Part shown: in pieces, positions 1 through 64,000 of the stretch
Layout of the letters: each line of letters starts with the position of its first letter
Position numbering within the stretch: position 1 is the first letter of the stretch
Source of the DNA: Candidatus Poribacteria bacterium
GTDB lineage: Bacteria; Poribacteria; WGA-4E; PCPOR2b
Direction of reading: 5' to 3'
DNA length: 64,000 nucleotides
Assembly: GCA_965218095.1 (NCBI GenBank)
Contig: OZ244587.1
Span: forward strand, 1,668,720 to 1,732,719
Notes under the pieces: generated by a model
The model's database searches: none
Seen by the model: the letters and a program-made list of their open reading frames with translations, nothing else
Told to the model about the DNA's origin: nothing
Translations under genes and position numbers: made by a program

Positions 1-471
1 CTTGCTCGGTGGAGGCAAGTTCCCGTCCTTGTCTTTTCGTCGTCGGGGCTTACCGCCCACGTAGGTTTCATCGCATTCAATAATTCCTCTCAGTAAAACC
101 TTGCCCTTTCTACCCATCTCAGACCTGATTCGTTTCATCATGAACCAAGCTGAGGGTTGCGTTAAGTCCAAATGACGAGCCATTTGACAACTTGATAGGC
201 TTTTCTTCGCATCGTTCATTAACAGGATAGCCATAAACCACTTCTGAAGTGGAATCTGTGTTCCTTGAAATATCGTTCCCTGTAACACATTGAAACTTGA
301 CTTACAAGTATGGCAATTCCAACGACCAATTATGCTAGCTTCATTCTTCGGTGCAACCTTTTTACTTTCGCAATATGGACACTCAGGTTTGCCACCCCAG
401 CGGATAGTTTCTAAGTGTTTAATACAACTCTCTTGGTCAGAAAATCGTTCTACAGCATCAAACAAGTTCAT
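1..471 (-). CDS. IS1595-family (ISXO2-like) transposase, N-terminal part; the 3' end runs off the window start
   Basis: Reverse-strand translation from the ATG at 469-471 gives MNLFDAVERFSDQESCIKHLETIRWGGKPECPYCESKKV...CHTCKSSF...IIECDETYVGGK. This is the zinc-ribbon plus ISXO2-like transposase N-terminus. It is absent from the ORF track because it is truncated by the window edge. Confidence 0.7.
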   Translation of the reverse strand, partial: MNLFDAVERFSDQESCIKHLETIRWGGKPECPYCESKKVAPKNEASIIGRWNCHTCKSSFNVLQGTIFQGTQIPLQKWFMAILLMNDAKKSLSSCQMARHLDLTQPSAWFMMKRIRSEMGRKGKVLLRGIIECDETYVGGKPRRRKDKDGNLPPPSK

Positions 472-613
472 TCATCTCAACTCCTTTATTCATAAGGGTT
501 TGATGCCTATATTGTATCAAATTTACACAAAACTTGCAAGCCTAAACCTTATAAGCGCGTTTTGTATTTTGGGGGCATATTAACGCCAGTCCGTGTCTGT
601 TCATTGGTTTACC

Positions 614-994
614 TCATTTCGGCGGATCGCAAATGCGACATGGTTCGTAGCGTTCCCTGGCATTTTCCAATTTCATCGGCTTTTGGTTTTCCCCGAGGAA
701 CTGGCATCCCTCTCTATGATACCTTTTCCCGGCGGGGTTCACATAAACGAGAATATCTTCGTTGACCATTTCGTTTTTCTCCCTTTGTTTCCTATTCACC
801 TTCCCCATAATCCTTAGAATCGCTTGGATGACTGATCCGGCGGCGATTGTCCCGAGGATAGTTGTTGCGATGAATCCCGTGAAAACCCAGTTGGCTATTA
901 TGTCCCAGACGCCTGTTCTCTCGTCAGTGGCTTTGTCGTGTTGCGTCCGCGGTTCTAATTCCTTTTGTGCTCTTTCTTCGCGTGTTTCTGCCAT
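614..994 (-). CDS. small membrane-anchored protein with a C-terminal Ada-like zinc-binding motif
   Basis: 126 aa with one TM helix (WVFTGFIATTILGTIAAGSV). The C-terminus YHREGCQFL...ARERYEPCRICDP matches the Ada_Zn_binding-type Cys4 pattern. Confidence 0.45.
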   Translation of the reverse strand: MAETREERAQKELEPRTQHDKATDERTGVWDIIANWVFTGFIATTILGTIAAGSVIQAILRIMGKVNRKQREKNEMVNEDILVYVNPAGKRYHREGCQFLGENQKPMKLENARERYEPCRICDPPK

Positions 995-1084
995 TGCATT
1001 CCTCTCCTTTCAACATTGCCCGCTTGGGTCTTAGAGAAATCAATATTACGAGTTTTTTACTTAAAGTCTGATTGCGCCGGTCGA

Positions 1085-1235
1085 GTAGGAGCACTGCGAC
1101 GTATCGAGACCAAGCAAACCACCGCTCACTTGGTTTCTTGGTTTCGATACACCTTCAGCTACTCAACCTACCGCTCAACCACCGACGCTTCGCTACTCAA
1201 CCGGCGCTCGCTAACTGAAAAAGTTGTATCAATAT
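1085..1235. repeat. about 150-bp non-coding repeat, copy A (partner at 63415-63525)
   Basis: Shared blocks tcgagtaggag..., ctcac(t/g)tggtttcgatac..., and cgctactcaaccg(g/a)cg(c/t)tcgctaactgaaaaa are present at both ends of the window. Confidence 0.5.
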
Positions 1236-1251
1236 CCACTTGTCATTAATG

Positions 1252-3282
1252 TCATTTCCACTCACGTGCGTCTAGCCCCTCACCTATGGTCGGCAGGCAT
1301 GACATCCGCAATCTAGCACAACCTAGTGGAATCATTCTAATCGTTTCTTCGGGCGCGTCCGACTTGATTGGACTTGGCCGAAGTTCCTCAACGGTCTCGT
1401 TCTCCAGATTCCAGTTGGGAATGCGCTTTGCCTTCACCTTGATCTCCACGGGCGCGCCCTCGACCGTCCACGGTTGAACTGCCAACCTATTTTTCTCCTC
1501 TACCGTCAGGGAGGAGGCTGGTTTATCGCAGTCTATCACCAGGCCGTAGTTCCATGGGCTTTTGGGTAGCACCGCCCACTCAGGCCAACCCGCCGTACCC
1601 CCGCACCGGCTCCATTCTTCCTCAATCCGAATCGAGTAGCTCAACGGCCCCCGGTCCACTGTCACACTACCGTTGCGCGGCCAATCTGTCAAAGCAAGCT
1701 CCATCGGCATCACGATGTCTACCCTATCGCCGTCAATCCACTCCCGCTCGATCCGAAGGTATGTTTGAGGCCCTGCTTCCACATCCAACCTTTTACCGTT
1801 TAGGGAAACACACAAACCCTTGCACCACTTCGGCACGCGCAGATAAAGCGGAAACTCTACTGACTGAGAAGTCGCGACCTCCATATGCACCGTATCTCTG
1901 AAGGGATAATGGGTCTCCGCATGAATCGTGACCTCTCTCCCCTCCCGGCCGACCTTTGCAGTTACCTCTGAAGCCGCATACATCCAGGCAGCCAAACCGC
2001 CATCGGCCGTTCCCTGCCACAGGTTCTCCACGTACCAGGGCCAACCCATCGCCACATTGTGCTGACAGCAACGGTAGAGATAAGGGGAATAGGAGATCAT
2101 GCATGCTTTATTGGCATACTCATGGTTGCCTGAAGCATCGAGTTGCGGCTGATTAGATGCTGTAAGGTAATGCAGCCCTTTGAGGTCGGGCGTCTGGGAA
2201 GCGGGGAAATGGTTTAGAGTGATGTCTTCACAGCGGTCTGCGTACTTTGGATGGCCCGTGATTCGTCCCAGGATGTAGAAACTCTTGTTGAACTCAATCA
2301 TGGCACAGGTCTCGCAACCCTGTCTTGGATCAGTATACGTGGAACGAAGGACCTCGTCTGCCCCGAAGATGCCCCTGGGCTGCTGACCCCAGGTGCCCAT
2401 ATGCTGATTGTACCAGTATTCTGAGGCAGCCAGATGCCATGATGCTTTCGATTGGGGGTAGTAACTGCCCGGATAGCGGAAGCGATGGGTGAAATCCACC
2501 ACATGGTGGGCCAACCATTCGTCCGTTCTGTAGCGTCTCATTGTGTCGTTATCACCAGCGTTTAACATCCCCTCACGTCCAGGCCATTGATCGGTTGTGT
2601 GCGGAAAGTGTTTGAAAAAGCGCGTCGCAAGCTCCAGCAGCCACAACTCCCCTGTTTGGTTGTAAAGCCAGTGGAGGTGAGGGATCATCTCGCAAGGACG
2701 GCGCTTGTCGACAATCGGCTCATCAGGGATGAACACCTCATCGGGTATATCACGGCAGTACTGGAAAAAGTGGGTCATAAATGGGATAACGCGGGCGTCC
2801 CCAGTATATTCGTAATGGTGGATGATCGGGTCGAGCATAACGGCGTGGGCCCAGAGGCCCGTAAACTTCTCACCGAATTCCCCTTCAACAGGTGCGAGGT
2901 TGCCGGGACCGAAATAACCGTTCCCCTCCTGGCTGGCAAAGGCAGCCTCGATCCATCTTTGGGATTCCTCCAATAAATTTTTATCTCCCCTCAGTACTAC
3001 GAGGTCGTGGAAGCCCCGCAACCAGTACGGCGCCTCCTCTGCCCCACTGACCTCCTCACCCCCTAGCCAACCGTTGTTGGGTTTAAGGAAGTCGCTCAAC
3101 TCGTCCAGGTGGCCCACCATCCCATCGGCCATCAGCTCAAGCTGAACTTTAAGCCACCCACCCGGGCGTATGCACCCAAGCGGGAGTTTGACAAGTGGAT
3201 TTGGAAGAAGGGGAGGTCGATTTGTCGTATAGAAGGAATTTGATTTACTTACATCGGGCTTCTCTACAACGGTTACCAGCAT
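1252..3282 (-). CDS. DUF1680/GH127-like glycoside hydrolase (beta-L-arabinofuranosidase family)
   Basis: 676 aa. The N-terminus NRPPLLPNPLVKLPLGCIRPGGWLK...QLELMADGMVGHLDE is typical of the DUF1680/GH127 family. A GGAGGGA RBS precedes the ATG. Confidence 0.55.
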   Translation of the reverse strand: MLVTVVEKPDVSKSNSFYTTNRPPLLPNPLVKLPLGCIRPGGWLKVQLELMADGMVGHLDELSDFLKPNNGWLGGEEVSGAEEAPYWLRGFHDLVVLRGDKNLLEESQRWIEAAFASQEGNGYFGPGNLAPVEGEFGEKFTGLWAHAVMLDPIIHHYEYTGDARVIPFMTHFFQYCRDIPDEVFIPDEPIVDKRRPCEMIPHLHWLYNQTGELWLLELATRFFKHFPHTTDQWPGREGMLNAGDNDTMRRYRTDEWLAHHVVDFTHRFRYPGSYYPQSKASWHLAASEYWYNQHMGTWGQQPRGIFGADEVLRSTYTDPRQGCETCAMIEFNKSFYILGRITGHPKYADRCEDITLNHFPASQTPDLKGLHYLTASNQPQLDASGNHEYANKACMISYSPYLYRCCQHNVAMGWPWYVENLWQGTADGGLAAWMYAASEVTAKVGREGREVTIHAETHYPFRDTVHMEVATSQSVEFPLYLRVPKWCKGLCVSLNGKRLDVEAGPQTYLRIEREWIDGDRVDIVMPMELALTDWPRNGSVTVDRGPLSYSIRIEEEWSRCGGTAGWPEWAVLPKSPWNYGLVIDCDKPASSLTVEEKNRLAVQPWTVEGAPVEIKVKAKRIPNWNLENETVEELRPSPIKSDAPEETIRMIPLGCARLRMSCLPTIGEGLDAREWK

Positions 3283-3329
3283 TTTGGTTCCCTCCTATTT
3301 GGATTGAACTGAATTAACAGATTTGCTGC

Positions 3330-3536
3330 CTAATCAGGAGTGGGAGATTGTTTTTGATATCGTGACATGGCCATCTTCAGACGGATACACAACTCGGTAT
3401 CTTCATCACTTTCTGCCATCAGCCGCTGTGCTTCCGCCCAAACCGCTTGTGGGAGAGATATGTGCAGCCGCCACTCCAGCTCAATAGATGCCTTTTTCAA
3501 AAACGCTACGGCTTCTCTTTTGTCATCTGCCAGCAT
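3330..3536 (-). CDS. small hypothetical protein
   Basis: 68-aa ORF with no recognisable motif. An overlapping 26-codon upstream ORF is in another frame. Confidence 0.2.
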   Translation of the reverse strand: MLADDKREAVAFLKKASIELEWRLHISLPQAVWAEAQRLMAESDEDTELCIRLKMAMSRYQKQSPTPD

Positions 3537-3869
3537 CAGTAAATTCTCTTTTATTCATGTGTGCTTCTGCCCTTGTGATCAGACGATTTGTTTCGTCTTT
3601 CATATTATCATCCCGCTACGACTTCTACGCTTTAGCAATCCGGCTTCCTGAGTGTAAATGTACATGAGTGCTATCTGCTTACTTCTTATGCCTCATTGCA
3701 ACCGTTGAGGGCTCATTGGCGAAAATCAACGGGTTAATTTGTGTGAGCAACTCGTCTCGTTCAATAAAACATCAGGATGTTGAGGAATAACACTTTGTGA
3801 ATCATGAGGATCTCTCCTTTTTGACAGCCACTCTTGACGCCCCCCTCTATGTCTCCCCCCAACTTTGGA

Positions 3870-4097
3870 CTTACTATTACCCATAAGTCTGCAAACCCTT
3901 GTTGTGGTATAGGGATTCTGCCCGCTGATGAATCAGCGAGCTACACAGCTGCGTCCGATGAAGAAACCGATAAACGAAGTTTATTAGTTTCTCCTGAATC
4001 GAGTTTAGAAGATCGCTCGAAAGCCCGATGAATCGGGCTTCTTTTTCTGTAACTCGGCGACTTCATCGCCGAGCGAAAAGATGTGGGTAATAGTAAG
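3870..4097 (+). repeat. MITE-like structured repeat, copy 1 (downstream of the 1210-aa gene)
   Basis: Terminal inverted repeats CTTACTATTACCCAT...ATGTGGGTAATAGTAAG. Three internal stem-loops with GATGAATC-type loops. About 95% identical to copy 2 at 7987-8206. Confidence 0.6.
4021..4047 (+). terminator. intrinsic-terminator-like hairpin plus T-tract inside MITE copy 1
   Basis: aaGCCCGATgaATCGGGCtt followed by cttttt. Confidence 0.45.
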
Positions 4098-4273
4098 CCT
4101 TATCAGGGGGAGAGGCAGAGATGCCTCGCTACAGAAACCCGGGCCGATCATACCACAGCATCATTTATCCAAATGAATCGCCCCGCGCTAGATGAATCAA
4201 GCGCCTCAAGTGAGGCGTTAGGACATCAGGGCATTCTATTGGCACTGCACGTAGCGAATATTTGAAAATTATA

Positions 4274-7200
4274 TTACTTCAAAATGACCATCCGCCTCAT
4301 CTGACGGAAAGATGGCGTAGACAATTGGTAGAAATAGAGTCCACTTGAGACCCGCTCTCCCGTTTCAGAGCGTCCATCCCAATACGCGGCTCGGCTCCGA
4401 TTCGTGTAATAGCCAGCTATCTGATGACCTAAATCCAACCGACGCACCAACGCGCCCTTTGTGTCATAAATCGTGATCTGCACATCGGCATCGTTGGCGA
4501 GATGATACGGCATCCATGTCTCCGGGTTGAATGGATTCGGGTAGTTTGGCAACAGGGCTATCTCTGTTGGTGTCAGGGATGCCAAGAGCTGTTCAAGCAC
4601 CACAATCCCCCTCACCATCGTGGCATCCTTAACCTCAAGCGACCTCGCGTCGGTCAGCCACTGTTGAACGTCTGCCGCCGTGAGCATCTCAAATGCTTGT
4701 GGATGCGCTGAAGGCGCGGATGCCGCATTCCCAAACGCGCCCGCAACCAACACCAGATCTAGGATATTCACGCCACCGTCACTATTCACATCCCCCGCAA
4801 TCGGTGGCGGCTCAGTGTCGGAGACGACCTTAAAGGTCACCGTTTGCTCAAATCCAGCGGCAGACACAGAGACGGTGTTCGTTCCCGGGTTCGGACCCAG
4901 CGTGAGCGTACTCTCTGCTCTGCCGTTTTCATCGGTCATTGTGCGTGTGGCATTGAGCGTTCCACCGCCCGTGGTCACGGTAAACGTGACCGGAACCCCC
5001 TCAAGCACTGAACCATTCTCATCCTGTACTTCAACGACAAACGGGTTCGCCGGGGCCGCACCGGACACGCCTTTCTGGTTATCGCCTGAGATTTTCAAAA
5101 GGGCGGGATGCGCTTGGTCGTCAAAGCCTACCATAACCCTTCTGCTTTGGAGGGTTGGAATGTGGGTGTGGATGGATGTGTAGCTCAGGAGGTTTCCCGT
5201 CACATCAACCGTGTCTCCACCCCCCAATCCCGTGTTTGCCACCAGGGGCGAGATGTCCGATATCGAGTTGTCCGAAAGCTCCAGCCATGTCAGATTGGTT
5301 AATCCCGACACAGGCGAGATGTCCGATATCGAGTTCCCGCCAAGCCCCAGCCATGTCAGATTGGTTAATCCCGACACAGGCAAGATGTCCGATATCGAGT
5401 TCCCGCCAAGCCCCAGCCATGTCAGATTGGTTAATCCCGACACAGGCGAGATGTCCGATATCGAGTTCCTGTCAAGAAACAGCCGTGTCAGATTGGTTAA
5501 TCCCGACACAGGCGAGATGTCCGATATCGGGTTGCCCCAAAGATACAGCTCTGTCAGATTGGTTAATCCCGACACAGGCGAGATATCCGATACTGAGTTG
5601 TTGTGAAGATTTAGATCTGTCAAATTGGTTAATCCTGCCACTGCTGAGATGTTCGAGATGTTGTTGTCCCCAAGAAACAGTCCTGTCAAGCTGGTTAAGC
5701 CGGACATCGTCGAGATGTCCGAGATGTTACTGCCCCCAAGAGACAGCGACCTTAGTTTGGTTAAACCCGTTAAAGGCGAGAAATCCGATACCGAGTTACT
5801 GTTAATCGAACGATTCTCTGCCTCCACATACTCCGCACTAAGATCCAGTGTTCTCAGGTTGGTTGCACCTTCAAGCCCGGTCAAATCGCTTATGTTGGCG
5901 TTTCTTGCGTCAAGGCGGGTCAAATTTTCTAGGTGCCCTCGGAAAATGGGAGTACTTGGTGGCAGCCCGATCGCTTCTGCAATCGCAGCGCGGAGGTTGG
6001 GGTCGGGGATGTCAATCTCAGCCACTGCCTCAAGACGAACCCCCATTAACCCAGACATATCCCACAGTTCGACCGTGCCAGCCACCGTCCCGGAGGCAAG
6101 GGTTGTATCATCGCTTGAAAATGCCACAGAAAGTACATGATCCCCATGCCCGAGAGTGACGAAATTTACTCGCGTCGTTATGTCCCACAGCTTGACCGTC
6201 CTGTCCCACGACCCGGTAGCGAGGGTACTCCCATCGCGCGAAAATGCCACAGAAGTGACCCCACCCGTATGCTCTTCAAAAGTGCCGATATTTTGCTGTG
6301 TCTCAACATCCCACAGCTTGACCGTCCTATCCCACGACCCGGTAGCGAGGAGGGTCGCATCAACAGGCGAAAATGCCACAGAAGTGACCCTACTCGTGTA
6401 ATCCTCAAAAGTGCCGATATCTCGGTGCGTCGCCACGTCCCACAGCTTGACCGTCCCATCCCGCGACCCGGTAGCGAGAATTGCCCCATCGGGCGAAAAC
6501 GACACAGAAGTGACCTCATCCGTATGTCTAAAAGTGGCGATATCTCGTTCTGTCTCTACGTCCCACAGCTTAACCGTCCCATCCCATGAGCCGGCAGCGA
6601 GGGTCCTCTTATCGGACGAAAACGTCATAGCAGATGTATATGTATGCACCTTAAGGGTCGCGATATCTTGTTGCGATACTACGTCCCACAGTTTGACTGT
6701 CCCATCCCATGAGCCGGTTGCGAGAGTCACGCCATCGGACAAAAATGCCACAGAATGGACTCCAGATGTATGCTCATCAAAGGTGGCGATATGGTGTGGC
6801 GAAATTTCCACAAGCCAAAAGGAGGCATAGCCTGCATTCCCATCCGTATCAACAACCTTGACATGAACGGTATGTACCATAGAATCAGACAGATTCGTAA
6901 AGCCCTCCGCTGTAAAAGCACCGTTATAGTCGAATTTAATGGGGGCATCTTTTTCTCCCGCTAATCCACGACACGCTATCAGTCCATCAGAACCAGACAG
7001 GAGCACTTGATGGAGCCCCTCTGAATCGCTGACTTTGAGTTGAACCGGGACGCTCTGCGAGCCTGCCGGATAAGTACGCGGCGAGGTAAGTTCAATGGTG
7101 GGTCGCTCCCCCTCTTCAGTTGGGGTATTGAGATTGAAGTAGGGATGCACGGACAAATATTCGGCATGGCACGCGGATAACTGATCCCGTCCTGGACCAC

Positions 7201-7906
7201 CATACGACATGATGTACGCACCATCGTGAAAATCGTGATTCAGTCCGAAGGCGTGTCCCAGTTCATGTGCTGCTGTTCCGAAGCTAAATTCGCCAGGAAC
7301 TAACGCATCTCCACCATTTTTCCCCCATCTGCCTCCGACACCTCCGACGTTACGTCCATCACCAAGACCAATTAGATCTGTGCTATTATCAATGACGATT
7401 AGGTAAACGTTTGCCTCAAGATTAAACGCTAGGTTTATCTCGTCGAATACAGCACCAGCGGTGTTATCAAGGTAGTGGCTATCGGGGTGTCGCCCGTCCA
7501 CGTGATGCACCATCGGCTCGCCTTGGGGGTCGGTTTCGATGCGGAAGGGGACTGCCCCGTAACCGTGTGCACCCATCTGCTCGGCAAAGAAGGTCTGGAC
7601 CTTGAGAATCTCCTCCTTCATCCGCTGAACGACGTCGGCGCGATACGGGCGGTCATTGGGTAAGAGGTAGATTATCCGTACCGTGCGTGGTTCACCGACG
7701 TTCAAATTCGCTGTAAAGGATTGGGCGTAGCGACGATTGGGATATTGGTCCGAATACCGTTTGCTCCATTGATTATCAATAACGCCGCAAAAAAGTGTCC
7801 CGTTTCCGGCAGATAGCTGGGAGGCGGCAATCGCTAGGTTGAGTGTGCCGCCGGTGAGATAGATTATTAGAGAGTATAAGGTGAAACGAAAAAATTGTGT
7901 TTTCAT
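4274..7906 (-). CDS. secreted mosaic metalloprotease: signal peptide, metzincin (reprolysin-like) domain, 7 WD40 blades, about 9 LRRs, Big_2-like Ig domain, dockerin-like module, T9SS C-terminal sorting domain
   Basis: 1210 aa. HELGHAFGLNHDF with Met-turn YIMSY near nt 7255. Seven ATGSWDGTVKLWDV repeats at about 6040-6830. LTNLTxLxLxxNSISDISPVSG repeats at about 5200-5900. An invasin-like beta domain at about 4830-5100. DVNSDGGVNILDLVLVAGAFG at about 4720-4800. C-terminus LLPNYPNPFNPETWMPYHL...YFYQLSTPSFRQMRRMVILK. Confidence 0.85.
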   Translation of the reverse strand: MKTQFFRFTLYSLIIYLTGGTLNLAIAASQLSAGNGTLFCGVIDNQWSKRYSDQYPNRRYAQSFTANLNVGEPRTVRIIYLLPNDRPYRADVVQRMKEEILKVQTFFAEQMGAHGYGAVPFRIETDPQGEPMVHHVDGRHPDSHYLDNTAGAVFDEINLAFNLEANVYLIVIDNSTDLIGLGDGRNVGGVGGRWGKNGGDALVPGEFSFGTAAHELGHAFGLNHDFHDGAYIMSYGGPGRDQLSACHAEYLSVHPYFNLNTPTEEGERPTIELTSPRTYPAGSQSVPVQLKVSDSEGLHQVLLSGSDGLIACRGLAGEKDAPIKFDYNGAFTAEGFTNLSDSMVHTVHVKVVDTDGNAGYASFWLVEISPHHIATFDEHTSGVHSVAFLSDGVTLATGSWDGTVKLWDVVSQQDIATLKVHTYTSAMTFSSDKRTLAAGSWDGTVKLWDVETERDIATFRHTDEVTSVSFSPDGAILATGSRDGTVKLWDVATHRDIGTFEDYTSRVTSVAFSPVDATLLATGSWDRTVKLWDVETQQNIGTFEEHTGGVTSVAFSRDGSTLATGSWDRTVKLWDITTRVNFVTLGHGDHVLSVAFSSDDTTLASGTVAGTVELWDMSGLMGVRLEAVAEIDIPDPNLRAAIAEAIGLPPSTPIFRGHLENLTRLDARNANISDLTGLEGATNLRTLDLSAEYVEAENRSINSNSVSDFSPLTGLTKLRSLSLGGSNISDISTMSGLTSLTGLFLGDNNISNISAVAGLTNLTDLNLHNNSVSDISPVSGLTNLTELYLWGNPISDISPVSGLTNLTRLFLDRNSISDISPVSGLTNLTWLGLGGNSISDILPVSGLTNLTWLGLGGNSISDISPVSGLTNLTWLELSDNSISDISPLVANTGLGGGDTVDVTGNLLSYTSIHTHIPTLQSRRVMVGFDDQAHPALLKISGDNQKGVSGAAPANPFVVEVQDENGSVLEGVPVTFTVTTGGGTLNATRTMTDENGRAESTLTLGPNPGTNTVSVSAAGFEQTVTFKVVSDTEPPPIAGDVNSDGGVNILDLVLVAGAFGNAASAPSAHPQAFEMLTAADVQQWLTDARSLEVKDATMVRGIVVLEQLLASLTPTEIALLPNYPNPFNPETWMPYHLANDADVQITIYDTKGALVRRLDLGHQIAGYYTNRSRAAYWDGRSETGERVSSGLYFYQLSTPSFRQMRRMVILK

Positions 7907-7986
7907 CGCTATGTTTATTTCCTTTGAGGTTGGAAATGTGTGAGAGGCATTTGTGCCTCGATTGTCAGGACACCCCCCTTATCAGG

Positions 7987-8206
7987 CTTACTATTACCCA
8001 TAAGTCTGCAAACCCTTGTGGTATAGGGATTCTGCCCGCCGATGAATCAGCGGGCTACACGGCTGCGTCCGATGAAGAAACCGATAAACGAAGTTTATTA
8101 GTTTCTCCTGAATTGAACTGAGAAGATCGCTCGAAAGCCCGATGAATCGGGCTTCTTTTTCTGTAACTCGGCGACTTCATCGCCGAGCGAAAAGATGTGG
8201 GTAATA
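7987..8206 (+). repeat. MITE-like structured repeat, copy 2 (upstream of the 1210-aa gene)
   Basis: Same orientation and architecture as copy 1. Hairpin plus T-tract at 8145-8170. A 3-nt deletion and several compensating stem substitutions relative to copy 1. Confidence 0.6.
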
Positions 8207-8254
8207 GATAGCAACTTTGAGGGGACATATAGAGGGAGACTTTTCAAAGTTAAA

Positions 8255-9451
8255 TTACTCGGGCGACCAGTGCGCCGCGTAATGGAGGATATTTTCCATC
8301 AGTTTCTCATTCGCCTTGACAGTCTCCTGCCCATCATTGCGCAAGCTGGTGAAAATGTACAAACCCCTGCTGTGTTTCCGCACGCCAACAACGAGATGTT
8401 TGCCATCGTTGGTGGTTGCAAAAACTTCGAAATCTTGATCCCAATCTGTCCAGGCATCATCAATATAGATTTCCCCCGGCTCAATCAGATGGGGCGCCGC
8501 AAACAGCTTCTCCCTCTGGTCAGTAATCTTGAAATCCTGAGTTGGTGGACGTTCGACGCCAGTCAAACTTCCTACCAGCCAGCCGATTTCACAGGGACGT
8601 TTCTGATCACTATCTTGACCGCTGACGATGACAATCCCGCCATTTGCCACAAACGTTTTGATTTTTTCCTCTATTTCTTTGTTGAGCAAGTAACCGCCAT
8701 AAGCAATCTCTCCATGACCGGGCCACAAAATGTCTGCTTCGTCTAAGTCGGAGAGCGAACGATCTTGGGTTGACTCATAAGCCAGGGGCTTATCATCTGC
8801 CCTTTTAACCTTTCGTATCGCGTTATATTCATAGCCAACTGTGTTTGTCTCCACGGGAACCTGGCTGTACATAGGCTTCGTGCTGTTACCCGTCAAGACC
8901 AGCACCTTCACCGCGTCTTTGGGAGCGGCGGGCCACTTTTCACCTGCGAGGATGGCTCGGACAATCTTCTGAAATTCCATTGTTGAACCATCAAATGTTC
9001 GCAACAAATATGGGTCCGTGTGGGGAAACGACCACCACCCGTCGGGGAAATCTTCACCCGGTCCATAGGTTTGAAACCACATGCCATCTATATATGAGAG
9101 ACTTTGAATTCCCCATTGGTTCCGTTGATAAAACACGATGATCGGCATGCCGACTTTAAGCAGTTTAACCATTTGGGGGGGAGAGCTTCCACGGCGATAC
9201 TGTCCGGTGGCGAAGTTCATTTTAATCTCATCTACATTGCTTACCCCTTTGGCGTCCTCTTCGACTGCAACAATGCTTCTCAACCGTTTAGCATTTACGC
9301 TTCTAATTTTCCCAAAGACGATGTTGGTGCAGGCATCTGAAACTTCATGGATTGTATATTCTCGCTCAATAAACCCCCTTGCTTGTGAGGAAAACAGCAA
9401 GCCAATGAAAATGAGGCATAAGGTAAGTGAAATTCGATGTTTTTTTAGCAT
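8255..9451 (-). CDS. secreted hypothetical protein (signal peptide; C-terminal region weakly resembles class-I glutamine-amidotransferase-like/ThuA folds)
   Basis: 398 aa. N-terminus MLKKHRISLTLCLIFIGLLFSSQARG. No diagnostic catalytic motif recognised. Confidence 0.5.
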   Translation of the reverse strand: MLKKHRISLTLCLIFIGLLFSSQARGFIEREYTIHEVSDACTNIVFGKIRSVNAKRLRSIVAVEEDAKGVSNVDEIKMNFATGQYRRGSSPPQMVKLLKVGMPIIVFYQRNQWGIQSLSYIDGMWFQTYGPGEDFPDGWWSFPHTDPYLLRTFDGSTMEFQKIVRAILAGEKWPAAPKDAVKVLVLTGNSTKPMYSQVPVETNTVGYEYNAIRKVKRADDKPLAYESTQDRSLSDLDEADILWPGHGEIAYGGYLLNKEIEEKIKTFVANGGIVIVSGQDSDQKRPCEIGWLVGSLTGVERPPTQDFKITDQREKLFAAPHLIEPGEIYIDDAWTDWDQDFEVFATTNDGKHLVVGVRKHSRGLYIFTSLRNDGQETVKANEKLMENILHYAAHWSPE

Positions 9452-9709
9452 TTTATAAATTCCTTTCAGCTATTGGGATGTACACTATCACTAAATGTTT
9501 GAACAACCGCACCGTGACAGGATCTTTACCTTTTCGTCATCCGCAACAAGTGATGAGTGACGAGTGATTCTCACCTCAACGATGACTTCTCACGTCCCGG
9601 ATCAAAAATCGGGAATCCTCAATACGAATCATCGGGACCAGACGCCAGATCACTGATGCAGAGTTGACCGACCTTCTCAAGGGTTTAGTGATAGGACACA
9701 GCAATATCT

Positions 9710-10603
9710 TTATCGTCGTCGATCCATTGCTACGATTGTCTCTTCGCCCAGGTGCTCGATGAGCCACATCTTCAGCGGCACGTCGTCGTCTGTCGGCACA
9801 TACCGTCCGTCGTTCCTGACCGCGGCGCCGAGCAACTGCCTGCGAATCGGATTGCAACGGTCATACAGGTGTTCCACGACCATGTTGTCCTTAGGCCGAA
9901 TCCAGCGGTAGCCATAGCCGTAGAACAATACTTTGCGGGTGAATGCAGAACGATTTGGGCTGCGGGAGTGCCAGAGCCGACGGTCAAAAAACACCGCCGT
10001 CCCCGGCCTCGCACACATGGGGATTGCTGCATCAGGCACACTATCGGTAGTTCCCTCGCGGGGGTTGCGGCCCACCTCTGAGAAAGTGGGTATATCATCC
10101 GAAAGGTGACTGCCGGGGATAATGTAAAAGTTGCCCCGTCCGGGCTCTGAGACGTCGGTGAGAAAGTAGCCAACTTTAAGCGACAAACGGGGACGCGGAT
10201 GCGATTCCATCATCTCAATGTTGGCTCGCCCACTATCCTGGTGCCACTCCAACCAACCTTCCTCCTGTGGTGCATTGGGCTCAGCAGGGGGCTTAATGTG
10301 CATGTGTGCGTGATACAGGTAAATGTTCCACCCTAAAATACCCCAAATTTTTGGTAAGGTGGTGGGATAGTCAAGTAGGTCTAAAAAAGCGTCGTCCTCA
10401 CCGAGAAAGTTTGAAGAGCTCCACGCCTTGCCATGTTCAGTCGGCTCCGCTTCAATCGCCTTTTTGTGAAGACTATCCACGGCGGCGGTCAAACGGTCAA
10501 TCATTTCTTCGGACAAGGCATTTTCAACGATGAGGTAGCCTTGTTCCTCGAAATGGCGGTGTTGTTCGTCCGTTAAGCAATGTGAAAGATAATCTTGAGT
10601 CAT
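9710..10603 (-). CDS. phytanoyl-CoA dioxygenase (PhyH) family Fe(II)/2-oxoglutarate oxygenase
   Basis: 297 aa. WHQDSG...PGSH...WHSRSPN facial-triad pattern. The N-terminus GYLIVENAL is typical of the family. Confidence 0.7.
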   Translation of the reverse strand: MTQDYLSHCLTDEQHRHFEEQGYLIVENALSEEMIDRLTAAVDSLHKKAIEAEPTEHGKAWSSSNFLGEDDAFLDLLDYPTTLPKIWGILGWNIYLYHAHMHIKPPAEPNAPQEEGWLEWHQDSGRANIEMMESHPRPRLSLKVGYFLTDVSEPGRGNFYIIPGSHLSDDIPTFSEVGRNPREGTTDSVPDAAIPMCARPGTAVFFDRRLWHSRSPNRSAFTRKVLFYGYGYRWIRPKDNMVVEHLYDRCNPIRRQLLGAAVRNDGRYVPTDDDVPLKMWLIEHLGEETIVAMDRRR

Positions 10604-10649
10604 TATGCACTCTCCTTAAAAGTTTGTTCAATTGAGTCAATCAAACCAA

Positions 10650-11408
10650 TCAACGGTGTTCCTCCGCTGCATCTTGAGGTTCAAATCCAACGACCTCACG
10701 GGCGTGTGAAACGTCGCGGTAACCCCACTTGTTATTCGACACCGCGAAGAAGATATCGAAACGCACGCTATCGGGGGCTTCAATGCACTTTTCAACCATC
10801 TGTGCAATGTCGCGCTGGCTGCACCAGATTGAAAAATGGCGTGGCTGCGAGGGATGGTTGTCACGAGTGACGCCGCCAATGCGCAGGCAGATCATCGAGA
10901 TGTCATAAGTATCTGAAAAGTGCATTGCCAATGCCTCGCCGAAGACCTTGGTACACCCATAGAGCCCGCTCGGTCGCGTCGGCGATTTGTGGTTCAGTTT
11001 ATCCCACGTTTCGGGGACTTCATTGTAACGCCCTTCGGTGAGCGCGTTGTAAGGAAACTCTCGCTCCCAATTGCTGACAGTTGATCCGCTGCTGGCGTAG
11101 ATAACCCGCTTAACCCCTGCCCGCCGTGACGCCTCGAAGACGTTGTAAGTCCCAACGATATTAGGATTCAGCAGATCTTCCCACGTTGCGTTTCCTCGGG
11201 CCATTGCCGCTAGATGTACCACCACATCTACCCCCTCGAATGTGGATTGGATGGCATCTAGGTCGGCAATATCCGCCTGATGGCACTCGACCCCTGGCAC
11301 AGGATGGCGGTTGAGCGCGCGCAAGGTATACTTGCTTTCTAATTGCTCCCGCACGACGCCCCCAATTAATCCGCTCATGCCGGTGATGAGGACCTTCTTT
11401 TGTGTCAT
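10650..11408 (-). CDS. NAD-dependent epimerase/dehydratase (extended SDR)
   Basis: MTQKKVLITGMSGLIGG Rossmann motif. A GGAGGGA RBS precedes the ATG at 11408. The track ORF start at 11462 is an upstream extension. Confidence 0.7.
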   Translation of the reverse strand: MTQKKVLITGMSGLIGGVVREQLESKYTLRALNRHPVPGVECHQADIADLDAIQSTFEGVDVVVHLAAMARGNATWEDLLNPNIVGTYNVFEASRRAGVKRVIYASSGSTVSNWEREFPYNALTEGRYNEVPETWDKLNHKSPTRPSGLYGCTKVFGEALAMHFSDTYDISMICLRIGGVTRDNHPSQPRHFSIWCSQRDIAQMVEKCIEAPDSVRFDIFFAVSNNKWGYRDVSHAREVVGFEPQDAAEEHR

Positions 11409-11718
11409 AGCTTCCCTCCATTTCTCGTCATTCGTTTCGGACTGGAGTGAACAGCGTCTCATTCCAGTCCACGTTCACCCTTCCCAGCTTGCTTTATTAT
11501 ACACCATGTGTAGCCAAGTTATCAAACCTTCAAGCCTGTGGATTAAAGAAATTGTCTTGACAAGGTTTCTATTTTCCTCTATACTGAGCACCACGTCTAA
11601 CATGCTGTGCTTCCATAAGCAAGCGCAGATGGGGCGCAGTTCGACTTTAATTATTCGTTGACGTAAGGAGATTCGCTTCGATTACATCAACGAGAAAAAA
11701 ACAAGGGAGGCATCCACA

Positions 11719-12363
11719 TTGAAAATTTTGGTTTTATCTGGCGAAAATCATCGGTTTGCGGATAGCGCATCTATCATCCACGATTTTCTCGCGGCGCAGG
11801 GCGATATGTCAGTGGAGCTCACCGGCGACAAGGGGATTTTGGCGTCGTCCCAATTGGACAAATTTGATGTCTGTGTGTTCGGCACCGGGTTTACCCGTAC
11901 TGTCCGTCAGCCTGACGACACAGTGAAACGGGAACCGGATTTGACGCGGGAACAGGAAGACGGTCTGCTCCAATTCGTCGGCAGTGGCAAAGGGCTGGTC
12001 GGCATTCACGGAACAGCGTGGTGGATTGGCGGTCGCGCCGTTGATCTCATCGGTGGGCATGCCAACTGGCATCCCCCCGCTTCAACCTTCACGGTGCATA
12101 TCGAAGAGTCCAACCACCCAATTACGCAGGGCGTCGAGGACTTCGAGGTTGAAGATGAGATCTACATGTCTGCCTATGACCCCTACCTCCACATCCTCGC
12201 GTCAGCGGAGTGGTCAGACCGCCCGCACCCGATGGCGTGGGTGAAATCCTACGGGGAAGGGCGTGTGTTCTACACCGCGCTGGGACATGGGCCCGGCACA
12301 TTTGAGCGACCTGCGATGCAGAAGCTGGTTGGACAGGCTGTCGAATGGGCGGGGAATGGTTAA
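11719..12363 (+). CDS. thuA: ThuA-family protein (trehalose-utilisation-like, GATase1-like fold)
   Basis: 214 aa. GRVFYTALGHGP signature. TTG start with a GGGAGG RBS 8 nt upstream. Confidence 0.7.
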   Translation: MKILVLSGENHRFADSASIIHDFLAAQGDMSVELTGDKGILASSQLDKFDVCVFGTGFTRTVRQPDDTVKREPDLTREQEDGLLQFVGSGKGLVGIHGTAWWIGGRAVDLIGGHANWHPPASTFTVHIEESNHPITQGVEDFEVEDEIYMSAYDPYLHILASAEWSDRPHPMAWVKSYGEGRVFYTALGHGPGTFERPAMQKLVGQAVEWAGNG

Positions 12364-12549
12364 TTTTCATGTCCTACTGAATCTACATATACATGCTGAC
12401 ATTCATTCATAAAGAGCGCATTGGGTGATGCAGGAGCTCAAAGGTTCAGGGGTTCTGAACTCTGTTGTGCATCCAAAATTCCACATCCAAATCGGCACAA
12501 ATGAAACTGTGATAGACAATACGTGCATTACAAAGGAGACTCGCATATA

Positions 12550-13329
12550 ATGAACGAGGACGAAAAATATGTGTTCGACCTGACAGGCTATCTTATTATC
12601 AAAGATGCACTCACACCTGAAGAGGTCGCACGCTGTAACGCGGCAATTGACCAACTCAAAGAGATGGACAGGTCATTGTCAGGCGGATCGAAGGCGTTAG
12701 CGGGCACATCCCACCGGAGGGATATGGGCGGGATGTTAGCGTGGGAACGTCCGTGGTGTGAGTCGTTTCGAGAGTTGTTAGTGCACCCACGAATTAAACC
12801 CTACCTCGACGGCATCTTGGAAGAGGGCTATCGGCTAGATCATGGCCCAGGCTTGATTGCGATGGAGGACGGAACAGAAGGCGGCACATTGCACGGTGGC
12901 GGCGTCGAGCGTCCCAATTTCTCCGAAGCCTACTTCTTCAAGAACGGACGCATCTACACCGGACTCACGGTGGTAGAGTACATGCTGGCGGACGAAGGTC
13001 CCGGCGATGGCGGGCTAGTGGTCATTCCGGGGAGCCACAAGGCAAACCTGCCCTGCCCACGCAGCATGAGGTGGTATGAGAAGCATCAGGAGCATGTGGT
13101 TGAAGTCCATGCAAAAGCAGGGGACGCAGTCATTTTCACCGAGACCTTGACGCACGGAACGCTGCCGTGGAAGGGTAAGCATCAGCGTCGTGTGCTGCTT
13201 TATAAGTTCAGTCCGGGATTTCAGGCTTACAGCGGGGGCGCGCATCAGATTGCGTATCCTGATTATATTGAGGAGATGACGCCGGAGCAGCGTGCGGTGA
13301 TGGAGGCGCCACATATTCGTCGTCGATAG
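12550..13329 (+). CDS. phytanoyl-CoA dioxygenase (PhyH) family protein
   Basis: MNEDEKYVFDLTGYLIIKDALTPEEV N-terminus and VIPGSH motif. An AAGGAG RBS precedes the ATG at 12550. Confidence 0.7.
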   Translation: MNEDEKYVFDLTGYLIIKDALTPEEVARCNAAIDQLKEMDRSLSGGSKALAGTSHRRDMGGMLAWERPWCESFRELLVHPRIKPYLDGILEEGYRLDHGPGLIAMEDGTEGGTLHGGGVERPNFSEAYFFKNGRIYTGLTVVEYMLADEGPGDGGLVVIPGSHKANLPCPRSMRWYEKHQEHVVEVHAKAGDAVIFTETLTHGTLPWKGKHQRRVLLYKFSPGFQAYSGGAHQIAYPDYIEEMTPEQRAVMEAPHIRRR

Positions 13330-13415
13330 TGTTCAGGAATGGAGGGGATGAATAGAAGGTACGGTTAGAACATGGCTTGACAAAATGAACAAATCTTCCA
13401 AATCCGCTGCTCTAA

Positions 13416-13820
13416 TCAGGTTTCATGTATCGTGTCTGTTGAATATAACACAACCCCTTCGCGTTCAGCGGTTTGCCAAAGCGCGTCCGTATAACCGGAT
13501 CGAGCAAAGAACGTATAATTGATGTGCTGAACTTCCGATTGAGCCATGAGCACCTGCGCCTTGGATTTCAGCGAATCCAGAATATTTGTTCCGACAGAGC
13601 GATTTGTCCATTTGCACTCACCGACTAAAGCGTGTATACCATTACCACTCAAAGCGACCAGATTGATCTCCACATTACGCGTCCACCACGCGCCAAAGTT
13701 TACCGCCTTGAAAGGGAGTTTACCATTTCGATTTAACCGCTTCAGAAACTGCAAACAGACCGACTCAAACACAGGTGCGACAAAGTTGGCGAAATGCGGC
13801 CTAATCCGATCCGCCAACAC
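13416..13820 (-). pseudogene. C-terminal DUF234-like fragment of an archaeal-type ATPase (N-terminus missing)
   Basis: 134-aa ORF matching only the DUF234 C-terminal region. No AAA+ module upstream. Confidence 0.35.
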
Positions 13821-13908
13821 AAATTCAACATCTTCTTCCTCAAGGTAGCCCCGTCGGTTTTGGGCTAATGAACGGCGTCACACCGAAGGAAATTAAAGGG
13901 AATCCTCT

Positions 13909-14288
13909 ATGACTACCAAACAAAGAAAAGAAGAATACACACTTCAGGAAATAATCAACCTTTGGGGCAATTCCTCTCTTTTTCAAACAGGCTCTAAAGC
14001 TCGCGACGACAGTCGGTTGGATTCCTGCCGACACGGCTATGCCTGTGATGATGAAAACGTCACAATTTTTATCATTATCAGAACACAATGGGAGAGGTTG
14101 GCTCAAGGCCGACGATCGGAAGTATGGTAATTGCGGATATTTTGCGTCATGACATCAAAACTGTGTATATCACGGGTTTTCCAAATTACGTGTCAGAAAA
14201 GCAACCTGAAGGTGTGAGCCTGCACGAGCATGAGACGAGGAAAGACTTCGATTTCCTACGACATTTGGCGGGGCGGTGTGGTGGATAA
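13909..14288 (+). pseudogene. frameshifted paralogue of the small ORF at 14276-14533
   Basis: Two overlapping ORFs (13909-14130 and 14088-14288). Together they reproduce the motif HYxNTMxxVGxxPxxGxxxIxDILxHDIKxxYITGFP of the downstream paralogue. Confidence 0.3.
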
Positions 14289-14533
14289 AAAGTTTTGTCG
14301 AGGCATTTCAAAATTCGGGCGGTAAGTTTCTTTGTACCGAACAACTCAGCAATGCGGATGCCCTTGGATCACTTATCATTAAGAAGCTTCACCCCGTGCG
14401 ATATACGACGGTCGATCATTATCACAACACGATGACAGCAGTCGGCACGGGTCCTGTGGCAGGAACTCTTGCCATTACCGATATTTTGAAACACGACATC
14501 AAATCTGCATATATCACAGGTTTTCCTTCATGA
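14276..14533 (+). CDS. small hypothetical protein (85 aa) of a locally duplicated family
   Basis: Shares HYHNTMTAVGTGPVAGTLAITDILKHDIKSAYITGFPS with the upstream frameshifted copy. No known domain recognised. Confidence 0.3.
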   Translation: MWWIKSFVEAFQNSGGKFLCTEQLSNADALGSLIIKKLHPVRYTTVDHYHNTMTAVGTGPVAGTLAITDILKHDIKSAYITGFPS

Positions 14534-14709
14534 TCGATTACCTGACACACCCTGAGTTTGTCAGGTACAACCCGGGGTTGCCACTGTCAGCACAAGGACG
14601 TCATTTGTGTAGATGTTAAAGAAATTGTGTGTTAAACTTACTCCTATTTATGGTGATTTGTTTAATTCTGTTAAAGCGAAGGAACACTCATGATTACAAG
14701 GGGAAATCG

Positions 14710-16660
14710 ATGAATTTCCGACAGAAAATCACACTACATCTTTTGCTCTATATCGCTCTGTGCAGCGCTGCATTCGCGCAAGTCGTCGACATCCCCGCCC
14801 CCAACCTCCAAGTTGCAATCCGTCAAGAACTCCAACTACTCCCCGGCAGTAGGATTACAAAAGAAGACATGCTGTGGCTAGAAAGGCTAAACGCAGCCCG
14901 CCACGATATAATTGACCTTATGGGCTTAGAACACGCAACTAATCTGGCAAGTTTGTCCTTATGGGGAAATCAACTCGCCGAACTAACACCGATAGCCAAC
15001 CTCCGAAGATTGACATACCTTGATACGGCTGCCTGCTCCATTTCAGATATAAGCGTGGTATCAAACCTCGTTAGTTTAACCACTCTAAACGTTAGGTTTA
15101 ACCAGATTGTCGATATTAGCCCGCTCGCCAACCTGACAGACCTAGTTTCGCTGTGTTACGCCACTAGCAAATCTCACACAACTCACCGAATTGTACCTGA
15201 GCGATAATCGCATTGCAGATATTAGCCCGCCTGCAAGTTTAACAAAATTGGATTCGCTAGACATTCGACGTAACCCCGTTACTGACTACACCCCGCTTGA
15301 TGGACTCGCTTTAACCCATTTTTTATACGACGAATTTTGCGAACACCTGCCGCTTCCCGTACGCGACAGGATTCATAATAGAAACTACCCGTCCATATTC
15401 GCGAGATGGAGTGGATTAGGTTGGGTTCCTATTAGCAATCGTCCCGAACTATCAGATATGGAAAATGTAGCACGTCATGATTTATGGTTCAGCGTCAACA
15501 TGTTTGGATTAACCTTCTTCGAAACGCCTGACGGATTTAAGATGTCGGGCGAGATTGACAAGGCGATACGCCGGCGAGATGAATTTCTTGCCCTCAATCC
15601 CAATATGGTTTTTCTTGTTACGATTGCTATGAGAACGTACTCACTCAATGCTTTTCCGGAAGACTGGCCATATTGGATAAGGGACGCACAGGGGAACATC
15701 CAGCGCGAAGGATTAGTTGATTTTACGCACCCGGACATCCAGGATAGAATTGTTCAACAGGCTATAACGGTATCAAGGTGTGGCTTATATGACGGTATTA
15801 TCTTCGATTGGTGGAACGAGCATGGTGCCGTTCTTGCCGATTTTGATGGGAATTGGGAAGATAAATATCGCGGAAATGAAGCCGAACAACGCGCTCGAGA
15901 CAACATCGTACGCGGCATCCGGGCTGCAACTCGACCCGACTTTTTGATAATGGGCAACACCAATCGAACCAAAATCCCACGTACAGGGCCTTACATCAAC
16001 GGCGGCTTTATGGAAACCGTCGTACCTCATGATAGAATTGGCGCAGTCCTCGAACAACACCTGAACGAGGTTGAAGACTCGCTGCTTTGGCTAGATCAAA
16101 ATCTACGAGAACCACAAATAAACGGACTGGAAGGTTTGAGTGTTCTCACTGAGCCACCAGATAGCTAAACCAATCTTCGGTGGATGCGAGCTATCACAAC
16201 CTTGAGCCTCACGTATTCCGATGGCTATGTTCTTTTCACCGAAAGCATAAAATACACCCACTATTGGTACGACTTTTGGGACGCCGACCTCGGTCGCCCT
16301 GTCGGTCCAAAAGCCCAATTGTACGACAACTGCCCCGGTCTCTATATTCGCGAATTCACGAACGGGTGGGCGGTGTACAACCACAGCGGCAAGCCGCAGA
16401 TAATAACCTTGCCAGAAAAAGTGCAAGCTGTAGCAAGCGGTTTGGTGAACACCGAGCACGCCCTCCCTAACCTCGACGGCGAGATGTACTTTCGCATTAA
16501 GCCGAAGAATCGCGCGGATGTCAATGGCGATGGAGTGGTGAATATCCTAGACTTGACGCTGGTTGCCCAAGGCTTCGGCACAGATAAATCTGGTGTGGAC
16601 GTGAATGGGGATGGGGTCGTCAATGTGTTTGACCTTGTGTTCATAGCGAACCAATTTTGA
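14710..16660 (+). pseudogene. secreted LRR / TIM-barrel-like / dockerin protein disrupted by one frameshift (about 15143-15160) and one in-frame TAA (16166-16168)
   Basis: Signal peptide MNFRQKITLHLLLYIALCSAAFAQ with an AAGGGGA RBS. LRR units continue across the frame change (PLANLTDL / PLANLTQLTELYLSDNRIADISP). The ORF at 16184 is in frame with the previous one across a TAA. The C-terminal double dockerin is DVNGDGVVNILDL...DVNGDGVVNVFDL. Confidence 0.7.
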
Positions 16661-16734
16661 TAAAGACAGTGATTGGTGGAGAGTTAAAAGCGGAATCTTT
16701 TGTTTTTGCTCGCTTGTGGATTTATGACCAAACA

Positions 16735-16877
16735 CCTGTCGCCCCGCTGGGGCTTATGTTTGTTGAGGGAGGGAACGACGATAAGAGAGGAAATCGGGGA
16801 TTTGACGATCCCCGATCCTACGAAGAAAGAATTGTTGTCGCCGGCTATACACGTGTCGCCCCGCTGGGGCTTTTTAA
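16735..16877 (+). terminator. two tandem hairpins of motif ACACNTGTCGCCCCGCTGGGGCTT, the second followed by TTTTT
   Basis: GCCCCGCTGGGGC stem-loops at about 16740 and 16857. A similar copy lies after the 1346-aa gene at about 42984. Confidence 0.45.
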
Positions 16878-16886
16878 GGAGTTTTG

Positions 16887-17466
16887 ATGATAGATTATCT
16901 GACACATCCGAAGTTTTTGAATTGTGATCCATCTATCCTGCCGTCTAGCCAAGGTGGTGGCGGCGGGATGGGGGTGAAAACACATCGCGTCCTCGAGGCA
17001 TTGTCGGACGTTTATCCGCGAACGCGGAGGATATGCGATTTGAGTGAGATTACGGCGGATACGGTACTGATAGAGCCGCTGCGTTTCACCCTGCCAACGG
17101 AAGGCTATGGCGACAGAGAATATGAAAGTGTTGAAAGATTGATTCATGGACTACGGAATCACAAGGGGCGTAAAATTCTGTATTGTAGCGAATTGACACT
17201 GATGCGTATGCCCCCATTCCTGCACGGGCAAGTGCTGGGCTTGTGTAACCTAATCACAACGAATTGTAAATTCCAGGCGAATATGTTCAAGTACGTGAAC
17301 GTGTATACCAATCGATGTAGATATTCAGCGCCGTATTTTTCTTGCGCCGATTGAGGGAAAACTGGCGGAAGAGATTCGGGCAATTGCGAAGAAACAAGAA
17401 CTGGTTTTGGAAACGCCCGTCAATCTCTGGCTGCAAGAAAAGCTGATGGAAGCACATCAGAATTGA
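16887..17466 (+). pseudogene. hypothetical protein with conserved N-terminus MIDYLTHPKF; reading frame switches near 17300-17345
   Basis: AAGGAG RBS. The N-terminal 37 nt are conserved, with third-position changes only, relative to a 29-codon remnant at 14530. The C-terminal segment ...IAKKQELVLETPVNLWLQEKLMEAHQN lies in a different frame. Confidence 0.3.
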
Positions 17467-17486
17467 TGAGAATCAGGAGAACAACA

Positions 17487-18536
17487 ATGGTCAGAATCGG
17501 AATTATCGGCATCGGTTTTATGGGGATGATTCACTACTACGGAACGAAGAAAATCTCTGGCGGCGAAGTTGTCGCTATCTGCACGCGCGATCAGAAAAAG
17601 CTGGCTGGCGATTGGACGAACATTCAAGGGAATTTCGGTCCGCGCGGTGGTATCGAAGATCTCTCCCACCTCCGGAAGTACAATCGGATCGAAGATCTTC
17701 TCGCGGATAACGACATCGACATGGTGGACATCTGCTTGCCGACGCATCTGCATAAAGAGGCTAGCATCGCCGCGCTCAAAGCCGGAAAGCACGTCCTTGT
17801 CGAAAAACCGATTGAGATTCGGCCCGACGGTGCAAACGAGATAGTACAGGTCGGTGCGGAAAGCGGCCGCCAGTTTATGGTGGCACATGTACTGCCGTTT
17901 TTCGCGGAATTCGCTTATGCGAAACAGGCGGTCGAAGGTGGGGAATACGGGAATCTGCTCGGTGGGCATTTCAAGCGAGTTATCTCTCAGCCGACATGGC
18001 CTCAAGATTTCACCGACCTGGAAAAAAGCGGCGGGCCGGGGATCGATCTGCACATCCATGACACCCATTTCATCCGATTGCTTTGTGGCGTCCCTGATGC
18101 CGTATTTTCCCAAGGGAAACTCGCTAGCGGTGATTTTGTAGAGTACCTCACGACGCAGTATATCTACAAGGACAAAAATCTCTCAATCAGTTGCTCATCG
18201 GGAGCGGTGTCTCAACAGGGGCGAGCGTTTTCGCACGGCTTCGAGCTCTATCTAGAGAAAGCAACGCTGCTGTATGAGTTCGCAACGCTTGGCGGTGAAC
18301 CGGTCACCTCAACCCCGTTGGCTCTGTTGACTGACAATGGAGAGGTTCACAAAGTTGAGCTCGGTGAGGTAGACTCCATTGACGCCTTTACCGGCGAGAT
18401 CCAGTATGCCGTTGATGCCATCAATCAGGGGAGCGAACCAACTGCACTCTCAGGAACGGGTGCAAGGGATGCGCTTCTGCTTTGCTATAAAGAGGCTGAG
18501 TCGGTCAAAACAGGCGAAATCGTGTCGATCTCTTGA
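17487..18536 (+). CDS. Gfo/Idh/MocA-family NAD(P)-dependent oxidoreductase
   Basis: MVRIGIIGIGFMG Rossmann N-terminus with an AGGAGA RBS. Confidence 0.8.
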   Translation: MVRIGIIGIGFMGMIHYYGTKKISGGEVVAICTRDQKKLAGDWTNIQGNFGPRGGIEDLSHLRKYNRIEDLLADNDIDMVDICLPTHLHKEASIAALKAGKHVLVEKPIEIRPDGANEIVQVGAESGRQFMVAHVLPFFAEFAYAKQAVEGGEYGNLLGGHFKRVISQPTWPQDFTDLEKSGGPGIDLHIHDTHFIRLLCGVPDAVFSQGKLASGDFVEYLTTQYIYKDKNLSISCSSGAVSQQGRAFSHGFELYLEKATLLYEFATLGGEPVTSTPLALLTDNGEVHKVELGEVDSIDAFTGEIQYAVDAINQGSEPTALSGTGARDALLLCYKEAESVKTGEIVSIS

Positions 18537-18603
18537 TGATACAGAGGACAAGGAAACGAAATAGATCACAGATTGGCGGGTGGGCGAAAATGTGTAAACG
18601 GGG

Positions 18604-19014
18604 TCATTTACTCCATGTACTTTTCACCCACTCTCTAAAAAGGTGCCTCACTTCTTTCGGCGTCGCCAGCGATAGCCAAAAAGGCCGATAATTGCTGCCC
18701 CAGCAGATCTCGTTCTCTCCAATCTCCAAGCGGCGAAGCCCTCGAAATGTATTGAAGCAGTGGAGCCCAAGAACTAGCATAACGAAAAATGTTGACAAGT
18801 GAGTCGAATTCCAATGGCCATATTTAACGATCAATATTCCGTAGGCACTGAGCGCGATGCCAAAAAAGGCGGCCCCGACAACTGCTGCCTTTCGCCGTTT
18901 CGGTTTAATCAGATGAAACAGCACGGCGCCCATCTGTCTTTTGTTCCAAAAGCTCAAGCAAATAGAGGGACCGATGCTAGCCAAAACCAGGATTGTTAGG
19001 ATTCCTGCCGACAT
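18604..19014 (-). CDS. hypothetical integral membrane protein
   Basis: 136 aa with 3 predicted TM helices. No recognised motif. Confidence 0.35.
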   Translation of the reverse strand: MSAGILTILVLASIGPSICLSFWNKRQMGAVLFHLIKPKRRKAAVVGAAFFGIALSAYGILIVKYGHWNSTHLSTFFVMLVLGLHCFNTFRGLRRLEIGENEICWGSNYRPFWLSLATPKEVRHLFREWVKSTWSK

Positions 19015-19047
19015 AAGGATGAATCTCCTCCAACTTTTGGGGAGCTA

Positions 19048-19530
19048 TCACAATTCCCGAATCTCAACCTCCAGTGAATCCAGATCCACAATGGCAACCG
19101 TGGACCTGCCGGTTGTCCAACCGCCTGTTTCGCCAGGATTGACGATGACCGATTTCTCCTTGCGAACATCAATCTCATGCGTATGCCCGTAGATCACGAT
19201 GTCGTACTCGCCGCTTTTGGCGATGGGCTCGGCAAGTTCGGGGTAGTGCATCGCGGCGATCTTGCGTCCACCAACCTCCACGCTTGCAAGGTTGGGATGA
19301 ATCTCTCCAACTTCCTCAAATCGCTTGGCGACCATGATGCGCTCCCCGTCGTTGTTGCCGAAGACACCCACAACCCGACACTTCAAGTCACCCATCGCCG
19401 CCACCGCAAATGGCGCAATGAAATCGCCGGCATGTATGACCAATTCAACCCCTTCGCCGTTGAACAACTCAACGGCTTTCTTGATCATTGGAACGTTGTC
19501 GTGACTGTCCGAAAAAACGCCAATTTTCAT
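19048..19530 (-). CDS. metallophosphoesterase (YfcE/MJ0936-like phosphodiesterase)
   Basis: MKIGVFSDSHDN...HAGDF...GNND...GHTH motifs. A GGAGG RBS precedes the ATG. Confidence 0.8.
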   Translation of the reverse strand: MKIGVFSDSHDNVPMIKKAVELFNGEGVELVIHAGDFIAPFAVAAMGDLKCRVVGVFGNNDGERIMVAKRFEEVGEIHPNLASVEVGGRKIAAMHYPELAEPIAKSGEYDIVIYGHTHEIDVRKEKSVIVNPGETGGWTTGRSTVAIVDLDSLEVEIREL

Positions 19531-19557
19531 GTCAACCTCCTAGGTTCTGTTGACATT

Positions 19558-19994
19558 TCAAGGGAGCCATATAAGAGTGGAGACAAAGCTGAGAAATCCA
19601 AAATAACGGATAGCTAACTTCTCGAACCGAGAGAAGATGCGGCGATACCATTTTATCTTGTTAATGAAACATTCAACCCGATGTCTCTCTTTGTACAGAT
19701 GTTTGTCGTAATCTCTTTGATCCACACGATGACTTTTGGGCGGTATCACCGCAATCGCTCCATTCGCCTCAATAACCGCGATAAAATTGTCAGAGTCATA
19801 TCCCTTGTCTCCAATCACATACTCGCTTTTATATCCAAGTATCAACGCTTCTGCTTCTGCTATGTCGTTTCTTTGACCGGGCGTCAGATGTATTCTTAGT
19901 GGATTACCCAGGCCGTCAACGATGATGTGAATTTTTGTACTGAATCCCCCGCGAGAGCGACCTAACGCTTGGTTTTCAGTGCCACCCTTTTTTT
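19558..19994 (-). CDS. IS427-group transposase OrfB (DDE domain), reached by -1 frameshift from OrfA
   Basis: ...STKIHIIVDGLGNPLRIHLTPGQRNDI...VIGDKGYDSDNFIAVIEANGAIAVIPPKSHR... Confidence 0.75.
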
Positions 19995-20348
19995 TAAGGC
20001 ACCCGCCACACACGGGTGCGCTCGAATGATTGTACTGTCCACAATAAGCGACTCGATATCGGGGTCGGCGGCGAAGTGGGGGTGCATCTGTGTGAAGATA
20101 CCTTTGTCGCACCATCGAGCAAACCGCTTGTAGCGGGTGTTCCATTTGCCATAGGTGTCTGGTAGAAGTCTCCATTGAGCCCCGCTACGAGTCACCCACA
20201 GGACGGCTTCGACGAAGCGGCGTGTAGCAGCTTCGTCGCCAACATAGATGGTGAGACAGCTAAGAAGAAACCGGTATATCTTATTCCATTGTTCATCAGG
20301 TAAGGTTATTGGCGTCATTCTTCTATTATGCCACAACCTTATACTCAA
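19962..20348 (-). CDS. IS427-group transposase OrfA
   Basis: 128 aa, MSIRLWHNRRMTPITLPDEQWNKIYRFLL... It ends in the poly-A frameshift window. Confidence 0.8.
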   Translation of the reverse strand: MSIRLWHNRRMTPITLPDEQWNKIYRFLLSCLTIYVGDEAATRRFVEAVLWVTRSGAQWRLLPDTYGKWNTRYKRFARWCDKGIFTQMHPHFAADPDIESLIVDSTIIRAHPCVAGALKKRVALKTKR

Positions 20349-20365
20349 ATGTCAACAGAACCTAG

Positions 20366-20824
20366 TTTGAAATCCAAGATCTAGTTATAGCAACAATCTA
20401 TTCTTTGCGAGGTCGAATGTGTAAATTCTACACTCCTTGTGGAGACTACTACATCCTCACCAACTAGCACCAAAGGTTAATAGACCCTGGCTTTATCTCG
20501 GCATTTGCCGCCCAGGAGCTAATAGCATGGCACGCCCAGATATTTGCCTAGAATATCCCACAGGGCGATGTCAATGGCACTGAGCGCCCCCATAATTGCC
20601 GCCCCCCGAGAAAATGACTCACCGGTACAGATATTGCAGTGATGTTCAATCCGAAGGGGATTCTGCCCAATCAGGTGGCGTTTGAAGGTGTCGACTGCTT
20701 TTTCAGATGCCTCCAAGTATCCCCAGGCCCCCGATTCTCCTAAACCGGTAATTCCTTCGTCAGTGATCGCCTGCACAAAAAGGTAACTGTCAACCGGAAT
20801 TGTTTTTATCTCGACAATCTTCAT
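20366..20824 (-). pseudogene. enolase-superfamily (mandelate racemase/muconate-lactonising-enzyme N-terminal domain) gene with two in-frame stops, 3'-truncated by IS427-like copy 1
   Basis: MKIVEIKTIPVDSYLFVQAITDEGITGLGES...[28 protein letters not shown]. A GGAGG RBS. Canonical enzymes are about 380 aa. Confidence 0.7.
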
Positions 20825-21634
20825 AACGTTCCTCCAAACCTTCGTGACCCGGCTTGAATTGGTCTTGCTCTTTGGGTGTAACGCTGAATGAGTATAGCAC
20901 GAGATAGTAAACTGTGCAAGCACAATTTCTGGCGGCGTGAAGTATAAACTTAGTAAGCTGCAATTTTTTGATGAAGTTTTTCGCGGTATTGGAGTTATAT
21001 TAAATTTGTCAATAATGAAGTTCAGAGGCACAGAAGCCGATGGGATTACATTTTCCCTGGATTTCTATGTTCAATTTGTCAAATTATCCCAAAACAAGAA
21101 AGGAGACCATTAACATGATGGTTAACCATAGACGACAAACACGCACACCAGTGTTGAACACTCTTACAGAGCAAGTAAGTGAATCAATATCTGGAAACCT
21201 CCTCACATCCCCCGTGCACCACATTGCAGTTGCACACACAGGCGTCGGATTTGAGGAATGGACGGAAACGCCACAAAATCCATCCCGTTGCACAACTCCG
21301 TTCCGAGAGTCCGCAGACCGGACTCCGAAGGATCAGAGCCCTGATCTTGCGAGGGGCTTTTGTTTGGCCCAACTTTCAGTCATTCAGAGAAACACAGGTT
21401 TCGGTTTTAGGGAGACATACAAGCGCTCCTCATTGATTTGCGAAACAACTTTTTCATCGCCAAAGGAGGCAGGAAATGGGAGGTACTTTAGCGTCCGATT
21501 TTGGACAAGAGCACGATTACGAGAAAGGCATAGGCCACGAGAAGATTCCGGCTAAATTGGCAGGCGTCCCCAGGGGGAAGGGCCCTGGTTGGATTGCCTG
21601 CCTTTCGACGACGGCACAGCCGAAGGAGGTGAGC

Positions 21635-22228
21635 ATGAGACGATCCGATGAAGACCTTATGTTTTCCGTTAAAGATGGAGATAGCGCGGCATTTGAAACT
21701 TTAACTAAGCGTCACTATGTAAATACCTTGAACTTTATTTATCGTTTCGTGAACAATCGCATGCTTGCGGAGGATTTGTGCCAGGAAACGTTCCTGCGCC
21801 TTTGGCGTAGCACACCGACCTATCAGCCGCTTGCGAAATTTACCACTTTCCTTTACCATATCGCAAAGAATGTATGTTTGAAGCAGCTTGCGAAAGACCA
21901 GCGTATTCCCAAGTTGTCATCGCTCGACGAACCACTTTTTAACGAGTGTAACAGTGACTACAATCTCTCAGAGGAGATTGAGGATAACCGGTACTTGCCG
22001 GAGGAAACGACGATTGCCAAAGAGGCGGATGAAGCCATCCGTTCGGCGATCGGTGACCTCTCGGAAGAGCATCGGTTGGTTTTCGTTTTGACAGAGTTAC
22101 AAGGATTGTCGTATCAGGAGGTCGCTGAGATTGCTCGGTGTCCTATTGGTACGGTCGCTTCTCGGAAGAATGCAGCGGTCAGGCAACTTCAGAGAAGTTT
22201 GACACGATACATCAAGAGCATAGATTAA
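21635..22228 (+). CDS. ECF-type RNA polymerase sigma-70 factor
   Basis: Region 2 (FETLTKRHYVNTLNFIYRFV...ETFLRLW) and region 4 (LSYQEVAEIARCPIGTVASR) are present. A GGAGG RBS sits 5 nt before the ATG at 21635. An in-frame alternative start at 21476 also has a GGAGG RBS. Confidence 0.8.
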   Translation: MRRSDEDLMFSVKDGDSAAFETLTKRHYVNTLNFIYRFVNNRMLAEDLCQETFLRLWRSTPTYQPLAKFTTFLYHIAKNVCLKQLAKDQRIPKLSSLDEPLFNECNSDYNLSEEIEDNRYLPEETTIAKEADEAIRSAIGDLSEEHRLVFVLTELQGLSYQEVAEIARCPIGTVASRKNAAVRQLQRSLTRYIKSID

Positions 22229-22280
22229 TCAGCTTTCTGCTTCAATCTGTAGTGGTCAGGAAGATGGTAGACATCATTCC

Positions 22281-22340
22281 TTGTAGGGTGGGCACCGCCC
22301 ACCAAAAGCACCGAAGCACGCGGTGGGCAGTGCCCACCCT
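22281..22340 (+). terminator. long near-perfect hairpin (21-bp stem with one mismatch, 18-nt loop) downstream of the sigma factor gene
   Basis: GTAGGGTGGGCACCGCCCACC...GGTGGGCAGTGCCCACCCTAC. No strong U-tract, so it may be a REP-like or attenuator element rather than a classical terminator. Confidence 0.4.
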
Positions 22341-22612
22341 ACGATTTGTCGCTTAGATTTGGTGAACAAAAGTGTCTATCATCCTATTGATCATTACACT
22401 TTCCGCTTCAATCGCAGATTTTGGATTGAAATCACAGTTTTGGGTTTCGGGTAATTGTGCCGTTGGCGGGATGTTATCTCTCGCCAGGAACATCAGTGAA
22501 GCGCCTGCCGCCGCACCCGAAACCCTTTTTTTGCGCGAACTAGTAGCGCATAGCCTGCCCTCGATGCAATCGAGGTCTACCGGCTTGCGCACTCAAAGTC
22601 AAGTTACGCACG

Positions 22613-22966
22613 ATGAAAATACCAATCAAACAATATCAAGAACTCCTTGCTGATTATCTCAAGCCACAATGGCCCAGAGTCATTTTGCTATCCCTGCTAT
22701 TGCTTGGCGGTATCGGTGCCCAAACCTTCAATCCACAGATGATGCGGTATTTTATCGACGCGGCGGTGACGGGAAGTCCGCTTGGAAAGCTGGTCATAGC
22801 GGCGTTCATTTTTATGGGCGTGGCGATCCTCCACCAAATCTTCGCTGTCTCTGCGAGGTATGTGAGCGAGAAGGTTGGCTGGATAAGGTATTTGCGTGAG
22901 TTCATGGCGTTTTTTGGCTTCAAGATAATTGCGTGCGCTTCCGTATTTTTTGCAAATTTTGCGTAA
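22613..22966 (+). pseudogene. N-terminal 117-aa fragment of an ABC exporter transmembrane domain (MsbA-like)
   Basis: YLKPQWPRVILLSLLLLGGIGAQTFNPQMMRYFIDAAV. No ATPase domain follows in frame. Confidence 0.45.
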
Positions 22967-23103
22967 TCTGAGCGTTGTTGGATCCGGATTCTTCGCCTGT
23001 TCAGCCCGCATCCGGTTTCCGTGTTCGATCCACTCGGTCAGGTGTTCAATCCGAACTTTCACAAGTTCGGCTACGCATCAAGACTAATTTTAAGCGCAGT
23101 ATT

Positions 23104-23916
23104 ATGCTGTCTACAAGACAAATGCACCCAAACACACTTCACAAGTACTGGAAAACCACAACCATCGCCGCGGCGGGCTATGCGGGCAATAACCTGTTGT
23201 TCTTGATGGACTATCTGCTGCGCTTTCTGCGGGTAGCGGTGCTGCTCTCCATTTGGCGCGTTATCCTTGAAGGCAAAGACGAGGTTTCGGGCATGACGCT
23301 GGAATCTGTGCTGACCTACACATTGGTCTCGGAGGTTTTCAGGGAACAGCTTGCGCTCCGTGTCAAGTTAGATACCGCACTCTGGGAGGGTTCCATCGCG
23401 ACCCGCTTCCTGCGCCCGATTGGCGTCTTCGGGCAATTCATTTCGGAGATGGTTGGTAGGTGGATCTTTGGATTCTGCCTGTTCTCAGCCCCTCTGTTAC
23501 TCGTTGCGCCAATATTGGGTGTAAACTCTTTGCCTGCAAGTGCAGAAGCCGCCGGGCTGTTTGTGCTGAGTTTGGCGTTGGCGATTTCGGTTGGACTGGC
23601 GTTGGAGTTCGCTTACGGTGCGCTGATGGTCGCACTGGAACACAATCTCTACACGCTCGACATGGTACGCAACGCCATCGGTGCCGTGCTTTCAGGGGCG
23701 CTGTTGCCGCTCGCGCTGCTGCCATGGCGACTCGGAGAGATCTTCGCGTGGCTGCCTTTCGCTTCAATGGCATCCGCACCGCTGCAGATCTACGTTGGGA
23801 CAGGCAATACCTTTCGGCTAATCGTAGTGCAGATAGGTTGGTCGATTCTCCTATGGCCTGCCGCGTATGGGTTGTGGCGGAAATATCGTGAAAAGCTGGT
23901 GTCTCATGGAGGGTAA
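23104..23916 (+). CDS. ABC-2-type transporter permease
   Basis: Six predicted TM helices. Lies in an operon with the next two genes. Confidence 0.55.
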   Translation: MLSTRQMHPNTLHKYWKTTTIAAAGYAGNNLLFLMDYLLRFLRVAVLLSIWRVILEGKDEVSGMTLESVLTYTLVSEVFREQLALRVKLDTALWEGSIATRFLRPIGVFGQFISEMVGRWIFGFCLFSAPLLLVAPILGVNSLPASAEAAGLFVLSLALAISVGLALEFAYGALMVALEHNLYTLDMVRNAIGAVLSGALLPLALLPWRLGEIFAWLPFASMASAPLQIYVGTGNTFRLIVVQIGWSILLWPAAYGLWRKYREKLVSHGG

Positions 23917-23925
23917 CAAAAGTCA

Positions 23926-24801
23926 ATGGGTTCAGGAGTTCATCAGTTCAGGCGTTCATTCACGTTTTACGTTTCACGCATCTTCCAACTTTGGCGCGTC
24001 CACGCCTACTTGGATCTGATATGGGTGATGCGCGATTTGAGAAATGTGATTATCTACTACCTGTCAGACGTCATCTTAAATATCGCTAGAGTCACGGGAA
24101 CCTTGTTGCTTGCCGAGCGATTTGAAGGCATTGGATCGTGGACAAAGTTTCAGGTCACCTTCATGCTCGGCTACGGAATAGCCGTGGGTGGAATCGTGTA
24201 CACTTTCTTTGGTTACAATGTCGCCACCATCAGTCGGCGTTTGGGGCGCGGGCAGTTAGATCACACGTTGATTCAGCCGCAGCCCATCTGGATTTGCCTG
24301 CTGACGGAGGGATTCAACCCATTTTCGGGGTCGGCGATTCTCTTTTCTGGCTTCGGGTTGATAGTTTGGGCGGGGGTTAAACTGTCATTCACCGTATCCC
24401 TCGGTTGGTTCGCAATGAGTCTCCTGAATCTTGTAGCATCTTCAGCCATCATGCTATCGTTTTCGTTTTTGTGGGGGAGTTTGGCATTCTGGGCACCGCG
24501 TGGAGCGGAGGAAATCAGCAGTTCAACGAATCGGTTGATGAACCAACTCAGTCCTTTTCCGCTCGATGGACTGGCACCTTCCCTATTAGGGGGAATGCTC
24601 ACGGTTTGTCCGGTGGGCTTTGTCGCGTGGTATCCGTGCCGTTATCTTTTGGGGCTAGACGTCCGCGCTTGGAGCGGTTGGGTAACCCCATTGGCTGCGA
24701 TTTTTTTTGGCGCAGCTACAGTGTTCTTTTTTCTGAAGGGATTGAAACATTATGGTCAAACCGGATCACAACGATACCTCAGATTCGGACATCGTAATTG
24801 A
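23926..24801 (+). CDS. ABC-2-type transporter permease
   Basis: Polytopic membrane protein. Translationally coupled to the downstream ATPase. Confidence 0.55.
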   Translation: MGSGVHQFRRSFTFYVSRIFQLWRVHAYLDLIWVMRDLRNVIIYYLSDVILNIARVTGTLLLAERFEGIGSWTKFQVTFMLGYGIAVGGIVYTFFGYNVATISRRLGRGQLDHTLIQPQPIWICLLTEGFNPFSGSAILFSGFGLIVWAGVKLSFTVSLGWFAMSLLNLVASSAIMLSFSFLWGSLAFWAPRGAEEISSSTNRLMNQLSPFPLDGLAPSLLGGMLTVCPVGFVAWYPCRYLLGLDVRAWSGWVTPLAAIFFGAATVFFFLKGLKHYGQTGSQRYLRFGHRN

Positions 24802-25768
24802 ACTTTCGGGCGTCTGCAAGACGTTCCGACAAAAGCAGCGTTCTGAACGGTTGAGGGATGTCCTTCACAATCTGTTTCGTCCGCAGATTCGTGAGGTTCA
24901 TGCGTTGCGCGATGTCAACCTACGCATTCGGCGCGGGGAGATTGTCGCCTATGCGGGCCCCAATGGCGCGGGGAAAAGCTCGACGGTGAAAATCCTATCG
25001 AGTCTGTTGGTCCCTGACGCAGGAACAGCCTGTGTTTTAGGAATGGATCCGGCGCGTGATCGGGTCCGCTATGTCGGCAGGATTGGTGTGGTGTTTGGTC
25101 AGCGGACGGAGCTTTGGTGGGATCAGCCAATTGCATCGAGTTTCGAGTGGAAGCGTGTGGTGTGGAACATCCCGCGAGATCGCTACAATCGAATGCTCGA
25201 TCTTGTGAAGGAGTTGTTGGGATTGGGTGAACTCTTCAACAGCTTAGCCCGCGAACTGAGTTTGGGTCAACGGATGCGTGCAGATCTCGGGCTAGCGCTG
25301 CTGCATGAGCCGGAGATCCTCTTCCTCGACGAACCAACAATTGGTGTGGATGTGCTGGTAAAGCGCAATATCCTTGAATTTATCAAAGACCTCAACCGGG
25401 AACAAAGCGTCACAGTCATGCTGACGAGTCACGATATGTCGGAGCTTGAACAACTCGCTGGGCGGATTGTCCTGATAGATCGCGGCCAAATCACGTTTGA
25501 CGGCGATTTTGATCGGCTTCGGCGTGAATTCGGCGATCGCCGTCGCCTGCTGATTGAAACGGTGGATGCTTTCCCACCGGATCTGAAAGGCGCAGCCCTG
25601 ATCAAGAGCAAAGCGAACCGGCACAATTACATCTTTGACGCATCTCAGGTGAAGATTCCTGTTTTGTTAGAGCAGGCAGCAGCACAAACGCAGATCTTGG
25701 ATGTTGAAACGCACCGGGCATCGATTGACGATGTGATTGCGGATATTTATGAAAAGTGGCAGAAGTGA
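24752..25768 (+). CDS. ABC transporter ATP-binding protein
   Basis: Walker A GPNGAGKSS, signature LSLGQRMR, Walker B ILFLDEPT. Confidence 0.85.
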   Translation: MVKPDHNDTSDSDIVIELSGVCKTFRQKQRSERLRDVLHNLFRPQIREVHALRDVNLRIRRGEIVAYAGPNGAGKSSTVKILSSLLVPDAGTACVLGMDPARDRVRYVGRIGVVFGQRTELWWDQPIASSFEWKRVVWNIPRDRYNRMLDLVKELLGLGELFNSLARELSLGQRMRADLGLALLHEPEILFLDEPTIGVDVLVKRNILEFIKDLNREQSVTVMLTSHDMSELEQLAGRIVLIDRGQITFDGDFDRLRREFGDRRRLLIETVDAFPPDLKGAALIKSKANRHNYIFDASQVKIPVLLEQAAAQTQILDVETHRASIDDVIADIYEKWQK

Positions 25769-25860
25769 AAGTCTTTTAATTTTTAGCGAAGAATTCGGCT
25801 GTAACTTGGTTTTACATATCAGCGGAAGCAATGATGGTCCCATGAGATTTGGAGGACAGG

Positions 25861-26258
25861 ATGGCGGCGGTTAGAACCTTTGGACGATACTCTACCTTGG
25901 GGGAGATGAAGGCGTATTACAATCGAGATGACGTACTGGCTTTCCTGTACGAAGAATGTCAGTTGCGAAATGTTTACGCGATCTTTCAGTACAACAAATG
26001 GAAGATCGCAGGGTTTCCAAAGGTCAGCCCCAATCGATTGATGTGATAGTCACCAAAACCTCTGGAAAATTGAGGATTCTGTCTTGGATTAACGGTTTTC
26101 TCACCCTGCAAGACGAAGCCCCTGTGAGCGAGGACCAGCCCGCCGTTGACGCCATTCATCGTTGGGTCGAGACAGAATATGCCAACGGTAGAGAAGAGTC
26201 CATTTCCGAAGAAGAAATGGTGATACAGGGCATGACACGTCTGGGAAGTAACGAGTAA
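25861..26258 (+). pseudogene. hypothetical protein with an apparent +1 frame change near 26030-26040
   Basis: A GGAGG RBS before the ATG at 25861. The ORFs 25849-26046 and 25956-26258 overlap in adjacent frames. Confidence 0.25.
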
Positions 26259-26449
26259 TAGCGTCATGAGTAAAGAATAGACCGAATCTTCACTCATGAT
26301 TTATTACGTTTTACGCATTACGAAAGAGCTTTCTCAGAAAGCCCATCCGAAATGGGGGACTGCCATCATTTGGCAGGCCTCTGAATCCAGTGATTTCAGG
26401 CTTTCCGAGTTTCTGAGAGAGCTCACGAAATCGAAAGGAGGATTGAAAA

Positions 26450-26815
26450 ATGAAGTGTAATGATGTCCGTGAAAAATTTGTCGCCTATATTGATGGCGAA
26501 CTTTCATCAATGGGAAGGCATGCAATCAAGGCGCATCTCGGTAATTGTAAGGAGTGTGCTACCGAATGCGAAAAACTGAGAGAAGCAGTCGAATCGATCC
26601 ATCAGGCAGCGCCTATCCAACCCGCAGAAGATTGGTGGGAGAAATTGCGGGAACGGATTCATGTGACCGAATCCGACGTTGTGTCTGAACTCCGTGAACT
26701 GCGTGAATCTGTTGTGCGTCTGGAAGATCGGGTGGATGGCAGCGAGTCAGGTCAGACAGGCGAAAGAGATTATAACACTGGAAGAGGTCGCCGCTTATGT
26801 TCAAATCGCGCCTGA
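26450..26815 (+). CDS. zf-HC2-type anti-sigma factor
   Basis: MKCNDVREKFVAYIDGELS...HLGNCKECATEC matches the H-x3-C-x2-C anti-sigma zinc finger. AAGGAGG RBS. Confidence 0.55.
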   Translation: MKCNDVREKFVAYIDGELSSMGRHAIKAHLGNCKECATECEKLREAVESIHQAAPIQPAEDWWEKLRERIHVTESDVVSELRELRESVVRLEDRVDGSESGQTGERDYNTGRGRRLCSNRA

Positions 26816-26938
26816 CACAATGTGGAAACTGCTCGACGAAATTCCTCACTTCTAGGTAGGTTATGAACTACGGTTCAAGAAATCCAGCGTTGATGCGTAT
26901 GAAGGAGAATGGGAGTCACGGCGATTCATTCTAGTGAA
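26735..26938 (+). pseudogene. excisionase/MerR-like HTH (HTH_17-type) ORF overlapping the anti-sigma 3' end, with an in-frame TAG
   Basis: MAASQVRQAKEIITLEEVAAYVQIAPDTMWKLLDEIPHF*VGYELRFKKSSVDAYEGEW. Confidence 0.3.
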
Positions 26939-27118
26939 CTGGCTGGATTGACTGGGGCAGCTTGAACAGCAATACAAGATGCAAAATACAGGATACAAGA
27001 TGGAAGTGAATCTTACATCCTGAATCCTTCTCACGCTGGGCGGAATCAATCTCTTCGACATCACTTTTCTTTTGTGCCTTTGCGCCCTGGTGGTTTTGAG
27101 AAAATCTGGATGGTTTTC

Positions 27119-28288
27119 TCATTTTTCGTTCAAATCAAGATCAAAAACCCCTGTATCCTCCGAGGCTTCTTCTTGAGTCTGACTTTCGGCCTGTTTTGCT
27201 TGTTCAGCCGTGACAGCTTGTTCAGGGGAAGTCTCCAGTTTGGGAGACCGCCCGCCGAGGATGGTAAGCAGGACGATTAGCAGCACGGAGAGACTGGTGA
27301 CCGTCAGCGCGATCGGGCGTTTTCGCAAGGGGACTCGTCCTCGCTTGTCTAAAAAGGGCAAGCACAGGAGCAGGAGGATAGCAAGGGTGGGAATCACAAA
27401 GGCGCCGATCACTTCAAGCGGTCCCTCGAAATATTTGAGCAATTGAAACAAAAACAGGAAATACCACTCTGGACGTGGGTCGTAGCTGGCATCGGTCGGA
27501 TCGGCGAGCTTTTCGAGCGGCACAGGGACAAAGATCGCCATCGCCGCGAGGATGATCAATAGCACGAGGATCGCGACGGCGTCTTCAAAAAGCTGATCTG
27601 GATAAAAGGGTTTGCCCCCCTGCATTTCCTCTGGCTTATTTTGGGGCAATCCCGATGAGCCGTAATAGCGCACGAAAAACAGATGAACCCCAACGAGCCC
27701 AAAGGCAAGCCAGGGTAACCAAATGGTGTGGAGGGCGTAAAATCGAGTTAAGGTGACTGCACCAACCTCTTCCCCGCCACGGAGAATCTTGCCAACGAAA
27801 TCCCCCACGAAAGGCACCGTACCCGCAATCTTCACACCGACTACAGTTGCCCAGTAAGCCTTTTGGTCCCAAGGTAGCAGATAGCCTGTGAAACCAAATC
27901 CCAAAACCACCAGCAGCAGAATCACCCCAACTACCCATGTCATCTCTCTTGGGGCTTTGTAGGATCCGTAAATCACGACCCGCAGCAAGTGCAAAAACAC
28001 GACAATCACCATCGCACTAGACCCCCAATGATGCAACCCACGCACAAAGCCGCCAAAGGGAACTTCCTTACTGATGTAGTTTACAGCATCATAAGCGTGG
28101 TCGGGTGAGGGCGAATAATAAAACGCCAGAAACGCCCCGGTAACGGCTTGAAGAATCAGCAAAAAAGCTGCTATGCTCCCCAAAGAAAACAGCCAGTTGA
28201 TATGCTTCGGCAGCGGCTTTTTGAGATGGTTTTCCATGTCTTTCAACGGAAGTCGATCTCTCAGGAATGCGGCAATTTTGCGTTGCAT
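27119..28288 (-). CDS. qcrB: cytochrome b subunit of a Rieske/cytochrome b (bc/b6f-type) complex
   Basis: 389 aa, polytopic, with conserved haem-ligand His pairs (GLHHWGSS..., ...HTIWLPW...). Confidence 0.85.
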   Translation of the reverse strand: MQRKIAAFLRDRLPLKDMENHLKKPLPKHINWLFSLGSIAAFLLILQAVTGAFLAFYYSPSPDHAYDAVNYISKEVPFGGFVRGLHHWGSSAMVIVVFLHLLRVVIYGSYKAPREMTWVVGVILLLVVLGFGFTGYLLPWDQKAYWATVVGVKIAGTVPFVGDFVGKILRGGEEVGAVTLTRFYALHTIWLPWLAFGLVGVHLFFVRYYGSSGLPQNKPEEMQGGKPFYPDQLFEDAVAILVLLIILAAMAIFVPVPLEKLADPTDASYDPRPEWYFLFLFQLLKYFEGPLEVIGAFVIPTLAILLLLCLPFLDKRGRVPLRKRPIALTVTSLSVLLIVLLTILGGRSPKLETSPEQAVTAEQAKQAESQTQEEASEDTGVFDLDLNEK

Positions 28289-28291
28289 CTG

Positions 28292-28777
28292 TTAAGCCTC
28301 CTTGACATACACAACTCCGTCTTCCACCTTGACCGGCAGTTTCTCCAGCGGACGCGGCGGTGGTCCAGCAACGACATTCCCCGCTTTGTCAAACACGCCC
28401 CCGTGACAGGGACAGAGGAACTGACCTTTCTTTTCGTCCCAGCGGACAAGGCATCCGAGATGGGTACAGACACGCGAGAAGACCACAAAGTTTCCATCCC
28501 CTCCATCCGTTACATAGACGGAGCGTTTTTTATTTATCTCAACCCAGCCATCTTTGGATTGAAAAGTGTAGTTGATTTTTTTATAGTGGCTATCTTTGAG
28601 CAAATCGACGATACCGAGGTCTACCCATTTTTTCGAGACTTTTTTGAGGGCTGGCGAAATCGCAAACCCGACCAGCGGCACGCCCATCGCTAGGCTGATG
28701 AGACCACCGATGAAAGCGATGCCGGCTTTGAAGAAGGCGCGCCGTTTGGATTGTCCAACATGTGTTTCAGAAGCCAT
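28292..28777 (-). CDS. qcrA: Rieske [2Fe-2S] iron-sulfur protein
   Basis: CTHLGC...CPCHGG boxes. Tat-like [11 protein letters not shown]-terminus. A GGAGGA RBS precedes the ATG at 28777. Confidence 0.85.
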
Positions 28778-28823
28778 TTTTACTTCCTCCGAATGAGCAG
28801 GTGGGAAAGTGAGAAAGTGGGCT

Positions 28824-29231
28824 TTAGTCTCGCTTGGTTCGGCTGAGTAGCCACTTCTCTGGTTGATTCCCCATTGAAACCAGTTTGCCGATAATCTGAT
28901 CGTACTTTCTGAATAGACGGCTGTAGCCTTCCCGGCTGATGTAGCCACATTTTTCACTATATTCGAGCCAAACCTGGGTTTCAGCCGCTTCGCCTTCCGC
29001 CTCGTTCATCTTATTGACGAAAGCGGCTTCATATTTCCGACGTCTCCAGCCCTCAGCAATCTGACCCGAGACAGACCGTGATGAACGACGAATCTGATCG
29101 GTTAGGCTGTATCTCTCCTCTACGGGAAACGATTTCGAGAGTTCATAGATCTCCATCGCAGCTTCGACGGAAAGTTTATAGACATCAAGTTGCCAATGAT
29201 ATTGAATCCTCTCGCTCATTCGCTCCTCCAA
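28824..29231 (-). CDS. four-helix-bundle protein (TIGR02436-like) inserted within the operon
   Basis: 135 aa. Resembles the 23S-rRNA-intervening-sequence-type helical proteins. Confidence 0.5.
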
Positions 29232-29262
29232 TTCTCACTGTCTCACTTTCCCACTTTCTCCG

Positions 29263-30252
29263 TTATTGCCCTTCCTTCAGATCTTCGTCTAGGTCGACTT
29301 CCTCTACACTAAAGCGGAGATGCACTTTGTTGACTAAATCGATGATGTCCTGCCACTGCTTTTGGGTCTTATCAGAAATCCCCTCTTTTTCGAGGGATTC
29401 TGCAAGCTCATGGAGCGCATCATGGACCTGTTTCTGCAGATAGGCGTATTCTTCCTCGTTATTCGGATTCTTTGGTGGCACAAACACGGGGATTAACTCG
29501 GCGTACTCCCCAAGCTGTTTCGCCGCCTTAACCACGTCGGCTTTACTTTCTCCTGTTTTGAAGTATTCCCGAATGACGATGTAAGACTCGTGCATGGTGT
29601 GCATCAACGCTTTGAGGTCTTCAAACTCATCGGCGTCATCCCCGTGTCCATGACTGTGGTCGTGTGCATCTGTTTCCGCCTTTGGCTGCTCCTTCTTTTT
29701 GAGAAAGAGTGTGTAACTCATCGCGAGCATCTTTTTCGGCATGAGCGCAACCGCTTGAGAGGCTTCCTCTTGACCGGCGACCGGTTCGACATTTTCCCCG
29801 ACTTTGAATTTATCTTCAATCCTCTTGCCGATAAACTGCTTGAGGAATTTGTCGTCGCCAATGTCGGAGGCTTCTTTATGTTTATAGACCTCGACTTTGA
29901 CGACCTTTCCATTCATGTCGAGTCCAACGCCGCCATCAATGACGCCATGTGGTCCTTTGACATCCACAAACAAGATAAGACCTAGCGGTTTCTTATTGTC
30001 GTTCACTGCGACGTAAAAGGTTGGCTTGAGGTCTTCAGAACGCAGCTTGGTTCCGATCTCTCTTTCGATCGATGCGACTTGATCTGCTGTTAAGACAGCT
30101 TTTTTTTCAACAAATTCCTTTGCCTTCGGAAAAATGGAAGCTAATTTTTTGCCGGGCCAGGTTTTCTCTTGCGCCCATGTGACGGTTACTGGTAAGACAG
30201 TTAGTATGCTTAAAAGAGCGATTAGGCAAAGTGCAACTGCTTTGGATTTCAT
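29263..30252 (-). CDS. secreted FMN-binding-domain protein
   Basis: Signal peptide. TFYVAVNDNKKPLGLILFVDVKGPHGVIDGGVGLDMNGKVVKVEVYKHKE matches an FMN_bind domain. His-rich linker. An AAGGAAGG RBS. Confidence 0.5.
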   Translation of the reverse strand: MKSKAVALCLIALLSILTVLPVTVTWAQEKTWPGKKLASIFPKAKEFVEKKAVLTADQVASIEREIGTKLRSEDLKPTFYVAVNDNKKPLGLILFVDVKGPHGVIDGGVGLDMNGKVVKVEVYKHKEASDIGDDKFLKQFIGKRIEDKFKVGENVEPVAGQEEASQAVALMPKKMLAMSYTLFLKKKEQPKAETDAHDHSHGHGDDADEFEDLKALMHTMHESYIVIREYFKTGESKADVVKAAKQLGEYAELIPVFVPPKNPNNEEEYAYLQKQVHDALHELAESLEKEGISDKTQKQWQDIIDLVNKVHLRFSVEEVDLDEDLKEGQ

Positions 30253-30302
30253 CGGTTTTTCCTTCCTTAAATGATTGAAAATTGATTTGCTCCCAACTAT
30301 TC

Positions 30303-31239
30303 TAACCCAAGTTGCGACCTATTCATCGAATATGTGAGTGAACTGAATATGTGAGTGAACTCAGAGCTGATTGATACTGCTAGCCAATACAAACAAGACC
30401 ACTTTCAATTCAAATCCGTGTTGCGTTACTGCATGGATTGAACGTGGAAGCAGTTTGTTAATCAAACTGCCAGCCGTCTCAACAGACTTACGATGGTAAT
30501 TAGCCAAGTAGGTCTCCCATGGTGGATACAGCCGCTTGGAATTCTTCTTGCGTACTGGCTTTAACGACTGATGTAACAATATCTTCTATCTCATAATTAT
30601 TGTATGCTTTGTCACCATAGCCCGGTGGCAAGTCGAAGTCAAACCACTGTAACCCTTCAACGTCCCCTGTACTGGCTGGGGTCACAAAAAATTCAACAGG
30701 GTGTCGACTCGCAGTCACTAGCAGATGAACTTTCAAGCCATAGAAATACCGACGTTTGGACGCTTGATAGCCTCGATATGCCTTATCGGTATAGATTTTT
30801 GACCGACGAATGCGGAACAAACAGCAATTGGTATGGTATCCAGTGCATAGATTTTCTGTTGATTAAGTTGCACATAGCTTCGTCCCAAGATTTTGAACAA
30901 TGTGGTGAACATCGGTTTAATTCGATGAAGTCGTCGGTTTAATCGACTTTTTGAAAGCATCTTGGGTATATAGCCATGAGTCTTTAGAAAGTCACAAGTG
31001 GTTTGCAAGTTTGCCCCGAAGAACAACGCAGCGACGATGCCGGTGGTCATCACTTCGGCATCAGACATCTGCGTTTGTGGGTGTGGTTTTGAGTTGAGTG
31101 CTTCTAAGAGCTTGTCACAGAGATAGAAAATGGTTACAATTTGGATGTCCATGGGTTTCTCCTTTGAGGTATTATGGTTTGGATTACCTCTACTTTAACG
31201 GAAAACCCATGGATTTTCAATTACTAGCAACTTGGGTTA
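30303..31239 (-). mobile_element. IS982-family insertion sequence, copy 1 (degenerate)
   Basis: 13-bp perfect terminal inverted repeat TAACCCAAGTTGC...GCAACTTGGGTTA. The transposase is split into three ORFs (30733-31152, 30500-30820 and 30361-30579), with motifs FYGLKVHLLV...TPASTGD...HGFELKVVLFVLASSINQL typical of IS982 transposases. Confidence 0.75.
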
Positions 31240-31297
31240 TTCTAGCAATTTCACCTTTATTTTTCAACCACATTCCCTAAACCTCATCATGAGCACT

Positions 31298-32623
31298 TTA
31301 TCCCAGATCGCGGCGAAGTTCCGCTTCCGATGCCAAGTCCGCGACCGTCCCCGGCGGATGCTTATACCAGCCGGGGTCGTCATAACTGGTGAGATTTTCG
31401 CGGATTTTGACGATGGTAAACATCCCGCCCATCGTAATGTAGTCAAACGGACCGTATGCCCCGACCATGGGAATGCTGTTTTTCGGCACAGCCATGTGCC
31501 CCGATTCGACGTGAATCCCATGTTCACCCATGCCGTGCTCGCCCATCGTCATATACGCAGGCAGAAGTTGGCGGATTTTCTGGTCAATGTTGCCCTTTTT
31601 GATGCCGACCACGTTTAAAAATTCGTGCCCCATCTGGTTCATGACATGATGCGTCATGTGGCAGTGCATCGCCCAATCCCCCGGATCGCTGGCAACGAAC
31701 TCAACATCGCGGGTTGTCCCCACCGGAACGAGAACTGTTGTTTCTGGCCATTGTCCTGAAGTCGGGATTCGCCCACCTTCTGTAGCGGTGATTTTGAAGT
31801 AGTGCCCGTGCAGGTGAATCGGGTGATGGTCCATCGCCGAAAGATTGCCGAAGCGAATCCGCACCCGGTCGCCCAGTTTGGCGACCAGCGGCTCGGTTCC
31901 GGGGTAACACTTCGCGTTCATGGTTAGGATATTGAAATCGTTCATCTCGTTAGGGTTTGGCGTGGACGTCCCCGGATCGATCCGCCACTCGCTTAACATG
32001 ATGGCAAAGTCCCGATCTACTTGGTAATGGGGGTCAGGTTTTCTGGGGTGGAAAACCATCATGCCGAGCATCCCCATCGCCATCTGGGTCATCTCGTCGT
32101 GGTGGGAATGGTACATATACGTGCCTGATTGTCGAATTGTCCACTCGTATTTGAAGGTCTCCCCCGGCTGGATAGCTCGCTGGGTCAACCCACCCACACC
32201 GTCCATCCCATTCGGTAGAAAGACGCCGTGCCAGTGAACAGCGGTTGGTGCCTTGAGCCGGTTGGTCACATAGATGCGGACGCGATCGCCTTCCACGGCT
32301 TCAATGGTCGGTCCGTGCACCTGCTCGTTGTAACCCCAGCACTTCGCTTTCAGACCAGGGGCAAATTCATGCCAGACTTCTTCAGCGATAAGGTGAAAGA
32401 CTTTTACCCCATCAACAATCTTCCACGGTAGCGGTGCACCGTTCGGTGTGACGACCGGCGTGTAGTCTTTATCAGGGATACCCGGGTCCATCGCCGGACG
32501 ATTTGAATTGCCTGCGTAGGATTTCTGCCATTGGGATTGGGCGGCTTCTACACCTCCCGAAGCCCCGAAAGCGAAAGCCCCGCCAACGAGAGCACTCGTT
32601 TTCAAAAGATCCCTTCGGTTCAT
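31298..32623 (-). CDS. copA: multicopper oxidase (CopA/CueO-like) with a Tat signal
   Basis: MNRRDLLKTSALVGGAFAFGA. Copper-binding HWHG and HCHMTHHVMNQM motifs. Confidence 0.85.
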   Translation of the reverse strand: MNRRDLLKTSALVGGAFAFGASGGVEAAQSQWQKSYAGNSNRPAMDPGIPDKDYTPVVTPNGAPLPWKIVDGVKVFHLIAEEVWHEFAPGLKAKCWGYNEQVHGPTIEAVEGDRVRIYVTNRLKAPTAVHWHGVFLPNGMDGVGGLTQRAIQPGETFKYEWTIRQSGTYMYHSHHDEMTQMAMGMLGMMVFHPRKPDPHYQVDRDFAIMLSEWRIDPGTSTPNPNEMNDFNILTMNAKCYPGTEPLVAKLGDRVRIRFGNLSAMDHHPIHLHGHYFKITATEGGRIPTSGQWPETTVLVPVGTTRDVEFVASDPGDWAMHCHMTHHVMNQMGHEFLNVVGIKKGNIDQKIRQLLPAYMTMGEHGMGEHGIHVESGHMAVPKNSIPMVGAYGPFDYITMGGMFTIVKIRENLTSYDDPGWYKHPPGTVADLASEAELRRDLG

Positions 32624-32624
32624 C

Positions 32625-34082
32625 TCAATGTCCTCCTTCCTGGTTTGTCAATGACAGTTCAGCCATGCGGTGAAGCCGGTAGGGTCGAAAAGTGAATCCC
32701 ACTAGCCGACCGTTGAGAATCTGTTCCAGTTCCGCTCGTGCGACATGATAATTGTAGAGCGACTGGATATATTCCCGACCGGCGTCAATCTCGCGCTGTT
32801 TTGCGAGTAACAGGCGTAACGCACCGACCTGCATTGCATTGTACTGTAGTTGGACCTGTTCGAGAATCTTCTCTTGGAGTGGAAGTATTTCATTCTGATA
32901 AGACAGTGCGGTCTGTCGAGCGGTCAATAGGCGACGTCGCGCGGCGCGAACCGCGGAGCGGATCTCAACCGCCAGTGCGTGGTATTCACCCTGCTGTCGG
33001 CGTAACTCTGCCGCTGCCGCCGCTCGCTGCCCCTGATTTCGATCGAAAAGTGGAATCTCAAACCCCAGTGCGGGTCCCGCTGCCCACGCTCCTGCTTCCT
33101 GCTCAATCTCCCCACCGATTTCCAAATTCGGCACGAGAGACATCGCTTTTGCCACGCCGAGTTGTTTCCCGATGGAAACGATGCCCCGCCGTGCAATGGC
33201 AAGGTTGATGCTGTTTTCAATCGCCCGCTTTTCGAGGTTGTCGAGTCCTATTGCTTCAGCAGGAATGTCGCGGAGTCGAGATTCGACTCTCCACGCCGTA
33301 TCCTCTCCCCACAACCCCATCAAAGCGTTGAGTTGCTCACGGTTTTCAGCAAGCGTGACCTCCGCAGCAGCGAGTTCTAACTTCGATCGCTCATAGGACG
33401 TTTTTTGAAGCAGTAGGTCTAGCTCCGGGACATTCCCCGCTTCGACAAGCTGTTGGGCGAACTCGTAACCCGCCTGCGTTGCCAAGACGATCTGCTGGAA
33501 CATTTCCAACATCTGCTCATCAGCTTGAACGCGGTAGAATGCCATTCGCGTTTCCCCTGCCAAATCCACCACGGCAGCCGTCATGCGCAGTTTCGCTGCC
33601 TCGAACTGGGATTTCGCTACCGATTTGCGCATCGGCGCGTACAGCATGGAGAGGAAATCCATTTCGACTTCAAAGGTGTACGTGCTGTTGTCACGGAGTT
33701 TGTCCACCATCTCCTCGTCGGAATCAGAGGGGCCGAAGGTCGTTGCGCCGTGAAAAACCGGATTCGAGAACAAGCCAGCGTCAACAATGGCAGCGTGGGC
33801 AATCCCCAATTCCTCATAGGTCGCTTGCAGACGATGGTTATTCAACAGCGCAATTTGAACGGCAGCATCGACGGTCAGCGGCTTATCCAACAATTCTCTA
33901 ATTGCCTGAGCCGCTTCATCATCCGCAGCCGTGTCCGCATTCCAGTGAATACGGTAGCCAATACGGTCATCCACCTGCCGCTGGACTTCGCTGAAACCCG
34001 TTTTTTTCGACACACCGGCGCAACCGATCAGGACGAATGACGCCGCGAAGAACAACACGGCGCATCTCATTTTTTCGTTCAT
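32625..34082 (-). CDS. TolC/CusC-like outer-membrane efflux protein
   Basis: 485 aa. Lipoprotein-like N-terminus LIGCAG. Two OEP repeat halves. GAGGAG RBS. Confidence 0.75.
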   Translation of the reverse strand: MNEKMRCAVLFFAASFVLIGCAGVSKKTGFSEVQRQVDDRIGYRIHWNADTAADDEAAQAIRELLDKPLTVDAAVQIALLNNHRLQATYEELGIAHAAIVDAGLFSNPVFHGATTFGPSDSDEEMVDKLRDNSTYTFEVEMDFLSMLYAPMRKSVAKSQFEAAKLRMTAAVVDLAGETRMAFYRVQADEQMLEMFQQIVLATQAGYEFAQQLVEAGNVPELDLLLQKTSYERSKLELAAAEVTLAENREQLNALMGLWGEDTAWRVESRLRDIPAEAIGLDNLEKRAIENSINLAIARRGIVSIGKQLGVAKAMSLVPNLEIGGEIEQEAGAWAAGPALGFEIPLFDRNQGQRAAAAAELRRQQGEYHALAVEIRSAVRAARRRLLTARQTALSYQNEILPLQEKILEQVQLQYNAMQVGALRLLLAKQREIDAGREYIQSLYNYHVARAELEQILNGRLVGFTFRPYRLHRMAELSLTNQEGGH

Positions 34083-34103
34083 CTAGTAAACTCCTCGTCT
34101 GTT

Positions 34104-34985
34104 TTAATAGTTATGTTCGTGTGCATCGTGTCCATGAGGGTCTTCCGATTCATCCTCGTGATGCTCCATCTCCTCGTGCTCCTGTGTTTTGTGCATGTCA
34201 TGATGGTGATGCTCGTGTCCACCTTTTTCCTGCTTATGCTCGTGAGACTTCATGTCCTCGTGTCCAGACATATCGGTGCTTGAGACGGGCATCTGCATTT
34301 TCGCGCTGTGGCACTTGAGCATCGCGCTTCCGAAATACGGGTTGCGGACGTCCTCGCCGACTTGCAGCCAGATACCCCCTTGCGGGACATCGGACGCCAT
34401 ACCGCACACGTAGCTGTAGACCGGACTCTCGTAACTTGCTGGCACACTGACAGCGGCAACGAAGTGATTGAGGACATCGCTCAACGAACCGTAGGCGACA
34501 CGCGCAGCTTTGATGTCCGAGAGATCGCCGACTTCATGTCCATGGTCATGGATGGCCTCGGTATGGGCTTCGTAAGAATGCCACAACTCGGCGGGCACTT
34601 CGTGTTCAAGCGTATGGAGGGCTTCGAGCATCGCGTGCGCCTGCGCGTTGACATCTTCCATCGTGTCGGAAGCGAGTTGGTCGCCGATGACGAAATAGGC
34701 GTCTAGCATCATCGCCAGCGCTTCTTCGCCTTCCTCCGACAACGACGCAGCCCTGTGATGCGCTGCGACGCCTTCTTCAGTCATCGCCATCTCTTCCTTT
34801 AGCGTGTCTGGTGGAATTCCAAAGACAGTCTGCGGCGCACCAGGATGCGCCGGATGGTCCTGTGGAGTAGCAACTTCGACTGTTTTGCCGCCGCATCCAA
34901 CGACAAGCGACGATACAATGATGAGTCCAAGGATAAGTGTAGATACGGTTCGTTTATGGAAGTTGAAAACCCTGGATAACATGAG
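34104..34985 (-). CDS. His-rich periplasmic/lipo-protein (DUF3347-like heavy-metal-binding)
   Basis: LVVGCGG lipobox. C-terminal run GGHEHHHHDMHKTQEHEEMEHHEDESEDPHGHDAHEH. Confidence 0.5.
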   Translation of the reverse strand, partial: LMLSRVFNFHKRTVSTLILGLIIVSSLVVGCGGKTVEVATPQDHPAHPGAPQTVFGIPPDTLKEEMAMTEEGVAAHHRAASLSEEGEEALAMMLDAYFVIGDQLASDTMEDVNAQAHAMLEALHTLEHEVPAELWHSYEAHTEAIHDHGHEVGDLSDIKAARVAYGSLSDVLNHFVAAVSVPASYESPVYSYVCGMASDVPQGGIWLQVGEDVRNPYFGSAMLKCHSAKMQMPVSSTDMSGHEDMKSHEHKQEKGGHEHHHHDMHKTQEHEEMEHHEDESEDPHGHDAHEHNY

Positions 34986-35113
34986 CATAGCCTCCGTTTT
35001 GGGTAAAAAATGATCAAAGATAGGTTTTGGGCGTTTCAACATAGACGCGCAGAAACGCCGATCGATCAATAGATTTTGAGTCTTTCAGATTTGGGAAAGC
35101 GTGGAGGAGAAAA

Positions 35114-35581
35114 TCAGGTGAAAGGAAACGGAGGGGCGCGGGGGGAAATCTGCTGAGTAGGAGAATCTTTGTAGGGTTTGTAGGCGAATTGAAGATAGGA
35201 AGTGAAAGAAACGGAGTCGGAAGAAATCTTAGGAATTGCAGGGATTAGCGCAACAAATGAGAACTTGCCTTTTTGTATTTGTGAGACGAGCTGAGGTTCG
35301 CTGGCTCCGAGCAATTCCCACCGGTTTAAGCAACAATTGTCGTCTCCATCGTTTTGGCTTTCGTGGGGGCGGGCTGGTTGATTTTCAGCATGACAGCAAG
35401 TTGGATTGTCTGTTTCAGCGGTGGTTTGTGACAAGGTCAGAGACTGCCGATAGATCGAGGCTTTATCGGATTCGGCGTCTCCACAGTCTGCTTCTCGGAG
35501 TGCTGGACATAGCACCGGGCAAAGAAAATAAACTGAAGATATCGAGAGTAAAACCAGCGCGTAAACGTCCTTGAATTTCAT
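35114..35581 (-). CDS. secreted Cys-rich hypothetical protein in the copper islet
   Basis: Signal peptide. CGDAE, CCHAE and CCLNRW motifs. GGGAGG RBS. Confidence 0.35.
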   Translation of the reverse strand: MKFKDVYALVLLSISSVYFLCPVLCPALREADCGDAESDKASIYRQSLTLSQTTAETDNPTCCHAENQPARPHESQNDGDDNCCLNRWELLGASEPQLVSQIQKGKFSFVALIPAIPKISSDSVSFTSYLQFAYKPYKDSPTQQISPRAPPFPFT

Positions 35582-35876
35582 CAAATTACCGCCTCCCATG
35601 CAATAATACTTCTACGCAATAATAATAATTATACCCGGCTTTGCGTATGGAAGTCAAATTTTTCGCCAGGGGCATTTAATTCTCGGCTTTGACCTCTCCC
35701 CCGGCCCCTCCCCCCGATTTCTCGGGCAGAGGGGAGCAAAGGCCTCCCGAAAACACCGTCTGGCGCGAGATTTGTCTTCCCTTCTTTGCAGCGGAGAGGG
35801 GGTGAGGAGATGAGGTTCGGAGAATTAAACGACCCTAAATTTTCGCTCAGAAAAAACTTCCAAACTCTTGCAGAGA

Positions 35877-36173
35877 CTAACCCATAACCGCCTCTTCCTG
35901 TTCAACCGCAATCGAGAACCACCTATACAGCGCCGGAATCACTAACAACGTCAAAATGGTTGATGTGACCAAACCACCGATCACCACCGTTGCCAAAGGA
36001 CGTTGTACCTCGCTGCCAGTACCATGGGACAAGACAATGGGGACGAGCCTAAGCCCAGCCGCGGATGCTGTTATCAGCACGGGACGTAGCCTCAAGCAGG
36101 CGCTGCGAATACATGCGTCGGTCATGGGAATTCCCTCCTGTAGGAGCTGGTTGAGGCAGGTCACCAAAACCAT
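35877..36173 (-). pseudogene. C-terminal remnant of an RND heavy-metal efflux pump (CusA/CzcA family)
   Basis: Only the final 98 aa are present (...RPLATVVIGGLVTSTILTLLVIPALYRWF), against about 1040 aa for a complete pump. Confidence 0.65.
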
Positions 36174-36285
36174 GCCATTGGCGAGAGCAATCCCGAAGAG
36201 CGCAATGAAGCCTATCGATGCCGGGACAGACAGGTTTTGCCAACTCTTTGAGAGACCCGGAAGCTAAGATAAATCGTTTGATGAA

Positions 36286-36736
36286 GTGAAGATCTCCTTC
36301 GCTCAACGCAGACAGCCACTTCGGGATTTGCGCTTCGCTTACAACCGGGGAGATTGTTTCGGAGGAGTTCGATTTCACAGTAACACCCAACGCCCTTGCA
36401 AACGCAGTTCTGCCAGTAAGGCTTGATGGGGTTGGCACGCCGAAGCAGACCCTTCTGTTGCAGAACTATCTCAACCCGTTCAACCCTGAAACGTGGATTC
36501 CGTATCACCTTTCGGAAGCTGCTCCTGTAACCCTATCAATTTACGACACGACCGGACAACGGATACGGACGCTTTCGCTTGGATTCCAGTTAGCAGGCTT
36601 CTATCAAAGCCGTCCACGCGCTGCCTATTGGGATGGGTGCAACGACTTGGGTGAACGGGTTTCAAGCGGGGTCTATTTTTACCAATTGTCCACCCCATCT
36701 TTCTATCGGATGAAGCGGATGGTTATTGTGAAGTAG
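36286..36736 (+). pseudogene. orphan T9SS C-terminal sorting domain with linker, lacking a start codon and a protein body
   Basis: ...FDFTVTPNALANAVLPVRLDGVGTPKQTLLLQNYLNPFNPETWIPYHL...YFYQLSTPSFYRMKRMVIVK. The open frame begins right after a TGA at about 36283. Confidence 0.65.
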
Positions 36737-36784
36737 CCTTGGGTTGGTTGTTGCAACAATCGTCAATTGAAAGGCGGAATGACA

Positions 36785-37198
36785 CTACCAAGTACGAGTG
36801 AAACTTAACCTTCCGGTCAGCCCGGTTTGCTCTTCCGCTTTTTTGGTGTCATACCCAACAAGTATGCCGAGAGTGTTATTTTCGCCGTAGCCGATGTTGA
36901 TTCGCGGACCGACTACGAGACTGAAACTGTCACCCTTAACAGCGGGGATGGAAACACCAAGGTCAAACTCTCCGATGGTATCGTTGATGTAAATATTAGA
37001 ATCGAGCGAGATGCCGCCAACGGAATGGGTTGCCCCGATTAGGAAATGCGTTCCTAAGGTATCGGTATCGACGCGGAACCAGCCGGGAATGCGGGTTTTT
37101 TCGGCTGCCGCTTCACTTTCATCGCTCTCTGCCCAGACTGAACTACTCCCAACGGTCACGATACAAACGATTATCAAAACATGGGTGAATCTATACAT
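36785..37198 (-). CDS. small secreted hypothetical protein (beta-rich)
   Basis: 137 aa with a signal peptide. No recognised domain. Confidence 0.4.
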   Translation of the reverse strand: MYRFTHVLIIVCIVTVGSSSVWAESDESEAAAEKTRIPGWFRVDTDTLGTHFLIGATHSVGGISLDSNIYINDTIGEFDLGVSIPAVKGDSFSLVVGPRINIGYGENNTLGILVGYDTKKAEEQTGLTGRLSFTRTW

Positions 37199-37323
37199 TT
37201 TGCTTTATATCCTTTCTTGTAATAGACTAGGATTATGCCTTTAGAACCTCAATACCGTAGGCGGAGTATTCTTGCCCCGCTCCTCAATTATACCCTTGGC
37301 AGCCGATTTTTGAAATTAAAAAA

Positions 37324-37353
37324 TTTGTCAAAGTCAATCCGCTTGTGCTACAA
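37324..37353 (+). promoter_or_regulatory. sigma70-like promoter TTGTCA-18nt-TACAAT (copy 1 of a duplicated 35-bp promoter cassette)
   Basis: aaaaatttgtcaaagtcaatccgcttgtgctacaat. Identical over 35 bp to 43198-43232. Confidence 0.5.
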
Positions 37354-37374
37354 TAACCCAAATTGCTACCTAAA

Positions 37375-38486
37375 CTGAGGGGTGTGCATAGTAGTTCATT
37401 GGAAAACAGCCGCCATATGAGAGATATTGCGAGCAGGTAACTTCCATATGGCATTGGCAATCATAGCCACTTGCACTGATAACACCCCGATAGCTAAACA
37501 ACAGCGTACATTGAAAAACCCCTTGACCGGTAACTGCTTCTGTTGAGGAGTGGTGCCTATCACTTTAGCAATCAAGTCAAACAACGGTTCAACCGAACTG
37601 CGACGTTTGCTTAAACAGAGACGCTGCTTGGGTTGGTTGATAAATCGATGATACGCCTTGGCAAACCGTCCCTTTGTCCATCTAAGTGCCGGGGTAATCA
37701 AAGCGACTTGTGCCTTCGCCCAACGACGGATACGGTCTGCTTGGGTATAGGCATCATCGGCAGTGAGTGTCTGCGGTGAAAGTTGTGTCAGAATCTCAGA
37801 CGCTTTAGCATCTATCGCCCAACTTTCGGAGACCGACGCACGGTGCACAGTTATCAGTGTTGGGAACGCACCTTGTGTGCAGATAATGTGAAGTCCGTAG
37901 CCATAGACCCAGCCATGATAACCACTCTTGCTCCACGTGGCATCGGTGTCGAGGTTGCGTAGATGTTTAGGTGCTTTTCCTGCTTTGCGGTCAGTTTGAT
38001 GCCAGACGGGTCCTCGTGCCTTAAATAAACTTTTGTCGGCTACCAGATGAGCCAAGTTGAATTGTTGGGACAAGTCAGTGGCATACTGACCGATAAACAA
38101 TACAAATGCCTCTATCACTTCATATAATGCCTTATAGCGACGTGCAATCGTGGTTCGATGAGGGGGCTGTTGCCACCCCAGCATTTGTAACACTTCTGGG
38201 TGATTGATTAGCCACCGCCATTGCGTTTTGAAGCCATAGATGCCGTGAAACTGCATCAACATGAAGAAAATGATAAACGAGGTGGTTGAATATGTCAATG
38301 GTTTTGCGTGTGTGACACCTGGTTTGTCAATACGGTGTTGCATAAACTGCTCAAAGAGTTGCATAATAAGAGTGACATAATCAGCCAACATTGGTCTTTG
38401 TACCATATTGGGGCTCCTTTTGCTATGATAACAATAGGAAACCCTTTTGGCTTGATTATGTCAACTATATTTATGCACACCCCTCA
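37375..38486 (-). mobile_element. IS4/IS5-superfamily (DDE_Tnp_1) insertion sequence, 1112 bp
   Basis: 15-bp terminal inverted repeat TGAGGGGTGTGCATA / TATGCACACCCCTCA. A 7-bp direct repeat CCTAAAC at 37368-74 and 38487-93. One 336-aa transposase ORF at 37396-38406. Confidence 0.75.
37396..38406 (-). CDS. DDE transposase (IS4/IS5 superfamily)
   Basis: 336 aa occupying the body of the IS element. Confidence 0.7.
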   Translation of the reverse strand: MVQRPMLADYVTLIMQLFEQFMQHRIDKPGVTHAKPLTYSTTSFIIFFMLMQFHGIYGFKTQWRWLINHPEVLQMLGWQQPPHRTTIARRYKALYEVIEAFVLFIGQYATDLSQQFNLAHLVADKSLFKARGPVWHQTDRKAGKAPKHLRNLDTDATWSKSGYHGWVYGYGLHIICTQGAFPTLITVHRASVSESWAIDAKASEILTQLSPQTLTADDAYTQADRIRRWAKAQVALITPALRWTKGRFAKAYHRFINQPKQRLCLSKRRSSVEPLFDLIAKVIGTTPQQKQLPVKGFFNVRCCLAIGVLSVQVAMIANAIWKLPARNISHMAAVFQ

Positions 38487-38921
38487 CCTAAACTGGAAAA
38501 AACATTATTTGTGCAGAACGTTCAGTGTAGGTTAGGTTGAACGGTTAAAAGCGAATCCCTATCAAGGACAAATAGAGGTGCTGCCTTTCAACAACACGGT
38601 CTTATAGTGAAACCCAACCTCTCCATCCAACCGACGCGCTGATTATCAAGTGTTGGGTTTCACTCTATTTGTGAGATTTCAAGCAGAATCGAATCCCGCA
38701 ATCCAAGTGTAATGTTTGGTATTTTTCATTGGTTCCGTTCAACCCAACCTACGTGCTATAGACATATCGCTCCATATGACCCGGCACGCTGCGCCGCCCA
38801 TTGCTGGGTCATTGCGAAAGGTTGAGCACCTCGACTTTAACGAAAAACCGATGAATTTTCAATAGGCAGCAACTTAGATTATCATATACCCATTTGGGTA
38901 TCAAATTGAACGGAGAACGTT

Positions 38922-41900
38922 TTGAATAAGCGGATTACCTCAATACCTATTGTGCTAGCACTCTATACAATCCTAATATGTATTCCATCTTCGGTATATG
39001 CCAAAAAGGGGGTAAGACAGCAGATTCAACTGAAAGCAGGCGCGGCGTTGCAGCGGATCAAATCCGATTCAGAAACCCCTGTCCGTGCACGATGGCATCA
39101 GAACCGGGGGACAGTCCGCAACCTTTACAATTTGACACTGCCTGCCCCGATAGGAACGCTGGAAACATCAGTGCGTCAATGCCTTACCGACTATTGTGAC
39201 CTTTTTGCGATGACTGATCCAAACATCGAGTTGCGTCTCACGGATATCCAAAACAGCTTAACGGGCAGACATGTTCGATTCCATCAATACTACAACGGTA
39301 TCGAAGTTTACGGTGCAGTGACCTCGGTCCACACCAACCGCTCTGGGCAGATACGAGTCATCCACAACAACTACTTCCCACAGATCAACATCAGTACAGC
39401 GGCATCGCTCTCCCCGGAACAAGCAATCAGTATCGCCATTGCCGAGTCCGGTGCATTCGATTTGCGCAAGCCGCCGCGTGTCAACTTGGTAATTTTCCCG
39501 GATCGTAATACGGGACAGATAGGCGACTATGCTAATGCGTATCGCCTCGCTCACCGCACAATCGTGCACTCCCGTCAACCACTCGCAAGTTGGGAGTATA
39601 TCATTGACACCAACACCGGCGAGCTGTTGCACCGACGGAACCTGCTCAGGTTTGCTGACGGACAAGGGCGCGTCTTTAACCCGAATCCTGTTGTCGCCCT
39701 TAAAGATTTCACGCTCATGGACCAAGATGATTCTCCTGACGCGATACCAGAAGCAGCGTATACGGATGTGATGCTACCTGAGTTGGACGGGAGTGGTTTT
39801 CTTGATGGGCCTTACGCGAGTACGAGATTGACCGAAAATCGTGCCAACGAGCCGACGCTGGGGTTCAACTATCTCCGAGATGATCCCCGATTTGAGGAGG
39901 TGATGGTCTATTATCACGTTGATGCCGTTGGGCGTTATTTGAAAGGACTCGGCTTCGATTTCGTGGACAATTGGCAGATTCCTGCGAATGTGCATTTCGG
40001 TATGACGAGGGCTGGTTTCTATAACGATAGTGAGGGATCGATTAATTTCGGAGATGCCGGTGTTGATGTTGCCGAAGATGCTGAAGTGATTATCCATGAA
40101 TATGGTCACGCGATCCTTGATCGACAGGTCCCTAACATTAACAAGGGCGAAGGTGGCGCGATACACGAAGGGTTTAGTGATTTTCTCGCAGCCAGTTTTT
40201 TCAGTGCCGTGAGCGATGGTTTTAGTGACTCGATCGTTTTTGAATGGGCTGGTTCAGGTGACCCTGAGATTTACACTCGTCCCGTAACTGGTAACAAGCG
40301 TTATCCCGAAGACATTGTGGGTGAGCCACACACCGATGGAGAGATTTGGTCTGCGGCACTATGGGAGATTTTTGAGGCGATTGGACGCGATGCGTCGATC
40401 CGCTTGATTGTCGAGAGCCATTTCTTCCTCTCACCCGACACGGAACTTGTCGATGGGGCATCAGCGATTTTTATGGCGGATCAGGAACTGAATGGTGGAG
40501 TAAATTTCGACCTAATTTTGGGAATTATGGAGAACCGTGGATTCTTTACGCTGCCCAAATTGGCATCGGATGCCTTTGAGGAGAACGATACAGCGGAGAC
40601 CGCAGCCGCGATTGAGCTCCCGTTTGTCAACGGAGAACTGTCCGTCCACACAGCGGACAATGATGATTACTATAGATTCCGTTTGGATGAGACAATGCAG
40701 GTTGGGTTGGGAATTGATTTTCAACCCATTTACGGGGAGTTGATGCTAACATTGATGGGACCTAATGGTATCGAGCTTGTTACCTTCGAGACGAAGGATG
40801 TTACATCGCTTGAATTAGTGCCGGGCGATTATGTCGTTGCAGTTTCGGGCATCAACGGTGCGACTAACGATTATAAACTAGCGCTTATCGTTGACAACCA
40901 CGGCGATACGCCTGACACAGCGACATCTGTGGCGATCGGCGACACGATAGAAAGTTTCATCGACTTCAACGGAGATACGGATTTCTTCGCGATTGAAGGT
41001 GAGAAGGGGCAGCGCATTGAAATCACTATTACGACAAAGAACTCCGACCTCGACTCTCTGCTCGTTGTCTATGGACCAGATGGTGAGCTCTTTGCTAAAA
41101 GTGATGATGTCTTGCCGACCATCGGTCCGGAGCCGATTCCCGAACTAAATCCGCGTGGGATTGATTCCCGCGTGAGTGAAAAACTACCAGCCAATGGAAC
41201 GTACCTGCTCGCTGTCAGCAACATTGCACTTCCCAATCTGAATGCCCCCTTTGGCGGTCTAAACTACTCTTACACACTGACGATCAGTGGGAAGACCGAT
41301 GACCATGCAGCGTGCGGTAGTGGCGAGGAAACGCCATTGACCTTCGATGCACCTATAACAGGTATCATTACCCTTAGCACCCTTAGCGGTGATCCTACAT
41401 CACCGGATCCTCAAGACTCGGAACCCGATCTTCATGACTCGGACGGTTTCCGCTTTGAAGCGTCAGAGGGCACTGTCATTGCCCTACACGTTGAGGTAGA
41501 AACGCCTGCACGCGAGGTAATATTTATGGTGACCCTCCTCAGTCTTTTGGATGCATCTGGAGAAACGTTGGTATCTACTCGTGGCGCTCCTAATGGCTTA
41601 GAGGTGCGGATTGATGGATTTCTCATCCCTGCCGATGGCGAGTATTGTGTTGATGTTGCCGGTTTCATAGGAGGTGCGGTTGGTTCCACTTATACCTATA
41701 CGCTGACGTTATCTGAGGGCGAACTGCCCGAAGATGATCACGAAGATCTGAAAGGGAATCCAACCCCCTTAACGGTGGGTGTTCCTGTCGAGGGAGCGAT
41801 CAGTTTTGTCGGGGATGCCGATGCGTTTCAGTTTACTGCTACAGCGGGACAAATCATTACGTTAGCGGTGGACGGGCAACCCGCCACTCCGTTCTCTCGT

Positions 41901-42962
41901 TTAGTTTTGACCCTGTATAATAGCGATTTACAGCGTTTAGCCGAGGTTCCGCTCTTTATAGAAGGTATTGATTCGATGCTAGAAGGATTTGAAATTCCTG
42001 TGGACGGAATTCACTATGCCGAGATTAGAGATATGTTCGGAGGAAGTGAAGCGAATTTTTCCTACACACTGACCCTGACAATCGAAGAGGGAGATGTTGA
42101 GCGTAAATTTCCCCCTTATGATGTCAACCAAGATGGCAAGGTGGACATTTTTGATCTCGTGCTTGTCGGTCAACATTTCGGCGAAAAATTCATTAACGCC
42201 ACGCCAACTGCAGATTTTGGACAGTTCCGTTCGGTATCGCCCGAAGGGGAGTTGCGGCTCCTGATGACCCCGAGTGTGACGGATACACGACAATTGACCG
42301 TCTCAATCCACACCACAGCGATTGCCGATCTTTACGGCTACCATTTTTCAATCCAGTACGATCCGGCGATATTAGAGTTCCTTACTGCATCACCAAGCCC
42401 GGTTTTAGCCGCTGCGCTGCCCCAAAGTTACTGGCATATCTCCCAGCAAGGGACACAACTGAAGTTCACACAGACACGTCAAGCAACGCTGAAAGGTGTG
42501 ACAGCAGAGGGTTCACTGGCTATGCTTGTTTTTCATGTCAAAAAGACGGTGCCCCCGTCGTCGCAGCCCCCCATCCGGCTCGTTGACCTGCAACTGGCGG
42601 ATTCGCTGACAAGAGCGATTCCGGTGCACGTGGTCGGTGAGCGAGTGTCAATGACAGAGCTATTCCCTGAGAAACCGATGTTGCTGCAAAACCACCCGAA
42701 CCCGTTTAACCCGGAAACATGGATTCCGTATCAACTCTCTACCGATTCAGAGGTGGTTATCTCAATTTACGATACAAACGGTGAGCGTGTCCGTCAATTT
42801 GACCTCGGCTATCAGCACGTTGGGACATACATTACTCGCGGTAGGGCGGCCTACTGGGATGGAGAAGACATGTATGGTGAGCAGGTTGCGAGCGGCTTAT
42901 ATTTTTATCAGATCCGGGCGGGTGCGTTTTCTGCGACCCGCAAAATGGTTATCGTCAAATAG
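38922..42962 (+). CDS. secreted mosaic metalloprotease: FTP/PepSY-like propeptide, M36/M4-type gluzincin domain, 4 PPC (pre-peptidase C-terminal) domains, dockerin-like module, T9SS C-terminal sorting domain
   Basis: 1346 aa. TTG start with a GGAGA RBS. HEYGHAILD plus EGFSDF at about 40097-40200. Four DxDxY/FxF PPC units (ADNDDYYRF, GDTDFFAI, HDSDGFRF, GDADAFQF). YDVNQDGKVDIFDLVLVGQHFG at about 42115. C-terminus LLQNHPNPFNPETWIPYQL...YFYQIRAGAFSATRKMVIVK. Confidence 0.85.
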   Translation: MNKRITSIPIVLALYTILICIPSSVYAKKGVRQQIQLKAGAALQRIKSDSETPVRARWHQNRGTVRNLYNLTLPAPIGTLETSVRQCLTDYCDLFAMTDPNIELRLTDIQNSLTGRHVRFHQYYNGIEVYGAVTSVHTNRSGQIRVIHNNYFPQINISTAASLSPEQAISIAIAESGAFDLRKPPRVNLVIFPDRNTGQIGDYANAYRLAHRTIVHSRQPLASWEYIIDTNTGELLHRRNLLRFADGQGRVFNPNPVVALKDFTLMDQDDSPDAIPEAAYTDVMLPELDGSGFLDGPYASTRLTENRANEPTLGFNYLRDDPRFEEVMVYYHVDAVGRYLKGLGFDFVDNWQIPANVHFGMTRAGFYNDSEGSINFGDAGVDVAEDAEVIIHEYGHAILDRQVPNINKGEGGAIHEGFSDFLAASFFSAVSDGFSDSIVFEWAGSGDPEIYTRPVTGNKRYPEDIVGEPHTDGEIWSAALWEIFEAIGRDASIRLIVESHFFLSPDTELVDGASAIFMADQELNGGVNFDLILGIMENRGFFTLPKLASDAFEENDTAETAAAIELPFVNGELSVHTADNDDYYRFRLDETMQVGLGIDFQPIYGELMLTLMGPNGIELVTFETKDVTSLELVPGDYVVAVSGINGATNDYKLALIVDNHGDTPDTATSVAIGDTIESFIDFNGDTDFFAIEGEKGQRIEITITTKNSDLDSLLVVYGPDGELFAKSDDVLPTIGPEPIPELNPRGIDSRVSEKLPANGTYLLAVSNIALPNLNAPFGGLNYSYTLTISGKTDDHAACGSGEETPLTFDAPITGIITLSTLSGDPTSPDPQDSEPDLHDSDGFRFEASEGTVIALHVEVETPAREVIFMVTLLSLLDASGETLVSTRGAPNGLEVRIDGFLIPADGEYCVDVAGFIGGAVGSTYTYTLTLSEGELPEDDHEDLKGNPTPLTVGVPVEGAISFVGDADAFQFTATAGQIITLAVDGQPATPFSRLVLTLYNSDLQRLAEVPLFIEGIDSMLEGFEIPVDGIHYAEIRDMFGGSEANFSYTLTLTIEEGDVERKFPPYDVNQDGKVDIFDLVLVGQHFGEKFINATPTADFGQFRSVSPEGELRLLMTPSVTDTRQLTVSIHTTAIADLYGYHFSIQYDPAILEFLTASPSPVLAAALPQSYWHISQQGTQLKFTQTRQATLKGVTAEGSLAMLVFHVKKTVPPSSQPPIRLVDLQLADSLTRAIPVHVVGERVSMTELFPEKPMLLQNHPNPFNPETWIPYQLSTDSEVVISIYDTNGERVRQFDLGYQHVGTYITRGRAAYWDGEDMYGEQVASGLYFYQIRAGAFSATRKMVIVK

Positions 42963-43202
42963 TTAACTCAGGTTGCCACCTATCGCCCCGCTAGGGCTTT
43001 AGGTGACAACTTGAGTGTTTTTACTATAAATCACTTTACTCGCAGCTACTTCAGGATAACCATAAGAGAGTGACCCCGAAACCTTTTGAGTTGAAAAAGG
43101 ATGAAAACCGCGCCTTGCTAATCTTATTATAAAAAAGTGCTCCCGATCTTTGCAAGAAAAAAGCAAAGGAAAACTAAACGCCCCTAAATTGCGACAAAAA
43201 AT

Positions 43203-43232
43203 TTGTCAAAGTCAATCCGCTTGTGCTATAAT
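43203..43232 (+). promoter_or_regulatory. sigma70-like promoter TTGTCA-18nt-TATAAT (copy 2 of the duplicated cassette)
   Basis: aaaaatttgtcaaagtcaatccgcttgtgctataat, upstream of the 43281-46653 gene trio. Confidence 0.5.
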
Positions 43233-43280
43233 ATCATCTCTAATTTTCAAGTATCTCACGTTTGAAAGAGGTAAAGGTTC

Positions 43281-43583
43281 TTGCAGAACAATCGAACCCA
43301 CATCAATCCAACCGGCTGGGTAATTGCAATTGGGATTTTTTATTCTCTGATGGCAATAAGCCTTGTCGGGCTCACATATGAACACGACCACAATATCCTC
43401 GGTTCGACTGATTGTTCTGCTTGCTTCTTCAGTGCCAACCACCTCGGTATTGAGCTCCATGCTGTTGACTTCACCAATCTCGATACCTGCATCTCAATTC
43501 ACTCCCCTTTCGACCTTACTTTCATCTTCACGACACCTGTCAACAATATCCAAAGTCGTGCCCCACCAGCGTTCTCCATTTAA
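43281..43583 (+). CDS. small hypothetical membrane protein
   Basis: 100 aa with one TM helix and Cys/His residues (EHDHN, CSAC). First gene after the promoter. Confidence 0.3.
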   Translation: MQNNRTHINPTGWVIAIGIFYSLMAISLVGLTYEHDHNILGSTDCSACFFSANHLGIELHAVDFTNLDTCISIHSPFDLTFIFTTPVNNIQSRAPPAFSI

Positions 43584-43723
43584 TCTCCTAATCTAACCCA
43601 TATCTCTGCTTTTTTGACCCAATCAATTTCTATCTTTTCCCTGGCTGATCTGTATCTGACTTTGGCGGTAGTCTGCCTAAGTCGTGATGCCGGGAAAAAC
43701 AATTTATCTATATTTTGGAGGAC

Positions 43724-44299
43724 ATGATGTTTACCTGTTTTTTTAGATTCACTCTGTTACTACTCGCATTTGCTGTGCTGTTCGCCGCTTGTAGCGAAGA
43801 TGATAATCCCATTGTTGACCATGACGACGAACCATTTCATGCCGATGCCGACGGTTTTATCCTCAAGGTTGACGGGAACGAGATCTACCGCCAATTTCAG
43901 GGGACGCATACGGGAGGTATCACCCTCAAAGTCGGGGAGGAACTGGATGTTCTCGCCGTGTTCCTTAACCAGCATGAAGAGGAATTTTTCCCTGAAGCCC
44001 CGGAAGAGGGCGAAGATCACGACCACGACGATCATGGTGAGGAAGAGGTGTTTGCCTTAGCTCTCAGCGGATTTGATTCATCAACCATTGAAGTACACCT
44101 TTACGAAAGTGAGGAGGACGACCATGAAGATGATCACGCTGAAGAAGGCGAAGACCACGACGATGAGCTCGCCGAAAAATTTACCTTTGAGGTGAAAGGG
44201 CTTAAAGCCGGAAAAACAGAGTTCAAACTCCAGCTATTGCACGGCGACCATCCTGATTTCACGGCGGCGTTCTCGACTCCCGTAACGGTTACACCGTAG
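43724..44299 (+). CDS. His/Asp/Glu-rich lipoprotein (putative periplasmic metal-binding protein)
   Basis: LFAAC lipobox. GEDHDHDDHGEEE and EDDHEDDHAEEGEDHDDE runs. Confidence 0.5.
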   Translation: MMFTCFFRFTLLLLAFAVLFAACSEDDNPIVDHDDEPFHADADGFILKVDGNEIYRQFQGTHTGGITLKVGEELDVLAVFLNQHEEEFFPEAPEEGEDHDHDDHGEEEVFALALSGFDSSTIEVHLYESEEDDHEDDHAEEGEDHDDELAEKFTFEVKGLKAGKTEFKLQLLHGDHPDFTAAFSTPVTVTP

Positions 44300-44442
44300 G
44301 GAGCATTTGCTTGGGAGATTGTTTTGTCGGATTGCCAAATCCAACAGTTGGTCTAGAGTTGGCAATCCAGACAGAGCAAAGTGAAAGTGGAACTACCCGA
44401 ACTGAGTAGATTTTGACACAACTCTAAGATCAGAGGCTTCCG

Positions 44443-46653
44443 ATGAAACGCTTAATCTTTTGTCTATTCACCATTCTCCTGACTCATAATGTAGACGGGG
44501 TATCCTTGTCCCGCCCCGTTTCCGTTTCAGGGCAGGTGATTGATGCTGAAGCGGAAACTCCCCTTGTGGATGTCCATGTATCCCTGTTACGCAAAGCAGA
44601 AGGCGCATCTGTGTTCCAAACCGATAGGACTGGACAGTTTCGGTTTGATGGAATTGCGGTGGGAACGTATACACTTCGATTCAATCACGTTGGCTATGAA
44701 ACGTTAGATCAAGAAATCGTTGTCAAGGCGGACTCGACAACGATGGCAGTGAAATTGAAACGCAGTCCGCTCCAACTTGGAGAGATTGTTGTTACACCCG
44801 GTGACGAGGAGCACGCTCATTTTGAGAAAACCACCGACCTCAACCTTTCAGCGCAGCAGCTTGATCAGCAAATGGGAGTAACCATAGCCGAGACGCTTAG
44901 CGGAGAGGTAGGGATCGCCCAGCGGACGATGGGGCGAGCAACCGCGCGTCCGGTCATCCGGGGCATGGGCGGTGATCGGCTGCTTATCCTCGAAAATGGC
45001 GGGCGCACCGGCGATAAATCAGCGTCCTCAGCAGATCACGCGGTTGCAATTGACCCAACCACCGCGACAAATATCGAGATTACGCGCGGACCGGCGTCGC
45101 TAATTTATGGCTCAAGCACACTCGGCGGTGTCGTCAATGTCAAGCGCGAGACCATCCCGCAAACCCTGCCCCATCGTCCAACGATGAATCTCACATTTCA
45201 GAGTGAGTCGGTCAATTCAGGGCTGACCGGAACGACAGAGCTGACGATTCCGATTGGTAACCTTGCGTGGAGGCTGGAGTTGAACCGCCGCCACACCGAC
45301 GATACACATACCCCCATCGGTATTTTAGAAAACACGTCGCTATCGCAAACTAATTTTGCGACCGGTATCTCAATGGTCAAGGATTGGGGACACATTGGGA
45401 TTTCAGGCGGTAATTACCGTTCAGATTACGGGATTCCCGGTTCGCCGGAAGGACACATCCAAGGCGTCACTATCGACCTCGACCGCCAACGGTATGAAGG
45501 TAATTTTGAGTATGGGTTTCAGCAGTCGTTTCTTGAGAAACTGAAACTGCACTCGACCTACACACGCTATCAGCATCAGGAGATTGAATCAAACAGCACG
45601 CTCGGTGTTGAGTTCGGCCTATTGACATACAACGCGTCCGCATTGGCTTATCTGCACGGCGATGCAGTTGCCGGGGTTTGGGGCGAGTACCGTGACCATG
45701 CGACGGGCGGGTTTTACTGGACGCCGCACACGCGGGAGATGTCCTTGGCGGGTTTCTATTTCAAACAGAAGCGGCTCAACGCCTCCTTTACGTTACAAGG
45801 TGCAATTCGCTACAACATCAGACGGGTTGAGCCATTTGTGGAAGGTGCTGTCATCCGCGCAGGAACGGTGCAACGACGGGACTTCGGCGGCATGTCGAGT
45901 GCGGTTTCGAGTATCTATCATTGGAACGACAACTTGGGAACTGGTGCTACCTTGATGAAGACGTTTCGCACACCGGGAATCGAGGAACTCTTTTCAGATG
46001 GTCCGCATCTCGCAGCCTACTCCTACGAAATTGGTAATGCCGAACTCGGTTCGGAGGATGGCTTCGGGACAGAGGCATTTCTGCGCTATGCTGCCGAGCG
46101 CGTGAAACTAAATCTCACCGTTTTTCGCAACCAGATTTACAGTTATCTGATTCCGACCAACACAGGCGAAAAGGAGTGGGGGAGTGGTGCGGCGGGGTGG
46201 CTGTGGATATATCAATACCGGGGACAAGAAGCCATCCTTGACGGAGCCGAATTTAGCATTGACACTGAAATCGTCCCACGATTTCAGGCACAGGTGCGCA
46301 TGAGTTACGTCAAAGGGACTTTGACAACCAGTGGATCACCGCTTGAACGCATCCCGCCGCTCAACGGAAAAGTGGCGCTGCGATACGTAACGCAGCCGCT
46401 AAACTTTCACTTCACGGCGCGATTTTCAGACGACCAGCATCGGCTCGGCGAATTTGAAGAGGCGACCGACGGGTACATCGTCTACGATGTGGGCTTGCAG
46501 TTGGCGTTTCCGATGTGGCGACTTCAGCATCAGATGGTTGTCGCGGTCGAGAATATCTTCGACACCGAATACCGTCAGCACCTTTCGAGAATCAAATCAG
46601 TAATGCCGGAGCCGGGACGGAACGTGAAATTTTTATATCGGCTGAATTTTTAA
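44443..46653 (+). CDS. TonB-dependent outer-membrane receptor
   Basis: 736 aa. CarboxypepD_reg-like N-terminal domain, plug domain, and a C-terminal beta-barrel ending ...RNVKFLYRLNF. Confidence 0.85.
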   Translation: MKRLIFCLFTILLTHNVDGVSLSRPVSVSGQVIDAEAETPLVDVHVSLLRKAEGASVFQTDRTGQFRFDGIAVGTYTLRFNHVGYETLDQEIVVKADSTTMAVKLKRSPLQLGEIVVTPGDEEHAHFEKTTDLNLSAQQLDQQMGVTIAETLSGEVGIAQRTMGRATARPVIRGMGGDRLLILENGGRTGDKSASSADHAVAIDPTTATNIEITRGPASLIYGSSTLGGVVNVKRETIPQTLPHRPTMNLTFQSESVNSGLTGTTELTIPIGNLAWRLELNRRHTDDTHTPIGILENTSLSQTNFATGISMVKDWGHIGISGGNYRSDYGIPGSPEGHIQGVTIDLDRQRYEGNFEYGFQQSFLEKLKLHSTYTRYQHQEIESNSTLGVEFGLLTYNASALAYLHGDAVAGVWGEYRDHATGGFYWTPHTREMSLAGFYFKQKRLNASFTLQGAIRYNIRRVEPFVEGAVIRAGTVQRRDFGGMSSAVSSIYHWNDNLGTGATLMKTFRTPGIEELFSDGPHLAAYSYEIGNAELGSEDGFGTEAFLRYAAERVKLNLTVFRNQIYSYLIPTNTGEKEWGSGAAGWLWIYQYRGQEAILDGAEFSIDTEIVPRFQAQVRMSYVKGTLTTSGSPLERIPPLNGKVALRYVTQPLNFHFTARFSDDQHRLGEFEEATDGYIVYDVGLQLAFPMWRLQHQMVVAVENIFDTEYRQHLSRIKSVMPEPGRNVKFLYRLNF

Positions 46654-46685
46654 AGGTTGGCAATGAAAGTCGGGAGAACGTCAGA

Positions 46686-47159
46686 TCAGTCAACACGGAA
46701 TTTCTGCTCCACACCGTTGACAACAACTTTATAATCACCCGCCGGGAAAGTCCCAATAAAAACCTGCTCTTGATACTCCGTTACGACCGTCGCGCAAACA
46801 CTATCTTTCGGACGTTTGGTTGTCATCTGGATGGTGATAGTGTTTCCTTCCCGCGCTTGATGTGTCTCATGGTGTACGGTACAACTATCCGGTAGATACC
46901 CAATGACCTCAACGGTAACTTGAACGGGTTTACTCTCCGTGATTAGTAGTTCAATCTCTTTGATGGACAGATCTGCAATAATCCACTGATCACCAACAAC
47001 ATCACTGTCTCTGTTCGATGGTTCACCGGTATCTGGTGGTTCACTGGTATCATTGAGCATATCATCAATGACGTTCGAGCAACCGATGCAATATATCATG
47101 CTGATGATTGTGACAAACTGCATGATACGATGAAGCAGTTGGAAAGGAGTTGTTTTCAT
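46686..47159 (-). CDS. hypothetical lipoprotein
   Basis: MKTTPFQLLHRIMQFVTIISMIYCIGCS lipobox. Confidence 0.4.
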   Translation of the reverse strand: MKTTPFQLLHRIMQFVTIISMIYCIGCSNVIDDMLNDTSEPPDTGEPSNRDSDVVGDQWIIADLSIKEIELLITESKPVQVTVEVIGYLPDSCTVHHETHQAREGNTITIQMTTKRPKDSVCATVVTEYQEQVFIGTFPAGDYKVVVNGVEQKFRVD

Positions 47160-47554
47160 GATGAATCCTTTCGATATGTGAGCGGTGCATTTGGGTTTAC
47201 ACTTAGAATACATCATTAGAAGCGGAATGTCAATAGATTAAAGTGAAAACACCGGCGCATTGTGCAAAGCATCGGTTTCAGAAACGGCGACATTGCATTA
47301 TTGCCCACCTTTCCAAAAGTTCATCAAACTTGTTGATTAAAGAAATCTGCTAGATTACAATTGGCCAAAACGAGTTGATTCAAACAGAGCAAAGGTTAAA
47401 AATCAAATTGGAATTATATAATTCCGAAACCGCGGATGATTCCCAGGTCCGCCGGGGATTAGTATCAAGTATAAAGTGGGTTGTATTACGTTGAACTACG
47501 AATCAACCCAAAATGCTTATCCCTGAGTCAATCGGGGCAAATGAGAATCAATCG

Positions 47555-47938
47555 ATGAAAACCGAAGCACTTCGTTTGACTCTTTTCGTGTGGATTTGCC
47601 TCTGCTTCTCCACGCTCAACCGGGTTTCTGTTTCCCAAAATTATCAGGATTATCAGACGTGGAATTTACCCGACGATGCGATTGCCCGCTTGGGAAAAGA
47701 GGACATTAGTCAAGGCGACAGAGTGGTCGCCTTTTCGCCCGATGGGAGACGCCTCGGTGTAGCAAGTACCATTGGCGTCTGGCTTTATAACGTGAAGACG
47801 ACTCGTGAAGTCGCGCTCCCCACCGGGCATTCGGGTTGGATGCACGCTGTGGCATTCTCGCCCGATGGCACAAAACTCGCTTCGGGGTCATTCGAGGGGA
47901 CGGTTCTGGTATGGAATCTGGAACCGGCTGATCACTGA
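47555..47938 (+). CDS. short secreted WD40-repeat protein (2 blades only; possible fragment)
   Basis: Signal peptide, then VAFSPDGRRLGVAS...VAFSPDGTKLASGSFEGTVLVWNL. Confidence 0.4.
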   Translation: MKTEALRLTLFVWICLCFSTLNRVSVSQNYQDYQTWNLPDDAIARLGKEDISQGDRVVAFSPDGRRLGVASTIGVWLYNVKTTREVALPTGHSGWMHAVAFSPDGTKLASGSFEGTVLVWNLEPADH

Positions 47939-48058
47939 GTCTGCGATGCCGGAGGGTAGGCTCCAAACGGTGCGGGTGGGGTGAGCGTTTTTTCGGTGAG
48001 TTAATGTCGTTGAATGTTACCACAATGTGAAAGCATATTGCCAACCGGCAACGAACCC

Positions 48059-49093
48059 CTAGTCAAGCTCCATTTGAGGACCGTCTAGGTGCTGATAGAC
48101 CGGAACCCAGAGCTCGAGTGCGAAACGTTGTCCTGCTAAAAAACCACCGAGCCGGTCAGGGAAGATTAAGTTGGTACCCGCGAGAAGGCTTCCACATGTG
48201 CCGCCGCGAAGATGCGGAGCCATTGTGGGGGCCATTTCCGGCTTGAGGGCTTCATCGCTTCCGGCTATATTTCCCCAATTTTCAAAAAGTGCGCGAACTG
48301 AAACGCTAACCCAGTCGTTCAAGCGGCGCGCACCCCATATCGTCGACGCAGTGGCTGGGCCGAGACGGTAGCCTCGGCTGTTTTCATTCAATGGGACCGC
48401 TGCGCGCGTTTGGCCTCCAAAAGACCAATTGCCTAGCGTTGCGGTAAACGTTACGCTTGGCATCAGCTCAAAAGAGCCGGAGCCTAATTGCATGGGGTAC
48501 GGTAGGAGACCGTTTTTACCCGCCTCCTCAATGGAGCCTGTGGGAATAGAGAACCCGGCATTGAAGATGAAGGCCGCATCTTGTGTCCGGAGAAGGGGAA
48601 TCAGGGCGGAAAGTTTTAAATCACTTAGCCCGGCACTTTCCATCTCATGAGGTCCGACCGGATGGTCGTGGTCTCCATGAGCATGCGTGTGTGTTGCATC
48701 TCCTTCCATTTTCATGAAATTGTTCCGATAGCTCGTCATGGTCATGAGGGTGATGCGGTTATGTGGTGCGAACATCACCCCGAACATGTGCATCTGCATG
48801 CTCATGTGAGTGGGAGTTATCGCAAATTCTTCTAGGACCTCATCTGATGAGATTGGCTCGGTACCGACTCTGAGTCCATCCATTCCCATCCCCATAAAAC
48901 GGTATGACAACATCCATTCACCCTTTTCATGGGTATGGTCGCCCATAACCCCTAGGGGTGCATGACTGTCAGGACGAGTTGATTCTTGTTCGGATCCAGC
49001 GGTTTCTCCATTTGCCAGAACCGTTGAAACGTCTGTGTTCGTCAACACGAATAACACCGATAGTATGATTGAACATTGTGTGAGTATCTTCAT
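48059..49093 (-). CDS. His-rich outer-membrane beta-barrel-like protein (MetA/phenol-degradation-type transporter family suspected)
   Basis: Signal peptide, HTHAHGDHDH run. AAAGGAG RBS. Confidence 0.45.
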   Translation of the reverse strand: MKILTQCSIILSVLFVLTNTDVSTVLANGETAGSEQESTRPDSHAPLGVMGDHTHEKGEWMLSYRFMGMGMDGLRVGTEPISSDEVLEEFAITPTHMSMQMHMFGVMFAPHNRITLMTMTSYRNNFMKMEGDATHTHAHGDHDHPVGPHEMESAGLSDLKLSALIPLLRTQDAAFIFNAGFSIPTGSIEEAGKNGLLPYPMQLGSGSFELMPSVTFTATLGNWSFGGQTRAAVPLNENSRGYRLGPATASTIWGARRLNDWVSVSVRALFENWGNIAGSDEALKPEMAPTMAPHLRGGTCGSLLAGTNLIFPDRLGGFLAGQRFALELWVPVYQHLDGPQMELD

Positions 49094-49627
49094 TGGACTG
49101 CTCCTTTTTGTGGGTTTATGCAATTTCCTAACTTACCTTTCGCATTATTTCGGAACAGTTTTTCTAATTTTTAGATCCAGTCGTAGCAAGGGTTCCCAAC
49201 AGCCTGATTCGATGGATTGCCACATCACTGCAAAGGTCGTGTTTCTCAAGTGAAACGGCCGATTATTAGATCTGTGCTACGTGCGGGTTCGTACTCCGAA
49301 ATTAAAAAAACTTCCTCGGGATTACGCGAAAGGTAGGTTTAAAGATGGAACCGACCTCGAATTGACAACCAATGGCAGCAACTTTCTGTTTGCTGGCGGT
49401 CCATGGCAGACATGTATTGATAAACAAGATTATATCTAGTTTTCATCTGCATTCGCAACAGCTATCATTGATTTAGTCAAAGCCTTGGGTTTGTCATTGG
49501 GCAGCCCTGCAGGTATGTATTGTCCCGGTGATAATACCCGCTTTGACAAAGCTTTCCCCTAGTGCTGTGCACCCCAAACCCAAATTAACTAAAAACCCTT
49601 TCCCTTCCTTTCAAACTTGATACTCTC

Positions 49628-50710
49628 TCAAGCCAACTCCCAACCATACTCCCTTGCGGCGACATAAGGAAGTTGTCCGCTCTTGAGCATTAACTCAAGT
49701 GGCGACTCCTTTTGGGTTAGCGGAAACGAGACCTTCGCTCGCCCAAGTCGTTCCGATTCGTAGGCGGCAAGGCACATCTCCAGAGCCGCTCGACCATCGT
49801 ATCCGCTGGAGGGTAGCTCCTCCTGATCCGCGTCGAGACAGGCGACCATCTCCCACGCTCCTTCGCTCGGTGGATTTCCCGTCGCTTCACCAATGATCTC
49901 GCTTCCTACCGCCTCAATTTGCTCTCCTTCGCGGAAATCTCCCAAACCACCGTCTTTCCTCCAGAGCCGGATCAGCGGTTGCCAGCCACGATGCGGACGA
50001 ATCTCTATCTTGCCTTCGCTTCCCTCAAGGAACAAGCACCCGTCCAGCCGGTAATTCCAGTGCCCCCCACTTTGGAACAAGGCAGTTGTACCGCTTTTGA
50101 GACCGAAGAAACTCGTGACCCTCTCACGTTCATTACTTCGATTGACAGTCGCGATCACCCACTCGGCATCCCCGCCGAAAAAGCGAATGGCGTCACAACT
50201 GTGTGTGCCGTTGTGCAGGAGTGTGCTTGTATCACCGTAGTTCTGCACCTCGATGTGTAAGAGATCCCCAATCTCGCCTGCGTCGACCATCTGTTTGACA
50301 CGACGCCAGTTTGGTTCAAACCGCATTGTGTGGTCAATTGCCAGTTTGGCGCCAGACCGCTCACACGCTTCGATGACCCGATCCGCGTCCCCCATGCTCA
50401 ACGCCATCGGCTTTTCGCAGAGAATCGCTCTGACGCCAGCCTCCGCTGCCGCGATCGTCGGCTCGACATGCTCGCGGTTGTGTGTTGTCACACCGATGAT
50501 GTCGAGCACTTCTTTAGATAGCATTTCGTGCATGTCCGTGTACACCGCTGGAATCCCCCACTTCTCGACGAATCCTCTCACCTTCTCTTCAATGATGTCG
50601 CAAGCAGCGACAATCTCCACGCGATCGTGGAGCTGCTGAAACGCGGCAGCGTAGTTTCCACCGATGCTCCCACAACCGATAATTCCGACACGGTACTTTG
50701 TTTTGGGCAT
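49628..50710 (-). CDS. Gfo/Idh/MocA-family oxidoreductase
   Basis: YRVGIIGCGSIGGNYA Rossmann N-terminus. Confidence 0.8.
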   Translation of the reverse strand: MPKTKYRVGIIGCGSIGGNYAAAFQQLHDRVEIVAACDIIEEKVRGFVEKWGIPAVYTDMHEMLSKEVLDIIGVTTHNREHVEPTIAAAEAGVRAILCEKPMALSMGDADRVIEACERSGAKLAIDHTMRFEPNWRRVKQMVDAGEIGDLLHIEVQNYGDTSTLLHNGTHSCDAIRFFGGDAEWVIATVNRSNERERVTSFFGLKSGTTALFQSGGHWNYRLDGCLFLEGSEGKIEIRPHRGWQPLIRLWRKDGGLGDFREGEQIEAVGSEIIGEATGNPPSEGAWEMVACLDADQEELPSSGYDGRAALEMCLAAYESERLGRAKVSFPLTQKESPLELMLKSGQLPYVAAREYGWELA

Positions 50711-51172
50711 CTCCCTTGTCCTCCTATCTCCCTTGTCCTCCTATTTGAGTGCCAGCCAAAAGAAAGTGGAGTTGATTCTCAACTTTGCATAGCCCCGGTC
50801 GGTCGATGGTATTAAGCACGTTGTGCCGGACAAAAGGACTTTCCGTCCAGAGTAGTTTCGTTTTCGCCAGATCTTCAACGCAATTTCTACATTTTTAAGC
50901 GACCTCTATCAATTTCCCGCGTGATTTGAAACGCTATGAACAAGAGTGTTTCATACCGAAATTTTCGGACGAAGAGCGGAGTTCCGAAATTTGATTGGCA
51001 TTCGGTTGATCCAAAATGGTAGAATTGAAGCCATTCGGGTGCGAAATCGGCGTGGGCGAGGTCCCACCCGACACCCATAACAACGGGCAAGGCCGTTGAT
51101 GTGCTGAATTTGCTGACCTGAGCAGGTTCGCATAGATTGCAGTAAATCGCCAAAAGACAGGAGCTGAGTTCT

Positions 51173-52204
51173 ATGATGAAAACCAATAAGAGCTGCTGCG
51201 TCGTCTTTGTCTCGCTTACCGGAGACCAACAAATCAAACTTTACGACCTGGACCCCAATTCGGGCGCACTACAACTGCGGTCGACCAGCAACGCCCATGG
51301 CCCCTCAGGTGCCCTCTGTCTGCACCCATCAAAAAAGGTGGTGCTAGCAGCCCATGTGGGGTCAACGACGTTGGCCAGTTTTCGTCTCGACGTAAACTCA
51401 GGTGAGCTTACGCTCATCAACAGGGTGGACACGGGCATCGGCATTCCGGCCCATCTAATCACTGATGGCAGAGGTCGCTTTCTGCTCACCGCGTACTACG
51501 GTGGGGGCGGTGTGACCGTGCATCGGCTGGGCGATGATGGCGCTATCGAACAACTCGTGCAGTATATCAATACCGGCGAGAAGGCCCACGCCATTCTCTT
51601 GGCAGCCGCAGATCGCTTCGTCTTTGTACCACATGTTTGTCCAACCAACAAGACCTGTCAATTTCGCTTTGATAGCGAGTCTGGCCTGCTAGTGTCCAAT
51701 GACCCCGCCGAACTTTCACCACCCACTGAACAAACCGGCCCTCGCCATATCTGTTTTAGGCCCCAAGGAGATGTGGCCTACATCGTCAACGAACAGGGGA
51801 ACACGGTGACTGCCCACCGCTTCGACGCAGAACACGGCACGCTTGAGATCTTCCAAAATATCTCGACCTTGCCATTGGATTATACAGAAGGCGGGGCCAC
51901 GGCCCATGTGGAAGTGCATCCGAACGGCAAGTGGGTTTATGCGTCCAATCGTGGTCACGACAGCATTGTCGGGTTCAATATCGACCCAGGCGGCGCGCTC
52001 AACCCGTTTGGGCACGTTTCGGTCCCGGCGAGTCCGCGGTCATTCAATATTGATCCGACCGGTGAATATTTGTACTGCGCTGGGGAGGCTGCCAACATAA
52101 TGACTTGCTATCGTGTGGATACGGCAAGCGGCGAGTTGCATGCGTTGGCAGACTACGCCGTTGGTAAGCAGCCGTTCTGGGTTATGGCGACCCCACTGGG
52201 TTAG
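51173..52204 (+). CDS. lactonase-family 7-bladed beta-propeller protein (6-phosphogluconolactonase-like)
   Basis: 343 aa with repeated propeller blades. AGGAG RBS. Confidence 0.7.
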   Translation: MMKTNKSCCVVFVSLTGDQQIKLYDLDPNSGALQLRSTSNAHGPSGALCLHPSKKVVLAAHVGSTTLASFRLDVNSGELTLINRVDTGIGIPAHLITDGRGRFLLTAYYGGGGVTVHRLGDDGAIEQLVQYINTGEKAHAILLAAADRFVFVPHVCPTNKTCQFRFDSESGLLVSNDPAELSPPTEQTGPRHICFRPQGDVAYIVNEQGNTVTAHRFDAEHGTLEIFQNISTLPLDYTEGGATAHVEVHPNGKWVYASNRGHDSIVGFNIDPGGALNPFGHVSVPASPRSFNIDPTGEYLYCAGEAANIMTCYRVDTASGELHALADYAVGKQPFWVMATPLG

Positions 52205-52481
52205 GTCCGCTCAGGCTTGCGACCCAAAGTGTCCATCGGATCGAACGAAGATTTTCTTCGTATATATCAGGACTTACGCATTTTAAGGTTGCAGGTTCGC
52301 CTCAAATCCTTGCTGTCTCTTGAATCTTGAATCCAACACTGACACAAGATACATGAGGCCAGATACAGAAAACATGTAGATTTCTTATCGTAACTGCGTA
52401 AGTCCTATATATTTTCACACGAATGGGTGCAGCACACTGATGTGCCTTGCCGCTTGAGGTCAGCCATGCGTGTCATCCGAA

Positions 52482-54196
52482 CTATCCAGGCGTCACGTAC
52501 GACAAGTCCCAATCGCCGAGTTTACGTAGATCCATGCGTGAGCCCGACAAGTCGGACTCACCCGACGCCCGCCACGCGTCGATCTCGTCACGATGTCCCA
52601 GCCGCCGTAGCGCGTTCCACATGGCGCGACAGTTAGCGCGCCCCGAGCCCCCGGCGCAATCCCAAAAGAACATGTGCTCGACGCCGGCGCTATAGACGGT
52701 CGCCGCACGGCGCCGAAACGCATCCGGGGTCATGTGGCGCAGCATGAGATTCGGGGCCAGAATGCATGACGTTCCGCGAACTAGTTCAACGAAGAACTCA
52801 AGTTGCTTCGGATCGGTCCAGGCCATCGTGTTGCTGTCATAGTTCGCCCCCGACGTATAGGGGATAAGCGTGTCCACCAAAGCTTCGCCCACCCATACCG
52901 CCAGGTCCATCCCGTTGACCAGATTCTCCTGCCCGGTACCACCCACGACCGCTGATACCTCGATACGCTTGGCCCGCCCCTGTGTGTGTGTCTCCTGGTC
53001 CATCGCGTCGCGAACCTCTCGCATGAACGTCGTCAGAACGCCCACCCGATACGACAGCCAACGCGGATCATGCACGTCTAGTTCGCGCGGATTGTCGCCG
53101 AACTCTTGCTTGAATCCCGCGACGACTGGCGGCTCGTACTCCACCAACGGCATTCGGCGGTTGTAGAGCAAGCAGACGCCGTCGATCGGCCGCTGGGCCA
53201 TCTCGCGAAGTAGCGAGATGACGAACTAGCGGACCTCCAGAAAACTGTAGGCCATTCGCGGCGTGCACCGGCCGGCCCGGTCCTCGCACCGCCACTCTGG
53301 ATGCGCCTTGTAGAAGGTATCTCCCGAATTCGAATGGTTAAGTAGCGGTGGGTAATGAAAACCGGCTACCCGATAGCAAGCGTGAAACTGGAGTCCGATC
53401 TCGTGCGCATACTCAAGCGCAACATCGAATGGATCGATCGTCTGTTGCCGGAACTCGCGCCAGCTTTCGACGTGTAAACGGTCTCCGCGACGGCCGAAAT
53501 CGGTGACATCAAGCGTGTGCCTCCGCCCAATCTGACTGAAATATGAGGTCTGGTTGCCACCACCCGCTTCCCAGTACATGCGCGAGAAATCTGTGTCACG
53601 ATATGGCTCGATCTCGCGCCGAACGTGCTCAGGAGTGGTCAAACGGTACTGGTAGTGTGGCCCGCGGGCGTCGTTGTGAGCAAACAATCGCCGGGTGTCG
53701 GACTGCTGATTGTCTGCTTGAAAGACACGGGCCTCTGCATCTGTCAGCGGCACAACCTTGAGGTAAGCCACCCGTGCCGGCGAGCACTCGAACGAGCCAG
53801 CGGCGCCACCCGGGCGCAGATCTGCCCAATGTTCAAATCATGACCCGTCAGGTCGGTGATCCGCCAGAACATCTCGACGATCTGCTGACCATGATGCCCA
53901 CCGCCGCTTTGCGGCGGCAGCGAGACCACCGTGAAGGTCTCGTCTCCACTGCGCTTGAGGAGAACCACTAGAGCTGGTGACCTTCCTCGGGAAATTGGCA
54001 AGACCCCAATAGACACCGCGTGCAGACCGCGAACGCCTAACAGATAGGTGATAGTGGGGGCCGCCGTCTCCGGCCCGGCCAGCAACATCACGCCGGATAG
54101 CGCGTCTGCAGGCGTGCAGCGATCCAAATCCGTCCGATAGTTAGGCTGTCCGCTCAACCAACCATCACCAATTCGGTCGATCGTTTCAGTTGCCAT
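52482..54196 (-). pseudogene. GC-rich hypothetical (glycoside-hydrolase-like, uncertain) gene broken into three ORFs by frame changes
   Basis: ORFs 53744-54196, 53226-53771 and 52482-53201 abut or overlap on the same strand. Local GC is about 60%. Confidence 0.35.
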
Positions 54197-54613
54197 TTAC
54201 AGCCTCCTTGCAGCTTTTTTGTTCTTTTCAAACTTAAAACGACTTGATTATTGTAGTACAAAGGGTAAGTCAAGTCAAGAATAAATTCAGTTGTAGTTCA
54301 TGAATGAATGGCGCGGACTTAAGGACACATGAAATGCCGTAACCCCCTCTATCACTGGGCTGGTTCAATCTCAACGGAAGAACAGAGAGACGTGATGGAA
54401 CCTTCAGGTAGTCGGCCGTTCCCTTGATGAGGCGATAAGAAGTTCGATAATGTACAGCGGGCGACTGACGCCTTCGCCGCGGTGGGATGTGCCGGAGTCG
54501 GATCCGGTCTGGACCGAGTTTGCCGACAAGGGATGGACGCATTTCGCGCGGTCCCAAGACGGCGGCGTGACGTGACACTACATGTATGCGGTCGACAAAG
54601 GTGAAGCCCGCAC

Positions 54614-55203
54614 GTGCAAGGCCTCGGGCAGGTCAAGACGCTGACAGACGACATTGCCACAGCCACGTTCTGTATGACCGACGAGTATCATATCGATCAC
54701 ATCTGGCGGTCCACCGACAGCGGTAAGTCCTTCAATCTGAGCAATCCCATCACCCATCACTCGGCCGAGACCCATATCAAGCAACTTCCATCCGGCTGGT
54801 TGTTGGGCGTGGTCCGTACAGTTTACCCACAATACGAAGATTCGCGGAACAAGCGCACGACCATGATCGCCTCCGACGATAACGGCTAAACGGCTACACT
54901 TGGAGCGACCGTGTGATGCTCACGACCGAACTCGGAGACTGCCCAGGCGAGTTCATTTCCCTGCCCGATGGTCGGGTAGTTTTTCTGAAGTGGTACACAC
55001 CGGCCGCCATCGTGGCCAGAGTTTCGCATGATGAGGGCCGAACCTGGAACGGGCCAATCTACCTAGTGCGCCAGATAGAGGGCGAGAACTCTGGCGTCTA
55101 TCCGTCCAGTATGGTGATGGACGACGGGACGATTCTGACCATTTCGTCGACGCACGAGGGCACGCCGCTTCAGGCCATACGATGGAAATTGCCGCCTTTG
55201 TAG
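54614..55203 (+). pseudogene. BNR/Asp-box (sialidase-like) repeat gene remnants
   Basis: Two Asp-box motifs, WRSTDSGKSF and SHDEGRTWNGP, lie in two ORFs. Upstream in-frame segments are interrupted by stops. Confidence 0.45.
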
Positions 55204-55263
55204 TGCTCGACTTCGCCGTAGCAGCGCCGGTCACCTGGGGCCGCTAGTCGACACGAGGAGGTG

Positions 55264-55572
55264 ATGCGGTTTGTTAGCGAAGGGACGGCTGTTGGCGTTG
55301 TGGATATTGACGCGGCAAGTGCGGAGGCAGTCGCCAATGAGATCGGCAAAGCGGGCGGGAAAGCAAAGGCAGTTATCGGCGATCTGCTGCAAGACGAAGA
55401 TGTCATTCGGGTAGTCGAGGCCGTGTGAATTCGGTCTGTCCGGAGCCAATCGAGACGCCAATGCTGAAGATCTTCATGGCCCGTCCAGACCAGCAGACCG
55501 ACCCAGAGGCGAATCTGGAGATGATGGGTTACCCTCGGTCGGACGGGTCAGCCCAACGAGGGAGCGCGTTTG
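55264..55572 (+). pseudogene. short-chain dehydrogenase remnant with an internal deletion
   Basis: N-terminal MRFVSEGTAVGVVDIDAASAEAVANEIGKAGGKA...* and C-terminal VNSVCPEPIETPML... segments of an SDR, but no catalytic core. Confidence 0.4.
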
Positions 55573-55675
55573 GTATAATTAAATAGCCTTTTTCCCACAG
55601 CGTGGCTTCCCACTCGGCAAGTTGCGCTTCATCCGGTTTTTCTTTGTTGAACTCAGGAATATCAACAATAGGCAT
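55529..55675 (-). pseudogene. N-terminal 48-codon remnant of a PhyH-family gene
   Basis: MPIVDIPEFNKEKPDEAQLAEWEATLWEKGYLIIPNAL, then a stop. Confidence 0.4.
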
Positions 55676-55870
55676 AAAGCCTCTCCTTCAATTAGAAATT
55701 CTTGACAAGGCGCTCAACTCTGACTTTTGTTTCAACCTTCTTCAGATATCGCAAAAATGCCTCGATTTTCCGATCTTCTAACGAATTGCAATAAATTCCC
55801 TCACGTCAGGTTGGTAAAGTTTATCACAGATCTGCGGTAGAGAGCAGCCCAAAAGTGAGGGTTGTGCTTG

Positions 55871-55901
55871 ACATAAACCGAAAATTTGTGTAAAATATTT
55901 A
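55871..55901 (+). promoter_or_regulatory. consensus sigma70 promoter TTGACA-17nt-TAAAAT
   Basis: ttgacataaaccgaaaatttgtgtaaaat. Confidence 0.4.
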
Positions 55902-56109
55902 AATAGTTGAAGGTTGTTCTATTAACCCATCGCGGGGCAGCGAGAGTGAAGGAACAGTTTTGGTTTGCAAAGCCCCTTTCCATTTTTCAGCCAACCATTG
56001 TTTCCTGCCAAGCCCCCTGCCATTTGAACGACATCGTATCAGCCGGCTTTCCCGTTATCTTAGATTATTCTACCAACAACCTACAAGCCTACTGCTCCGT
56101 CAAGTTGAA

Positions 56110-56417
56110 TCTGATGATAAATCCCCAAAGAAAGACTTACTGACCCAGAATATGCAAGGGATTTTCTTGATGTTTCTCTTGAAGAATACGAGAAAGATGG
56201 AAACAAGAAGGCATTTTTACGGGCGCTCCGGTATGTTGCTGAAGTACAAGGAGGAATTTCTCATTTAGCTGCAGAGACCAATCTGAACCGACCCAATCTT
56301 CACAAACTGCTGTCTAAGGAAGACAATCCAAGACTGGAGACCATAGGTGCGATACTCCATGCTTTGGGTTATCGTTTATCAGTCTCATCACTTGAGCGTG
56401 AAACGATTCCGTCTTGA
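56110..56417 (+). pseudogene. HigA-family addiction-module antidote protein (TIGR02684-like) with a +1 frameshift in a C4 run just after the start
   Basis: ATGATAAATCCCC aaa...: deleting one C joins MIN to PKERLTDPEYARDFLDVSLEEYEKDGNKKAFLRALRYVAEVQGGISHLAAETNLNRPNLHKLL...LGYRLSV. No partner toxin was recognised. Confidence 0.5.
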
Positions 56418-56453
56418 CGGGGTGATGGGAACGGGAAATGGAGGATGGGAACT

Positions 56454-57701
56454 ATGTCACAACAATTTGGGACTAAAATCGGTGAACAAATGAGGGTAGC
56501 CCCAGCACGTTTCATCTATATGGACTGCCATGCCACCACGCCCCTTGACCCGCAGGTGCTAGAAGCGATAATGCCGTACCTGACCACCCATTTCGGCAAC
56601 GCCGCCAGTAGCACACACGTCTTTGGTCAAAAAGCAAAGGAAGCGGTGGATCACGCTCGACAACAGGTCGCAGATCTAATCGACTGTTCCCCAGAGGAGA
56701 TTGTATTCACTAGCGGTGCAACGGAATCTGATAACCTTGCTGTCAAGGGAGTTGCGTATCAACACAGACATAAAGGGAGTCATATTGTTACCAGCACCGT
56801 CGAACACCACGCGGTTTTAGATTCGTGCAAGGCATTGGAGGAGGCAGGCTTTGATGTGACCTATCTTCCCATTGATAAGTATGGTATGGTTCACCCGCAG
56901 CAGGTCGAAGATGCTATCACAGATCAGACGATACTAATTAGCCTGATTTACGGGAACGGTGAGGTCGGTACAATCAACCCCATCTCAGAAGTTGGCGAGA
57001 TCGCCGAGCGACATGATATACTTTTCCATTCTGATGCAACGCAGGGGGTCGGCAAAGTTGAATCGGGCGTCAATAAACTGAAAGTGGATCTGATGTCGTT
57101 CACTGCTCACAAGATATACGGTCCCAAAGGCATCGGCGCGCTTTATGTCCGCAAGAAACATCCACCGATTCAATTGTATCCACTCCTTCACGGTGGCGGT
57201 CAGGAAAATAACATCAGATCCGGGACACTCAACGTTCCCGGCATCGTCGGTTTCGGGGCGGCTTGTGAACTTTGCAAAGAGGCGATGGCGGAAGAAGCGA
57301 AACGAATTGCGGCTTTACGCGGGCGGCTTCATCACGGGTTATCCAAACGAATCGATTTCATCCACCTCAACGGACACCCGAAAAAACGCCACCCCGGCAA
57401 TCTCAATCTCAGCTTTGAGTTTGTTGAAAGCCAATCTGTATTGTTAGGCTTGAAAGAGATTGCGCTTTCATCAGGGTCCGCTTGTAACTCTGATTCCGTT
57501 GAGCCATCTTATGTCTTACGCGCGATGGGCGTCAAAGACGAACTTGCCCTCGCCGCTATCCGTTTCGGATTGGGACGCTCCAACACGGCAGAGGAAGTCG
57601 ATGAGGTCGTTGATCGCGTGGCGAAACAGGTCACCCGTTTGCGCGAATTGTCTCCGCTCTATGAGATGGCGCAGGGTAGAAGCTACAAAGCAACAGCATA
57701 A
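56454..57701 (+). CDS. iscS: cysteine desulfurase (NifS/IscS family, PLP-dependent)
   Basis: SFTAHKIYGPKGIGALYV (PLP-Lys) and SSGSACNS active-site loop. GGAGGA RBS. Confidence 0.85.
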   Translation: MSQQFGTKIGEQMRVAPARFIYMDCHATTPLDPQVLEAIMPYLTTHFGNAASSTHVFGQKAKEAVDHARQQVADLIDCSPEEIVFTSGATESDNLAVKGVAYQHRHKGSHIVTSTVEHHAVLDSCKALEEAGFDVTYLPIDKYGMVHPQQVEDAITDQTILISLIYGNGEVGTINPISEVGEIAERHDILFHSDATQGVGKVESGVNKLKVDLMSFTAHKIYGPKGIGALYVRKKHPPIQLYPLLHGGGQENNIRSGTLNVPGIVGFGAACELCKEAMAEEAKRIAALRGRLHHGLSKRIDFIHLNGHPKKRHPGNLNLSFEFVESQSVLLGLKEIALSSGSACNSDSVEPSYVLRAMGVKDELALAAIRFGLGRSNTAEEVDEVVDRVAKQVTRLRELSPLYEMAQGRSYKATA

Positions 57702-57720
57702 TAAAATCGAGAGGAAGTAA

Positions 57721-58677
57721 ATGAATCTGTTCAAAAAAGGTAAGAATGTAGATACAAAAGATCAAGCACCTGCTCGTCCGCGCGTGGCGAGCCATCCAGA
57801 GCTCAAAATGGCAAATACACCACCGGCTGGCAGACCCACCACCCCACAGATGGGAATGCCACCACAGGGGCAACCGCAAAATATCCTCATCCCGGATGTC
57901 CAGTATAAGATTGCCGTGGCGAGTGGAAAGGGCGGCGTTGGTAAATCGACGGTTGCTACAAATCTAGCGATCGCTTTGGCGCAAAAGGGTACAAAGGTCG
58001 GGCTGATGGATGCAGATGCATACGGGCCAAGCATCCCCACCATGATGGGGGCGAAAGAACAACCGCAGACAAGTCCAGAAAAGAAACTCATCCCGATCGT
58101 CAGGCACGGCATCAAGCTGATGTCAATCGGCTTTCTGGTGCCTGATGAACAAGCGATGATCTGGCGAGGACCTATGTTACATAGTGCCGTCCGTCAATTT
58201 CTTGGTGATGTAAATTGGGGCGAACTGGATTATCTCATCATCGATCTACCCCCCGGCACAGGAGATGTCGCCCTCTCCTTAACGCAGTCGGTTCCGTTAA
58301 CGGGCGGTGTGATTGTGACGACGCCACAGGATGTCGCGTTGGCTGATGTAAGACGCGGCGTCGCTATGTTTGAAAAACTGGGTGTACCGATTCTGGGGGT
58401 CATTGAAAATATGAGCTATTTCGCATGTCCTTATTGTGGAGAGAGAACCGCCATCTTCAGGGCAGATGGCGGGGTAAAAACCAGTGAAAAACTGGGGGTT
58501 TCATTCTTGGGGCAGATTCCTCTCGATCCTGAAGTTTGTACTGCTGGCGACCTTGGCGTGCCAATCGTCGCATCTCACCCGGATTCGCCGCAATCCGAAG
58601 CGTTCCGTAATGTAGCCAATCTGCTTGTGGAAGAGCTCCGTAATCAGGACTTAGAAGGGGAATTAACGATTATTTAG
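57721..58677 (+). CDS. apbC: Mrp/ApbC/NBP35-family Fe-S cluster carrier ATPase
   Basis: IAVASGKGGVGKST P-loop and CPYC-type motif CPYCGE. Confidence 0.85.
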   Translation: MNLFKKGKNVDTKDQAPARPRVASHPELKMANTPPAGRPTTPQMGMPPQGQPQNILIPDVQYKIAVASGKGGVGKSTVATNLAIALAQKGTKVGLMDADAYGPSIPTMMGAKEQPQTSPEKKLIPIVRHGIKLMSIGFLVPDEQAMIWRGPMLHSAVRQFLGDVNWGELDYLIIDLPPGTGDVALSLTQSVPLTGGVIVTTPQDVALADVRRGVAMFEKLGVPILGVIENMSYFACPYCGERTAIFRADGGVKTSEKLGVSFLGQIPLDPEVCTAGDLGVPIVASHPDSPQSEAFRNVANLLVEELRNQDLEGELTII

Positions 58678-58806
58678 AATCCCCTTTCCCTATCCGTTCC
58701 TATATTTCACACCAATCGCTCAAGCCGAGTTTTCTGATATTGTCTGCTGAAGAAATCTCGGCTTTTGTGGTTTTATCTTACGTTTTATACTTATGAGGTA
58801 TTTCCG

Positions 58807-60234
58807 ATGAAAGAAAACGATCAATTCATTGCCGAACTTTCAGATATCGTCGCATCCACGTATGTGATCACCGATCCAACCTCGCTTTCCGTTTACGAGT
58901 GCGATGGTGCAACACTGTTCAAAGCAACCCCCGATGCTGTCGTTTTTGCCACAACGGCGCAAGAGGTCTCAGCGATTGTTAAGCTGGCGAACAAGCACAA
59001 CGTGCCTTTCATTGCGCGGGGTGCAGGGACCGGCTTGAGTGGGGGCATGCTTCCTGTCGAGGGTGGCATCATTATTGCCTTAAACCGAATGAATCGTATC
59101 CTCGAAATCGACTTGGCAAACCAGCGGGCAGTGGTCGAGCCAGGCGTTGTAAACCTCTGGTTGACGCAAGCCGTTCAGGATGATGGTTACTATTACGCGC
59201 CAGATCCTTCTAGCCAGCAGGCGTGCAGCATCGGCGGGAACATCGCTGAGAATTCGGGTGGCCCCCACACCCTCAAATATGGCGTCACCTCAAACCACAT
59301 ATTGGGGCTAGAAGTGGTGTTGACCGATGGCGAGATAGTCGAATTCGGCGGCGCCGTTGAAGAGACCCCCGGCTATGACATTCGTGGCGTCATGATTGGC
59401 TCCGAAGGGACATTCGGCATCGTGACAAAGGCAATTGTCCGGCTCTCACGCCAGCCTGAAGGTTATCAAACCCTGCTTGGTGTGTTTGAAACCATCGACG
59501 ATGCATCGAATGCGGTTTCCAGCATTATTGGCGCGGGCATCATTCCCAGCGCTTTAGAGATGATGGATCATCTTGTTATCAAAGCGGTTGAAGAGGCATT
59601 TCACTGGGGATTTCCGCTTGATGCGGGTGCAGTTCTCATCGTTGAATTAGATGGTATCAAGGCAGGAATGCAGAGTCAAGCCGAGCAGATTACTGAAATC
59701 TTCAATAACTACAACTGCCGGGAAGTCCGCTATGCCAAAGACGATGCCGATCGACAGAAGATTTGGAAATCGCGCAAAAGTGCGTTCGGGTCGTTTGGGC
59801 GGCTTGCGCCAAACTATATTACGCAAGATGGCGTGGTGCCTCGCACTCAGCTTCCCAAAGTCCTCAGAAGGGTCGCGGAAATTTCCGAAAAGTACGACAT
59901 TCCGATCGCGAATGTTTTCCACGCCGGTGATGGCAATATCCACCCAATTGTGCTGTTTGACGAACGCGATCCAGTCCAGTGCGAGCGTGTCGATGCGGTG
60001 AACACAGAGATTCTCGTCGCTTGCGCTGAAGCCGGCGGAACCATCACCGGTGAACACGGCATCGGGGTGGAAAAAATGGACTACATGCCATTGATTTTCA
60101 GCCCAGAAGATCTGGCAGTGATGGCAACCATTAAAGAGATTTTCAACCCGTTGGGATTATGCAACCCCGGCAAAATTTTCCCAACTGCCGAATCGTATAC
60201 AAAGCTTGGGTTAGAACAGTACGAAGCTGACTGA
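58807..60234 (+). CDS. glcD: FAD-linked oxidase (GlcD / D-lactate dehydrogenase family)
   Basis: FAD PCMH domain ARGAGTGLSGG, with a C-terminal FAD-oxidase_C domain. Confidence 0.8.
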   Translation: MKENDQFIAELSDIVASTYVITDPTSLSVYECDGATLFKATPDAVVFATTAQEVSAIVKLANKHNVPFIARGAGTGLSGGMLPVEGGIIIALNRMNRILEIDLANQRAVVEPGVVNLWLTQAVQDDGYYYAPDPSSQQACSIGGNIAENSGGPHTLKYGVTSNHILGLEVVLTDGEIVEFGGAVEETPGYDIRGVMIGSEGTFGIVTKAIVRLSRQPEGYQTLLGVFETIDDASNAVSSIIGAGIIPSALEMMDHLVIKAVEEAFHWGFPLDAGAVLIVELDGIKAGMQSQAEQITEIFNNYNCREVRYAKDDADRQKIWKSRKSAFGSFGRLAPNYITQDGVVPRTQLPKVLRRVAEISEKYDIPIANVFHAGDGNIHPIVLFDERDPVQCERVDAVNTEILVACAEAGGTITGEHGIGVEKMDYMPLIFSPEDLAVMATIKEIFNPLGLCNPGKIFPTAESYTKLGLEQYEAD

Positions 60235-60250
60235 AAGAGAGGAGGATTTT

Positions 60251-60949
60251 ATGAAATACTGGAATCAGGCTTTACAATTGGCCATTGTTGTCGTTGTAGC
60301 GGTTGGCATTGGGTGTGCCCCCCCGGCGAGCTCCCCAGAAGCCTCCCAAGCCCCAACTGATGAATCAGCAGCAGCGGAATCTTTATCCACCGATACCCCG
60401 AAACTGGATAATTTTGACCAACCAGATGGCTCCCTGTTTGAAATTAAAGAGCCAAACAAAATTGAAGGTGGGCAGTTGCATCTACAAGCCTCACAGGAAG
60501 GTGCGGTTCTGCTATCATCTGCGGAAAGTCTATCACCGAAGGAATACAACGTATCGGTCAAAGTCATGCCGCCAAGCGTTGGTGAATACGTTGGGTTAGC
60601 CTTTGCTGTCCGGGGCGAAAATTCACGTATTCTGTTTTATGTATACCGACCGGCGGGAGCAGATCCGTTCGGCAAGCGGTGTAACGTCGGAGTGGAGGGG
60701 TATGTTGGTGGAAGGAAAATGCGTGCGCCGGATATTCGTGTACGCGAAGTTAGCTTTCAAAAGGATGCCCCAATCAAGCTTTCCATACGCCACCTTGGCC
60801 AAAATGTGACGCTTTCGATTAACGACGAGAATATCGGACGCTTTCACGAGCGATCGCTAAAACCGGGCAAGGTGGGCGTGTACGGAAAATCTCAACACGG
60901 AGACAGTAGCCCCGCAATTGTCAAATTTAATAGCTTTGGGGTTGAGTAA
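60251..60949 (+). CDS. hypothetical lipoprotein
   Basis: AVGIGCAPP lipobox. AGAGGAGG RBS. Confidence 0.45.
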   Translation: MKYWNQALQLAIVVVVAVGIGCAPPASSPEASQAPTDESAAAESLSTDTPKLDNFDQPDGSLFEIKEPNKIEGGQLHLQASQEGAVLLSSAESLSPKEYNVSVKVMPPSVGEYVGLAFAVRGENSRILFYVYRPAGADPFGKRCNVGVEGYVGGRKMRAPDIRVREVSFQKDAPIKLSIRHLGQNVTLSINDENIGRFHERSLKPGKVGVYGKSQHGDSSPAIVKFNSFGVE

Positions 60950-60957
60950 CTTATTGA

Positions 60958-62702
60958 TAACCCAAGTTGCTAGGTTCTGTTGACATTTCAAGGGAGCCAT
61001 ATAAGAGTGGAGACAAAGCTGAGAAATCCAAAATAACGGACAGCTAGCTTCTCAAACCGAGAGAAGATACGACGATACCATTTTATCTTGTTGATGAAAC
61101 ATTCAACCCGATGTCTCTCTTTGTATAAGTGTTTGTCATACATTCTTTGGTCAACACGATGACTTTTTGGCGGTATCACCGCAATTGCTCCATTCGCCTC
61201 AATAACCGCGATAAAAGCGTCCGAATCGTACCCCTTGTCTCCAATCACATATTCACTGTTATATCCGATTATCAACCCTTCCGCCTCAGTTATGTCATGT
61301 CTCTGACCGGGGGTCAGATGAATTCTTAGGGGATTGCCTAGTCCGTCAACTGTGATGTGATTTTTTGTACTGAAACCGCCCCGAGAGCGACCTAATGCTT
61401 GGTTTTCAGTGCCACCCTTTTTTTTAAGGTGCCCGCCGCAGACGGGTGAGCGCGGCAGATGGTACTGTCCACAATAAGCGACTCGATATCGGGGTCAGAG
61501 GCGAAGTGGTGGTGCATCTGTGTGAAGCCCCCTTTGTCGCACCATCGAGCAAACCGCTTGTAGCGGGTGTTCCATTTGCCATAGGTGTCTGGTAGAATCC
61601 GCCATTGAGCCCCACTACGAGTCACCCACAGGACGGCTTCGACGAAGCGGCGTGTAGCAGCTTCGTCGCCAACATAGATGGTGGGACAGCTTAGAAGAAA
61701 CCGGTATATCTTATTCCATTGTTCATCAGGTAAGGTTATTGGCGTCATTCTTCTATTATGCCACAACCTTATACTCAAATGTCAACAGAACCTAGTAATT
61801 GAAAATCCATGGGTTTTCCGTTAAAGTAGAGGTAATCCAAACCATAATACCTCAAAGGAGAAACCCATGGACATCCAAATTGCAACCATTTTCTATCTCT
61901 GTGACAAGCGCTTAGAAGCACTCAACTCAAAACCACACCCACAAACGCAGATGTCTGATGCCGAAGTGATGACCACCGGCATCGTCGCTGCGTTGTTCTT
62001 CGGGGCAAACTTGCAAACCACTTGTGACTTTCTAAAGACTCATGGCTATATACCCAAGATGCTTTCAAAAAGTCGATTAAACCGATGTTCACCACATTGT
62101 TCAAAATCTTGGGACGAAGCTATGTGCAACTTAATCAACAGAAAATCTATGCACTGGATACCATACCAATTGCTGTTTGTTCCGCATTCGTCGGTCAAAA
62201 ATCTACACCGATAAGGCATATCGAGGCTATCAAGCGTCCAAACGTCGGTATTTCTATGGCTTGAAAGTTCATCTGCTAGTGACTGCGAGTCGACACCCTG
62301 TTGAATTTTTTGTGACCCCAGCCAGTACAGGGGACGTTGAAGGGTTACAGTGGTTTGACTTCAACTTGCCACCGGGCTATGGTGACAAAGCATACAATAA
62401 TTATGAGATAGAAGATATTGTTACATCAGTCGGAGTCGAATTAAAGCCAGTACGCAAGAAGAATTCCAAGCGGCTGTATCCACCATGGGAGACCTACTTG
62501 GCTAATTACCATCGTAAGTCTGTTGAGACGGCTGGCAGTTTGATTAACAAACTGCTTCCACGTTCAATCCATGCAGTAACGCAACACGGATTTGAATTGA
62601 AAGTGGTCTTGTTTGTATTGGCTAGCAGTATCAATCAGCTCTGAGTTCACTCACATATTCAGTTCACTCACATATTCGATGAATAGGTCGCAACTTGGGT
62701 TA
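60958..62702 (+). mobile_element. IS982-family insertion sequence, copy 2 (degenerate), carrying a nested IS427-like insertion
   Basis: Same 13-bp inverted repeat as copy 1 (60958-70 and 62690-62702). Transposase ORFs at 61867-62214 and 62177-62644. A 22-bp deletion relative to copy 1. Confidence 0.75.
60973..61792 (-). mobile_element. IS5-family (IS427-group) insertion sequence, copy 2, 820 bp, nested 13 bp inside the IS982-like end
   Basis: Same 12-bp inverted repeat as copy 1. A TA duplication in CTAG (60971-72 and 61793-94). OrfA at 61392-61778. OrfB is degraded (only 60988-61275 remains open). Confidence 0.8.
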
Positions 62703-63259
62703 ATACTACCGAAATATACCAAGTCCGGATGCGGGGCTTTGGGCTCGTCGAGCACCTCGTACGGCCTCTTGCCGGACAGGTGGCTGCTAGGCACTACGCG
62801 CGTTGGGCCGTTGTCCTCAGTGAAGTTCATCAGCGGCCACATCGAGTTACAGAAGTAGAATGCACCTGCAGCATCCTTGGCGCAGCCATCCGTATGCAGG
62901 TCCTAGTTCTCATCGGCGGGCGGCCAGTGGGGACCTGATGCGTGGACTCCCATCGAAAAGAACTCCACTTGAAACACATGGGCCACCGCAGCCAACACGC
63001 GCAGACGAGTCAAACAGACGTCGTACACGTCCGACCTGCACTTGTTCTGCGTGTTCTCGACTGTGGTCGGCGCGCCCTCCTGGCCCGTTCGTTCGAGCTC
63101 CCACAACTGCTCGTTTGCCGCGAGTATCCGCGCCGCTTGTTCGCGTGTGTAGATGCCTTCTAGCGGCAAATAACCGTCCCGGTCTAACTTTTCCTTCTCC
63201 GTAATGGTGAGTGTGTCATCACGAACGCCCAATTCATATAGTGCTTGCCAGAACTCCAT
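62703..63259 (-). pseudogene. PhyH-family gene with an in-frame TAG (62900-62902), 3'-truncated by the IS982-like copy 2
   Basis: MEFWQALYELGVRDDTLTITEKEKLDRDGYLPLEGIY...PPADEN*DLHTDG...GPTRVVPSSHL... runs straight into the IS inverted repeat. Confidence 0.65.
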
Positions 63260-63414
63260 CGTCTGTTCTCCTCGGGCCTTATGCCCAGATTAAGCATACC
63301 TTCTGTATCGGTATTCCTATCGAACAAATTTCTAAAACCCGATACGATAGAAAGCAAAATGATACGAGTTTTTCACTTAAAGCGCAATTACGCCGAGCCT
63401 GTCCCGATTTATCG

Positions 63415-63525
63415 GGATCGAGTAGGAGTTTACGACATATCAAGACTAATCATACCAACGCTCACGTGGTTTCGATACGTTTCGCTACTCAACCGACGTT
63501 CGCTAACTGAAAAACTCGTAAAATG
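63415..63525. repeat. about 150-bp non-coding repeat, copy B (partner at 1085-1235)
   Basis: See copy A. Confidence 0.5.
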
Positions 63526-63765
63526 ACTATATCACGACCCATAAACCGAGTCAAGCGTAAAATCGCAGAAATTTCCAAAGCGTTTGACAGATAAGCCGAC
63601 TTCACCCCAACAAAGCGCACTTGAGATCTCTTTAGGAAATTCACACAGATACCAATTCGGATCTAAGGGTACGACTTTTTCAGTTATGGCAGGATCTCAA
63701 TCCATCATTTCAAACCCAAACAGGTATATAAGTGAAAAACTCGTATTGGGATGGTGATTCGGTCG

Positions 63766-64000
63766 CTATTCTGGCAAAGTCCCCTCGATCTGATCCACGA
63801 GATGAATCGAATGAATCACGTCGCGGAGATCACTGGTCGGGACTTTTTTGTTACGCACGCAGTCCAGGAAATGTTCGTGCATCGTCAGGGTGCCGTCATA
63901 CCGACGCGCATCCTGCTCATCCACGCCATCAACCTCCCAGCCGCCCATTGTATGGCTCTGGTCATCCTCATAGATTTCGATCTCCTGTGGGATTTTCATG
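63766..64000 (-). CDS. C-terminal part of a Gfo/Idh/MocA-family oxidoreductase; the 5' end is beyond the window
   Basis: ...TMHEHFLDCVRNKKVPTSDLRDVIHSIHLVDQIEGTLPE. Confidence 0.45.
   Translation of the reverse strand, partial: MKIPQEIEIYEDDQSHTMGGWEVDGVDEQDARRYDGTLTMHEHFLDCVRNKKVPTSDLRDVIHSIHLVDQIEGTLPE

Follow-up and report, generated by a model that had tools for sequence, protein, structure and literature searches.

Two copies of a short non-coding repeat bracket a 1210-aa gene in the stretch of Poribacteria DNA analysed here (64 kb, further referred to as the window), and it seems fairly probable to us that this pair of MITEs, which carry Tn5/IS50-like ends, has moved the segment consisting of the left copy (M1), the gene and the right copy (M2) as a composite transposon. 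Little studied as the phylum is, the mobile element is of an ordinary sort and not a new kind of system. Mobilisation in trans, the sequence of events and a last step by composite transposition instead of recombination are what we infer from the details given below.

Two repeat copies and their Tn5-type ends

M1 occupies positions 3870-4097 (+ strand, 228 bp) and has both Tn5-like ends intact (3870-3888 and 4079-4097), and M2 occupies positions 7987-8211 (+ strand, 225 bp) with an intact left and a mutated right end. The two lie in direct orientation and are 95.5% identical over 224 nt (BLASTN, E=2e-101). An earlier note on this DNA had already recognised two direct copies around the gene and placed the first of them correctly, while the end it gave for the second, 8206, has to be moved to 8211; its statement that the copies flank the gene exactly is right in so far as they bracket the open reading frame at 4274-7906, as modules of a composite transposon would, with spacers of 176 nt and 80 nt intervening. 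The terminal inverted repeats it had pointed to are a perfect 14-nt CTTACTATTACCCA carried by both termini of M1 and the left terminus of M2, a sequence with five matches in the window against 0.15 expected. Similarity of M1 and M2 breaks off precisely at the element ends, so the copies are not part of a longer segmental duplication, a possibility that the note had reckoned with.

Both copies contain short ORFs only, and no homologue of these was found, the longest in-frame peptide matching itself alone among 5.8 billion proteins. Non-coding and well within the size of prokaryotic MITEs (under about 600 bp), with terminal inverted repeats common to an autonomous IS, they bear out the suggestion of a MITE: the 228-bp element ends in the same sequences as the autonomous Tn5-like IS copies of Poribacteria, and sister MITE families with the same ends show clean 9-bp target duplications. 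The interior of the MITE was found in two copies, both at this locus, in three strains, and no further copy of it was detected among at least 117 genome loci, JGI metagenomes, IMG/VR, plasmids and phages.

Judged by their sequence, the termini of the repeat are Tn5/IS50-type ends (IS4 family) of an IS which is widespread in Poribacteria. The left 22 nt of the MITE are identical to the right end of a 1591-bp Poribacteria IS, its right end matches the left end of this IS at 17 of 19 positions, and 14 of 19 nt of its terminus are identical to the Tn5 outside end, taken for the comparison from PMC2566895. According to our genome scan, ends of the CTTACTATTACCCA type occur in at least 117 loci, many of them as +/- pairs spaced 1.5-1.7 kb, and a 1.6-kb IS with identical ends and a full-length Tn5-like transposase is present in at least 16 Poribacteria genomes. 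The 1591-bp IS (L004) encodes a 462-aa protein with the Pfam domains Tnp_DNA_bind, DDE_Tnp_1 and Dimer_Tnp_Tn5, which is the combination of DDE and Tn5-type DNA-binding and dimerisation parts characteristic of IS50/Tn5-like transposases; the protein scores 435 bits against the NCBIfam IS4 family and aligns over its full length to the Tn5 transposase structures in PDB (E=2e-46). Ends of about 19 bp resembling those of Tn5, together with a 9-bp target duplication, are likewise as in IS50/Tn5-like elements. No transposase gene was found within the 64-kb window. The same 14-nt terminus is also present in Bdellovibrionota, Chloroflexota, Rickettsiales and others.

Flanks, target sites and a proposed history

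M1 is flanked by CAACTTTGGA (3860-3869) and then by CCTTATCAGG (4098-4107, followed by a G-run), and at M2 the order is reversed, with CCTTATCAGG at 7977-7986, identical to 4098-4107 and preceded by a C6 run at 7973-7978, on its inner side and CAACTTTGA at 8212-8220 on its outer side. This is the swapped order of the short flanks CAACTTTG(G)A and CCTTATCAGG that had been described from the letters, and the C6 run to the left and the G4-5 run to the right of each copy are there as well. Neither M1 nor M2 has a matching target duplication of its own; such a duplication is seen for the pair as a whole only, where CAACTTTG recurs directly at 8212-8219, adjoining the right end of M2. The direct duplication outside the unit that belongs to a composite transposon is thus present with one base off, CAACTTTGGA versus CAACTTTGA differing by a single G. 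On both sides it is enclosed by the arms of a palindrome (site A), the left one at 3843-3859 (CCCTCTATGTCTCCCC and a C-run) being complementary to the right one at 8221-8236 (GGGGACATATAGAGGG), and the rejoined outer flanks form a hairpin (DNA fold -10 kcal/mol, z -2.6). The outer flanks fit a relocated cassette, and may be read as a target duplication that arose when the 4.3-kb unit entered, as a whole, a palindrome which it split.

Direct target duplications of 9-10 bp accompany the 28 non-redundant IS/MITE relatives, whose usual insertion point is the centre of C-run/G-run palindromes: their flanks have 4.1 of 8 symmetric pairs versus 2.0 in controls, and at least five symmetric pairs are found in 36% of relatives versus 3% of controls. 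This preference accounts for the C6 and G4-5 runs beside M1 and M2. The inner flank (flank B), CCTTATCAGG, matches the commonest target of the Tn5-like IS family in Poribacteria, and IS copies in the Poribacteria genomes L106, L040, L020, L027 and L018 have this 9-mer duplicated at their target. For the inner flank, the target used by IS copies in several other Poribacteria genomes reads CCTTATCAG, and its palindrome exists in empty form too; in L084 one instance of this palindrome is occupied, while another, 4.5 kb off, is vacant.

It would be logical to suggest that a transposase provided in trans from 1.6-kb IS copies at other places in the genome would bind the ends, excise the intervening DNA by cut-and-paste and reinsert it with a staggered cut of 9-10 bp, preferring the centres of C-run/G-run palindromes. 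Two slightly different MITEs may have entered two CCCCC-CTTATCAG-GGGGG palindromes, one on each side of the gene, which would have left the inner CCTTATCAGG flanks. The outermost ends could then have acted together, so that the 4.34-kb unit of M1, gene and M2 entered a third palindrome, CCCTCTATGTCTCCCCC-CAACTTTGA-GGGGACATATAGAGGG, with the outer CAACTTTG duplication and the apparently 'swapped' flanks as the outcome, and after two substitutions in the outer end of M2 the unit may have become fixed. The earlier idea of a cassette that mobilised the gene is in this way retained, with outer CAACTTTG repeats in a split palindrome and inner flanks typical of the IS target, but it takes the form of transposition or recombination of a MITE-bounded unit and not of scars left by site-specific recombination.

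The unit is at the same site in all three independently assembled strains, in flanking DNA of 97-99% identity. Two substitutions within the final 4 nt of the right terminus of M2, at positions 3-4 of this outer end (CTATC for CTTAC), are present in 3/3 strains, and the two outermost ends are accordingly not both intact, unlike in a typical composite transposon. Since the outer end of M2 carries these substitutions, the unit looks fixed and is probably immobile now. About 10 positions differ between M1 and M2 in common to the three strains, which means that the two were already distinct copies. Synteny is lacking at the closest orthologue of the neighbouring gene, and neither an empty site A nor a donor site was found in the three strains, at this orthologue or in other look-ups.

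Hairpins and alternative readings

Each copy contains three extended hairpins with a GA-UGAA(G)-UC core, two of them on the + strand and the third on the - strand, and a fourth CGATGAA that is unpaired, so the three GAUGAA-type loops of the earlier note are confirmed in part. In M1 hairpin 1 lies at 3920-3941 (+ strand, GCCCGCTGA-TGAA-TCAGCGAGC) and hairpin 3 at 4053-4073 (- strand, with the GAUGAAGUC core on that strand). Hairpin 2 with its T-tract, terminator-like in a terminator scan and seen in the first reading also, is at 4021-4050 in M1 and at 8135-8164 in M2, both on the + strand. The predicted folding is strong (z = -6.2 on the + strand and -8.7 on the - strand), and hairpins with this core and differing stems are absent elsewhere in the window. 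Taken together with the terminator-like site, these features could suggest a structured RNA gene or a cis-regulatory RNA in two copies, in which the GAUGAA-core hairpins would bind protein or RNA as functional modules and the + strand hairpin with its T-tract would be the terminator. We consider this very improbable: a stable fold is to be expected wherever an element combines terminal inverted repeats with internal palindromes, the hairpins are spread over both strands, and the termini are transposon ends common to IS copies. Rfam gave no family at gathering score (the best sub-threshold match has E=0.98), and no promoter-like site was found in or before the MITE. The compensatory substitutions that had been thought to preserve the first stem do not exist as such, because hairpin 1 has one C.A mismatch in M1 and a mismatch at a different pair in M2, each difference (columns 57 and 70 of alignment A2) being one-sided; across six sequences from the three strains, 0 of 75 pairs are changed on both sides. 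A small structured RNA gene, recognisable by a covariance-model match or by covariation, is not what we find.

A rearrangement via a circle deserves more attention, and we still regard it as unlikely. Here a circle with one MITE and the gene, carrying flank B on both sides of the MITE, would have been integrated at site A, either by homologous recombination with a MITE resident there (Campbell-type, similar to a translocatable unit) or through transposition out of a dimer or a cointegrate. Such an event yields precisely the order A-M-B...B-M-A, the copies being direct; the inner flanks, one bearing C6 and its counterpart G5, can be read as halves of a single target, and similar GAGGCA-N4-TGCCTC hairpins adjoin both of them. 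It requires, however, a 3.9-kb circle of one gene; Tn5-type transposases work by cut-and-paste and not by replication, and the partner is Tn5-like; and the replicative or dimer routes give identical M1 and M2, whereas the roughly 10 differences predate the split of the three strains. Two separate sites of type B suffice to explain the inner flanks, because identical palindromes of this type recur within a few kb in these genomes. To an assembly artefact, or to a duplication (chance or segmental) in which transposition had no part, we give hardly any credence: the two known copies are indeed both at one locus, but the same arrangement appears in three independently assembled strains, the similarity halts exactly at the inverted-repeat ends, and these ends match a widespread IS. 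Composite transposition of the MITE-bounded unit is the reading that we prefer.

The cargo gene, related systems and significance

The cargo (4274-7906, - strand, 1210 aa; ORF, translation and Pfam) is predicted to be a secreted protein of the metallopeptidase-motif/WD40/LRR type which ends in a type IX secretion tail. Recognisable in it are a signal peptide, a zinc-metallopeptidase motif (HELGHAFGLNHD), a WD40 propeller, LRRs, Big_1, a dockerin-like part and a FlgD_ig/Por_Secre_tail C-terminus, its M12/reprolysin matches being at or just under the Pfam gathering thresholds. The gene is a member of a large Poribacteria paralog family, whose representatives at other loci are without the MITE and keep a promoter-like region, the place of which is occupied here by flank B and M2. 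Poribacteria, which are uncultured symbionts of sponges, are reported to carry WD40, LRR and other eukaryote-like repeat proteins in abundance, and these are thought to mediate host interaction (PMC8163846).

As in Tn5/IS50, the ends are of 19 bp and agree with the Tn5 outside end at 14 of 19 positions, the transposase of the partner IS can be aligned with that of Tn5 along its whole length and contains both the DNA-binding and the dimerisation domain of the latter, target duplications of the relatives are of 9 and sometimes 10 bp, and, as in the composite Tn5, two end-bearing modules surround the cargo and the outermost ends delimit the mobile unit. Unlike Tn5, which is built of inverted 1.5-kb IS50 copies around a resistance gene, the unit has direct non-coding 228-bp MITEs around a secreted repeat protein, must receive its transposase in trans, and is found in a target strongly biased to C-run/G-run palindrome centres. 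IS26-type pseudo-compound transposons and translocatable units share with it the direct copies bracketing the cargo, the target duplication outside the pair and the A-M-B...B-M-A geometry, as from integration of a cointegrate or circle; M1 and M2 differ from these in being only about 95% identical, and an IS6/IS26-type translocatable unit proper was rejected, the partner transposase being Tn5-like and not an IS6-family replicative one. IS1397 and ISKpn1 are IS3-family elements of enterobacteria that insert in REP/BIME loops, that is, also at the centre of repeated palindromic intergenic elements, whereas in our case a Tn5-like IS clade and C-run/G-run palindromes of Poribacteria are concerned. 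Class 1 integrons in Acinetobacter are surrounded by identical MITEs, which suggests mobilisation of the whole unit (review PMC10969869). Two MITE copies bracket the cargo in both cases and mobilisation as a whole is suggested for both, but the present ends come from a different IS family, the host phylum is Poribacteria, and the unit, for which one location is known, carries as its cargo one chromosomal gene from an expanded family of paralogs.

A MITE-bounded unit with a repeat-protein gene is direct sequence evidence that transposable elements can relocate such genes. We may even suggest, as a long shot, that Tn5-like IS and MITEs use Poribacteria-specific palindromes as landing pads and that MITE pairs routinely shuttle single genes of the WD40/LRR families; single genes would be captured because the C-run/G-run palindromes lie between genes. 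If true, it would show concretely how repeat-protein families expand and are reshuffled in sponge symbionts. As much of a long shot is the further possibility that the conserved GA-UGAA-UC hairpins inside the MITE are a functional module and not filler. A Tn5-like IS/MITE group not described before now has defined ends, a probable transposase and a known preference for palindrome centres as targets, and in genome annotation the element explains contig breaks at this locus and spurious calls of small ORFs inside it.

The MITE pair and its probable Tn5-like partner

The structured repeat that brackets the 1210-aa gene is a MITE belonging to a Tn5-like group of insertion sequences, and its two copies probably make up a composite-transposon-like, relocated gene cassette. 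Sequence reading and a repeat finder agree with the earlier note on two direct copies, M1 (3870-4097) and M2 (7987-8211), of a unit of about 228 bp, which share 95.5% identity across 224 nt (E=2e-101). Pairwise alignment with the flanks places the limits of similarity precisely at the element termini, so the repeat is not part of a longer segmental duplication, one of the possibilities that the note had set against its own reading. The motif CTTACTATTACCCA, with 5 matches in the window vs 0.15 expected, opens each copy and its reverse complement closes each, in altered form at the right end of M2, where two substitutions give …ATAGATAG in place of …ATAGTAAG. It is because of these substitutions that the second copy, correctly started at 7987, had been ended at 8206 and not at 8211, and the mutated outer end suggests that the unit is now fixed. 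A similarity search found no third or partial copy in the 64-kb window, which also holds no transposase gene.

M1, the gene and M2 occupy the same site with the same flanks in two other strains (L001 and L002). The short-read contig L003 ends within M1 and the contig of L002 ends 10 nt beyond M2, the usual effect of repeats on assemblies. The neighbouring GH127 protein is identical on a 5.3-Mb metagenome-assembled chromosome and two shorter contigs, and both protein names and hits in the genome collection assign the locus to Candidatus Poribacteria. The MITE interior had no match in E. coli genomes, plasmids, phages or IMG/VR, gave only a chance 21-mer in JGI metagenomes, and among the 117 genome loci listed was found only at this same locus in the two other strains. 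A MITE-encoded peptide, taken as a proxy for copy number, returned from 5.8 billion proteins only ORFs of this locus, a weak test, since these ORFs start in the flank.

It is the ends that lead to the partner. When 185,579 species-representative genomes were scanned for the end motif, more than 117 loci came up, of which at least about 45, from at least 16 genomes, belong to Poribacteria; most of the other loci listed lie in Bdellovibrionota and Chloroflexota, and Rickettsiales, Legionella, Cardinium and others contribute a few. At many loci a + end and a − end lie 1.5-1.7 kb apart, and in the Poribacteria locus L004 (5358-6948) they enclose a 1591-bp IS encoding a 462-aa protein. This protein contains Tnp_DNA_bind, DDE_Tnp_1 and Dimer_Tnp_Tn5 (Pfam), scores 435 bits as an IS4 family transposase (NCBIfam), aligns end to end with Tn5 transposase crystal-structure sequences (E=2e-46), and has as its closest annotated plasmid homologue a Rhodothermus marinus 'IS4 family transposase' (51% identity); judged by its sequence, it is a Tn5-type transposase. 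This IS has a right end identical to the first 22 nt of the MITE, and its left end agrees with the other end of the MITE at 17 of 19 positions. The outside end of Tn5 is CTGACTCTTATACACAAGT (PMC2566895), to which the MITE left end, CTTACTATTACCCATAAGT, is identical at 14 of 19 positions. Past about 22 nt the MITE interior shows no relation to the partner IS or to anything else searched.

Among the loci listed (L004-L120), the 14-nt terminus CTTACTATTACCCA recurs without change in Poribacteria, Bdellovibrionota, Chloroflexota, Rickettsia/Tisiphia, Legionella anisa, Cardinium and others; the TIR string was not found in the searchable literature. At L071 (6576-7999) a tandem array of a 346-bp unit (4.1 copies, 98% identical) carries the IS right-end motif in every unit.

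Sister elements and their palindromic target

A number of short, unrelated elements end in these termini as well: sister MITEs of 247 bp (L063, L066, L102), 223 bp (L084) and 234 bp (L098) in Poribacteria and of 274 bp in a MAG labelled Proteobacteria (L077), elements of about 510 bp in a Pseudobdellovibrionaceae MAG (L010, L062, L094), and 'ends-only' elements of 43-44 bp (L021, L050). These sisters, together with ends that match a Tn5-like partner, support the MITE reading among those that had been offered for the repeat.

Perfect 9-bp direct duplications flank most sister elements, and in a set of 28 non-redundant insertions, IS and MITE together, they measure 9 or 10 bp. When the 8 nt on each side of the duplication were compared, with random positions of the same loci as control, the mean number of complementary pairs was 4.1/8 vs 2.0/8, and five or more pairs were formed at 36% of insertions vs 3% of controls. 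The usual target in Poribacteria consists of a C-run and a G-run with CTTATCAG or a near variant between them, and is nested in a longer palindrome that is itself repeated, …AACCCCCTAAATCCCCC-TTRTCA-GGGGGACTT…; at L084 the same palindrome holds a MITE at 785 and is empty at 5545. Since the target of the IS family is such a C-run/core/G-run palindrome, the C6 and G4-5 runs, which do frame M1 and M2 as had been described, are the two halves of the preferred target.

The repeated palindrome is intergenic, reads roughly AACCCCCTAAAT-CCCCC-TTRTCA-GGGGG-ACTT, and is met in occupied and empty copies, with example sites at L004 (290 and 424), L020 (517), L027 (4874), L092 (1706) and L084 (5545). This element is where the Tn5-like IS preferentially lands, and we know of no description of it. 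Targets in Bacteriovoracaceae are often terminator-like hairpins (L049, L093, L118), and the 'ends-only' elements of L021 and L050 lie in or beside hairpins followed by T-runs. At L098 (2990-3320) the 27-nt left flank of the 234-bp MITE, GGACTTACGCATTCCCCCCTTGATAAG, recurs 41 nt past its right end, and there is no simple 9-bp duplication.

Probable relocation of the cassette and competing explanations

The two short flanks stand in swapped order at M1 and M2, as first noticed, and the locus reads C6-A-[M1]-B-G5 … gene … C6-B-[M2]-A-G4, where A is CAACTTTG(G)A and B is CCTTATCAGG. Neither M1 nor M2 has a target duplication of its own, which implies some event after insertion. CAACTTTG stands in direct orientation at both outer junctions, an 8-nt match that by our calculation would arise at fixed junctions by chance with a probability of about 10^-5; the inverted repeat CCCTCTATGTCTCCCC / GGGGACATATAGAGGG lies immediately outside, and the outer flanks, when rejoined, form a hairpin of the preferred target type. 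By this outer repeat and hairpin the whole 4.34-kb unit behaves like a single insertion into a single palindrome. Each inner flank matches exactly the 9-10-mer duplicated by IS copies in other Poribacteria genomes, at L106, L040 and L020 and, in opposite orientation, at L027 and L018. In the simplest history, which fits three observations, two MITEs would have inserted into two palindromes of the common type (CCCCC-CTTATCAG-GGGGG), one on each side of the gene, and M1-gene-M2 would then have moved as a composite transposon; the predicted empty site, where the GH127 side would meet the 398-aa gene, is CCCTCTATGTCTCCCCCCAACTTTGAGGGGACATATAGAGGG. About 10 positions distinguish M1 from M2 in all three strains alike, so the two were already distinct before the strains split. 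Two paralogs of the cargo gene examined at other loci (L123, L124) are without these ends, and in them a promoter-like region, TTGAT…N17…TATGCT, is conserved about 75-105 nt ahead of the start; homology of the cargo gene to these paralogs ends about 60 nt upstream, where flank B and M2 take the place of that region.

The same final structure would result if a circle of one MITE and the gene had integrated at site A, the outer target, by recombining with a homologous MITE already there. We rate this lower, because Tn5-type transposases work by cut-and-paste, M1 and M2 share only 95% identity, and target palindromes of identical sequence are shown to recur within a few kb. Inversion via the 27-nt inverted repeat 4084-4110 / 7974-8000 would leave reverse complements of the flanks and not site A outside both copies, and unequal crossing-over of two direct MITEs gives B-M-A or A-M-B junctions, never both around one gene. 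The core of a site-specific recombinase is rejected too, as target duplications of just this kind, typical of the IS family, account for the short flanks; thus the suggestion that the gene was mobilised as a cassette is supported for the unit, which behaves as one insertion, and not for the recombination scars by which this was to have happened. A small structured RNA gene is not supported: low folding energy is expected from terminal inverted repeats and internal palindromes, and no Rfam family reached the gathering score across the window (best E=0.98 for the element in E-value mode), no promoter-like site was found in or beside it, and 0 of 75 pairs changed on both sides among six sequences. 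The supposed compensatory substitutions in the first stem, T/C (pair 7-16 of the 22-nt hairpin) and A/G (pair 3-20), fall in different pairs, so that each copy has one differently placed C·A mismatch and M2 of L001 has both. Each copy does present three GAUGAA-type hairpins, two of them on the + strand and the third on the −, with GA-UGAA(G)-UC as their common core; their stems differ, and the extended form occurs nowhere else in the window. The + strand hairpin with its T-tract was recovered by a terminator scan and is the sole consensus feature of the element; all neighbouring genes lie on the other strand.

Neither an empty site nor a donor site was found in the searches run; exact-protein look-ups of the neighbouring genes returned nothing or the same arrangement only, and an orthologue of the 398-aa gene with 79% identity lacks synteny with this locus. 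Both inner flanks adjoin a hairpin (4108-4133 and 7940-7965) of the form GAGAGGCA-N4-TGCCTCG, and the same form lies inside the unrelated 223-bp MITE of L084; it may be a further small palindrome that is repeated in these genomes.

The cargo gene and other repeats

The cargo ORF (4274-7906, − strand, 1210 aa) encodes a signal peptide, a metzincin-type motif HELGHAFGLNHD with M12/reprolysin Pfam matches at or just under threshold, a WD40 propeller, leucine-rich repeats, a Big_1 domain, a dockerin-like segment and a FlgD_ig/Por_Secre_tail C-terminus. The protein is one of a large family in Poribacteria, and its N-terminal domain alone finds 519 proteins at E≤1e-30. The gene of L001 is split in two and shares only 74-90% identity, against 97-99% for its flanks. 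Poribacteria are known for abundant repeat proteins (PMC8163846), and mobilisation bounded by MITEs is likewise known from integrons in Acinetobacter (PMC10969869); our analysis adds a target preference for palindrome centres and a link of transposable elements to repeat-protein genes in sponge symbionts. The tandem coding repeats of the cargo gene, of 66 nt (LRR) and 123-129 nt (WD40), lie at 5181-5791 and 6057-6792, and this region is the part of the gene that differs most between strains.

Elsewhere in the window an inverted repeat of about 930 bp (30303-31227 / 61792-62702, 96-100% identical) has arms separated by 30.5 kb; a fragment encoded in one of them matches DDE_Tnp_1_3/DDE_Tnp_1, from which the arms are probably decayed IS5-like copies, and they could invert the intervening 30-kb segment. 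A 300-nt direct repeat (19533-19832 / 60963-61262) is 90% identical over a distance of 41 kb. Comparison of L002 (12007-12822) with L001 shows an Amidohydro_2 gene interrupted by a DDE_Tnp_1_3 transposase gene in one strain only, which is an IS insertion polymorphism between strains.

Follow-up and report, generated by a model that had tools for sequence, protein, structure and literature searches.

What do near-identical tandem repeats do in a bacterial protease gene, and how do their number and sequence change? The question is raised by one gene in a 64-kb stretch of DNA (64,000 nucleotides, here called the window), the host of which is probably a sponge-symbiont Candidatus Poribacteria. Sponge symbionts are known for eukaryote-like repeat proteins. 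The locus shows one such family joining an OgpA-like, mucinase-type head to repeat modules. The favored reading, held at a probability of about 0.7, is that the repeats are the part of a secreted, multidomain metalloprotease that binds its targets, in which units are gained and lost by recombination and surface codons are diversified.

Gene layout

The initial annotation described a large protease gene, and the translation bears this out: a single intact ORF carries both the zinc motif and a Met-turn. The domain order is signal peptide, metzincin head, beta-sandwich, six WD40 blades, LRR array, Big_1 domain, dockerin-like segment, and T9SS-type C-terminal sorting domain (CTD).

4274-7906, minus strand: whole gene, single ORF of 1210 aa (ORF list and translation, Pfam and NCBIfam scans)
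7121-7705, minus strand: OgpA/AMUC_1438-like metzincin catalytic domain, aa ~68-262 (phmmer, AF2, Foldseek)
7232-7267, minus strand: zinc motif HELGHAFGLNHD of HExxHxxGxxH type, aa 214-225
7208-7210, minus strand: Met-turn Met233, in the catalytic domain
6803-7105, minus strand: post-catalytic beta-sandwich, aa ~268-368, with counterparts in OgpA and AMUC_1438 (AF2 secondary structure, Foldseek)
6059-6814, minus strand: six WD40 blades, aa 365-616 (Pfam WD40, 201.8 bits, six stretches)
6683-6814, 6560-6682, 6437-6559, 6308-6436, 6182-6307, and 6059-6181, minus strand: the individual blades (blade table)
5765-6034, minus strand: LRR N-terminal cap, then the first LRR units, which are irregular, aa 625-714 (translation, AF2 helices and strands)
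5237-5764, minus strand: eight canonical 22-residue (66-nt) internalin-like LRR units (unit table, NCBIfam, Foldseek)
5237-5302, 5303-5368, 5369-5434, 5435-5500, 5501-5566, 5567-5632, 5633-5698, and 5699-5764, minus strand: the canonical units in coding register
5303-5566, minus strand: highly homogeneous four-unit core, aa 781-868 (pS 0, Fisher test)
4832-5071, minus strand: Big_1 (invasin/intimin-type) Ig-like domain, aa 946-1025 (Pfam PF02369, 44.9 bits, cut-off 34.9)
4667-4798, minus strand: dockerin-like segment, aa 1037-1080 (PF00404, 19.4 bits, below the cut-off of 22.9)
4283-4543, minus strand: T9SS-type C-terminal sorting domain, aa 1122-1208 (NCBIfam TIGR04183, 27.3 bits, cut-off 23)

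PF00404, the dockerin family, is precomputed on several homologues. A neighbouring gene encodes an M36 protease, a candidate partner for dockerin-cohesin pairing. The CTD also matches FlgD_ig (41 bits, cut-off 27) and, just under the cut-off of 27, Por_Secre_tail PF18962 (25 bits). Judged from the domain matches, the protease may be exported via this T9SS-type CTD; the route is uncertain because Kamke et al. found no T9SS machinery in poribacterial single-cell genomes, or SAGs (PMC3909097).

An O-glycopeptidase-like head

The closest solved relatives of the head are the Akkermansia O-glycopeptidases OgpA (AMUC_1119) and AMUC_1438. A phmmer search against the PDB retrieves AMUC_1438 (8dek/8df2) and OgpA (6z2d/6z2o) at E-values of 2e-7 to 3e-7. 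With the AF2 model of the head (pLDDT 82.7) as a Foldseek query, OgpA 6z2p ranks best (E 5e-16, TM 0.54-0.56), the OgpA/AMUC_1438 matches range from E 5e-16 to 6e-14 with TM scores of 0.51-0.56, and the metzincins ranking after them reach just 1e-4. These OgpA/AMUC_1438 alignments run to 360-373 columns, near the full length of the model and of the targets. In all three proteins, a beta-sandwich comes after a metzincin domain that has the HExxHxxGxxH motif and Met-turn, and the two-domain folds can be superposed. Among 41 family members, H214, E215, H218, G221, H224, and M233 are invariant. As in AMUC_1438, PF12044 covers merely ~30 residues around the zinc motif of the head (PMC9513282).

For OgpA and AMUC_1438, O-glycopeptidase activity is proven by experiment (PMC7518263, PMC9513282). 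The window head, however, is just 17-18% identical to these enzymes, and O-glycan dependence of the window protease is predicted at most. The modular context differs as well, since the Akkermansia enzymes carry neither WD40 nor LRR modules, and AMUC_1438 has a CBM51-like module in their place.

A homogeneous LRR core

Downstream of the WD40 blades, the LRR region opens with an irregular stretch that includes a 34-residue unit (AEYVEAENRSINSNSVSD) and is also present in a homologue, P0003, which is a paralogue or an orthologue. The eight regular units that follow share the in-register consensus LTNLTxLxLxxNSISDISPVSG, and Pfam LRR_4 scores 130.9 bits on the array. Consecutive 66-bp units had been proposed at 5247-5576, in agreement with Tandem Repeats Finder, which calls a 66-bp period over 5247-5599 (5.3 copies, 90% matches, score 536) and a longer, looser array over 5247-5797 (8.3 copies, 79%). 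AlphaFold models the LRR with pLDDT >90 throughout (88.9 for the model as a whole). Foldseek matches the LRR to InlA (1o6v/2omu/8h62) and InlF (4fmz) at E ~1e-21 and 31-38% identity (36% for 1o6v).

Homogeneity is concentrated in the four-unit core, where pairs of units are 1-10 of 66 nt apart (85-98% identity). The earlier observation that two units differ by one nucleotide is exact: 5303-5368 and 5369-5434 are separated by a single TCG/TTG (Ser/Leu) change. In every pair of core units, the 18 scaffold codons contain 0 synonymous differences per ~15.6 synonymous sites. The initial annotation also held that scaffold positions are invariant, which is nearly exact for the core (2 of 54 scaffold nucleotides vary) but fails for the flanking units at 5237-5302 and 5567-5764, where divergence rises progressively to 11-29 differences per 66 nt. 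Zero synonymous divergence in the core implies very recent duplication or homogenization. This agrees with the expansion or homogenization first proposed, and it fits ongoing gene conversion as well as it fits recent duplication plus selection.

Four hypervariable codons per unit

Differences between core units fall almost entirely on codons 6, 8, 10, and 11 of the unit. Of the 12 nucleotides in these four codons, 10 are polymorphic, whereas just 2 of the 54 scaffold nucleotides are (Fisher p = 1.9e-8); the codon variants seen are GAG/CGG/TGG, TAT/TTT/GGG, TGG/GAC/GGC, and GGC/AGG/GGG. The AlphaFold model puts codons 6 and 8 in the LRR beta-strand (unit positions 6-8) and codons 10-11 directly behind it. 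The suggestion that it is the exposed LRR positions that vary thus agrees with the model, and within-array entropy across 21 arrays of the family likewise peaks at positions 6, 8, 10, and 11.

The variable codons outpace synonymous scaffold sites, as the comparison of variable and scaffold codons called for at the outset reveals. By Nei-Gojobori counts over 4-8 units per array, with pairs preselected at >=75% identity, the window array and L040, an array labelled Latescibacterota, have a variable-codon pN of 0.46-0.62 and a scaffold pS of 0.08-0.09; the ratio is ~5-8 in each of these two independent arrays. Variable-codon pN also exceeds pS in three further arrays (L003, L032, and L015). From these counts we infer that diversifying selection probably acts on the four codons, although paralogues recombining with one another could leave a signal like that of positive selection there.

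Might the variable codons differ merely through lack of constraint after a neutral, recent duplication? In the LxxLxLxxN motif, positions 6, 8, 10, and 11 correspond to the x residues, classically free of constraint, and the entropy pattern taken alone fits relaxed constraint. Unconstrained sites, however, cannot outpace synonymous sites as these do in both arrays, and the polymorphism at 10 of 12 variable-codon nucleotides, with several multi-nucleotide codon changes, stands against 0 synonymous changes in the scaffold. Neutral duplication is accordingly improbable as an account of the array.

Targeted hypermutation of the LRR codons by a diversity-generating retroelement (DGR) or similar system would also restrict variation to a few codons within otherwise identical sequence. 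This reading is rejected as extremely improbable: self-BLAST of the window yields no second copy of the array resembling a template repeat, the variable codons have no adenine-specific pattern, and no reverse-transcriptase domain occurs in the ten neighbouring ORFs scanned or in any gene call of L001, a contig bearing a second allele. To our knowledge, DGR targets have C-type-lectin or Ig folds and not LRRs.

A second allele lacking four units

L001 (protein P0002) comes from another assembly, ENA ERZ25067264. In a global alignment over ~7.6 kb, it differs from the window by 3 SNPs (~99.96% identity) beside a single gap. Within the gene, the differences are one SNP and the gap itself, which is in register and spans 264 nt, or four units. 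The missing block corresponds to the core, and the alignment places the gap equivalently at 5329-5592; the L001 junction is a clean in-register hybrid unit, inside scaffold common to the units. The locus had been predicted to be prone to repeat-number variation, and the absence of exactly four units from L001 agrees with that prediction, on two assemblies with one contig per state. The indel is direct evidence of repeat-number change or, less likely, of assembly collapse. The junction unit has a GAT/GAC difference at its codon 16, which tips the balance slightly toward deletion in L001 and away from expansion in the window strain.

An assembly artefact, with the four window units over-expanded or the L001 array collapsed and no biological length variation, is unlikely, and the evidence falls on both sides. 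The junction sits in sequence common to all units, precisely where assemblers mis-join, only one contig stands behind each state, and short reads are known not to assemble highly conserved repeats reliably (PMC12222747). The array is just ~0.5 kb, however, and the contig that encodes the window protein is 6.35 Mb long; the name of the L001 contig, ctg778336_13x_l, resembles long-read metagenome assembler output, as far as a name can indicate. Moreover, the four units can be told apart by their variable codons and are no simple copies, and chromosome-level MAGs contain comparable arrays of various unit numbers across the whole family. Repeat counts in such genes are trustworthy only when given read-spanning support.

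Further alleles did not emerge from a scan of JGI metagenomes, which returned distant relatives only (<=68% identity, mostly CTD-only matches), or from a homologue search with the LRR region alone, which returned LRR-only proteins of ~600 aa or less at <=67% identity.

Because a near-identical strain lacks four units, the putative binding module appears to change fast in both length and surface. The codons predicted to face the ligand change far faster than synonymous sites, and strains ~99.96% identical elsewhere appear to have different numbers of units; this combination suggests that target recognition is under strong, ongoing selection.

The wider family and the WD40 blades

MAGs with the labels Poribacteria, Latescibacterota, and Gemmatimonadota contain a large family to which the window gene belongs. 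Its members combine one and the same type of head and CTD with 0-17 WD40 blades and 0-22 LRRs. The most variable LRR positions across the family are those of the window array, and the same LRR scaffold is common to dozens of paralogues per genome.

This abundance of paralogues raises the alternative that variable blocks are not products of in situ point mutation and selection. Instead, segmental gene conversion would import them from paralogous LRR arrays of the same genome, as in antigenic-variation loci or VLR assembly. The shared scaffold would make such exchange feasible, variable blocks of L040 recur in shuffled order (EILYLW three times, EVMSLS/R four times), and importing a block accounts for multi-nucleotide differences beside an untouched scaffold more easily than one point mutation after another. 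A search of the rest of the 64-kb window and of 147 related-genome loci, however, turned up no identical copy of an 18-nt variable block, which is a weak test, and at the protein level only two of five blocks recur in any of 118 homologues. Cassette import as the main source of the variation is therefore doubtful, if somewhat less so than the assembly and neutral accounts.

The WD40 blades tell a weaker version of the LRR story. The blades noted at about 6100-6800 are present, six in number, with Tandem Repeats Finder periods of 123/129, 24 strands in the AF2 model of the region, and a Foldseek match to 5yzv; only six blades are recognizable in the window gene. Their conservation at the nucleotide level was overstated, however, when it was likened to that of the LRR units: blade pairs are 60-83% identical, with values of 79-83% confined to the three central blades, and their pS of 0.22-0.54 makes them clearly less homogeneous than the LRR core. 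In some paralogues, blades are homogeneous (92-100% identical, and 96-100% in L062 and L055).

A proposed model for repeat turnover

Under the favored reading of a recombining, diversifying target-binding module, the ~48 nt of identical scaffold between variable blocks would permit in-register unequal homologous recombination or replication slippage, and these events would add and remove whole LRR units. Because 66 nt is 22 codons, each unit change stays in frame; such a change would therefore reshape the binding surface in length and in composition and not switch the gene off. Phase variation was considered separately and rejected, as 66-nt units keep the frame and allow no on/off switching.

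Diversifying selection on concave-face residues, possibly aided by exchange with paralogous arrays, would keep or create differences at the four presumed ligand-contact positions of each unit as the scaffold stays homogeneous. The LRR and WD40 modules might dock the protease onto particular targets in the sponge matrix, namely proteins or glycoproteins on host or microbial surfaces, and fast turnover of the LRR surface could retune this specificity from strain to strain and from one of the many paralogues to another. The four positions per LRR unit, together with a protease of predicted substrate class, offer a testable handle.

A broader proposal is tentative, and carries appreciably less confidence than the model above. 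It envisages a horizontally spread, massively expanded O-glycoprotease-like family in sponge symbionts of three phyla, with LRR modules (and, among paralogues, WD40 modules too) as the bacterial equivalent of recognition arrays of NLR/VLR type, in which cassettes might be gained, lost, and possibly exchanged and four concave-face codons driven to diversify. If true, strain-specific repertoires for targeting host glycoproteins would constitute an arms race or a recognition code between sponge and symbiont.

Comparison with known repeat systems

The nucleotide-homogeneous, hypervariable LRR array parallels the high-internal-conservation (HIC) repeats of fungal NOD-like receptors (NLRs). In fungi, HIC repeats (WD40 in Podospora het-d/het-e/HNWD; ANK and TPR arrays) are near-identical with few hypervariable surface codons, and alleles vary in repeat number; unequal recombination or concerted evolution is invoked, and assembly is hard (PMC4986451, PMC12222747). 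Individual HIC repeats are defined as more than ~85% identical to each other (PMC4986451). The LRR core units reach this level at 85-98%, and the WD40 blades of the window gene fall under it at 60-83%. As in HIC arrays, hypervariable positions lie on the predicted binding surface and change faster than synonymous sites, as judged by Nei-Gojobori counts. A possible counterpart of HIC repeat-number polymorphism is the pair of alleles four units apart, from two assemblies only.

The proteins themselves differ. Fungal HIC proteins are intracellular NLRs with NACHT/NB-ARC domains and WD40, ANK, or TPR repeats, whereas the homogeneous array here is an LRR within a secreted bacterial protease; fungal NLRs themselves yielded no LRR motifs (PMC4986451). 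A STAND-type NLR reading of the window protein was rejected, as Pfam and NCBIfam scans reveal no NACHT/NB-ARC NTPase domain.

The LRR domain resembles that of the Listeria internalins InlA, InlB, and InlH in its 22-residue units, its LxxLxxLxLxxNxIxDIxxL consensus, and, in the model, the same curved solenoid fold. The NCBIfam internalin matches are local only (internalin_A 184 bits against a cut-off of 1600, with H, J, and K lower), and the likeness is at the domain level. InlA binds E-cadherin through its concave face. We know of no internalin whose units are near-identical at the DNA level. Unlike internalins, the window protein has a T9SS-type CTD in place of LPXTG/GW anchoring and fuses its LRR to a protease and a WD40 propeller.

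Closer to the presumed host, Kamke et al. report that WD40 and LRR (PF12799) genes are abundant in Poribacteria and that many of them carry TIGR04183, the Por C-terminal sorting domain (PMC3909097). The window protein shares both phylum and domain types with these sponge-symbiont eukaryote-like repeat proteins (WD40, LRR, TPR, ANK). The accessible portion of the study lists domains, however, and does not describe an OgpA-like head, nucleotide homogeneity, hypervariable codons, or allelic differences in unit number (PMC3909097). Tandem LRR genes of Flavobacterium psychrophilum, a T9SS organism, encode surface proteins, vary in copy and repeat numbers among close isolates and need long reads to be resolved (PMC8400371). 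In the available part of that report, the variation mainly concerns LRR gene number in a 21-kb array, with neither a protease/WD40 fusion nor an analysis of hypervariable codons (PMC8400371).

A flanking MITE-like element

Self-BLAST reveals two copies of a ~224-bp MITE-like element around the protease gene.

7987-8207, minus strand: upstream copy (self-BLAST, alignment)
3870-4093, minus strand: downstream copy, in the same orientation

An Rfam scan of the whole window returned no family at the gathering score; the element is therefore no known RNA. Its ends are terminal inverted repeats of 10-14 nt (CTATTACCCA...TGGGTAATAG). The two copies are 95.5% identical by self-BLAST, are the only ones in the window, and bracket the protease gene. 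L001 carries both copies too.

Leucine-rich repeat units of the protease gene

The repeat region lies entirely within a single minus-strand ORF (4274-7906, 1210 aa), arranged as follows.

5237-5764, minus strand: eight canonical leucine-rich repeat (LRR) units, from in-frame translation
Up to 6034, minus strand: LRR cap and irregular units, N-terminal to the canonical units
6059-6814, minus strand: six WD40 blades, seen in translation as units of 123-129 bp

The 66-bp period detected by Tandem Repeats Finder spans 5247-5599 (5.3 copies, 90% matches, score 536) and continues to 5797 at 79% matches. In frame, these units are 22-residue LRRs with the consensus LTNLTxLxLxxNSISDISPVSG. The initial annotation had described tandem 66-bp units with a constant scaffold and variable exposed codons, two of them one nucleotide apart, and this reading of the LRR array is correct. 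A single base (TCG/TTG) separates the unit at 5303-5368 from that at 5369-5434. Among the four near-identical core units (5303-5566), every pair has 0 synonymous differences over about 15.6 sites in the 18 scaffold codons, and pN at codons 6, 8, 10, and 11 is 0.60-0.74 between distinct units. Column by column, the four codons are polymorphic at 10 of their 12 nucleotides, and the rest of the unit at 2 of 54 (Fisher p = 1.9e-8). Divergence grows progressively toward the outer units.

The same annotation called the WD40 blades "similarly conserved", which is an overstatement for this gene, since its blades are 60-83% identical with pS of 0.22-0.54; the 123/129-bp period that Tandem Repeats Finder places at 6182-6755 has 75-79% matches. 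Blade identity reaches 92-100% in family members at four related loci (L062, L055, L002, L003), placing the window gene mid-range.

Protein architecture and the protease head

Pfam and NCBIfam scans match WD40 (201.8 bits), LRR_4/LRR_8, a Big_1 domain, a sub-threshold dockerin, and a T9SS-type C-terminal sorting domain (CTD; TIGR04183 27.3 bits against a cut-off of 23, FlgD_ig 41 bits), with local matches to internalin models. HELGHAFGLNHD lies in the N-terminal third, with a Met-turn after it; Pfam metzincin models match around this motif alone, close to threshold. The best PDB sequence matches of the head are AMUC_1438 (8dek/8df2) and OgpA (6z2d/6z2o) from Akkermansia muciniphila (E about 2e-7). 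An AlphaFold2 model of aa 1-370 (pLDDT 82.7) matches both over nearly the full two-domain length (Foldseek E 5e-16 to 6e-14, TM 0.51-0.56), and other metzincins rank next at only 1e-4. Experiments have shown OgpA and AMUC_1438 to be O-glycopeptidases; they belong to a metzincin family that is unclassified, and PF12044 covers only about 30 residues of it (PMC7518263, PMC9513282). All 41 family members aligned share H214, E215, H218, G221, H224, and M233, which makes retained catalytic activity probable.

The model of aa 355-905 (pLDDT 88.9) contains 24 strands forming six blades, and its LRR part is a regular solenoid. In the PDB it comes closest to 5yzv, a prokaryotic WD40 domain, and to internalin A (1o6v, 36% identity). 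LRR β-strands fall at unit positions 6-8, which in the model puts variable residues 6 and 8 on either side of buried Leu7 and residues 10-11 after the strand. In LRR proteins, these positions form the ligand-contact region.

A probable second allele with fewer units

A homologue search recovered an identical protein (P0001) on a 6.35-Mb contig and a 99% identical protein of 1122 aa (P0002), shorter by 88 residues, or four units, on the 25.9-kb contig L001 (ENA ERZ25067264). Aligned to window 560-8221, L001 has three substitutions (4428, 3947, 3435) and one 264-nt gap, which takes out aa 781-868. The junction lies in a hybrid unit: codons 1-15 match the window unit at residue 759, and from codon 16 onward it matches the core units (GAC at codon 16, as in the core units; GAT in window unit 759). 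Successive variable blocks are separated by ~48 nt of near-identity with at most one mismatch, and the junction is the footprint that unequal recombination or slippage, in register between scaffold stretches, would be expected to leave. An assembler mis-join could yield the same hybrid without any true length difference, and the comparison is of two assemblies. A real unit-number polymorphism is nevertheless more likely: at about 0.5 kb the array is short, the window comes from a contig of megabase scale, the name of the L001 contig hints at a long-read assembler, and the units can be told apart one by one.

Synteny between the window and L001 stops at window ~560. DDE_Tnp_1-type IS transposase genes occur in the window (30345-31239, 61792-62660) and on L001 (11991-12908), the window copies being 83-85% identical to that of L001.

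Related proteases

The window protein has 7527 matches at E <= 1e-10, many of them probably to common WD40 or LRR modules alone. Nearly all of the best 120 of these have HExGH at about residue 200-215 and an NPFNP-containing CTD; they span 1122-2113 aa, with 0-14 WD40 blades and 0-22 LRR units by simple motif counts. One contig can hold several paralogues. Most family loci lie in MAGs labelled Candidatus Poribacteria, others in Latescibacterota and Gemmatimonadota MAGs, and the isolate names hint at sponge metagenomes as the source. The genome of the window itself is placed in Poribacteria on its best homologues and on a context rich in PhyH genes (compare PMC3909097).

In 21 LRR arrays, the amino-acid entropy within each array is highest at positions 6, 8, 10, and 11 (2.0-2.4 bits), while the seven core scaffold positions (1, 4, 7, 9, 12, 16, and 18) stay at or below 0.5 bits. 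Homogeneous arrays recur, with adjacent units 100% identical in the Latescibacterota locus L040 and reaching 89-92% in L032 and L003. In the window array and L040, pN of the variable codons is five to eight times the scaffold pS; in L003, L032, and L015 it is 1.2-1.8 times as high. L040 (OZ242311.1, ORF from 2025, aa 407-648) is an independent case, in another phylum, of a homogeneous LRR array with variable blocks. Its 11 units have an essentially identical scaffold, and the blocks repeat in shuffled order (EILYLW three times, EVMSLS/R four times), suggesting block duplications or exchange.

Mechanism, function, and known systems

The gene combines near-identical units with four hypervariable codons on or beside the LRR strand, and the assemblies of two almost identical strains differ in it by an in-frame indel of four units. 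We infer that units are gained and lost by unequal homologous recombination or slippage and that the concave face is under diversifying selection. Instead of or besides such in-place diversification, variable blocks could be imported from paralogous arrays, but a weak test found no donor blocks in the window or 147 related loci. Hypermutation of the LRR codons by a diversity-generating retroelement is unlikely: the array has no second copy in the window, the ORFs scanned include no reverse transcriptase, and there is no adenine bias. Phase variation is excluded because each unit is 22 codons.

The LRR and WD40 modules may direct a glycoprotease-like enzyme, secreted or surface-bound, to host or microbial surface (glyco)proteins. 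A GH127 gene neighbours the locus and BNR/sialidase-like genes lie on L001, which fits a glycoconjugate-processing neighbourhood.

The high-internal-conservation repeats of fungal NLRs show the same evolutionary pattern, with concerted evolution, hypervariable sites, repeat-number polymorphism (probable in the window gene), and a need for long reads (PMC4986451, PMC12222747). Those arrays are WD40, ANK, or TPR repeats in intracellular NLRs, for which it is stated explicitly that LRRs were not found (PMC4986451), whereas the window array consists of LRRs in a protease. Internalins share its LRR fold and period, but their family cut-offs are not reached. A 2014 study reports abundant WD40 and LRR proteins with a Por CTD in Poribacteria (PMC3909097), and LRR loci that vary by strain are known in Flavobacterium psychrophilum (PMC8400371). 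Nothing in the literature searched seems to describe an OgpA-like head on such a WD40/LRR protease family, LRR units that are homogeneous in nucleotide sequence apart from four hypervariable codons, or alleles of the gene that, as is probable here, differ in unit number.

Surroundings of the gene

Two copies of a ~224-bp element flank the protease gene (3870-4093 and 7987-8207; 95.5% identical, same orientation). The element is MITE-like, with terminal inverted repeats of 10-14 nt (CTATTACCCA...TGGGTAATAG); visual inspection also suggests several hairpin-like inverted repeats inside it. Both copies are also on L001; no further copy occurs in the window or 147 related loci, and Rfam gives no match.

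Several cargo proteins with the protease-type CTD cluster in the window. Two further sorting domains, at 36437-36733 (+) and 42651-42959 (+), share 55-65% identity with the one on the protease, and 36649-36735 matches 4275-4361 (87 nt, 83% identical). A 1346-aa ORF at 38922-42962 (+) encodes an FTP propeptide, an M36 fungalysin-like peptidase, a PPC domain, a weak cohesin match, and an FlgD_ig/T9SS-type CTD like that of the protease. Given this cohesin match and the dockerin-like segment of the metzincin-type protease, cohesin-dockerin pairing of the two is conceivable.

A second, unrelated LRR protein gene at 14629-16168 (+) is apparently split by a frameshift in its LRR region near 15150 into overlapping ORFs (14629-15207 and 15191-16168), each with an LRR_4 match; the frameshift reflects either pseudogenisation or an error in the sequence. 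Close to the protease locus are two genes of the PhyH (phytanoyl-CoA dioxygenase) family, at 9710-10603 (-) and 12523-13329 (+); Kamke et al. (2014; PMC3909097) describe this family as expanded in Poribacteria. A short WD40-like stretch at 47699-47920, outside the listed ORFs of at least 150 aa and 37-42% identical to the protease blades, may be a gene fragment.

Follow-up and report, generated by a model that had tools for sequence, protein, structure and literature searches.

A 4-kb island of fragmented glycosyltransferase and surface-protein genes on the chromosome of a Candidatus Poribacteria bacterium, probably the remnant of a surface-glycan and surface-protein gene module

Examination of a 64,000-nucleotide stretch (hereafter the window) of the chromosome of Candidatus Poribacteria, a sponge symbiont, reveals that positions 13416-17466 constitute a 4-kb run of gene fragments, which very probably represents the non-functional remnant of a Poribacteria-specific module of surface-glycan and surface-protein genes. 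Intact housekeeping-type genes lie on both sides, namely those for a PhyH dioxygenase (12523-13329) and a Gfo/Idh/MocA oxidoreductase (17463-18536); no orthologous PhyH-Gfo locus was found in another species. The left edge of the island is formed by a minus-strand, 134-aa C-terminal fragment of a DUF234-containing ATPase-type gene (13416-13820; Pfam PF03008, E 3e-21), whose N-terminal part is absent: profile positions 21-93 align to residues 3-75, indicating that the ORF starts within the domain. A preliminary description of this DNA had proposed a duplicated, decaying module of small genes. Duplication and decay are borne out, every piece being the remnant of a paralogous gene with lesions that are real in five assemblies; the ORFs themselves fall into unrelated enzyme families, for which we propose GT29-like and GT4 assignments.

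The first two fragments of the module, A1 (14022-14288) and A2 (14243-14533), lie on the plus strand and correspond to residues ~145-235 and ~97-190, respectively, of a putative GT29-like sialyltransferase of ~250 aa (the A family), as delineated by blastx and alignment and, for A1, by frame translations. In blastx searches A1 is 56% identical over 71 aa to the family member P0045 (E 9e-21) and 48% over 86 aa to P0046, and A2 is 54% identical over 82 aa to P0044 (E 4e-25); A2 is also 51% identical over 81 aa to the A protein of the comparison locus L014 (E 7e-26). The tandem small ORFs with a common motif noted earlier are recovered here as a 112-nt direct repeat of 71% identity (14071-14182 and 14415-14526), whose copies encode YHYQNTMGEVGSRPTIGSMVIADILRHDIKTVYITGFPN and DHYHNTMTAVGTGPVAGTLAITDILKHDIKSAYITGFPS, respectively, and which is made up of pieces of this longer enzyme rather than of small genes. 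One of the tandem ORFs had been called frameshifted, and the first copy is indeed disrupted: an off-frame 73-codon ORF (13909-14130) precedes A1, and three in-frame TGA codons stand near 14049-14057, just 5' of the shared motif. A2 lacks the last ~50 residues, and gene callers give it as an 85-aa ORF (14276-14533). Both pieces are devoid of the N-terminal nucleotide-sugar motif VAIVGR...IDxxDVVVR (the sialylmotif-L region); a complete catalytic domain with motifs L, S, III and VS is found in neither A1 nor A2, which are fragments only.

The A family comprises 60 homologues of 230-283 aa. The Pfam profile PF00777 (Glyco_transf_29) is matched by 30 of 56 members (E <= 0.01; best E 5e-10) and by three more proteins from the compared loci (E 0.001-0.006, profile positions 54-87), many single members, including P0026, falling under its gathering score of 23 bits. 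A profile of the family, when compared with PDB, has its best match (E 0.004) at sialylmotif L of pig ST3Gal-I. A Foldseek search of PDB with an AlphaFold2 model of P0026 (pLDDT 89.4, pTM 0.88) places only sialyltransferases of GT29 or GT42 in the first 19 ranks (best E 4.9e-6, TM ~0.5), and the model resembles ST8SiaIII, ST3Gal-I, ST6Gal1 and the GT42 enzyme CstII. At the family level there is, then, both a PF00777 profile match with sialylmotif L and a predicted GT-A variant 2 sialyltransferase fold, and the parent family of A1 and A2 is, as judged from profiles and this model, one of GT29-like sialyltransferases. Furthermore, on an informal reading, its PxxGxxxIxDILxxxxxxxYITGF segment resembles sialylmotif S. 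The occurrence of GT29-like sialyltransferases in bacteria has been reported (Petit et al. 2018; PMC5811610).

The motif MIDYLTHP(E/K)F, previously noted at 14530 and 16887, is present at both positions and is the conserved N-terminus of a GT4 glycosyltransferase (the B family). The first occurrence opens the plus-strand B1 stub (14530-14598; tblastn and DNA alignment of the junctions), which consists of the first 23 codons (MIDYLTHPEFVRYNPGLPLSAQG) and is 68% identical over 22 aa to B1 of locus L007 in tblastn. Its homology stops within a (GGN)5 tract encoding QGGGGG, beyond which the ORF continues to 14619 in unrelated sequence; as had been observed, the stub overlaps the preceding stop, its ATG sharing the sequence ATGA (14530-14533) with the TGA of the 85-aa ORF. 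The second opens the plus-strand B2 fragment (16887-17313), which is preceded by an AAGGAG ribosome-binding site and, by homology to L007 B2, constitutes the first 142 codons of the gene for a 338-aa enzyme (77% identity to residues 1-143); its DNA homology stops at 17302-17314 in all ten orthologues. The repeat, once given as 37 nt or ten residues, does exist, but the similarity is longer, beginning exactly at the ATG and spanning 23 codons (MIDYLTHPEFVRYNPGLPLSAQG versus MIDYLTHPKFLNCDPSILPSSQG). The two copies show 6, 6 and 15 differences at codon positions 1, 2 and 3, and in their first 30 nt four synonymous third-position changes plus the first-position change that exchanges E and K. The repeated 5' segment is the coding sequence of paralogous GT4 genes. 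Such an excess of differences at the third codon position is seen in the paralogous fragment pairs, and the MIDYLTHP and small-ORF motifs recur because A1 is an old paralogue of A2, and B1 of B2, each pair having diverged when its genes were still coding.

That no family was recognised for these ORFs holds for the fragments taken alone and not for their full-length relatives, which can be assigned. The B family has 24 homologues, with six intact 338-aa copies of 87-92% identity in Candidatus Poribacteria genomes. Full-length B contains a C-terminal Glycos_transf_1 domain (PF00534, residues 161-312), scoring 28.2 bits in L007 B2 (cutoff 26.4) and 26.3 bits, just under the cutoff, in L014 B, and NCBIfam searches give weak GT4 matches to BshA, MshA and VpsD. 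By these sequence matches the parent of the MIDYLTHP ORFs is the GT4 (Glycos_transf_1) family. The domain is absent from the window copies, in which homology extends no further than codon 23 (14598) and codon 142 (17313), respectively.

Between the two B pieces lies an LRR-GHL15-dockerin pseudogene (14710-16660, plus strand; Pfam LRR_4, GHL15 and Dockerin_1, and tblastn) with a signal-peptide-like N-terminus. In agreement with its earlier description as a decaying LRR-dockerin gene, it bears one frameshift near 15154, where an out-of-frame deletion interrupts an LRR unit, and also an in-frame TAA (16166-16168) at a position where the intact 650-aa orthologue from L006 has a proline; in tblastn this orthologue matches the pseudogene in two frames (55% identity over 507 aa). 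Downstream, what had been taken for a 190-aa frameshifted ORF proves to be two unrelated gene fragments joined at ~17313/17314. The second of these (17314-17466, plus strand) is a 3' fragment of ~51 codons that, from its homologues, corresponds to the ribbon-helix-helix half of a CopG-type (PF12441) antitoxin-like protein: 16 homologues of 50-113 aa were found (E down to 1e-19), four of which pass the Pfam CopG_antitoxin cutoff, and a Pfam search of the fragment itself gave no match. It is out of frame with B2, has neither an in-frame start codon nor a toxin neighbour, and shows no similarity to the C-terminus of the GT4 protein (score 32; shuffled sequences, mean 27, sd 4.4).

The window is collinear with the assemblies L001, L002, L003 and L004, with 2-22 SNPs in 6.5 kb and no indel. 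Given that the lesions recur indel-free in four other assemblies, they are not sequencing errors. It is extremely unlikely that the genes are intact in the organism and that the frameshifts arose from long-read errors: the contigs are long-read metagenome assemblies, and the low-coverage relatives L007, L008 and L010 (2-4x) carry frameshifts that are possibly errors, but the five agreeing assemblies include two Logan read-set assemblies and contigs at 13x and 43x, and the defects, mostly absences of hundreds of bases (the A N-terminus, 315 codons of B1 and 196 codons of B2) or a deletion of ~25 nt, are no homopolymer slips.

The pieces might alternatively form a functional small-gene module, in which A2 (85 aa) is translationally coupled to a 29-codon MIDYLTHP peptide, with a second copy starting at 16887. 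The ATGA stop/start overlap, the ribosome-binding site before 16887, the presence of a CopG-type antitoxin fragment and the identity of the 85-aa and 155-aa ORFs across several assemblies are all in keeping with such a module. However, this identity reflects near-clonal strains, which differ by the few SNPs given above, rather than conservation; both ORFs are sub-fragments of longer enzymes without the parts that those enzymes need; the 85-aa form has no homologue beyond its own near-clonal strain cluster; the antitoxin fragment lacks a start and a toxin partner; and A1, A2, the stub and the 155-aa ORF match none of the PADLOC, Pfam and NCBIfam toxin, antitoxin or defence models. We consider this reading largely refuted and very improbable; the 85-aa ORF, or the ATGA-coupled pair of A2 and stub, may have some residual function. 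The earlier suggestion of a toxin-antitoxin system or mobile cassette likewise yields to enzyme fragments without cassette sites. A type II toxin-antitoxin module was rejected, there being no adjacent intact small genes and no toxin-antitoxin-related sequence other than the start-less CopG_antitoxin fragment, as was a mobile cassette or integron-like element, the repeat being GT4 coding DNA and the hairpins not standing at both ends. In the 9-22 kb part of the window there is no integrase, and the sole mobile gene is that of an IS5-family transposase (19558-20348).

The remnant reading is best appreciated against the intact arrangement in other Poribacteria, where one or more GT29-like genes (A) are followed by a GT4 gene (B1, 338 aa), a secreted LRR-GHL15-dockerin gene and a second GT4 gene (B2). 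L007 has A, B1, LRR and B2 in the order of the window; in L006 an intact LRR gene is directly upstream of B, and in L014 A is directly upstream of B. Several of the comparison contigs have 2-4x coverage, and their own frameshifts may be errors; hence, the case for an intact module comes chiefly from L012-L017 and L006. In both L007 and L008 the module adjoins genes for a CMP-sugar synthetase (CTP_transf_3), an epimerase and a methyltransferase, a context which suggests that it may transfer a CMP-activated nonulosonic or Kdo-type sugar. From such a module we infer the loss of function in the window and an order of deletion events. Two A genes have shrunk to the partial, overlapping pieces A1 and A2, and, with the last ~50 codons of A missing, the new stop of A2 falls on the B1 ATG. 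Only 23 codons of B1 remain, owing to a deletion that starts within the (GGN)5 tract; the LRR gene carries the out-of-frame deletion within a repeat together with the nonsense codon; and B2 breaks off after codon 142, where the end of a defunct CopG-type antitoxin gene follows.

B 5' stubs recur in L018 and L019, which could point to something beyond random decay. The 5' end of the GT4 gene, chiefly its (GGN)5 tract, might be a recurrent recombination point at which LRR-GHL15-dockerin genes are duplicated, swapped and deleted, the stubs being footprints of active surface-protein diversification rather than of passive decay. Three genomes (the window, L018 and L019) have LRR-dockerin genes with flanking stubs, those of the window and L018 both stop within the (GGN)5 tract, L019 has a tandem array of LRR, stub, LRR, stub and LRR with ~60 nt shared upstream of the stubs, and L008, L010 and L019 each have more than one LRR-dockerin gene. 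Nevertheless, the L019 stub stops elsewhere, at codon 17, and the end points of other fragments are codons 62, 71 and 142; these loci have no recombinase or integrase beside them; ordinary tandem duplication through unequal crossing-over explains L019; the LRR gene of the window is itself dead; and the sample is three genomes, all of which makes this scenario unlikely. We would entertain somewhat more readily, as a tentative idea, that the intact module is an uncharacterised system that adds a sialic-acid-like sugar to surface or secreted proteins, in which rapid tandem amplification, (GGN)5 recombination and decay generate strain-level, host-facing variation, the debris in this window being a frozen snapshot of it.

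Hairpin units had also been described, two between the B copies and a third after a 1346-aa gene; all three are present, the conserved unit being 24 nt long. Unit 1 (ACACCTGTCGCCCCGCTGGGGCTT; 16732-16755), with a 5-bp GC stem, and unit 2 (ACACGTGTCGCCCCGCTGGGGCTT; 16849-16872), both identified on the plus strand by repeat and hairpin scans, are 96% identical, and unit 2 is followed by TTTTT and then the ribosome-binding site of B2. Between them is an unrelated 11-bp hairpin with no assigned strand (16791-16818; terminator-like scan, intergenic fold z -3.9). The core GTCGCCCCGCTGGGGCTT is exact at 16738 and 16855 and occurs with two mismatches at 42982 (chance expectation 0.05 per 64-kb window). 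This third copy, within a 22-bp extended hairpin (42966-43016, plus strand; fold -32.1 kcal/mol, z -6.65), lies 20 nt past the stop of the 1346-aa ORF (38922-42962), a terminator-like position. A unit with the same flank as unit 2 (GCTATACACCTGTCGCCCCGCCGGGGCTT) is found in the Poribacteria locus L016, which has 3-4 clustered copies with a shared flank in both orientations; none was detected in the other 14 Poribacteria loci. The 18-mer core is not lineage-specific, being present in >120 unrelated metagenome contigs. The 24-nt hairpins look like short, dispersed, REP-like intergenic palindromes that stand outside the gene module.

Public gene calls currently give 66-, 85-, 72- and 155-aa ORFs from this region as proteins; as apparently dead DNA, it should be annotated as pseudogene fragments and not as hypothetical small proteins. 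More generally, what is left of tandem paralogues can pass for a repeated small-ORF module. The region itself is ordinary pseudogene debris; its intact parent module is of mild interest. Poribacteria have an expanded, unannotated GT29-like family (60 sequences, with a confident model of the sialyltransferase fold) linked to GT4 and LRR-GHL15-dockerin genes, which could be relevant to host mimicry in the sponge symbiosis and to the bacterial origins of eukaryotic sialyltransferases.

Comparison with known systems places each of these elements. The A family shares with bacterial GT29 enzymes (CAZy GT29, PF00777) the VAIVGR...G..ID..DVVVR segment, which aligns to PF00777 and pig ST3Gal-I and is sialylmotif-L-like, whereas the window, unlike the full enzymes, holds only fragments without motif L; candidate donor sugars of the uncharacterised Poribacteria family are Neu5Ac, legionaminic or pseudaminic acid and Kdo. 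With the retaining GT4 enzymes BshA, MshA and VpsD the B family shares the C-terminal Glycos_transf_1 domain, but it differs in its short length of 338 aa, its MIDYLTHPKF...QGGGGGM N-terminus and a score that barely reaches the Pfam cutoff. The CopG-type fragment aligns to the C-terminal ribbon-helix-helix half of CopG/BrnA-type antitoxins (PF12441) but is without their N-terminal EFWDTHD...YWD part, a start codon and a BrnT-like toxin neighbour. The hairpins are comparable to REP/BIME elements in being short, GC-rich, imperfect, intergenic and multi-copy palindromes with flanks conserved beyond the stem, and differ from them in having a 5-bp stem and in that single units are no more stably folded than shuffled sequences (z 0.3-0.7). 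As a whole, the region resembles the pseudogene islands of host-associated bacteria, with adjacent truncated, frameshifted and nonsense-bearing genes, lesions fixed across several close strains and an IS5-family transposase 2 kb from the fragments. The only oddity is that these fragments derive from tandem paralogous genes, which lends the island the misleading look of a repeated small-ORF module.

The region at 13416-17466 consists of pseudogene remains from a Poribacteria module for glycosylation and surface proteins, together with an antitoxin fragment and REP-like palindromes. The sequence features of the preliminary description are all borne out. One of its constituents is a gene starting with MIDYLTHP(E/K)F, a motif encoded both at 14530, where its start overlaps the preceding TGA (ATGA), and at 16887; the likeness noted between these copies in the preliminary description extends over 23 codons, with 6, 6 and 15 differences at the three codon positions. 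The 155-aa ORF at 16887 has 24 database homologues and gives no Pfam match by itself. Intact 338-aa versions are found in six Poribacteria genomes and in the related locus L007 (L007:9624-10640), with a mutual identity of 87-92%, and all relatives from GTDB species genomes belong to Candidatus Poribacteria, which are sponge symbionts. The intact protein passes the cutoff of Pfam Glycos_transf_1 (28.2 vs 26.4 bits, residues 161-312) and weakly matches the GT4 enzymes BshA, MshA and VpsD, so that MIDYLTHPKF...QGGGGGM is the conserved N-terminus of a lineage-specific GT4 glycosyltransferase. The 16887 copy retains 142 of the 338 codons and has lost the catalytic domain, its DNA homology to ten orthologues ending at 17302-17314; the stub at 14530 retains 23 codons, with homology ending within the GGN repeats behind the QGGGGG segment.

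The fragments in the window, namely two pieces of sialyltransferase-like genes (A1, 14022-14288; A2, 14243-14533), the GT4 stub, an LRR-GHL15-dockerin pseudogene and the larger GT4 fragment, stand in the same order as in L007, where two sialyltransferase-like genes are followed by a first GT4 copy, an LRR-GHL15-dockerin gene and a second GT4 copy. The stub is nearer to the first of these L007 copies (68%) than to the second (59%), and the 16887 copy is nearer to the second. An intact 650-aa LRR-dockerin gene lies 20 nt upstream of the GT4 gene in L006, and the sialyltransferase-like gene lies directly upstream of it in L014. In L007 and L008 the module is found beside genes for a CTP_transf_3 protein (CMP-sugar synthetase type), an epimerase and a methyltransferase, with a Methyltransf_24 gene in addition in L012 and L014. 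From this context we infer that the intact module makes a glycan with a CMP-activated sugar, along with secreted LRR-GHL15-dockerin proteins. The LRR-dockerin and GT4 pair of L006 (L006:1-12651) is located inside an apparent mobile or defence island that also contains SIR2_2, a faint DUF4020 match, KilA-N/BstA_C, a phage integrase and DUF4435 with a weak AAA_21 ATPase match.

The LRR-dockerin gene of the window (14710-16660) is indeed decaying, as had been supposed, since its reading frame shifts once and is interrupted once by a TAA: near 15154 an out-of-frame deletion has removed a piece of an LRR unit, and the in-frame TAA stands at a proline of the L006 orthologue. We recovered the locus in four other assemblies, comprising two ENA long-read metagenome contigs (5.3 and 6.3 Mb; 13x and 43x coverage) and two Logan assemblies, from which the window differs by 2-22 substitutions and zero indels (over 6468 nt for ENA and about 1600 nt for Logan). 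Given that no indel separates the assemblies, the frameshifts, stops and truncations are genuine to the organism and common to several near-clonal strains. That the frameshifts are a sequencing artefact is excluded, as five assemblies concur without an indel and the missing segments are too large for such an origin. Most of the SNPs that set the other assemblies apart from the window are concentrated at 19581-20292, in an IS5-family transposase (19558-20348, minus strand; two overlapping frames, DUF4096 and DDE_Tnp_1), as would fit the merging of reads from several IS copies during assembly.

At its left edge the island begins with the C-terminal remnant (134 aa) of a DUF234 protein (13416-13820, minus strand), the upstream part of whose gene is missing; this fragment carries the pseudogene island beyond the features first described. 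The stretch 13400-15800 is poorer in GC (0.45-0.47) than the flanking genes (0.51-0.57). Two genes of the PhyH (phytanoyl-CoA dioxygenase) family, at 9710-10603 (minus strand) and 12523-13329 (plus strand), lie within 3 kb and flank a ThuA and an epimerase-like gene. The intact surroundings of the island consist of these genes and a Gfo/Idh/MocA gene.

The "190-aa frameshifted ORF" reported at 16887 is actually a chimera of two unrelated remnants, the GT4 fragment and a tail of CopG_antitoxin type (17314-17466). An exhaustive HMMER search with the tail recovered 16 relatives, most of them 50-113 aa long and aligned to the tail over their C-terminal ~50 residues; four of the 16 pass the cutoff of Pfam CopG_antitoxin (PF12441), and the tail fragment itself has no Pfam match. 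A reading of the tail as a diverged GT4 C-terminus was rejected, both by its local alignment score of 32, which falls within those of shuffled sequences (mean 27, sd 4.4), and by its membership in the CopG_antitoxin family. The tail is without the N-terminal EFWDTHD...YWD part, no ATG, GTG or TTG precedes the domain within the fragment, and the next gene codes for the Gfo/Idh/MocA oxidoreductase; it appears to be a dead 3' fragment. In three of its relatives, P0086, P0087 and P0089 (200, 262 and 1123 aa), the domain matches 3, 4 and 8 stretches, respectively, apparently as tandem repeats, which is unusual for an antitoxin domain. The preliminary interpretation of the region as a duplicated, decaying module holds as to duplication and decay; a working toxin-antitoxin, cassette or other small-protein module is contradicted, because the ORFs are gene fragments and no toxin-antitoxin or defence match was found for the small ORFs.

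GT4 5' stubs also occur in two further Poribacteria loci, beside or between LRR-dockerin genes: at L018:8001-8066 and 9044-9232, and at L019:5824-5874 and 8001-8207, the latter between tandem LRR-GHL15-dockerin genes. These recurrent stubs are the sole observation that goes slightly past plain decay, and, with the stubs of the window and L018 both ending within the (GGN)5 tract, they might suggest that this tract is a deletion or recombination hotspot. However, L019 resembles an ordinary recent tandem duplication, since its stubs share upstream sequence, and we consider a hotspot very improbable because other fragments end at other positions.

The preliminary description had also placed two hairpin units in the island and a third after a 1346-aa ORF, and this distribution is correct: the core GTCGCCCCGCTGGGGCTT is present at 16738, 16855 and, with 2 mismatches, 42982, which is 20 nt past that ORF, against a chance expectation of 0.05 per window. 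The two units in the island are 24-nt palindromes with a 5-bp GC stem. Folded singly, they gain no stability over shuffled controls (z 0.3 and 0.7). The intergenic region that contains them, taken as a whole, exceeds such controls in structure (z -3.9); an 11-bp hairpin at 16791-16818, unrelated to the units, accounts for part of this. The 42982 copy lies within a strong 22-bp hairpin (42966-43016, z -6.65) in a terminator-like position. In L016, from another Poribacteria species, the 24-nt unit with its 5' flank (GCTATACACCTGTCGCCCCGCCGGGGCTT) is repeated 3-4 times within 300 nt in both orientations (L016:11280-11575), ~2.3 kb downstream of an intact GT4 gene, so that its position relative to this gene differs from that in the window. 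A metagenome scan with the bare 18-mer core returned >120 matches in contigs from unrelated environments, by our estimate about what chance would yield for a GC-rich 18-mer in a collection of this size; the scan is therefore uninformative and the core not diagnostic. No Rfam family was detected in 13300-17600, and promoter and terminator scans remained at background level. The units are best described as putative short dispersed REP-like palindromes. The 1346-aa ORF (38922-42962) codes for an M36 (fungalysin-type) metallopeptidase with PPC, Cohesin and FlgD_ig/T9SS-tail domains; thus, a cohesin-bearing protein and a dockerin-bearing pseudogene occur in one window.

The two tandem small ORFs with a common motif, one of them broken, reflect a 112-nt direct repeat of 71% identity (14071-14182 and 14415-14526) that codes for ...NTMxxVGxxPxxGxxxIxDILxHDIKxxYITGFP in neighbouring ORFs; in the first copy, which belongs to A1, three TGA codons interrupt the motif-bearing frame just upstream of the motif, the ORF from the ATG at 13909 being in another frame. 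Neither A1 nor A2 has a Pfam match, and the 85-aa ORF (A2), used as query in a word-indexed homology search, retrieved only itself. Relatives surfaced only by tblastn on loci fetched via the GT4 gene, which revealed similar sequence directly upstream of that gene in L007, L008 and L014, and full-length relatives of 235-304 aa elsewhere in these loci. A2 and the L014 protein share 51% identity across 81 residues (E 7e-26); A2 corresponds to residues ~97-190 of the full-length protein, and A1 to ~145-235. Both are without the motif-L half, and for this reason are predicted to be incapable of enzymatic activity. The differences between them per codon position (11, 9 and 17) show a third-position excess, and L007 has several tandem genes of this family upstream of its GT4 gene; hence, A1 and A2 are most simply remnants of two adjacent paralogues, although local duplication of one fragment could also have given rise to the pair.

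The intact family behind A1 and A2, a by-product of the analysis, is of greater interest than the island itself. A profile search collected 60 members of 230-283 aa, and Pfam Glyco_transf_29 is matched by 30 of 56 members (best E 5e-10). This Poribacteria family is expanded and mostly unannotated (60 clusters, P0026-P0085), often with several copies per locus (for example L014:7068-7820, L012:1809-2660, L007:846-1760 and L008:583-1290), and a full-text literature search found no paper joining Poribacteria with sialyltransferases. Searches of the PDB with single full-length proteins of this or the GT4 family (phmmer) gave only noise; the family profile has pig ST3Gal-I as its sole meaningful match, at sialylmotif L (E 0.004). 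An AlphaFold2 model of P0026 is of high confidence (pLDDT 89, pTM 0.88), and its top 19 Foldseek matches in the PDB are all sialyltransferases (ST8SiaIII, ST3Gal-I, ST6Gal1, ST6GalNAc2 and CstII). The Pfam, profile and structural matches together mark the family as GT29-like. Bacterial GT29-like enzymes without the eukaryotic transmembrane segment or disulfide cysteines have already been described (PMC5811610). The best PDB matches of the modelled protein are animal sialyltransferases. In our own reading, the motif common to A1 and A2 appears to resemble sialylmotif S.

Follow-up and report, generated by a model that had tools for sequence, protein, structure and literature searches.

Results

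The window examined here is a stretch of 64,000 nt from a Candidatus Poribacteria bacterium (GCA_965218095.1, contig OZ244587.1), and the segment under study within it (31,298 to 36,736) consists of two unrelated things: a conserved four-gene operon and, just upstream of it, a scar of about 1.1 kb. The operon runs on the minus strand and comprises ORF X, a DUF3347-like His-rich lipoprotein, an OEP-family lipoprotein and a Tat-exported two-domain multicopper oxidase (MCO). An earlier note on this DNA had listed copper-related features which do exist, but it missed ORF X.

The MCO gene (31298-32623, minus strand) is intact, as the note had held. Its product contains the Pfam domains Cu-oxidase_3 and Cu-oxidase_2, a Tat signal (TIGR01409, 20.1 against a cutoff of 16.7), a Met/His-rich insert and all four copper-ligand motifs (HWH130, HSH172, HPIHLH267 and HCH320..H326..M331). 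With the nearest solved structures, the two-domain MCOs 2zwn and 3g5w (PDB), it shares the two-cupredoxin-domain core and all type 1, 2 and 3 copper ligands, but it has about 100 additional aa at its C-terminus, among them a Met/His-rich stretch. Relatives with 80-87% identity form dozens of Poribacteria protein clusters, all of Poribacteria type, and the best NCBIfam match, though below cutoff, is the copper-resistance CopA subfamily.

The upstream neighbour of the MCO gene encodes an intact outer-membrane lipoprotein of the OEP family (32625-34082, minus strand; PF02321, 116.9 bits; lipobox LIGC), and the two genes adjoin in all eight Poribacterial loci fetched. This protein shares its Pfam family with CusC and CzcC of the CusCBA/CzcCBA systems and has a lipobox, but its scores for NodT (26 against 210) and TolC (50 against 225) fall far short of the cutoffs, and the corresponding loci of relatives pair it with the MCO and have no RND gene. 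It is most likely the partner of the MCO module and not the remainder of a lost pump. Previously described as CusC-like, it is indeed an intact OEP-family protein; its constant pairing with the MCO and these scores speak against an orphan CusC.

The DUF3347-like lipoprotein (34104-34982, minus strand; likely start ATG 34982) has a lipobox (VVGC), a His-rich tail and a conserved core (VCGM..IWLQ..VRNPYFGSAML.CH), and public assemblies predict a product of 292 aa. Its DUF3347 score of 23.0 bits lies just below the cutoff of 25.5, while the L090 orthologue reaches 25.6, which upholds its identification in the note as an intact His-rich lipoprotein of this type.

ORF X (35114-35581, minus strand; 155 aa) heads the operon and is a candidate copper-sensing arrest leader resembling CutF and CruR. 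It has an N-terminal hydrophobic segment, and C21-P-x-x-C25, CC62-63, CC83-84 and R148-A-P-P151 are nearly invariant; the CxxxC is placed at the end of the hydrophobic segment and not clearly in the mature periplasmic part. The family, 15 clusters among 1.84 billion representatives, averages 34% identity apart from RAPP, its most conserved element, and the stop codon of X follows four residues past this motif. X matches no Pfam family, and no member of its family matches DUF2946, to which CutF and CruR belong, even at E up to 5; the likeness is therefore architectural only. Among six-frame ORFs of at least 60 codons, R[AG]PP occurs only twice in the 64 kb, both times exactly four residues before the stop of a small ORF heading a metal-related operon. 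The second such ORF, Y (43281-43583), combines CSAC with RAPP upstream of a TonB-dependent receptor and likewise has no DUF2946 match.

The RAPP codons of X (35129-35140) overlap a sequence, CCUCCGUU (35127-35134, minus strand; codons Pro150-Pro151-Phe152), that is predicted to mask the Shine-Dalgarno (SD) region of the DUF3347-like gene, AACGGAGG (34991-34998, minus strand), which forms the 3' arm of the helix. In five of five lineages the codons CCU CCG UUU are the exact 8-nt complement of this SD region, although part of that complementarity comes free with the peptide motif, since a CCU CCN Pro-Pro pair resembles an anti-SD. The predicted 8-bp helix spans about 130 nt and has a probability of at least 0.94 in the five lineages, in contexts of both about 160 and about 365 nt; its core shows no covariation, because all eight base pairs of the RNAalifold consensus are invariant. 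Third positions of the Pro and Phe codons are invariant (three synonymous positions), whereas those of Arg and Ala vary. All five X lineages also keep an AAC beside GGAGG. Where X is missing (L087-89), the anti-SD and the AAC-GGAGG context are also absent, and a histidine kinase and a sigma-54 regulator are found instead.

Upstream of X lies the conserved 5' region of the operon (35600-35690, minus strand), with a sigma-70-like promoter at 35657-35628 (11 of 12 matches in a promoter scan) and a repeated ATTGCRTAG/ATTGCATGG motif. It aligns with L090 and L091; relatives match by blastn as far as 35608-35620, and a weaker resemblance may extend to about 35690. Beyond it, 35691-35876 is the 3' flank of an RND pump remnant on the same strand, in which a C-run (35693-35720) pairs with a G-run (35793-35812) to give a single imperfect hairpin (35693-35812, z = -2.0). 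No homologue of this flank was found, either in the loci fetched or in the rest of the window, and Rfam gives no match; it travelled with the remnant. Thus, what had been regarded as G/C-rich low-complexity DNA at 35600-35876 does contain the two runs in its right part, but its G+C content is only 0.45-0.53 and its left part (to about 35690) is the operon 5' region.

The remnant itself, cusA' (35877-36239, minus strand), consists of the last 120 codons and stop of a CusA/CzcA-family gene. Homology covers 35880-36239, corresponding to residues 920-1040 of a 1041-aa CusA (11.5% of the pump gene) and to ACR_tran positions 935-1020 of 1021, with TIGR00914 (CusA/CzcA) as the best fit (128.9 bits). 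A C-terminal pump remnant had been recognized before, but at 98 codons, the length counted from the first ATG. Of the 74 columns in which its 120 closest relatives show at least 90% conservation, cusA' deviates in 5; two of these changes, G72R and G54S, fall in columns conserved at 99%, and strain L002 has a 15-nt indel here. No promoter-like site was found upstream of it. The 64-kb window holds no other cusA, no cusB and no membrane fusion protein, in contrast to complete CusCBA/CzcCBA systems.

Homology to cusA stops at 36239-36241, and about 50 nt of filler (36240-36289), without similarity to IS ends, separate it from a second truncated gene, sort' (36290-36736, plus strand). This stub is what remains of a decayed gene for a secreted repeat protein, namely its 3' 148 codons, which include a T9SS type A sorting domain (TIGR04183, 27.5 against a cutoff of 23). 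A start-less sorting-domain fragment had been noted at 36286-36736; its presence is borne out, but the frame opens at 36290, after a TGA (36287-36289). The LLQNYPNPFNPETWIPY-signature domain of sort' is common to the neighbouring 1346-aa M36 peptidase and to many Poribacteria proteins. With T9SS type A proteins of this phylum (TIGR04183/FlgD_ig-like) sort' shares this C-terminal domain, but it has no start codon, signal peptide or N-terminal repeat region and carries changes at near-invariant residues. Homology to its syntenic orthologues in L005 (10001-10567) and L006 (814-1419), which are the ends of longer genes, begins at about 36290-36340, past the filler, and these are followed by the same downstream genes as here: p227, a 194-199-aa protein and a TonB receptor. 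Strain SNPs number 8 in the 447 nt of sort' against 11 in the 4284 nt of the operon, a seven-fold density (p = 1.8e-4), and 7 of the 8 are non-synonymous; P61L and G89R are among these and hit invariant columns. The adjoining p137 (36785-37198, minus strand) corresponds to a 227-aa protein with an internal deletion, as residues 117-182 of the L005 and L006 proteins are missing (tblastn); strain L001 has an extra 1-nt deletion at 36982. It belongs to the same decayed neighbourhood as sort'.

At the other end of the operon lies a decayed IS982-family element (copy A, 30304-31238, minus strand), with terminal inverted repeats AACCCAAGTTGC at 30304 and 31238 and a flanking 5-bp ATTCT duplication. 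It is frameshifted, its ORF fragments match NF033520 only in part (an intact L005 homologue scores 184 bits), and it differs among three strains by indels of 17, 8, 22, 1 and 12 nt; an inverted second copy, 99% identical, is present at 61792-62702. In relatives the MCO and FMN-bind-like genes are direct neighbours, and copy A is a simple insertion between them. The IS copy placed near 30303 by the note is thus present, but its two inverted repeats, its target duplication and its position within conserved synteny speak against a role as islet border.

Discussion

In this study, we relate a copper-type operon and the truncated genes beside it to their counterparts in other Poribacteria. At least five further Poribacteria lineages possess the module. 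X is retained in four of them, and the FMN-bind and Rieske genes flank the module in most: the order X-DUF3347-OEP-MCO-FMNbind-Rieske recurs in L090, L091 and L096, and X-DUF3347-OEP-MCO in L094. As judged from sequence, the operon sits in its ancestral position beside the FMN-bind-like, Rieske and cytochrome b genes. The GC and GC3 of the operon fall within the range of the other genes in the window. No cusA or cusB occurs within 9-10 kb of the sampled Poribacterial MCO loci (L087-L091, L094-L096), which speaks against cusA as a former member of the module, and the set X, DUF3347, OEP and MCO does not follow cusA at any of the 80 closest cusA loci. The comparison with related loci that the note proposed therefore goes against its view of an acquired islet, and although the region is eroded, in that the RND and sorting pieces are both 5'-truncated remnants, it is most likely not an imported pump islet that has eroded.

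By analogy with known leaders, the operon is probably switched on by X acting as a ribosome-stalling leader peptide. X would be exported or inserted into the membrane during its synthesis, its cysteine motifs would sense periplasmic copper, and its invariant C-terminal RAPP would stall the ribosome. The anti-SD strand itself would consist of the Pro-Pro-Phe codons that the stalled ribosome occupies, so that stalling would expose the ribosome-binding site for the genes downstream and lead to synthesis of the copper-handling proteins.

Such an arrangement is similar to the cutFOG operon of Rhodobacter capsulatus, in which CutF controls cutO via a stall-like motif together with a stem that masks the SD (PMC9973294). 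There too a small leader stands immediately upstream of an operon for a Tat-exported MCO, an mRNA helix masks the downstream SD, and translation of the leader is needed in cis; CutF and X both have an N-terminal export signal, a CxxxC and a proline-rich C-terminus (PMC9973294). According to published work, the commonest neighbour of CutF-like genes is an OEP gene. X differs in having no DUF2946 match, a length of 155 aa and two extra CC pairs; DUF3347-like lipoprotein and OEP genes lie between X and the MCO gene, and there is no CutG. Further, its anti-SD consists of arrest-motif codons about 130 nt from the SD, in contrast to the local intergenic stem-loop of CutF. With CruR (Bp2923) of Bordetella pertussis, whose regulation depends on RAPP and CXXC (PMC9426467), and with other RAPP/RGPP uORFs, which are enriched upstream of copper genes (PMC12992588), X shares the C-terminal RAPP a few residues before the stop, the cysteine motif and the position at the head of a metal-homeostasis operon. 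Y, with its CSAC, RAPP and downstream receptor, is an even closer fit to the CruR arrangement. Copper acts on CruR by relieving the arrest, which leads to Rho-dependent termination, that is, to repression, and the signal peptide is dispensable (PMC9426467), whereas the expected logic for X is induction by SD unmasking, and neither X nor Y matches DUF2946.

It is possible, though doubtful, that X is instead an ordinary exported or membrane-anchored Cys-rich copper-binding protein, with RAPP as a proline-rich tail and the SD pairing as a by-product of Pro-Pro codons. The missing DUF2946 match, the inherently anti-SD-like CCU CCN and the lineage that does without X would fit this, as would the finding that CutF in a LepB fusion did not act as a strong arrest sequence (PMC9973294). 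Nevertheless, RAPP is better conserved than any other part of the family and always lies four residues from the stop, three synonymous positions are invariant, and the AAC-GGAGG context comes and goes with X; moreover, proteomes show strong avoidance of RAPP, and small exported proteins encoded upstream of copper genes are enriched for it at their C-termini (PMC12992588). The copper role of the module, as distinct from its control, is assigned by family resemblance. Several MCO homologues are named manganese oxidase by JGI, the moxA label is in wide use for MCOs in MAGs, and Rieske, cytochrome b and FMN-bind-like genes adjoin the module, all of which could suggest MoxA-like oxidation of manganese or iron in place of copper detoxification. 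We regard this as rather unlikely, as the Met/His-rich insert of the MCO, the His-rich lipoprotein, the Cys-motif RAPP leader of copper-responsive type and the CopA subfamily match, albeit below cutoff, point to copper.

As to the scar, cusA' lies directly upstream of the operon in the same orientation, an IS copy is found at the far end, CutF-like leaders are frequent at the head of cusCBA operons, and a Deltaproteobacterial locus (L082) has an OEP-MCO pair (43% and 69% identical) near cusA. These observations would suit a horizontally acquired, IS982-flanked Cus-type islet (cusA, cusC-like OEP, MCO and accessory genes) that eroded to leave an orphan CusC in need of CusAB elsewhere. We consider such an origin improbable in view of the syntenic, cusAB-free module of other Poribacteria, its ordinary composition, the 80 cusA loci, and an IS that is a simple insertion missing from relatives; homology to relatives stops at X's own 5' region, and cusA' is therefore outside the conserved unit. 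A head-to-head meeting of two 5'-truncated genes can resemble a chimeric join, and the note had allowed for a misassembly hiding an intact cusA. This is scarcely credible, because the junction recurs in two further, independent long-read assemblies of this species (99.3-99.6% identity), on contigs of 5.3 and 6.27 Mb (coverage 13x and 43x), and it matches base for base across all three, SNPs aside; the join is genuine. Nor do the stubs appear to be functional small proteins, namely a two-helix membrane peptide of 82-98 aa encoded by cusA' and a sorting-domain protein of 92-148 aa, the latter also entertained by the note as a stand-alone family. A strong AGGAGG does precede ATG 36125 in cusA', public gene callers report 82-aa and 87-aa ACR_tran ORFs, and many short sorting-domain-type ORFs occur on long contigs; yet short matches are expected, since the homology search apparently omits proteins longer than about 1.75 times the query, and just 1 of 120 matches has an N-terminal hydrophobic stretch, with varied internal starts in one conserved domain. 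Together with the substitutions at conserved columns in both stubs, the lack of a promoter-like site before cusA', and the sort' orthologues that are ends of longer genes, this makes a function of the stubs very improbable.

We therefore regard cusA' and sort' as pseudogenes fixed in the species: cusA' with its 3' tail of about 190 nt is an orphan scar joined head to head with the 3' end of sort' through the filler. Both stubs probably stem from one species-specific rearrangement, which could have been a deletion between two divergent genes or else an inversion that broke two same-strand genes. Such an event would have eliminated those genes that relatives have upstream of X, while sparing the operon 5' region. 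In conclusion, it appears likely that this locus represents a conserved Poribacterial copper operon, controlled by a leader whose mechanism we infer, beside the dead stubs of an old rearrangement specific to this species.

Results

The operon is headed by X, an open reading frame (ORF) of 155 aa (35114-35581) that the earlier note had missed. It precedes a DUF3347-like lipoprotein with a His-rich tail, whose gene lies next to that of an outer-membrane lipoprotein of the OEP family (485 aa; 32625-34082, minus strand), and a Tat multicopper oxidase (MCO; 441 aa; 31298-32623, minus strand). As that note had recognised, the oxidase is of the Tat multicopper type: Cu-oxidase_3 and Cu-oxidase_2 domains are present, the Tat signal scores above the TIGR01409 cutoff, and profile search and sequence inspection found all four His-rich copper-ligand motifs. 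The His-rich lipoprotein it described is likewise there, with a DUF3347 (PF11827) score slightly below the cutoff (23.0 vs 25.5; 25.6 for the orthologue at the Poribacterial MCO locus L090). Literature searches returned no papers on DUF3347 and copper and no usable paper on moxB/moxA as an OEP-MCO precedent, in which MoxB may be TolC-like. The four genes form a conserved and self-contained unit that appears to be copper-related.

X matched no Pfam or NCBIfam family in profile searches, and an exhaustive search placed its family in 15 clusters among 1.84 billion representatives. The family alignment has a mean column identity of 34%, with a few elements nearly invariant. Conserved across the family is a charged N-terminus, MKFKD, followed by about 22 hydrophobic residues. 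There is also a C-P-x-x-C motif, with conservation of at least 90% at C21, P22 and C25, together with two conserved CC pairs. At the C-terminus lies a RAPP motif (R148, A149 and P150 at least 90% conserved, P151 invariant), with the stop always four residues after it. None of 14 family members matched the DUF2946 (PF11162) profile, even at E values up to 5. Right before the ribosome-binding site of X, at 35600-35626 on the minus strand, we noted a repeated motif, ATTGCGTAG..N8..ATTGCATGG, that is conserved in the loci L090 and L091 and could be an operator for some regulator. In three Poribacterial loci without X (L087-L089, approximately 13060-16590), genes for a PDZ protein, a histidine kinase, a sigma-54 response regulator and a cupredoxin directly follow the MCO gene; here the leader may have been swapped for a two-component regulator.

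Over 8 nt, the Pro150-Pro151-Phe152 codons of X (CCU CCG UUU) are exactly complementary to AACGGAGG, which lies approximately 130 nt downstream and forms the ribosome-binding region of the DUF3347-like gene. In predicted folds of approximately 160 nt and approximately 365 nt, this anti-Shine-Dalgarno (anti-SD) strand pairs with the Shine-Dalgarno (SD) strand at a probability of 0.94-1.0 in the window and in L090, L091, L094 and L096. The RNAalifold consensus gave the same 8-bp helix, plus an internal hairpin with two compensatory pairs. At the third position, both Pro codons and the Phe codon are the same in all five lineages; the Arg and Ala codons next to them differ there. Loci L087-L089, where X is missing, have no anti-SD, and their SD stands in a different context. 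A fold of the spacer alone had suggested another anti-SD, CUCCUCC, just after the X stop; it is specific to the window and not conserved, and we dropped it in favour of the conserved Pro-Pro-Phe helix, which emerged once the end of X was part of the fold.

Among all six-frame ORFs of at least 60 codons in the window, R[AG]PP occurs only twice, in X and in a second ORF, Y (100 aa; 43281-43583, plus strand), both times four residues before the stop. In Y, SRAPPAFSI stands before the stop, and the protein also has a CSAC motif and a transmembrane segment; it matches no Pfam family, DUF2946 included, and is conserved in the relatives L005 (two copies) and L006. It heads a TonB-receptor operon 8 kb from X, in which a His/Asp-rich lipoprotein of 194 aa (43715-44299) and a TonB-dependent receptor (44443-46653) lie downstream. 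The region just upstream of Y may be an insertion hot spot. A promoter-like 38-nt direct repeat (TTGTCA-18-TACAAT; 37318-37355 and 43196-43233) brackets a 5.8-kb segment (37355-43196) that carries an insertion sequence (IS) and a 1346-aa M36 peptidase and is missing from L005 and L006; at the same spot, L005 holds a different 6.3-kb cassette (MerC, ABC transporter, DUF3299) between direct repeats of approximately 600 nt.

The earlier note had interpreted this locus as an acquired copper islet bordered by an IS982-like copy and since eroded, its copper efflux dependent on a CusAB pair elsewhere. Its observations were largely right, and its interpretation stands as far as truncation goes; its account of origin and dependence does not hold. 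Relatives of the MCO number dozens at 80-87% identity, all of Poribacteria type, and those of other phyla start only at approximately 76%. Several genes have named relatives in "Candidatus Poribacteria bacterium", the likely lineage of the window. We compared eight Poribacterial MCO loci, representing at least five further lineages. In L090, L091 and L096 the module lies between the same neighbours, in the order 367aa-195aa-X-DUF3347-OEP-MCO-FMNbind-Rieske, and it is also found in L094 (X-DUF3347-OEP-MCO) and, without X, in L087-L089. In the window, the MCO gene is succeeded, as in relatives, by FMN-bind-like, Rieske and cytochrome b genes, the sole difference being the IS982-like element in between. 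Two scans of metagenome contigs, one with the X alignment and one with the DUF3347-like alignment, yielded no confirmed relative. None of the eight loci has cusA or cusB within 9-10 kb, a tblastn search with CusB found no match in the 64-kb window or these loci, and the window holds no further cusA beyond the 3' stub, cusA'. Neither the window nor the eight loci have a membrane fusion protein and RND gene adjoining the OEP gene, as a tripartite CusCBA system would. Base composition is ordinary: the module's GC (0.48-0.55) and GC3 (0.47-0.65) fall inside the range of other window genes or at its upper end. The single IS982-like element at the module, between the MCO and FMN-bind genes, carries both terminal repeats and its own ATTCT target duplication, and neither breakpoint of the scar on the other side of the module shows IS-end similarity. 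Since the oxidase relatives are Poribacterial, the module is syntenic in relatives, cusAB is absent nearby, the IS is a simple insertion and GC and GC3 are ordinary, we conclude that the module was not acquired as an islet.

The IS982-like element is thus a decaying simple insertion and not an islet border. Its transposase is split, with five indels between strains, and the ORF fragments score 37.8 and 107.3 bits against NF033520 (cutoff 130), below the level of an intact transposase; the IS982 family assignment is sound. The IS982-type terminal repeat AACCCAARTTGC occurs seven times in the window (0.8 expected), at sites including 30304, 31238, 37355, 60959 and 62701. The copy at 37355 is a solo repeat at the edge of the 5.8-kb segment, and that at 60959 precedes a 300-nt repeat of 19533-19832. 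In a second IS982-like copy (61792-62702), which has the opposite orientation to the first, one terminal repeat is missing. A further 1.1-kb element (37378-38485, minus strand) is a strain-specific IS of DDE_Tnp_1 type with AGGGGTGTGCATA inverted repeats and a target duplication of approximately 10 bp, absent from both other assemblies of the species.

On the upstream side of X, nucleotide homology to L090 and L091 spans X and ends at 35608-35620; weaker similarity may reach approximately 35690, the place where the stop of the upstream 195-aa gene falls in relatives. From there to approximately 36290 the DNA is without counterpart in relatives and consists of approximately 190 nt with a hairpin, a 120-codon cusA tail and approximately 50 nt of filler. 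The stretch at 35600-35876, described previously as G/C-rich and of low complexity, is not G+C-rich; it does contain a C-run and a G-run, which pair into one imperfect hairpin. Among the sequences compared, the hairpin motifs of the cusA tail were found only in this species, and an Rfam search of 30000-39000 gave nothing credible. Misassembly, which the earlier note itself had raised against its reading, is excluded, because the same junction is present on two other long-read contigs (5.3 and 6.27 Mb). These come from other ENA assemblies, namely ERZ25067264 (ctg836689_43x_l) and ERZ25072670 (ctg256831_13x_l), encode the exact MCO protein and share 99.3-99.6% identity with the window over the full region. 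The two 5'-truncated genes now standing head to head could have arisen by one deletion between divergent genes, or by an inversion with breakpoints inside two same-strand genes. Elsewhere in the window there is neither the 5' part of the gene for the secreted protein nor either of the genes (367 aa and 195 aa) found ahead of X in relatives, which excludes an inversion within it.

For cusA', TIGR00914 (CusA/CzcA) is the best-fitting model (128.9 bits vs 91.2 for the next; positions 929-1037 of 1051), ahead of the multidrug RND families, which upholds the earlier assignment to the pump class, CusA-type and CzcA-type being indistinguishable here because the regions of the Met cluster and the TM4 acidic motif are deleted. 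The remnant is truncated as reported, with no full-length 12-helix protein of approximately 1040 aa, but the count of 98 surviving codons, taken from the first ATG, was too low: homology extends over 120 codons (35880-36239, residues 920-1040 of a 1041-aa CusA), in a frame closed by a stop at 36264-36266. Its closest relatives, up to 83% identical over the fragment (74% in L009, a Poribacteria MAG), sit in ordinary OEP-MFP-RND operons and have the module downstream in no case; a genome contig scan likewise placed it downstream of cusA in 0 of the 80 closest cusA loci, a set without this species. The two closest cusA matches on long contigs are not remnants; both are ordinary czcCBA operons that frameshifts interrupt in assemblies prone to error. 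Of 74 columns with conservation of at least 90%, the fragment deviates from its relatives at 5 (e.g. G72R), and it has a 15-nt indel in one strain. Exact-protein look-ups of the 98-aa cusA' ORF and of a 161-aa form of X were both empty, because the starts chosen in public gene calls are different. Inside cusA', a perfect AGGAGG precedes an in-frame ATG by 7 nt (36125, minus strand) and accounts for the public 82-aa and 87-aa ACR_tran ORF calls.

The facing stub, sort', is the 3' end of a gene for a secreted repeat protein with a T9SS type A sorting domain. Its frame opens at 36290, directly behind a stop (36287-36289), lacks a start codon ahead of the domain and passes the cutoffs of TIGR04183 (27.5 bits vs 23) and FlgD_ig (35.4 vs 27), so that the start-less sorting-domain fragment described before is borne out. 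It might instead have been a small stand-alone protein, given matches of 130-260 aa. All matches in the search with the two short queries, cusA' and sort', were, however, at most approximately 1.75 times the query length, so many short "proteins" are expected and uninformative on a stand-alone family. An N-terminal hydrophobic stretch was present in 1 of 120 sort'-like matches, the starts fell at assorted internal positions of one conserved domain, and we dropped this reading. In L005 and L006 the alignment begins at approximately 36290-36340 and covers the end of a longer gene. The orthologues extend at least 270 aa further upstream, and sort' has no signal peptide and cargo domain in one intact ORF. 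They are followed by the same neighbours as in the window, namely a 227-aa protein, a His/Asp-rich protein of 194-199 aa and a TonB-dependent receptor.

Both orthologues are themselves damaged, in L005 (9541-10567) by an upstream IS982, an internal deletion and a frameshift, and in L006 (2-1419) by a frameshift. Decay of the sorting-domain gene seems to have recurred in this group, and differs from genome to genome. One of the damaged orthologues comes from a 310x circular assembly. Within-species SNPs number 8 in the 447 nt of sort' and 11 in the 4284 nt of the four intact genes (p = 1.8e-4); 7 of the 8 in sort' are non-synonymous, at near-invariant residues such as the Pro of NYPNPF. Next to it, p137 (36785-37198, minus strand) is the conserved 227-aa protein minus approximately 90 internal residues, with an extra 1-nt deletion at 36982 (frameshift) in the strain assembly L001. 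Elsewhere in the window, the same sorting domain ends a 1210-aa ORF (4274-7906) that contains seven tandem copies of a 66-nt unit (5181-5791). The cusA' and sort' stubs are ordinary pseudogenes, products of routine genome decay.

Discussion

To our knowledge, copper-responsive arrest peptides have been characterised only since 2022-2025, in Proteobacteria and Streptomyces. CutF of Rhodobacter capsulatus, which has a signal peptide, a CxxxC motif and a proline-rich C-terminus, controls translation of the downstream multicopper oxidase gene cutO via an SD-masking stem (PMC9973294), and CruR of Bordetella pertussis uses a CXXC motif and a C-terminal RAPP (PMC9426467). Proteomes avoid RAPP, but small exported proteins encoded upstream of copper genes are enriched in it near their C-termini (PMC12992588). 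The commonest neighbour of CutF-like genes is an OEP gene. X resembles CutF and CruR in architecture, with its Cys motif, its C-terminal RAPP and a hydrophobic N-terminus that may be an export or membrane signal, but lacks a match to the DUF2946 profile. It combines a Cys motif of the metal-binding kind and a near-stop RAPP with a place at the head of a metal-homeostasis operon that has a predicted SD-masking helix, as expected of such leaders. The pairing of Y with a TonB-dependent receptor mirrors that of CruR with BfrG.

By analogy with CutF, the operon probably has an arrest leader whose arrest codons double as the anti-SD. From the motifs, their conservation and the predicted helix we infer arrest, copper sensing and the direction in which the operon responds: while stalled on RAPP, a ribosome would occupy the anti-SD strand, so that the SD stays unpaired, and stalling would directly free the ribosome-binding site of the lipoprotein-OEP-multicopper-oxidase operon. 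For the full proposal, that X represents a family outside DUF2946, so far confined to Poribacteria-like genomes, and acts as a copper-sensing RAPP arrest leader with arrest codons serving as anti-SD, with Y as a second leader, we see about an even chance.

The cusA' and sort' remnants matter mainly for annotation. Public 82-87-aa "ACR_tran" ORFs and short "T9SS" ORFs need a pseudogene flag, and the OEP should not be annotated as an orphaned CusC. Of greater reach are two candidate leaders outside DUF2946 in an uncultivated lineage of probable sponge symbionts, which would extend the range of this regulatory mode. In X, arrest codons doubling as the anti-SD would be a compact natural design and a distinctive feature among the recently described leaders. 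If the proposal is true, X and Y would point to nascent-chain sensing as a means on which this symbiont lineage depends in its metal homeostasis.
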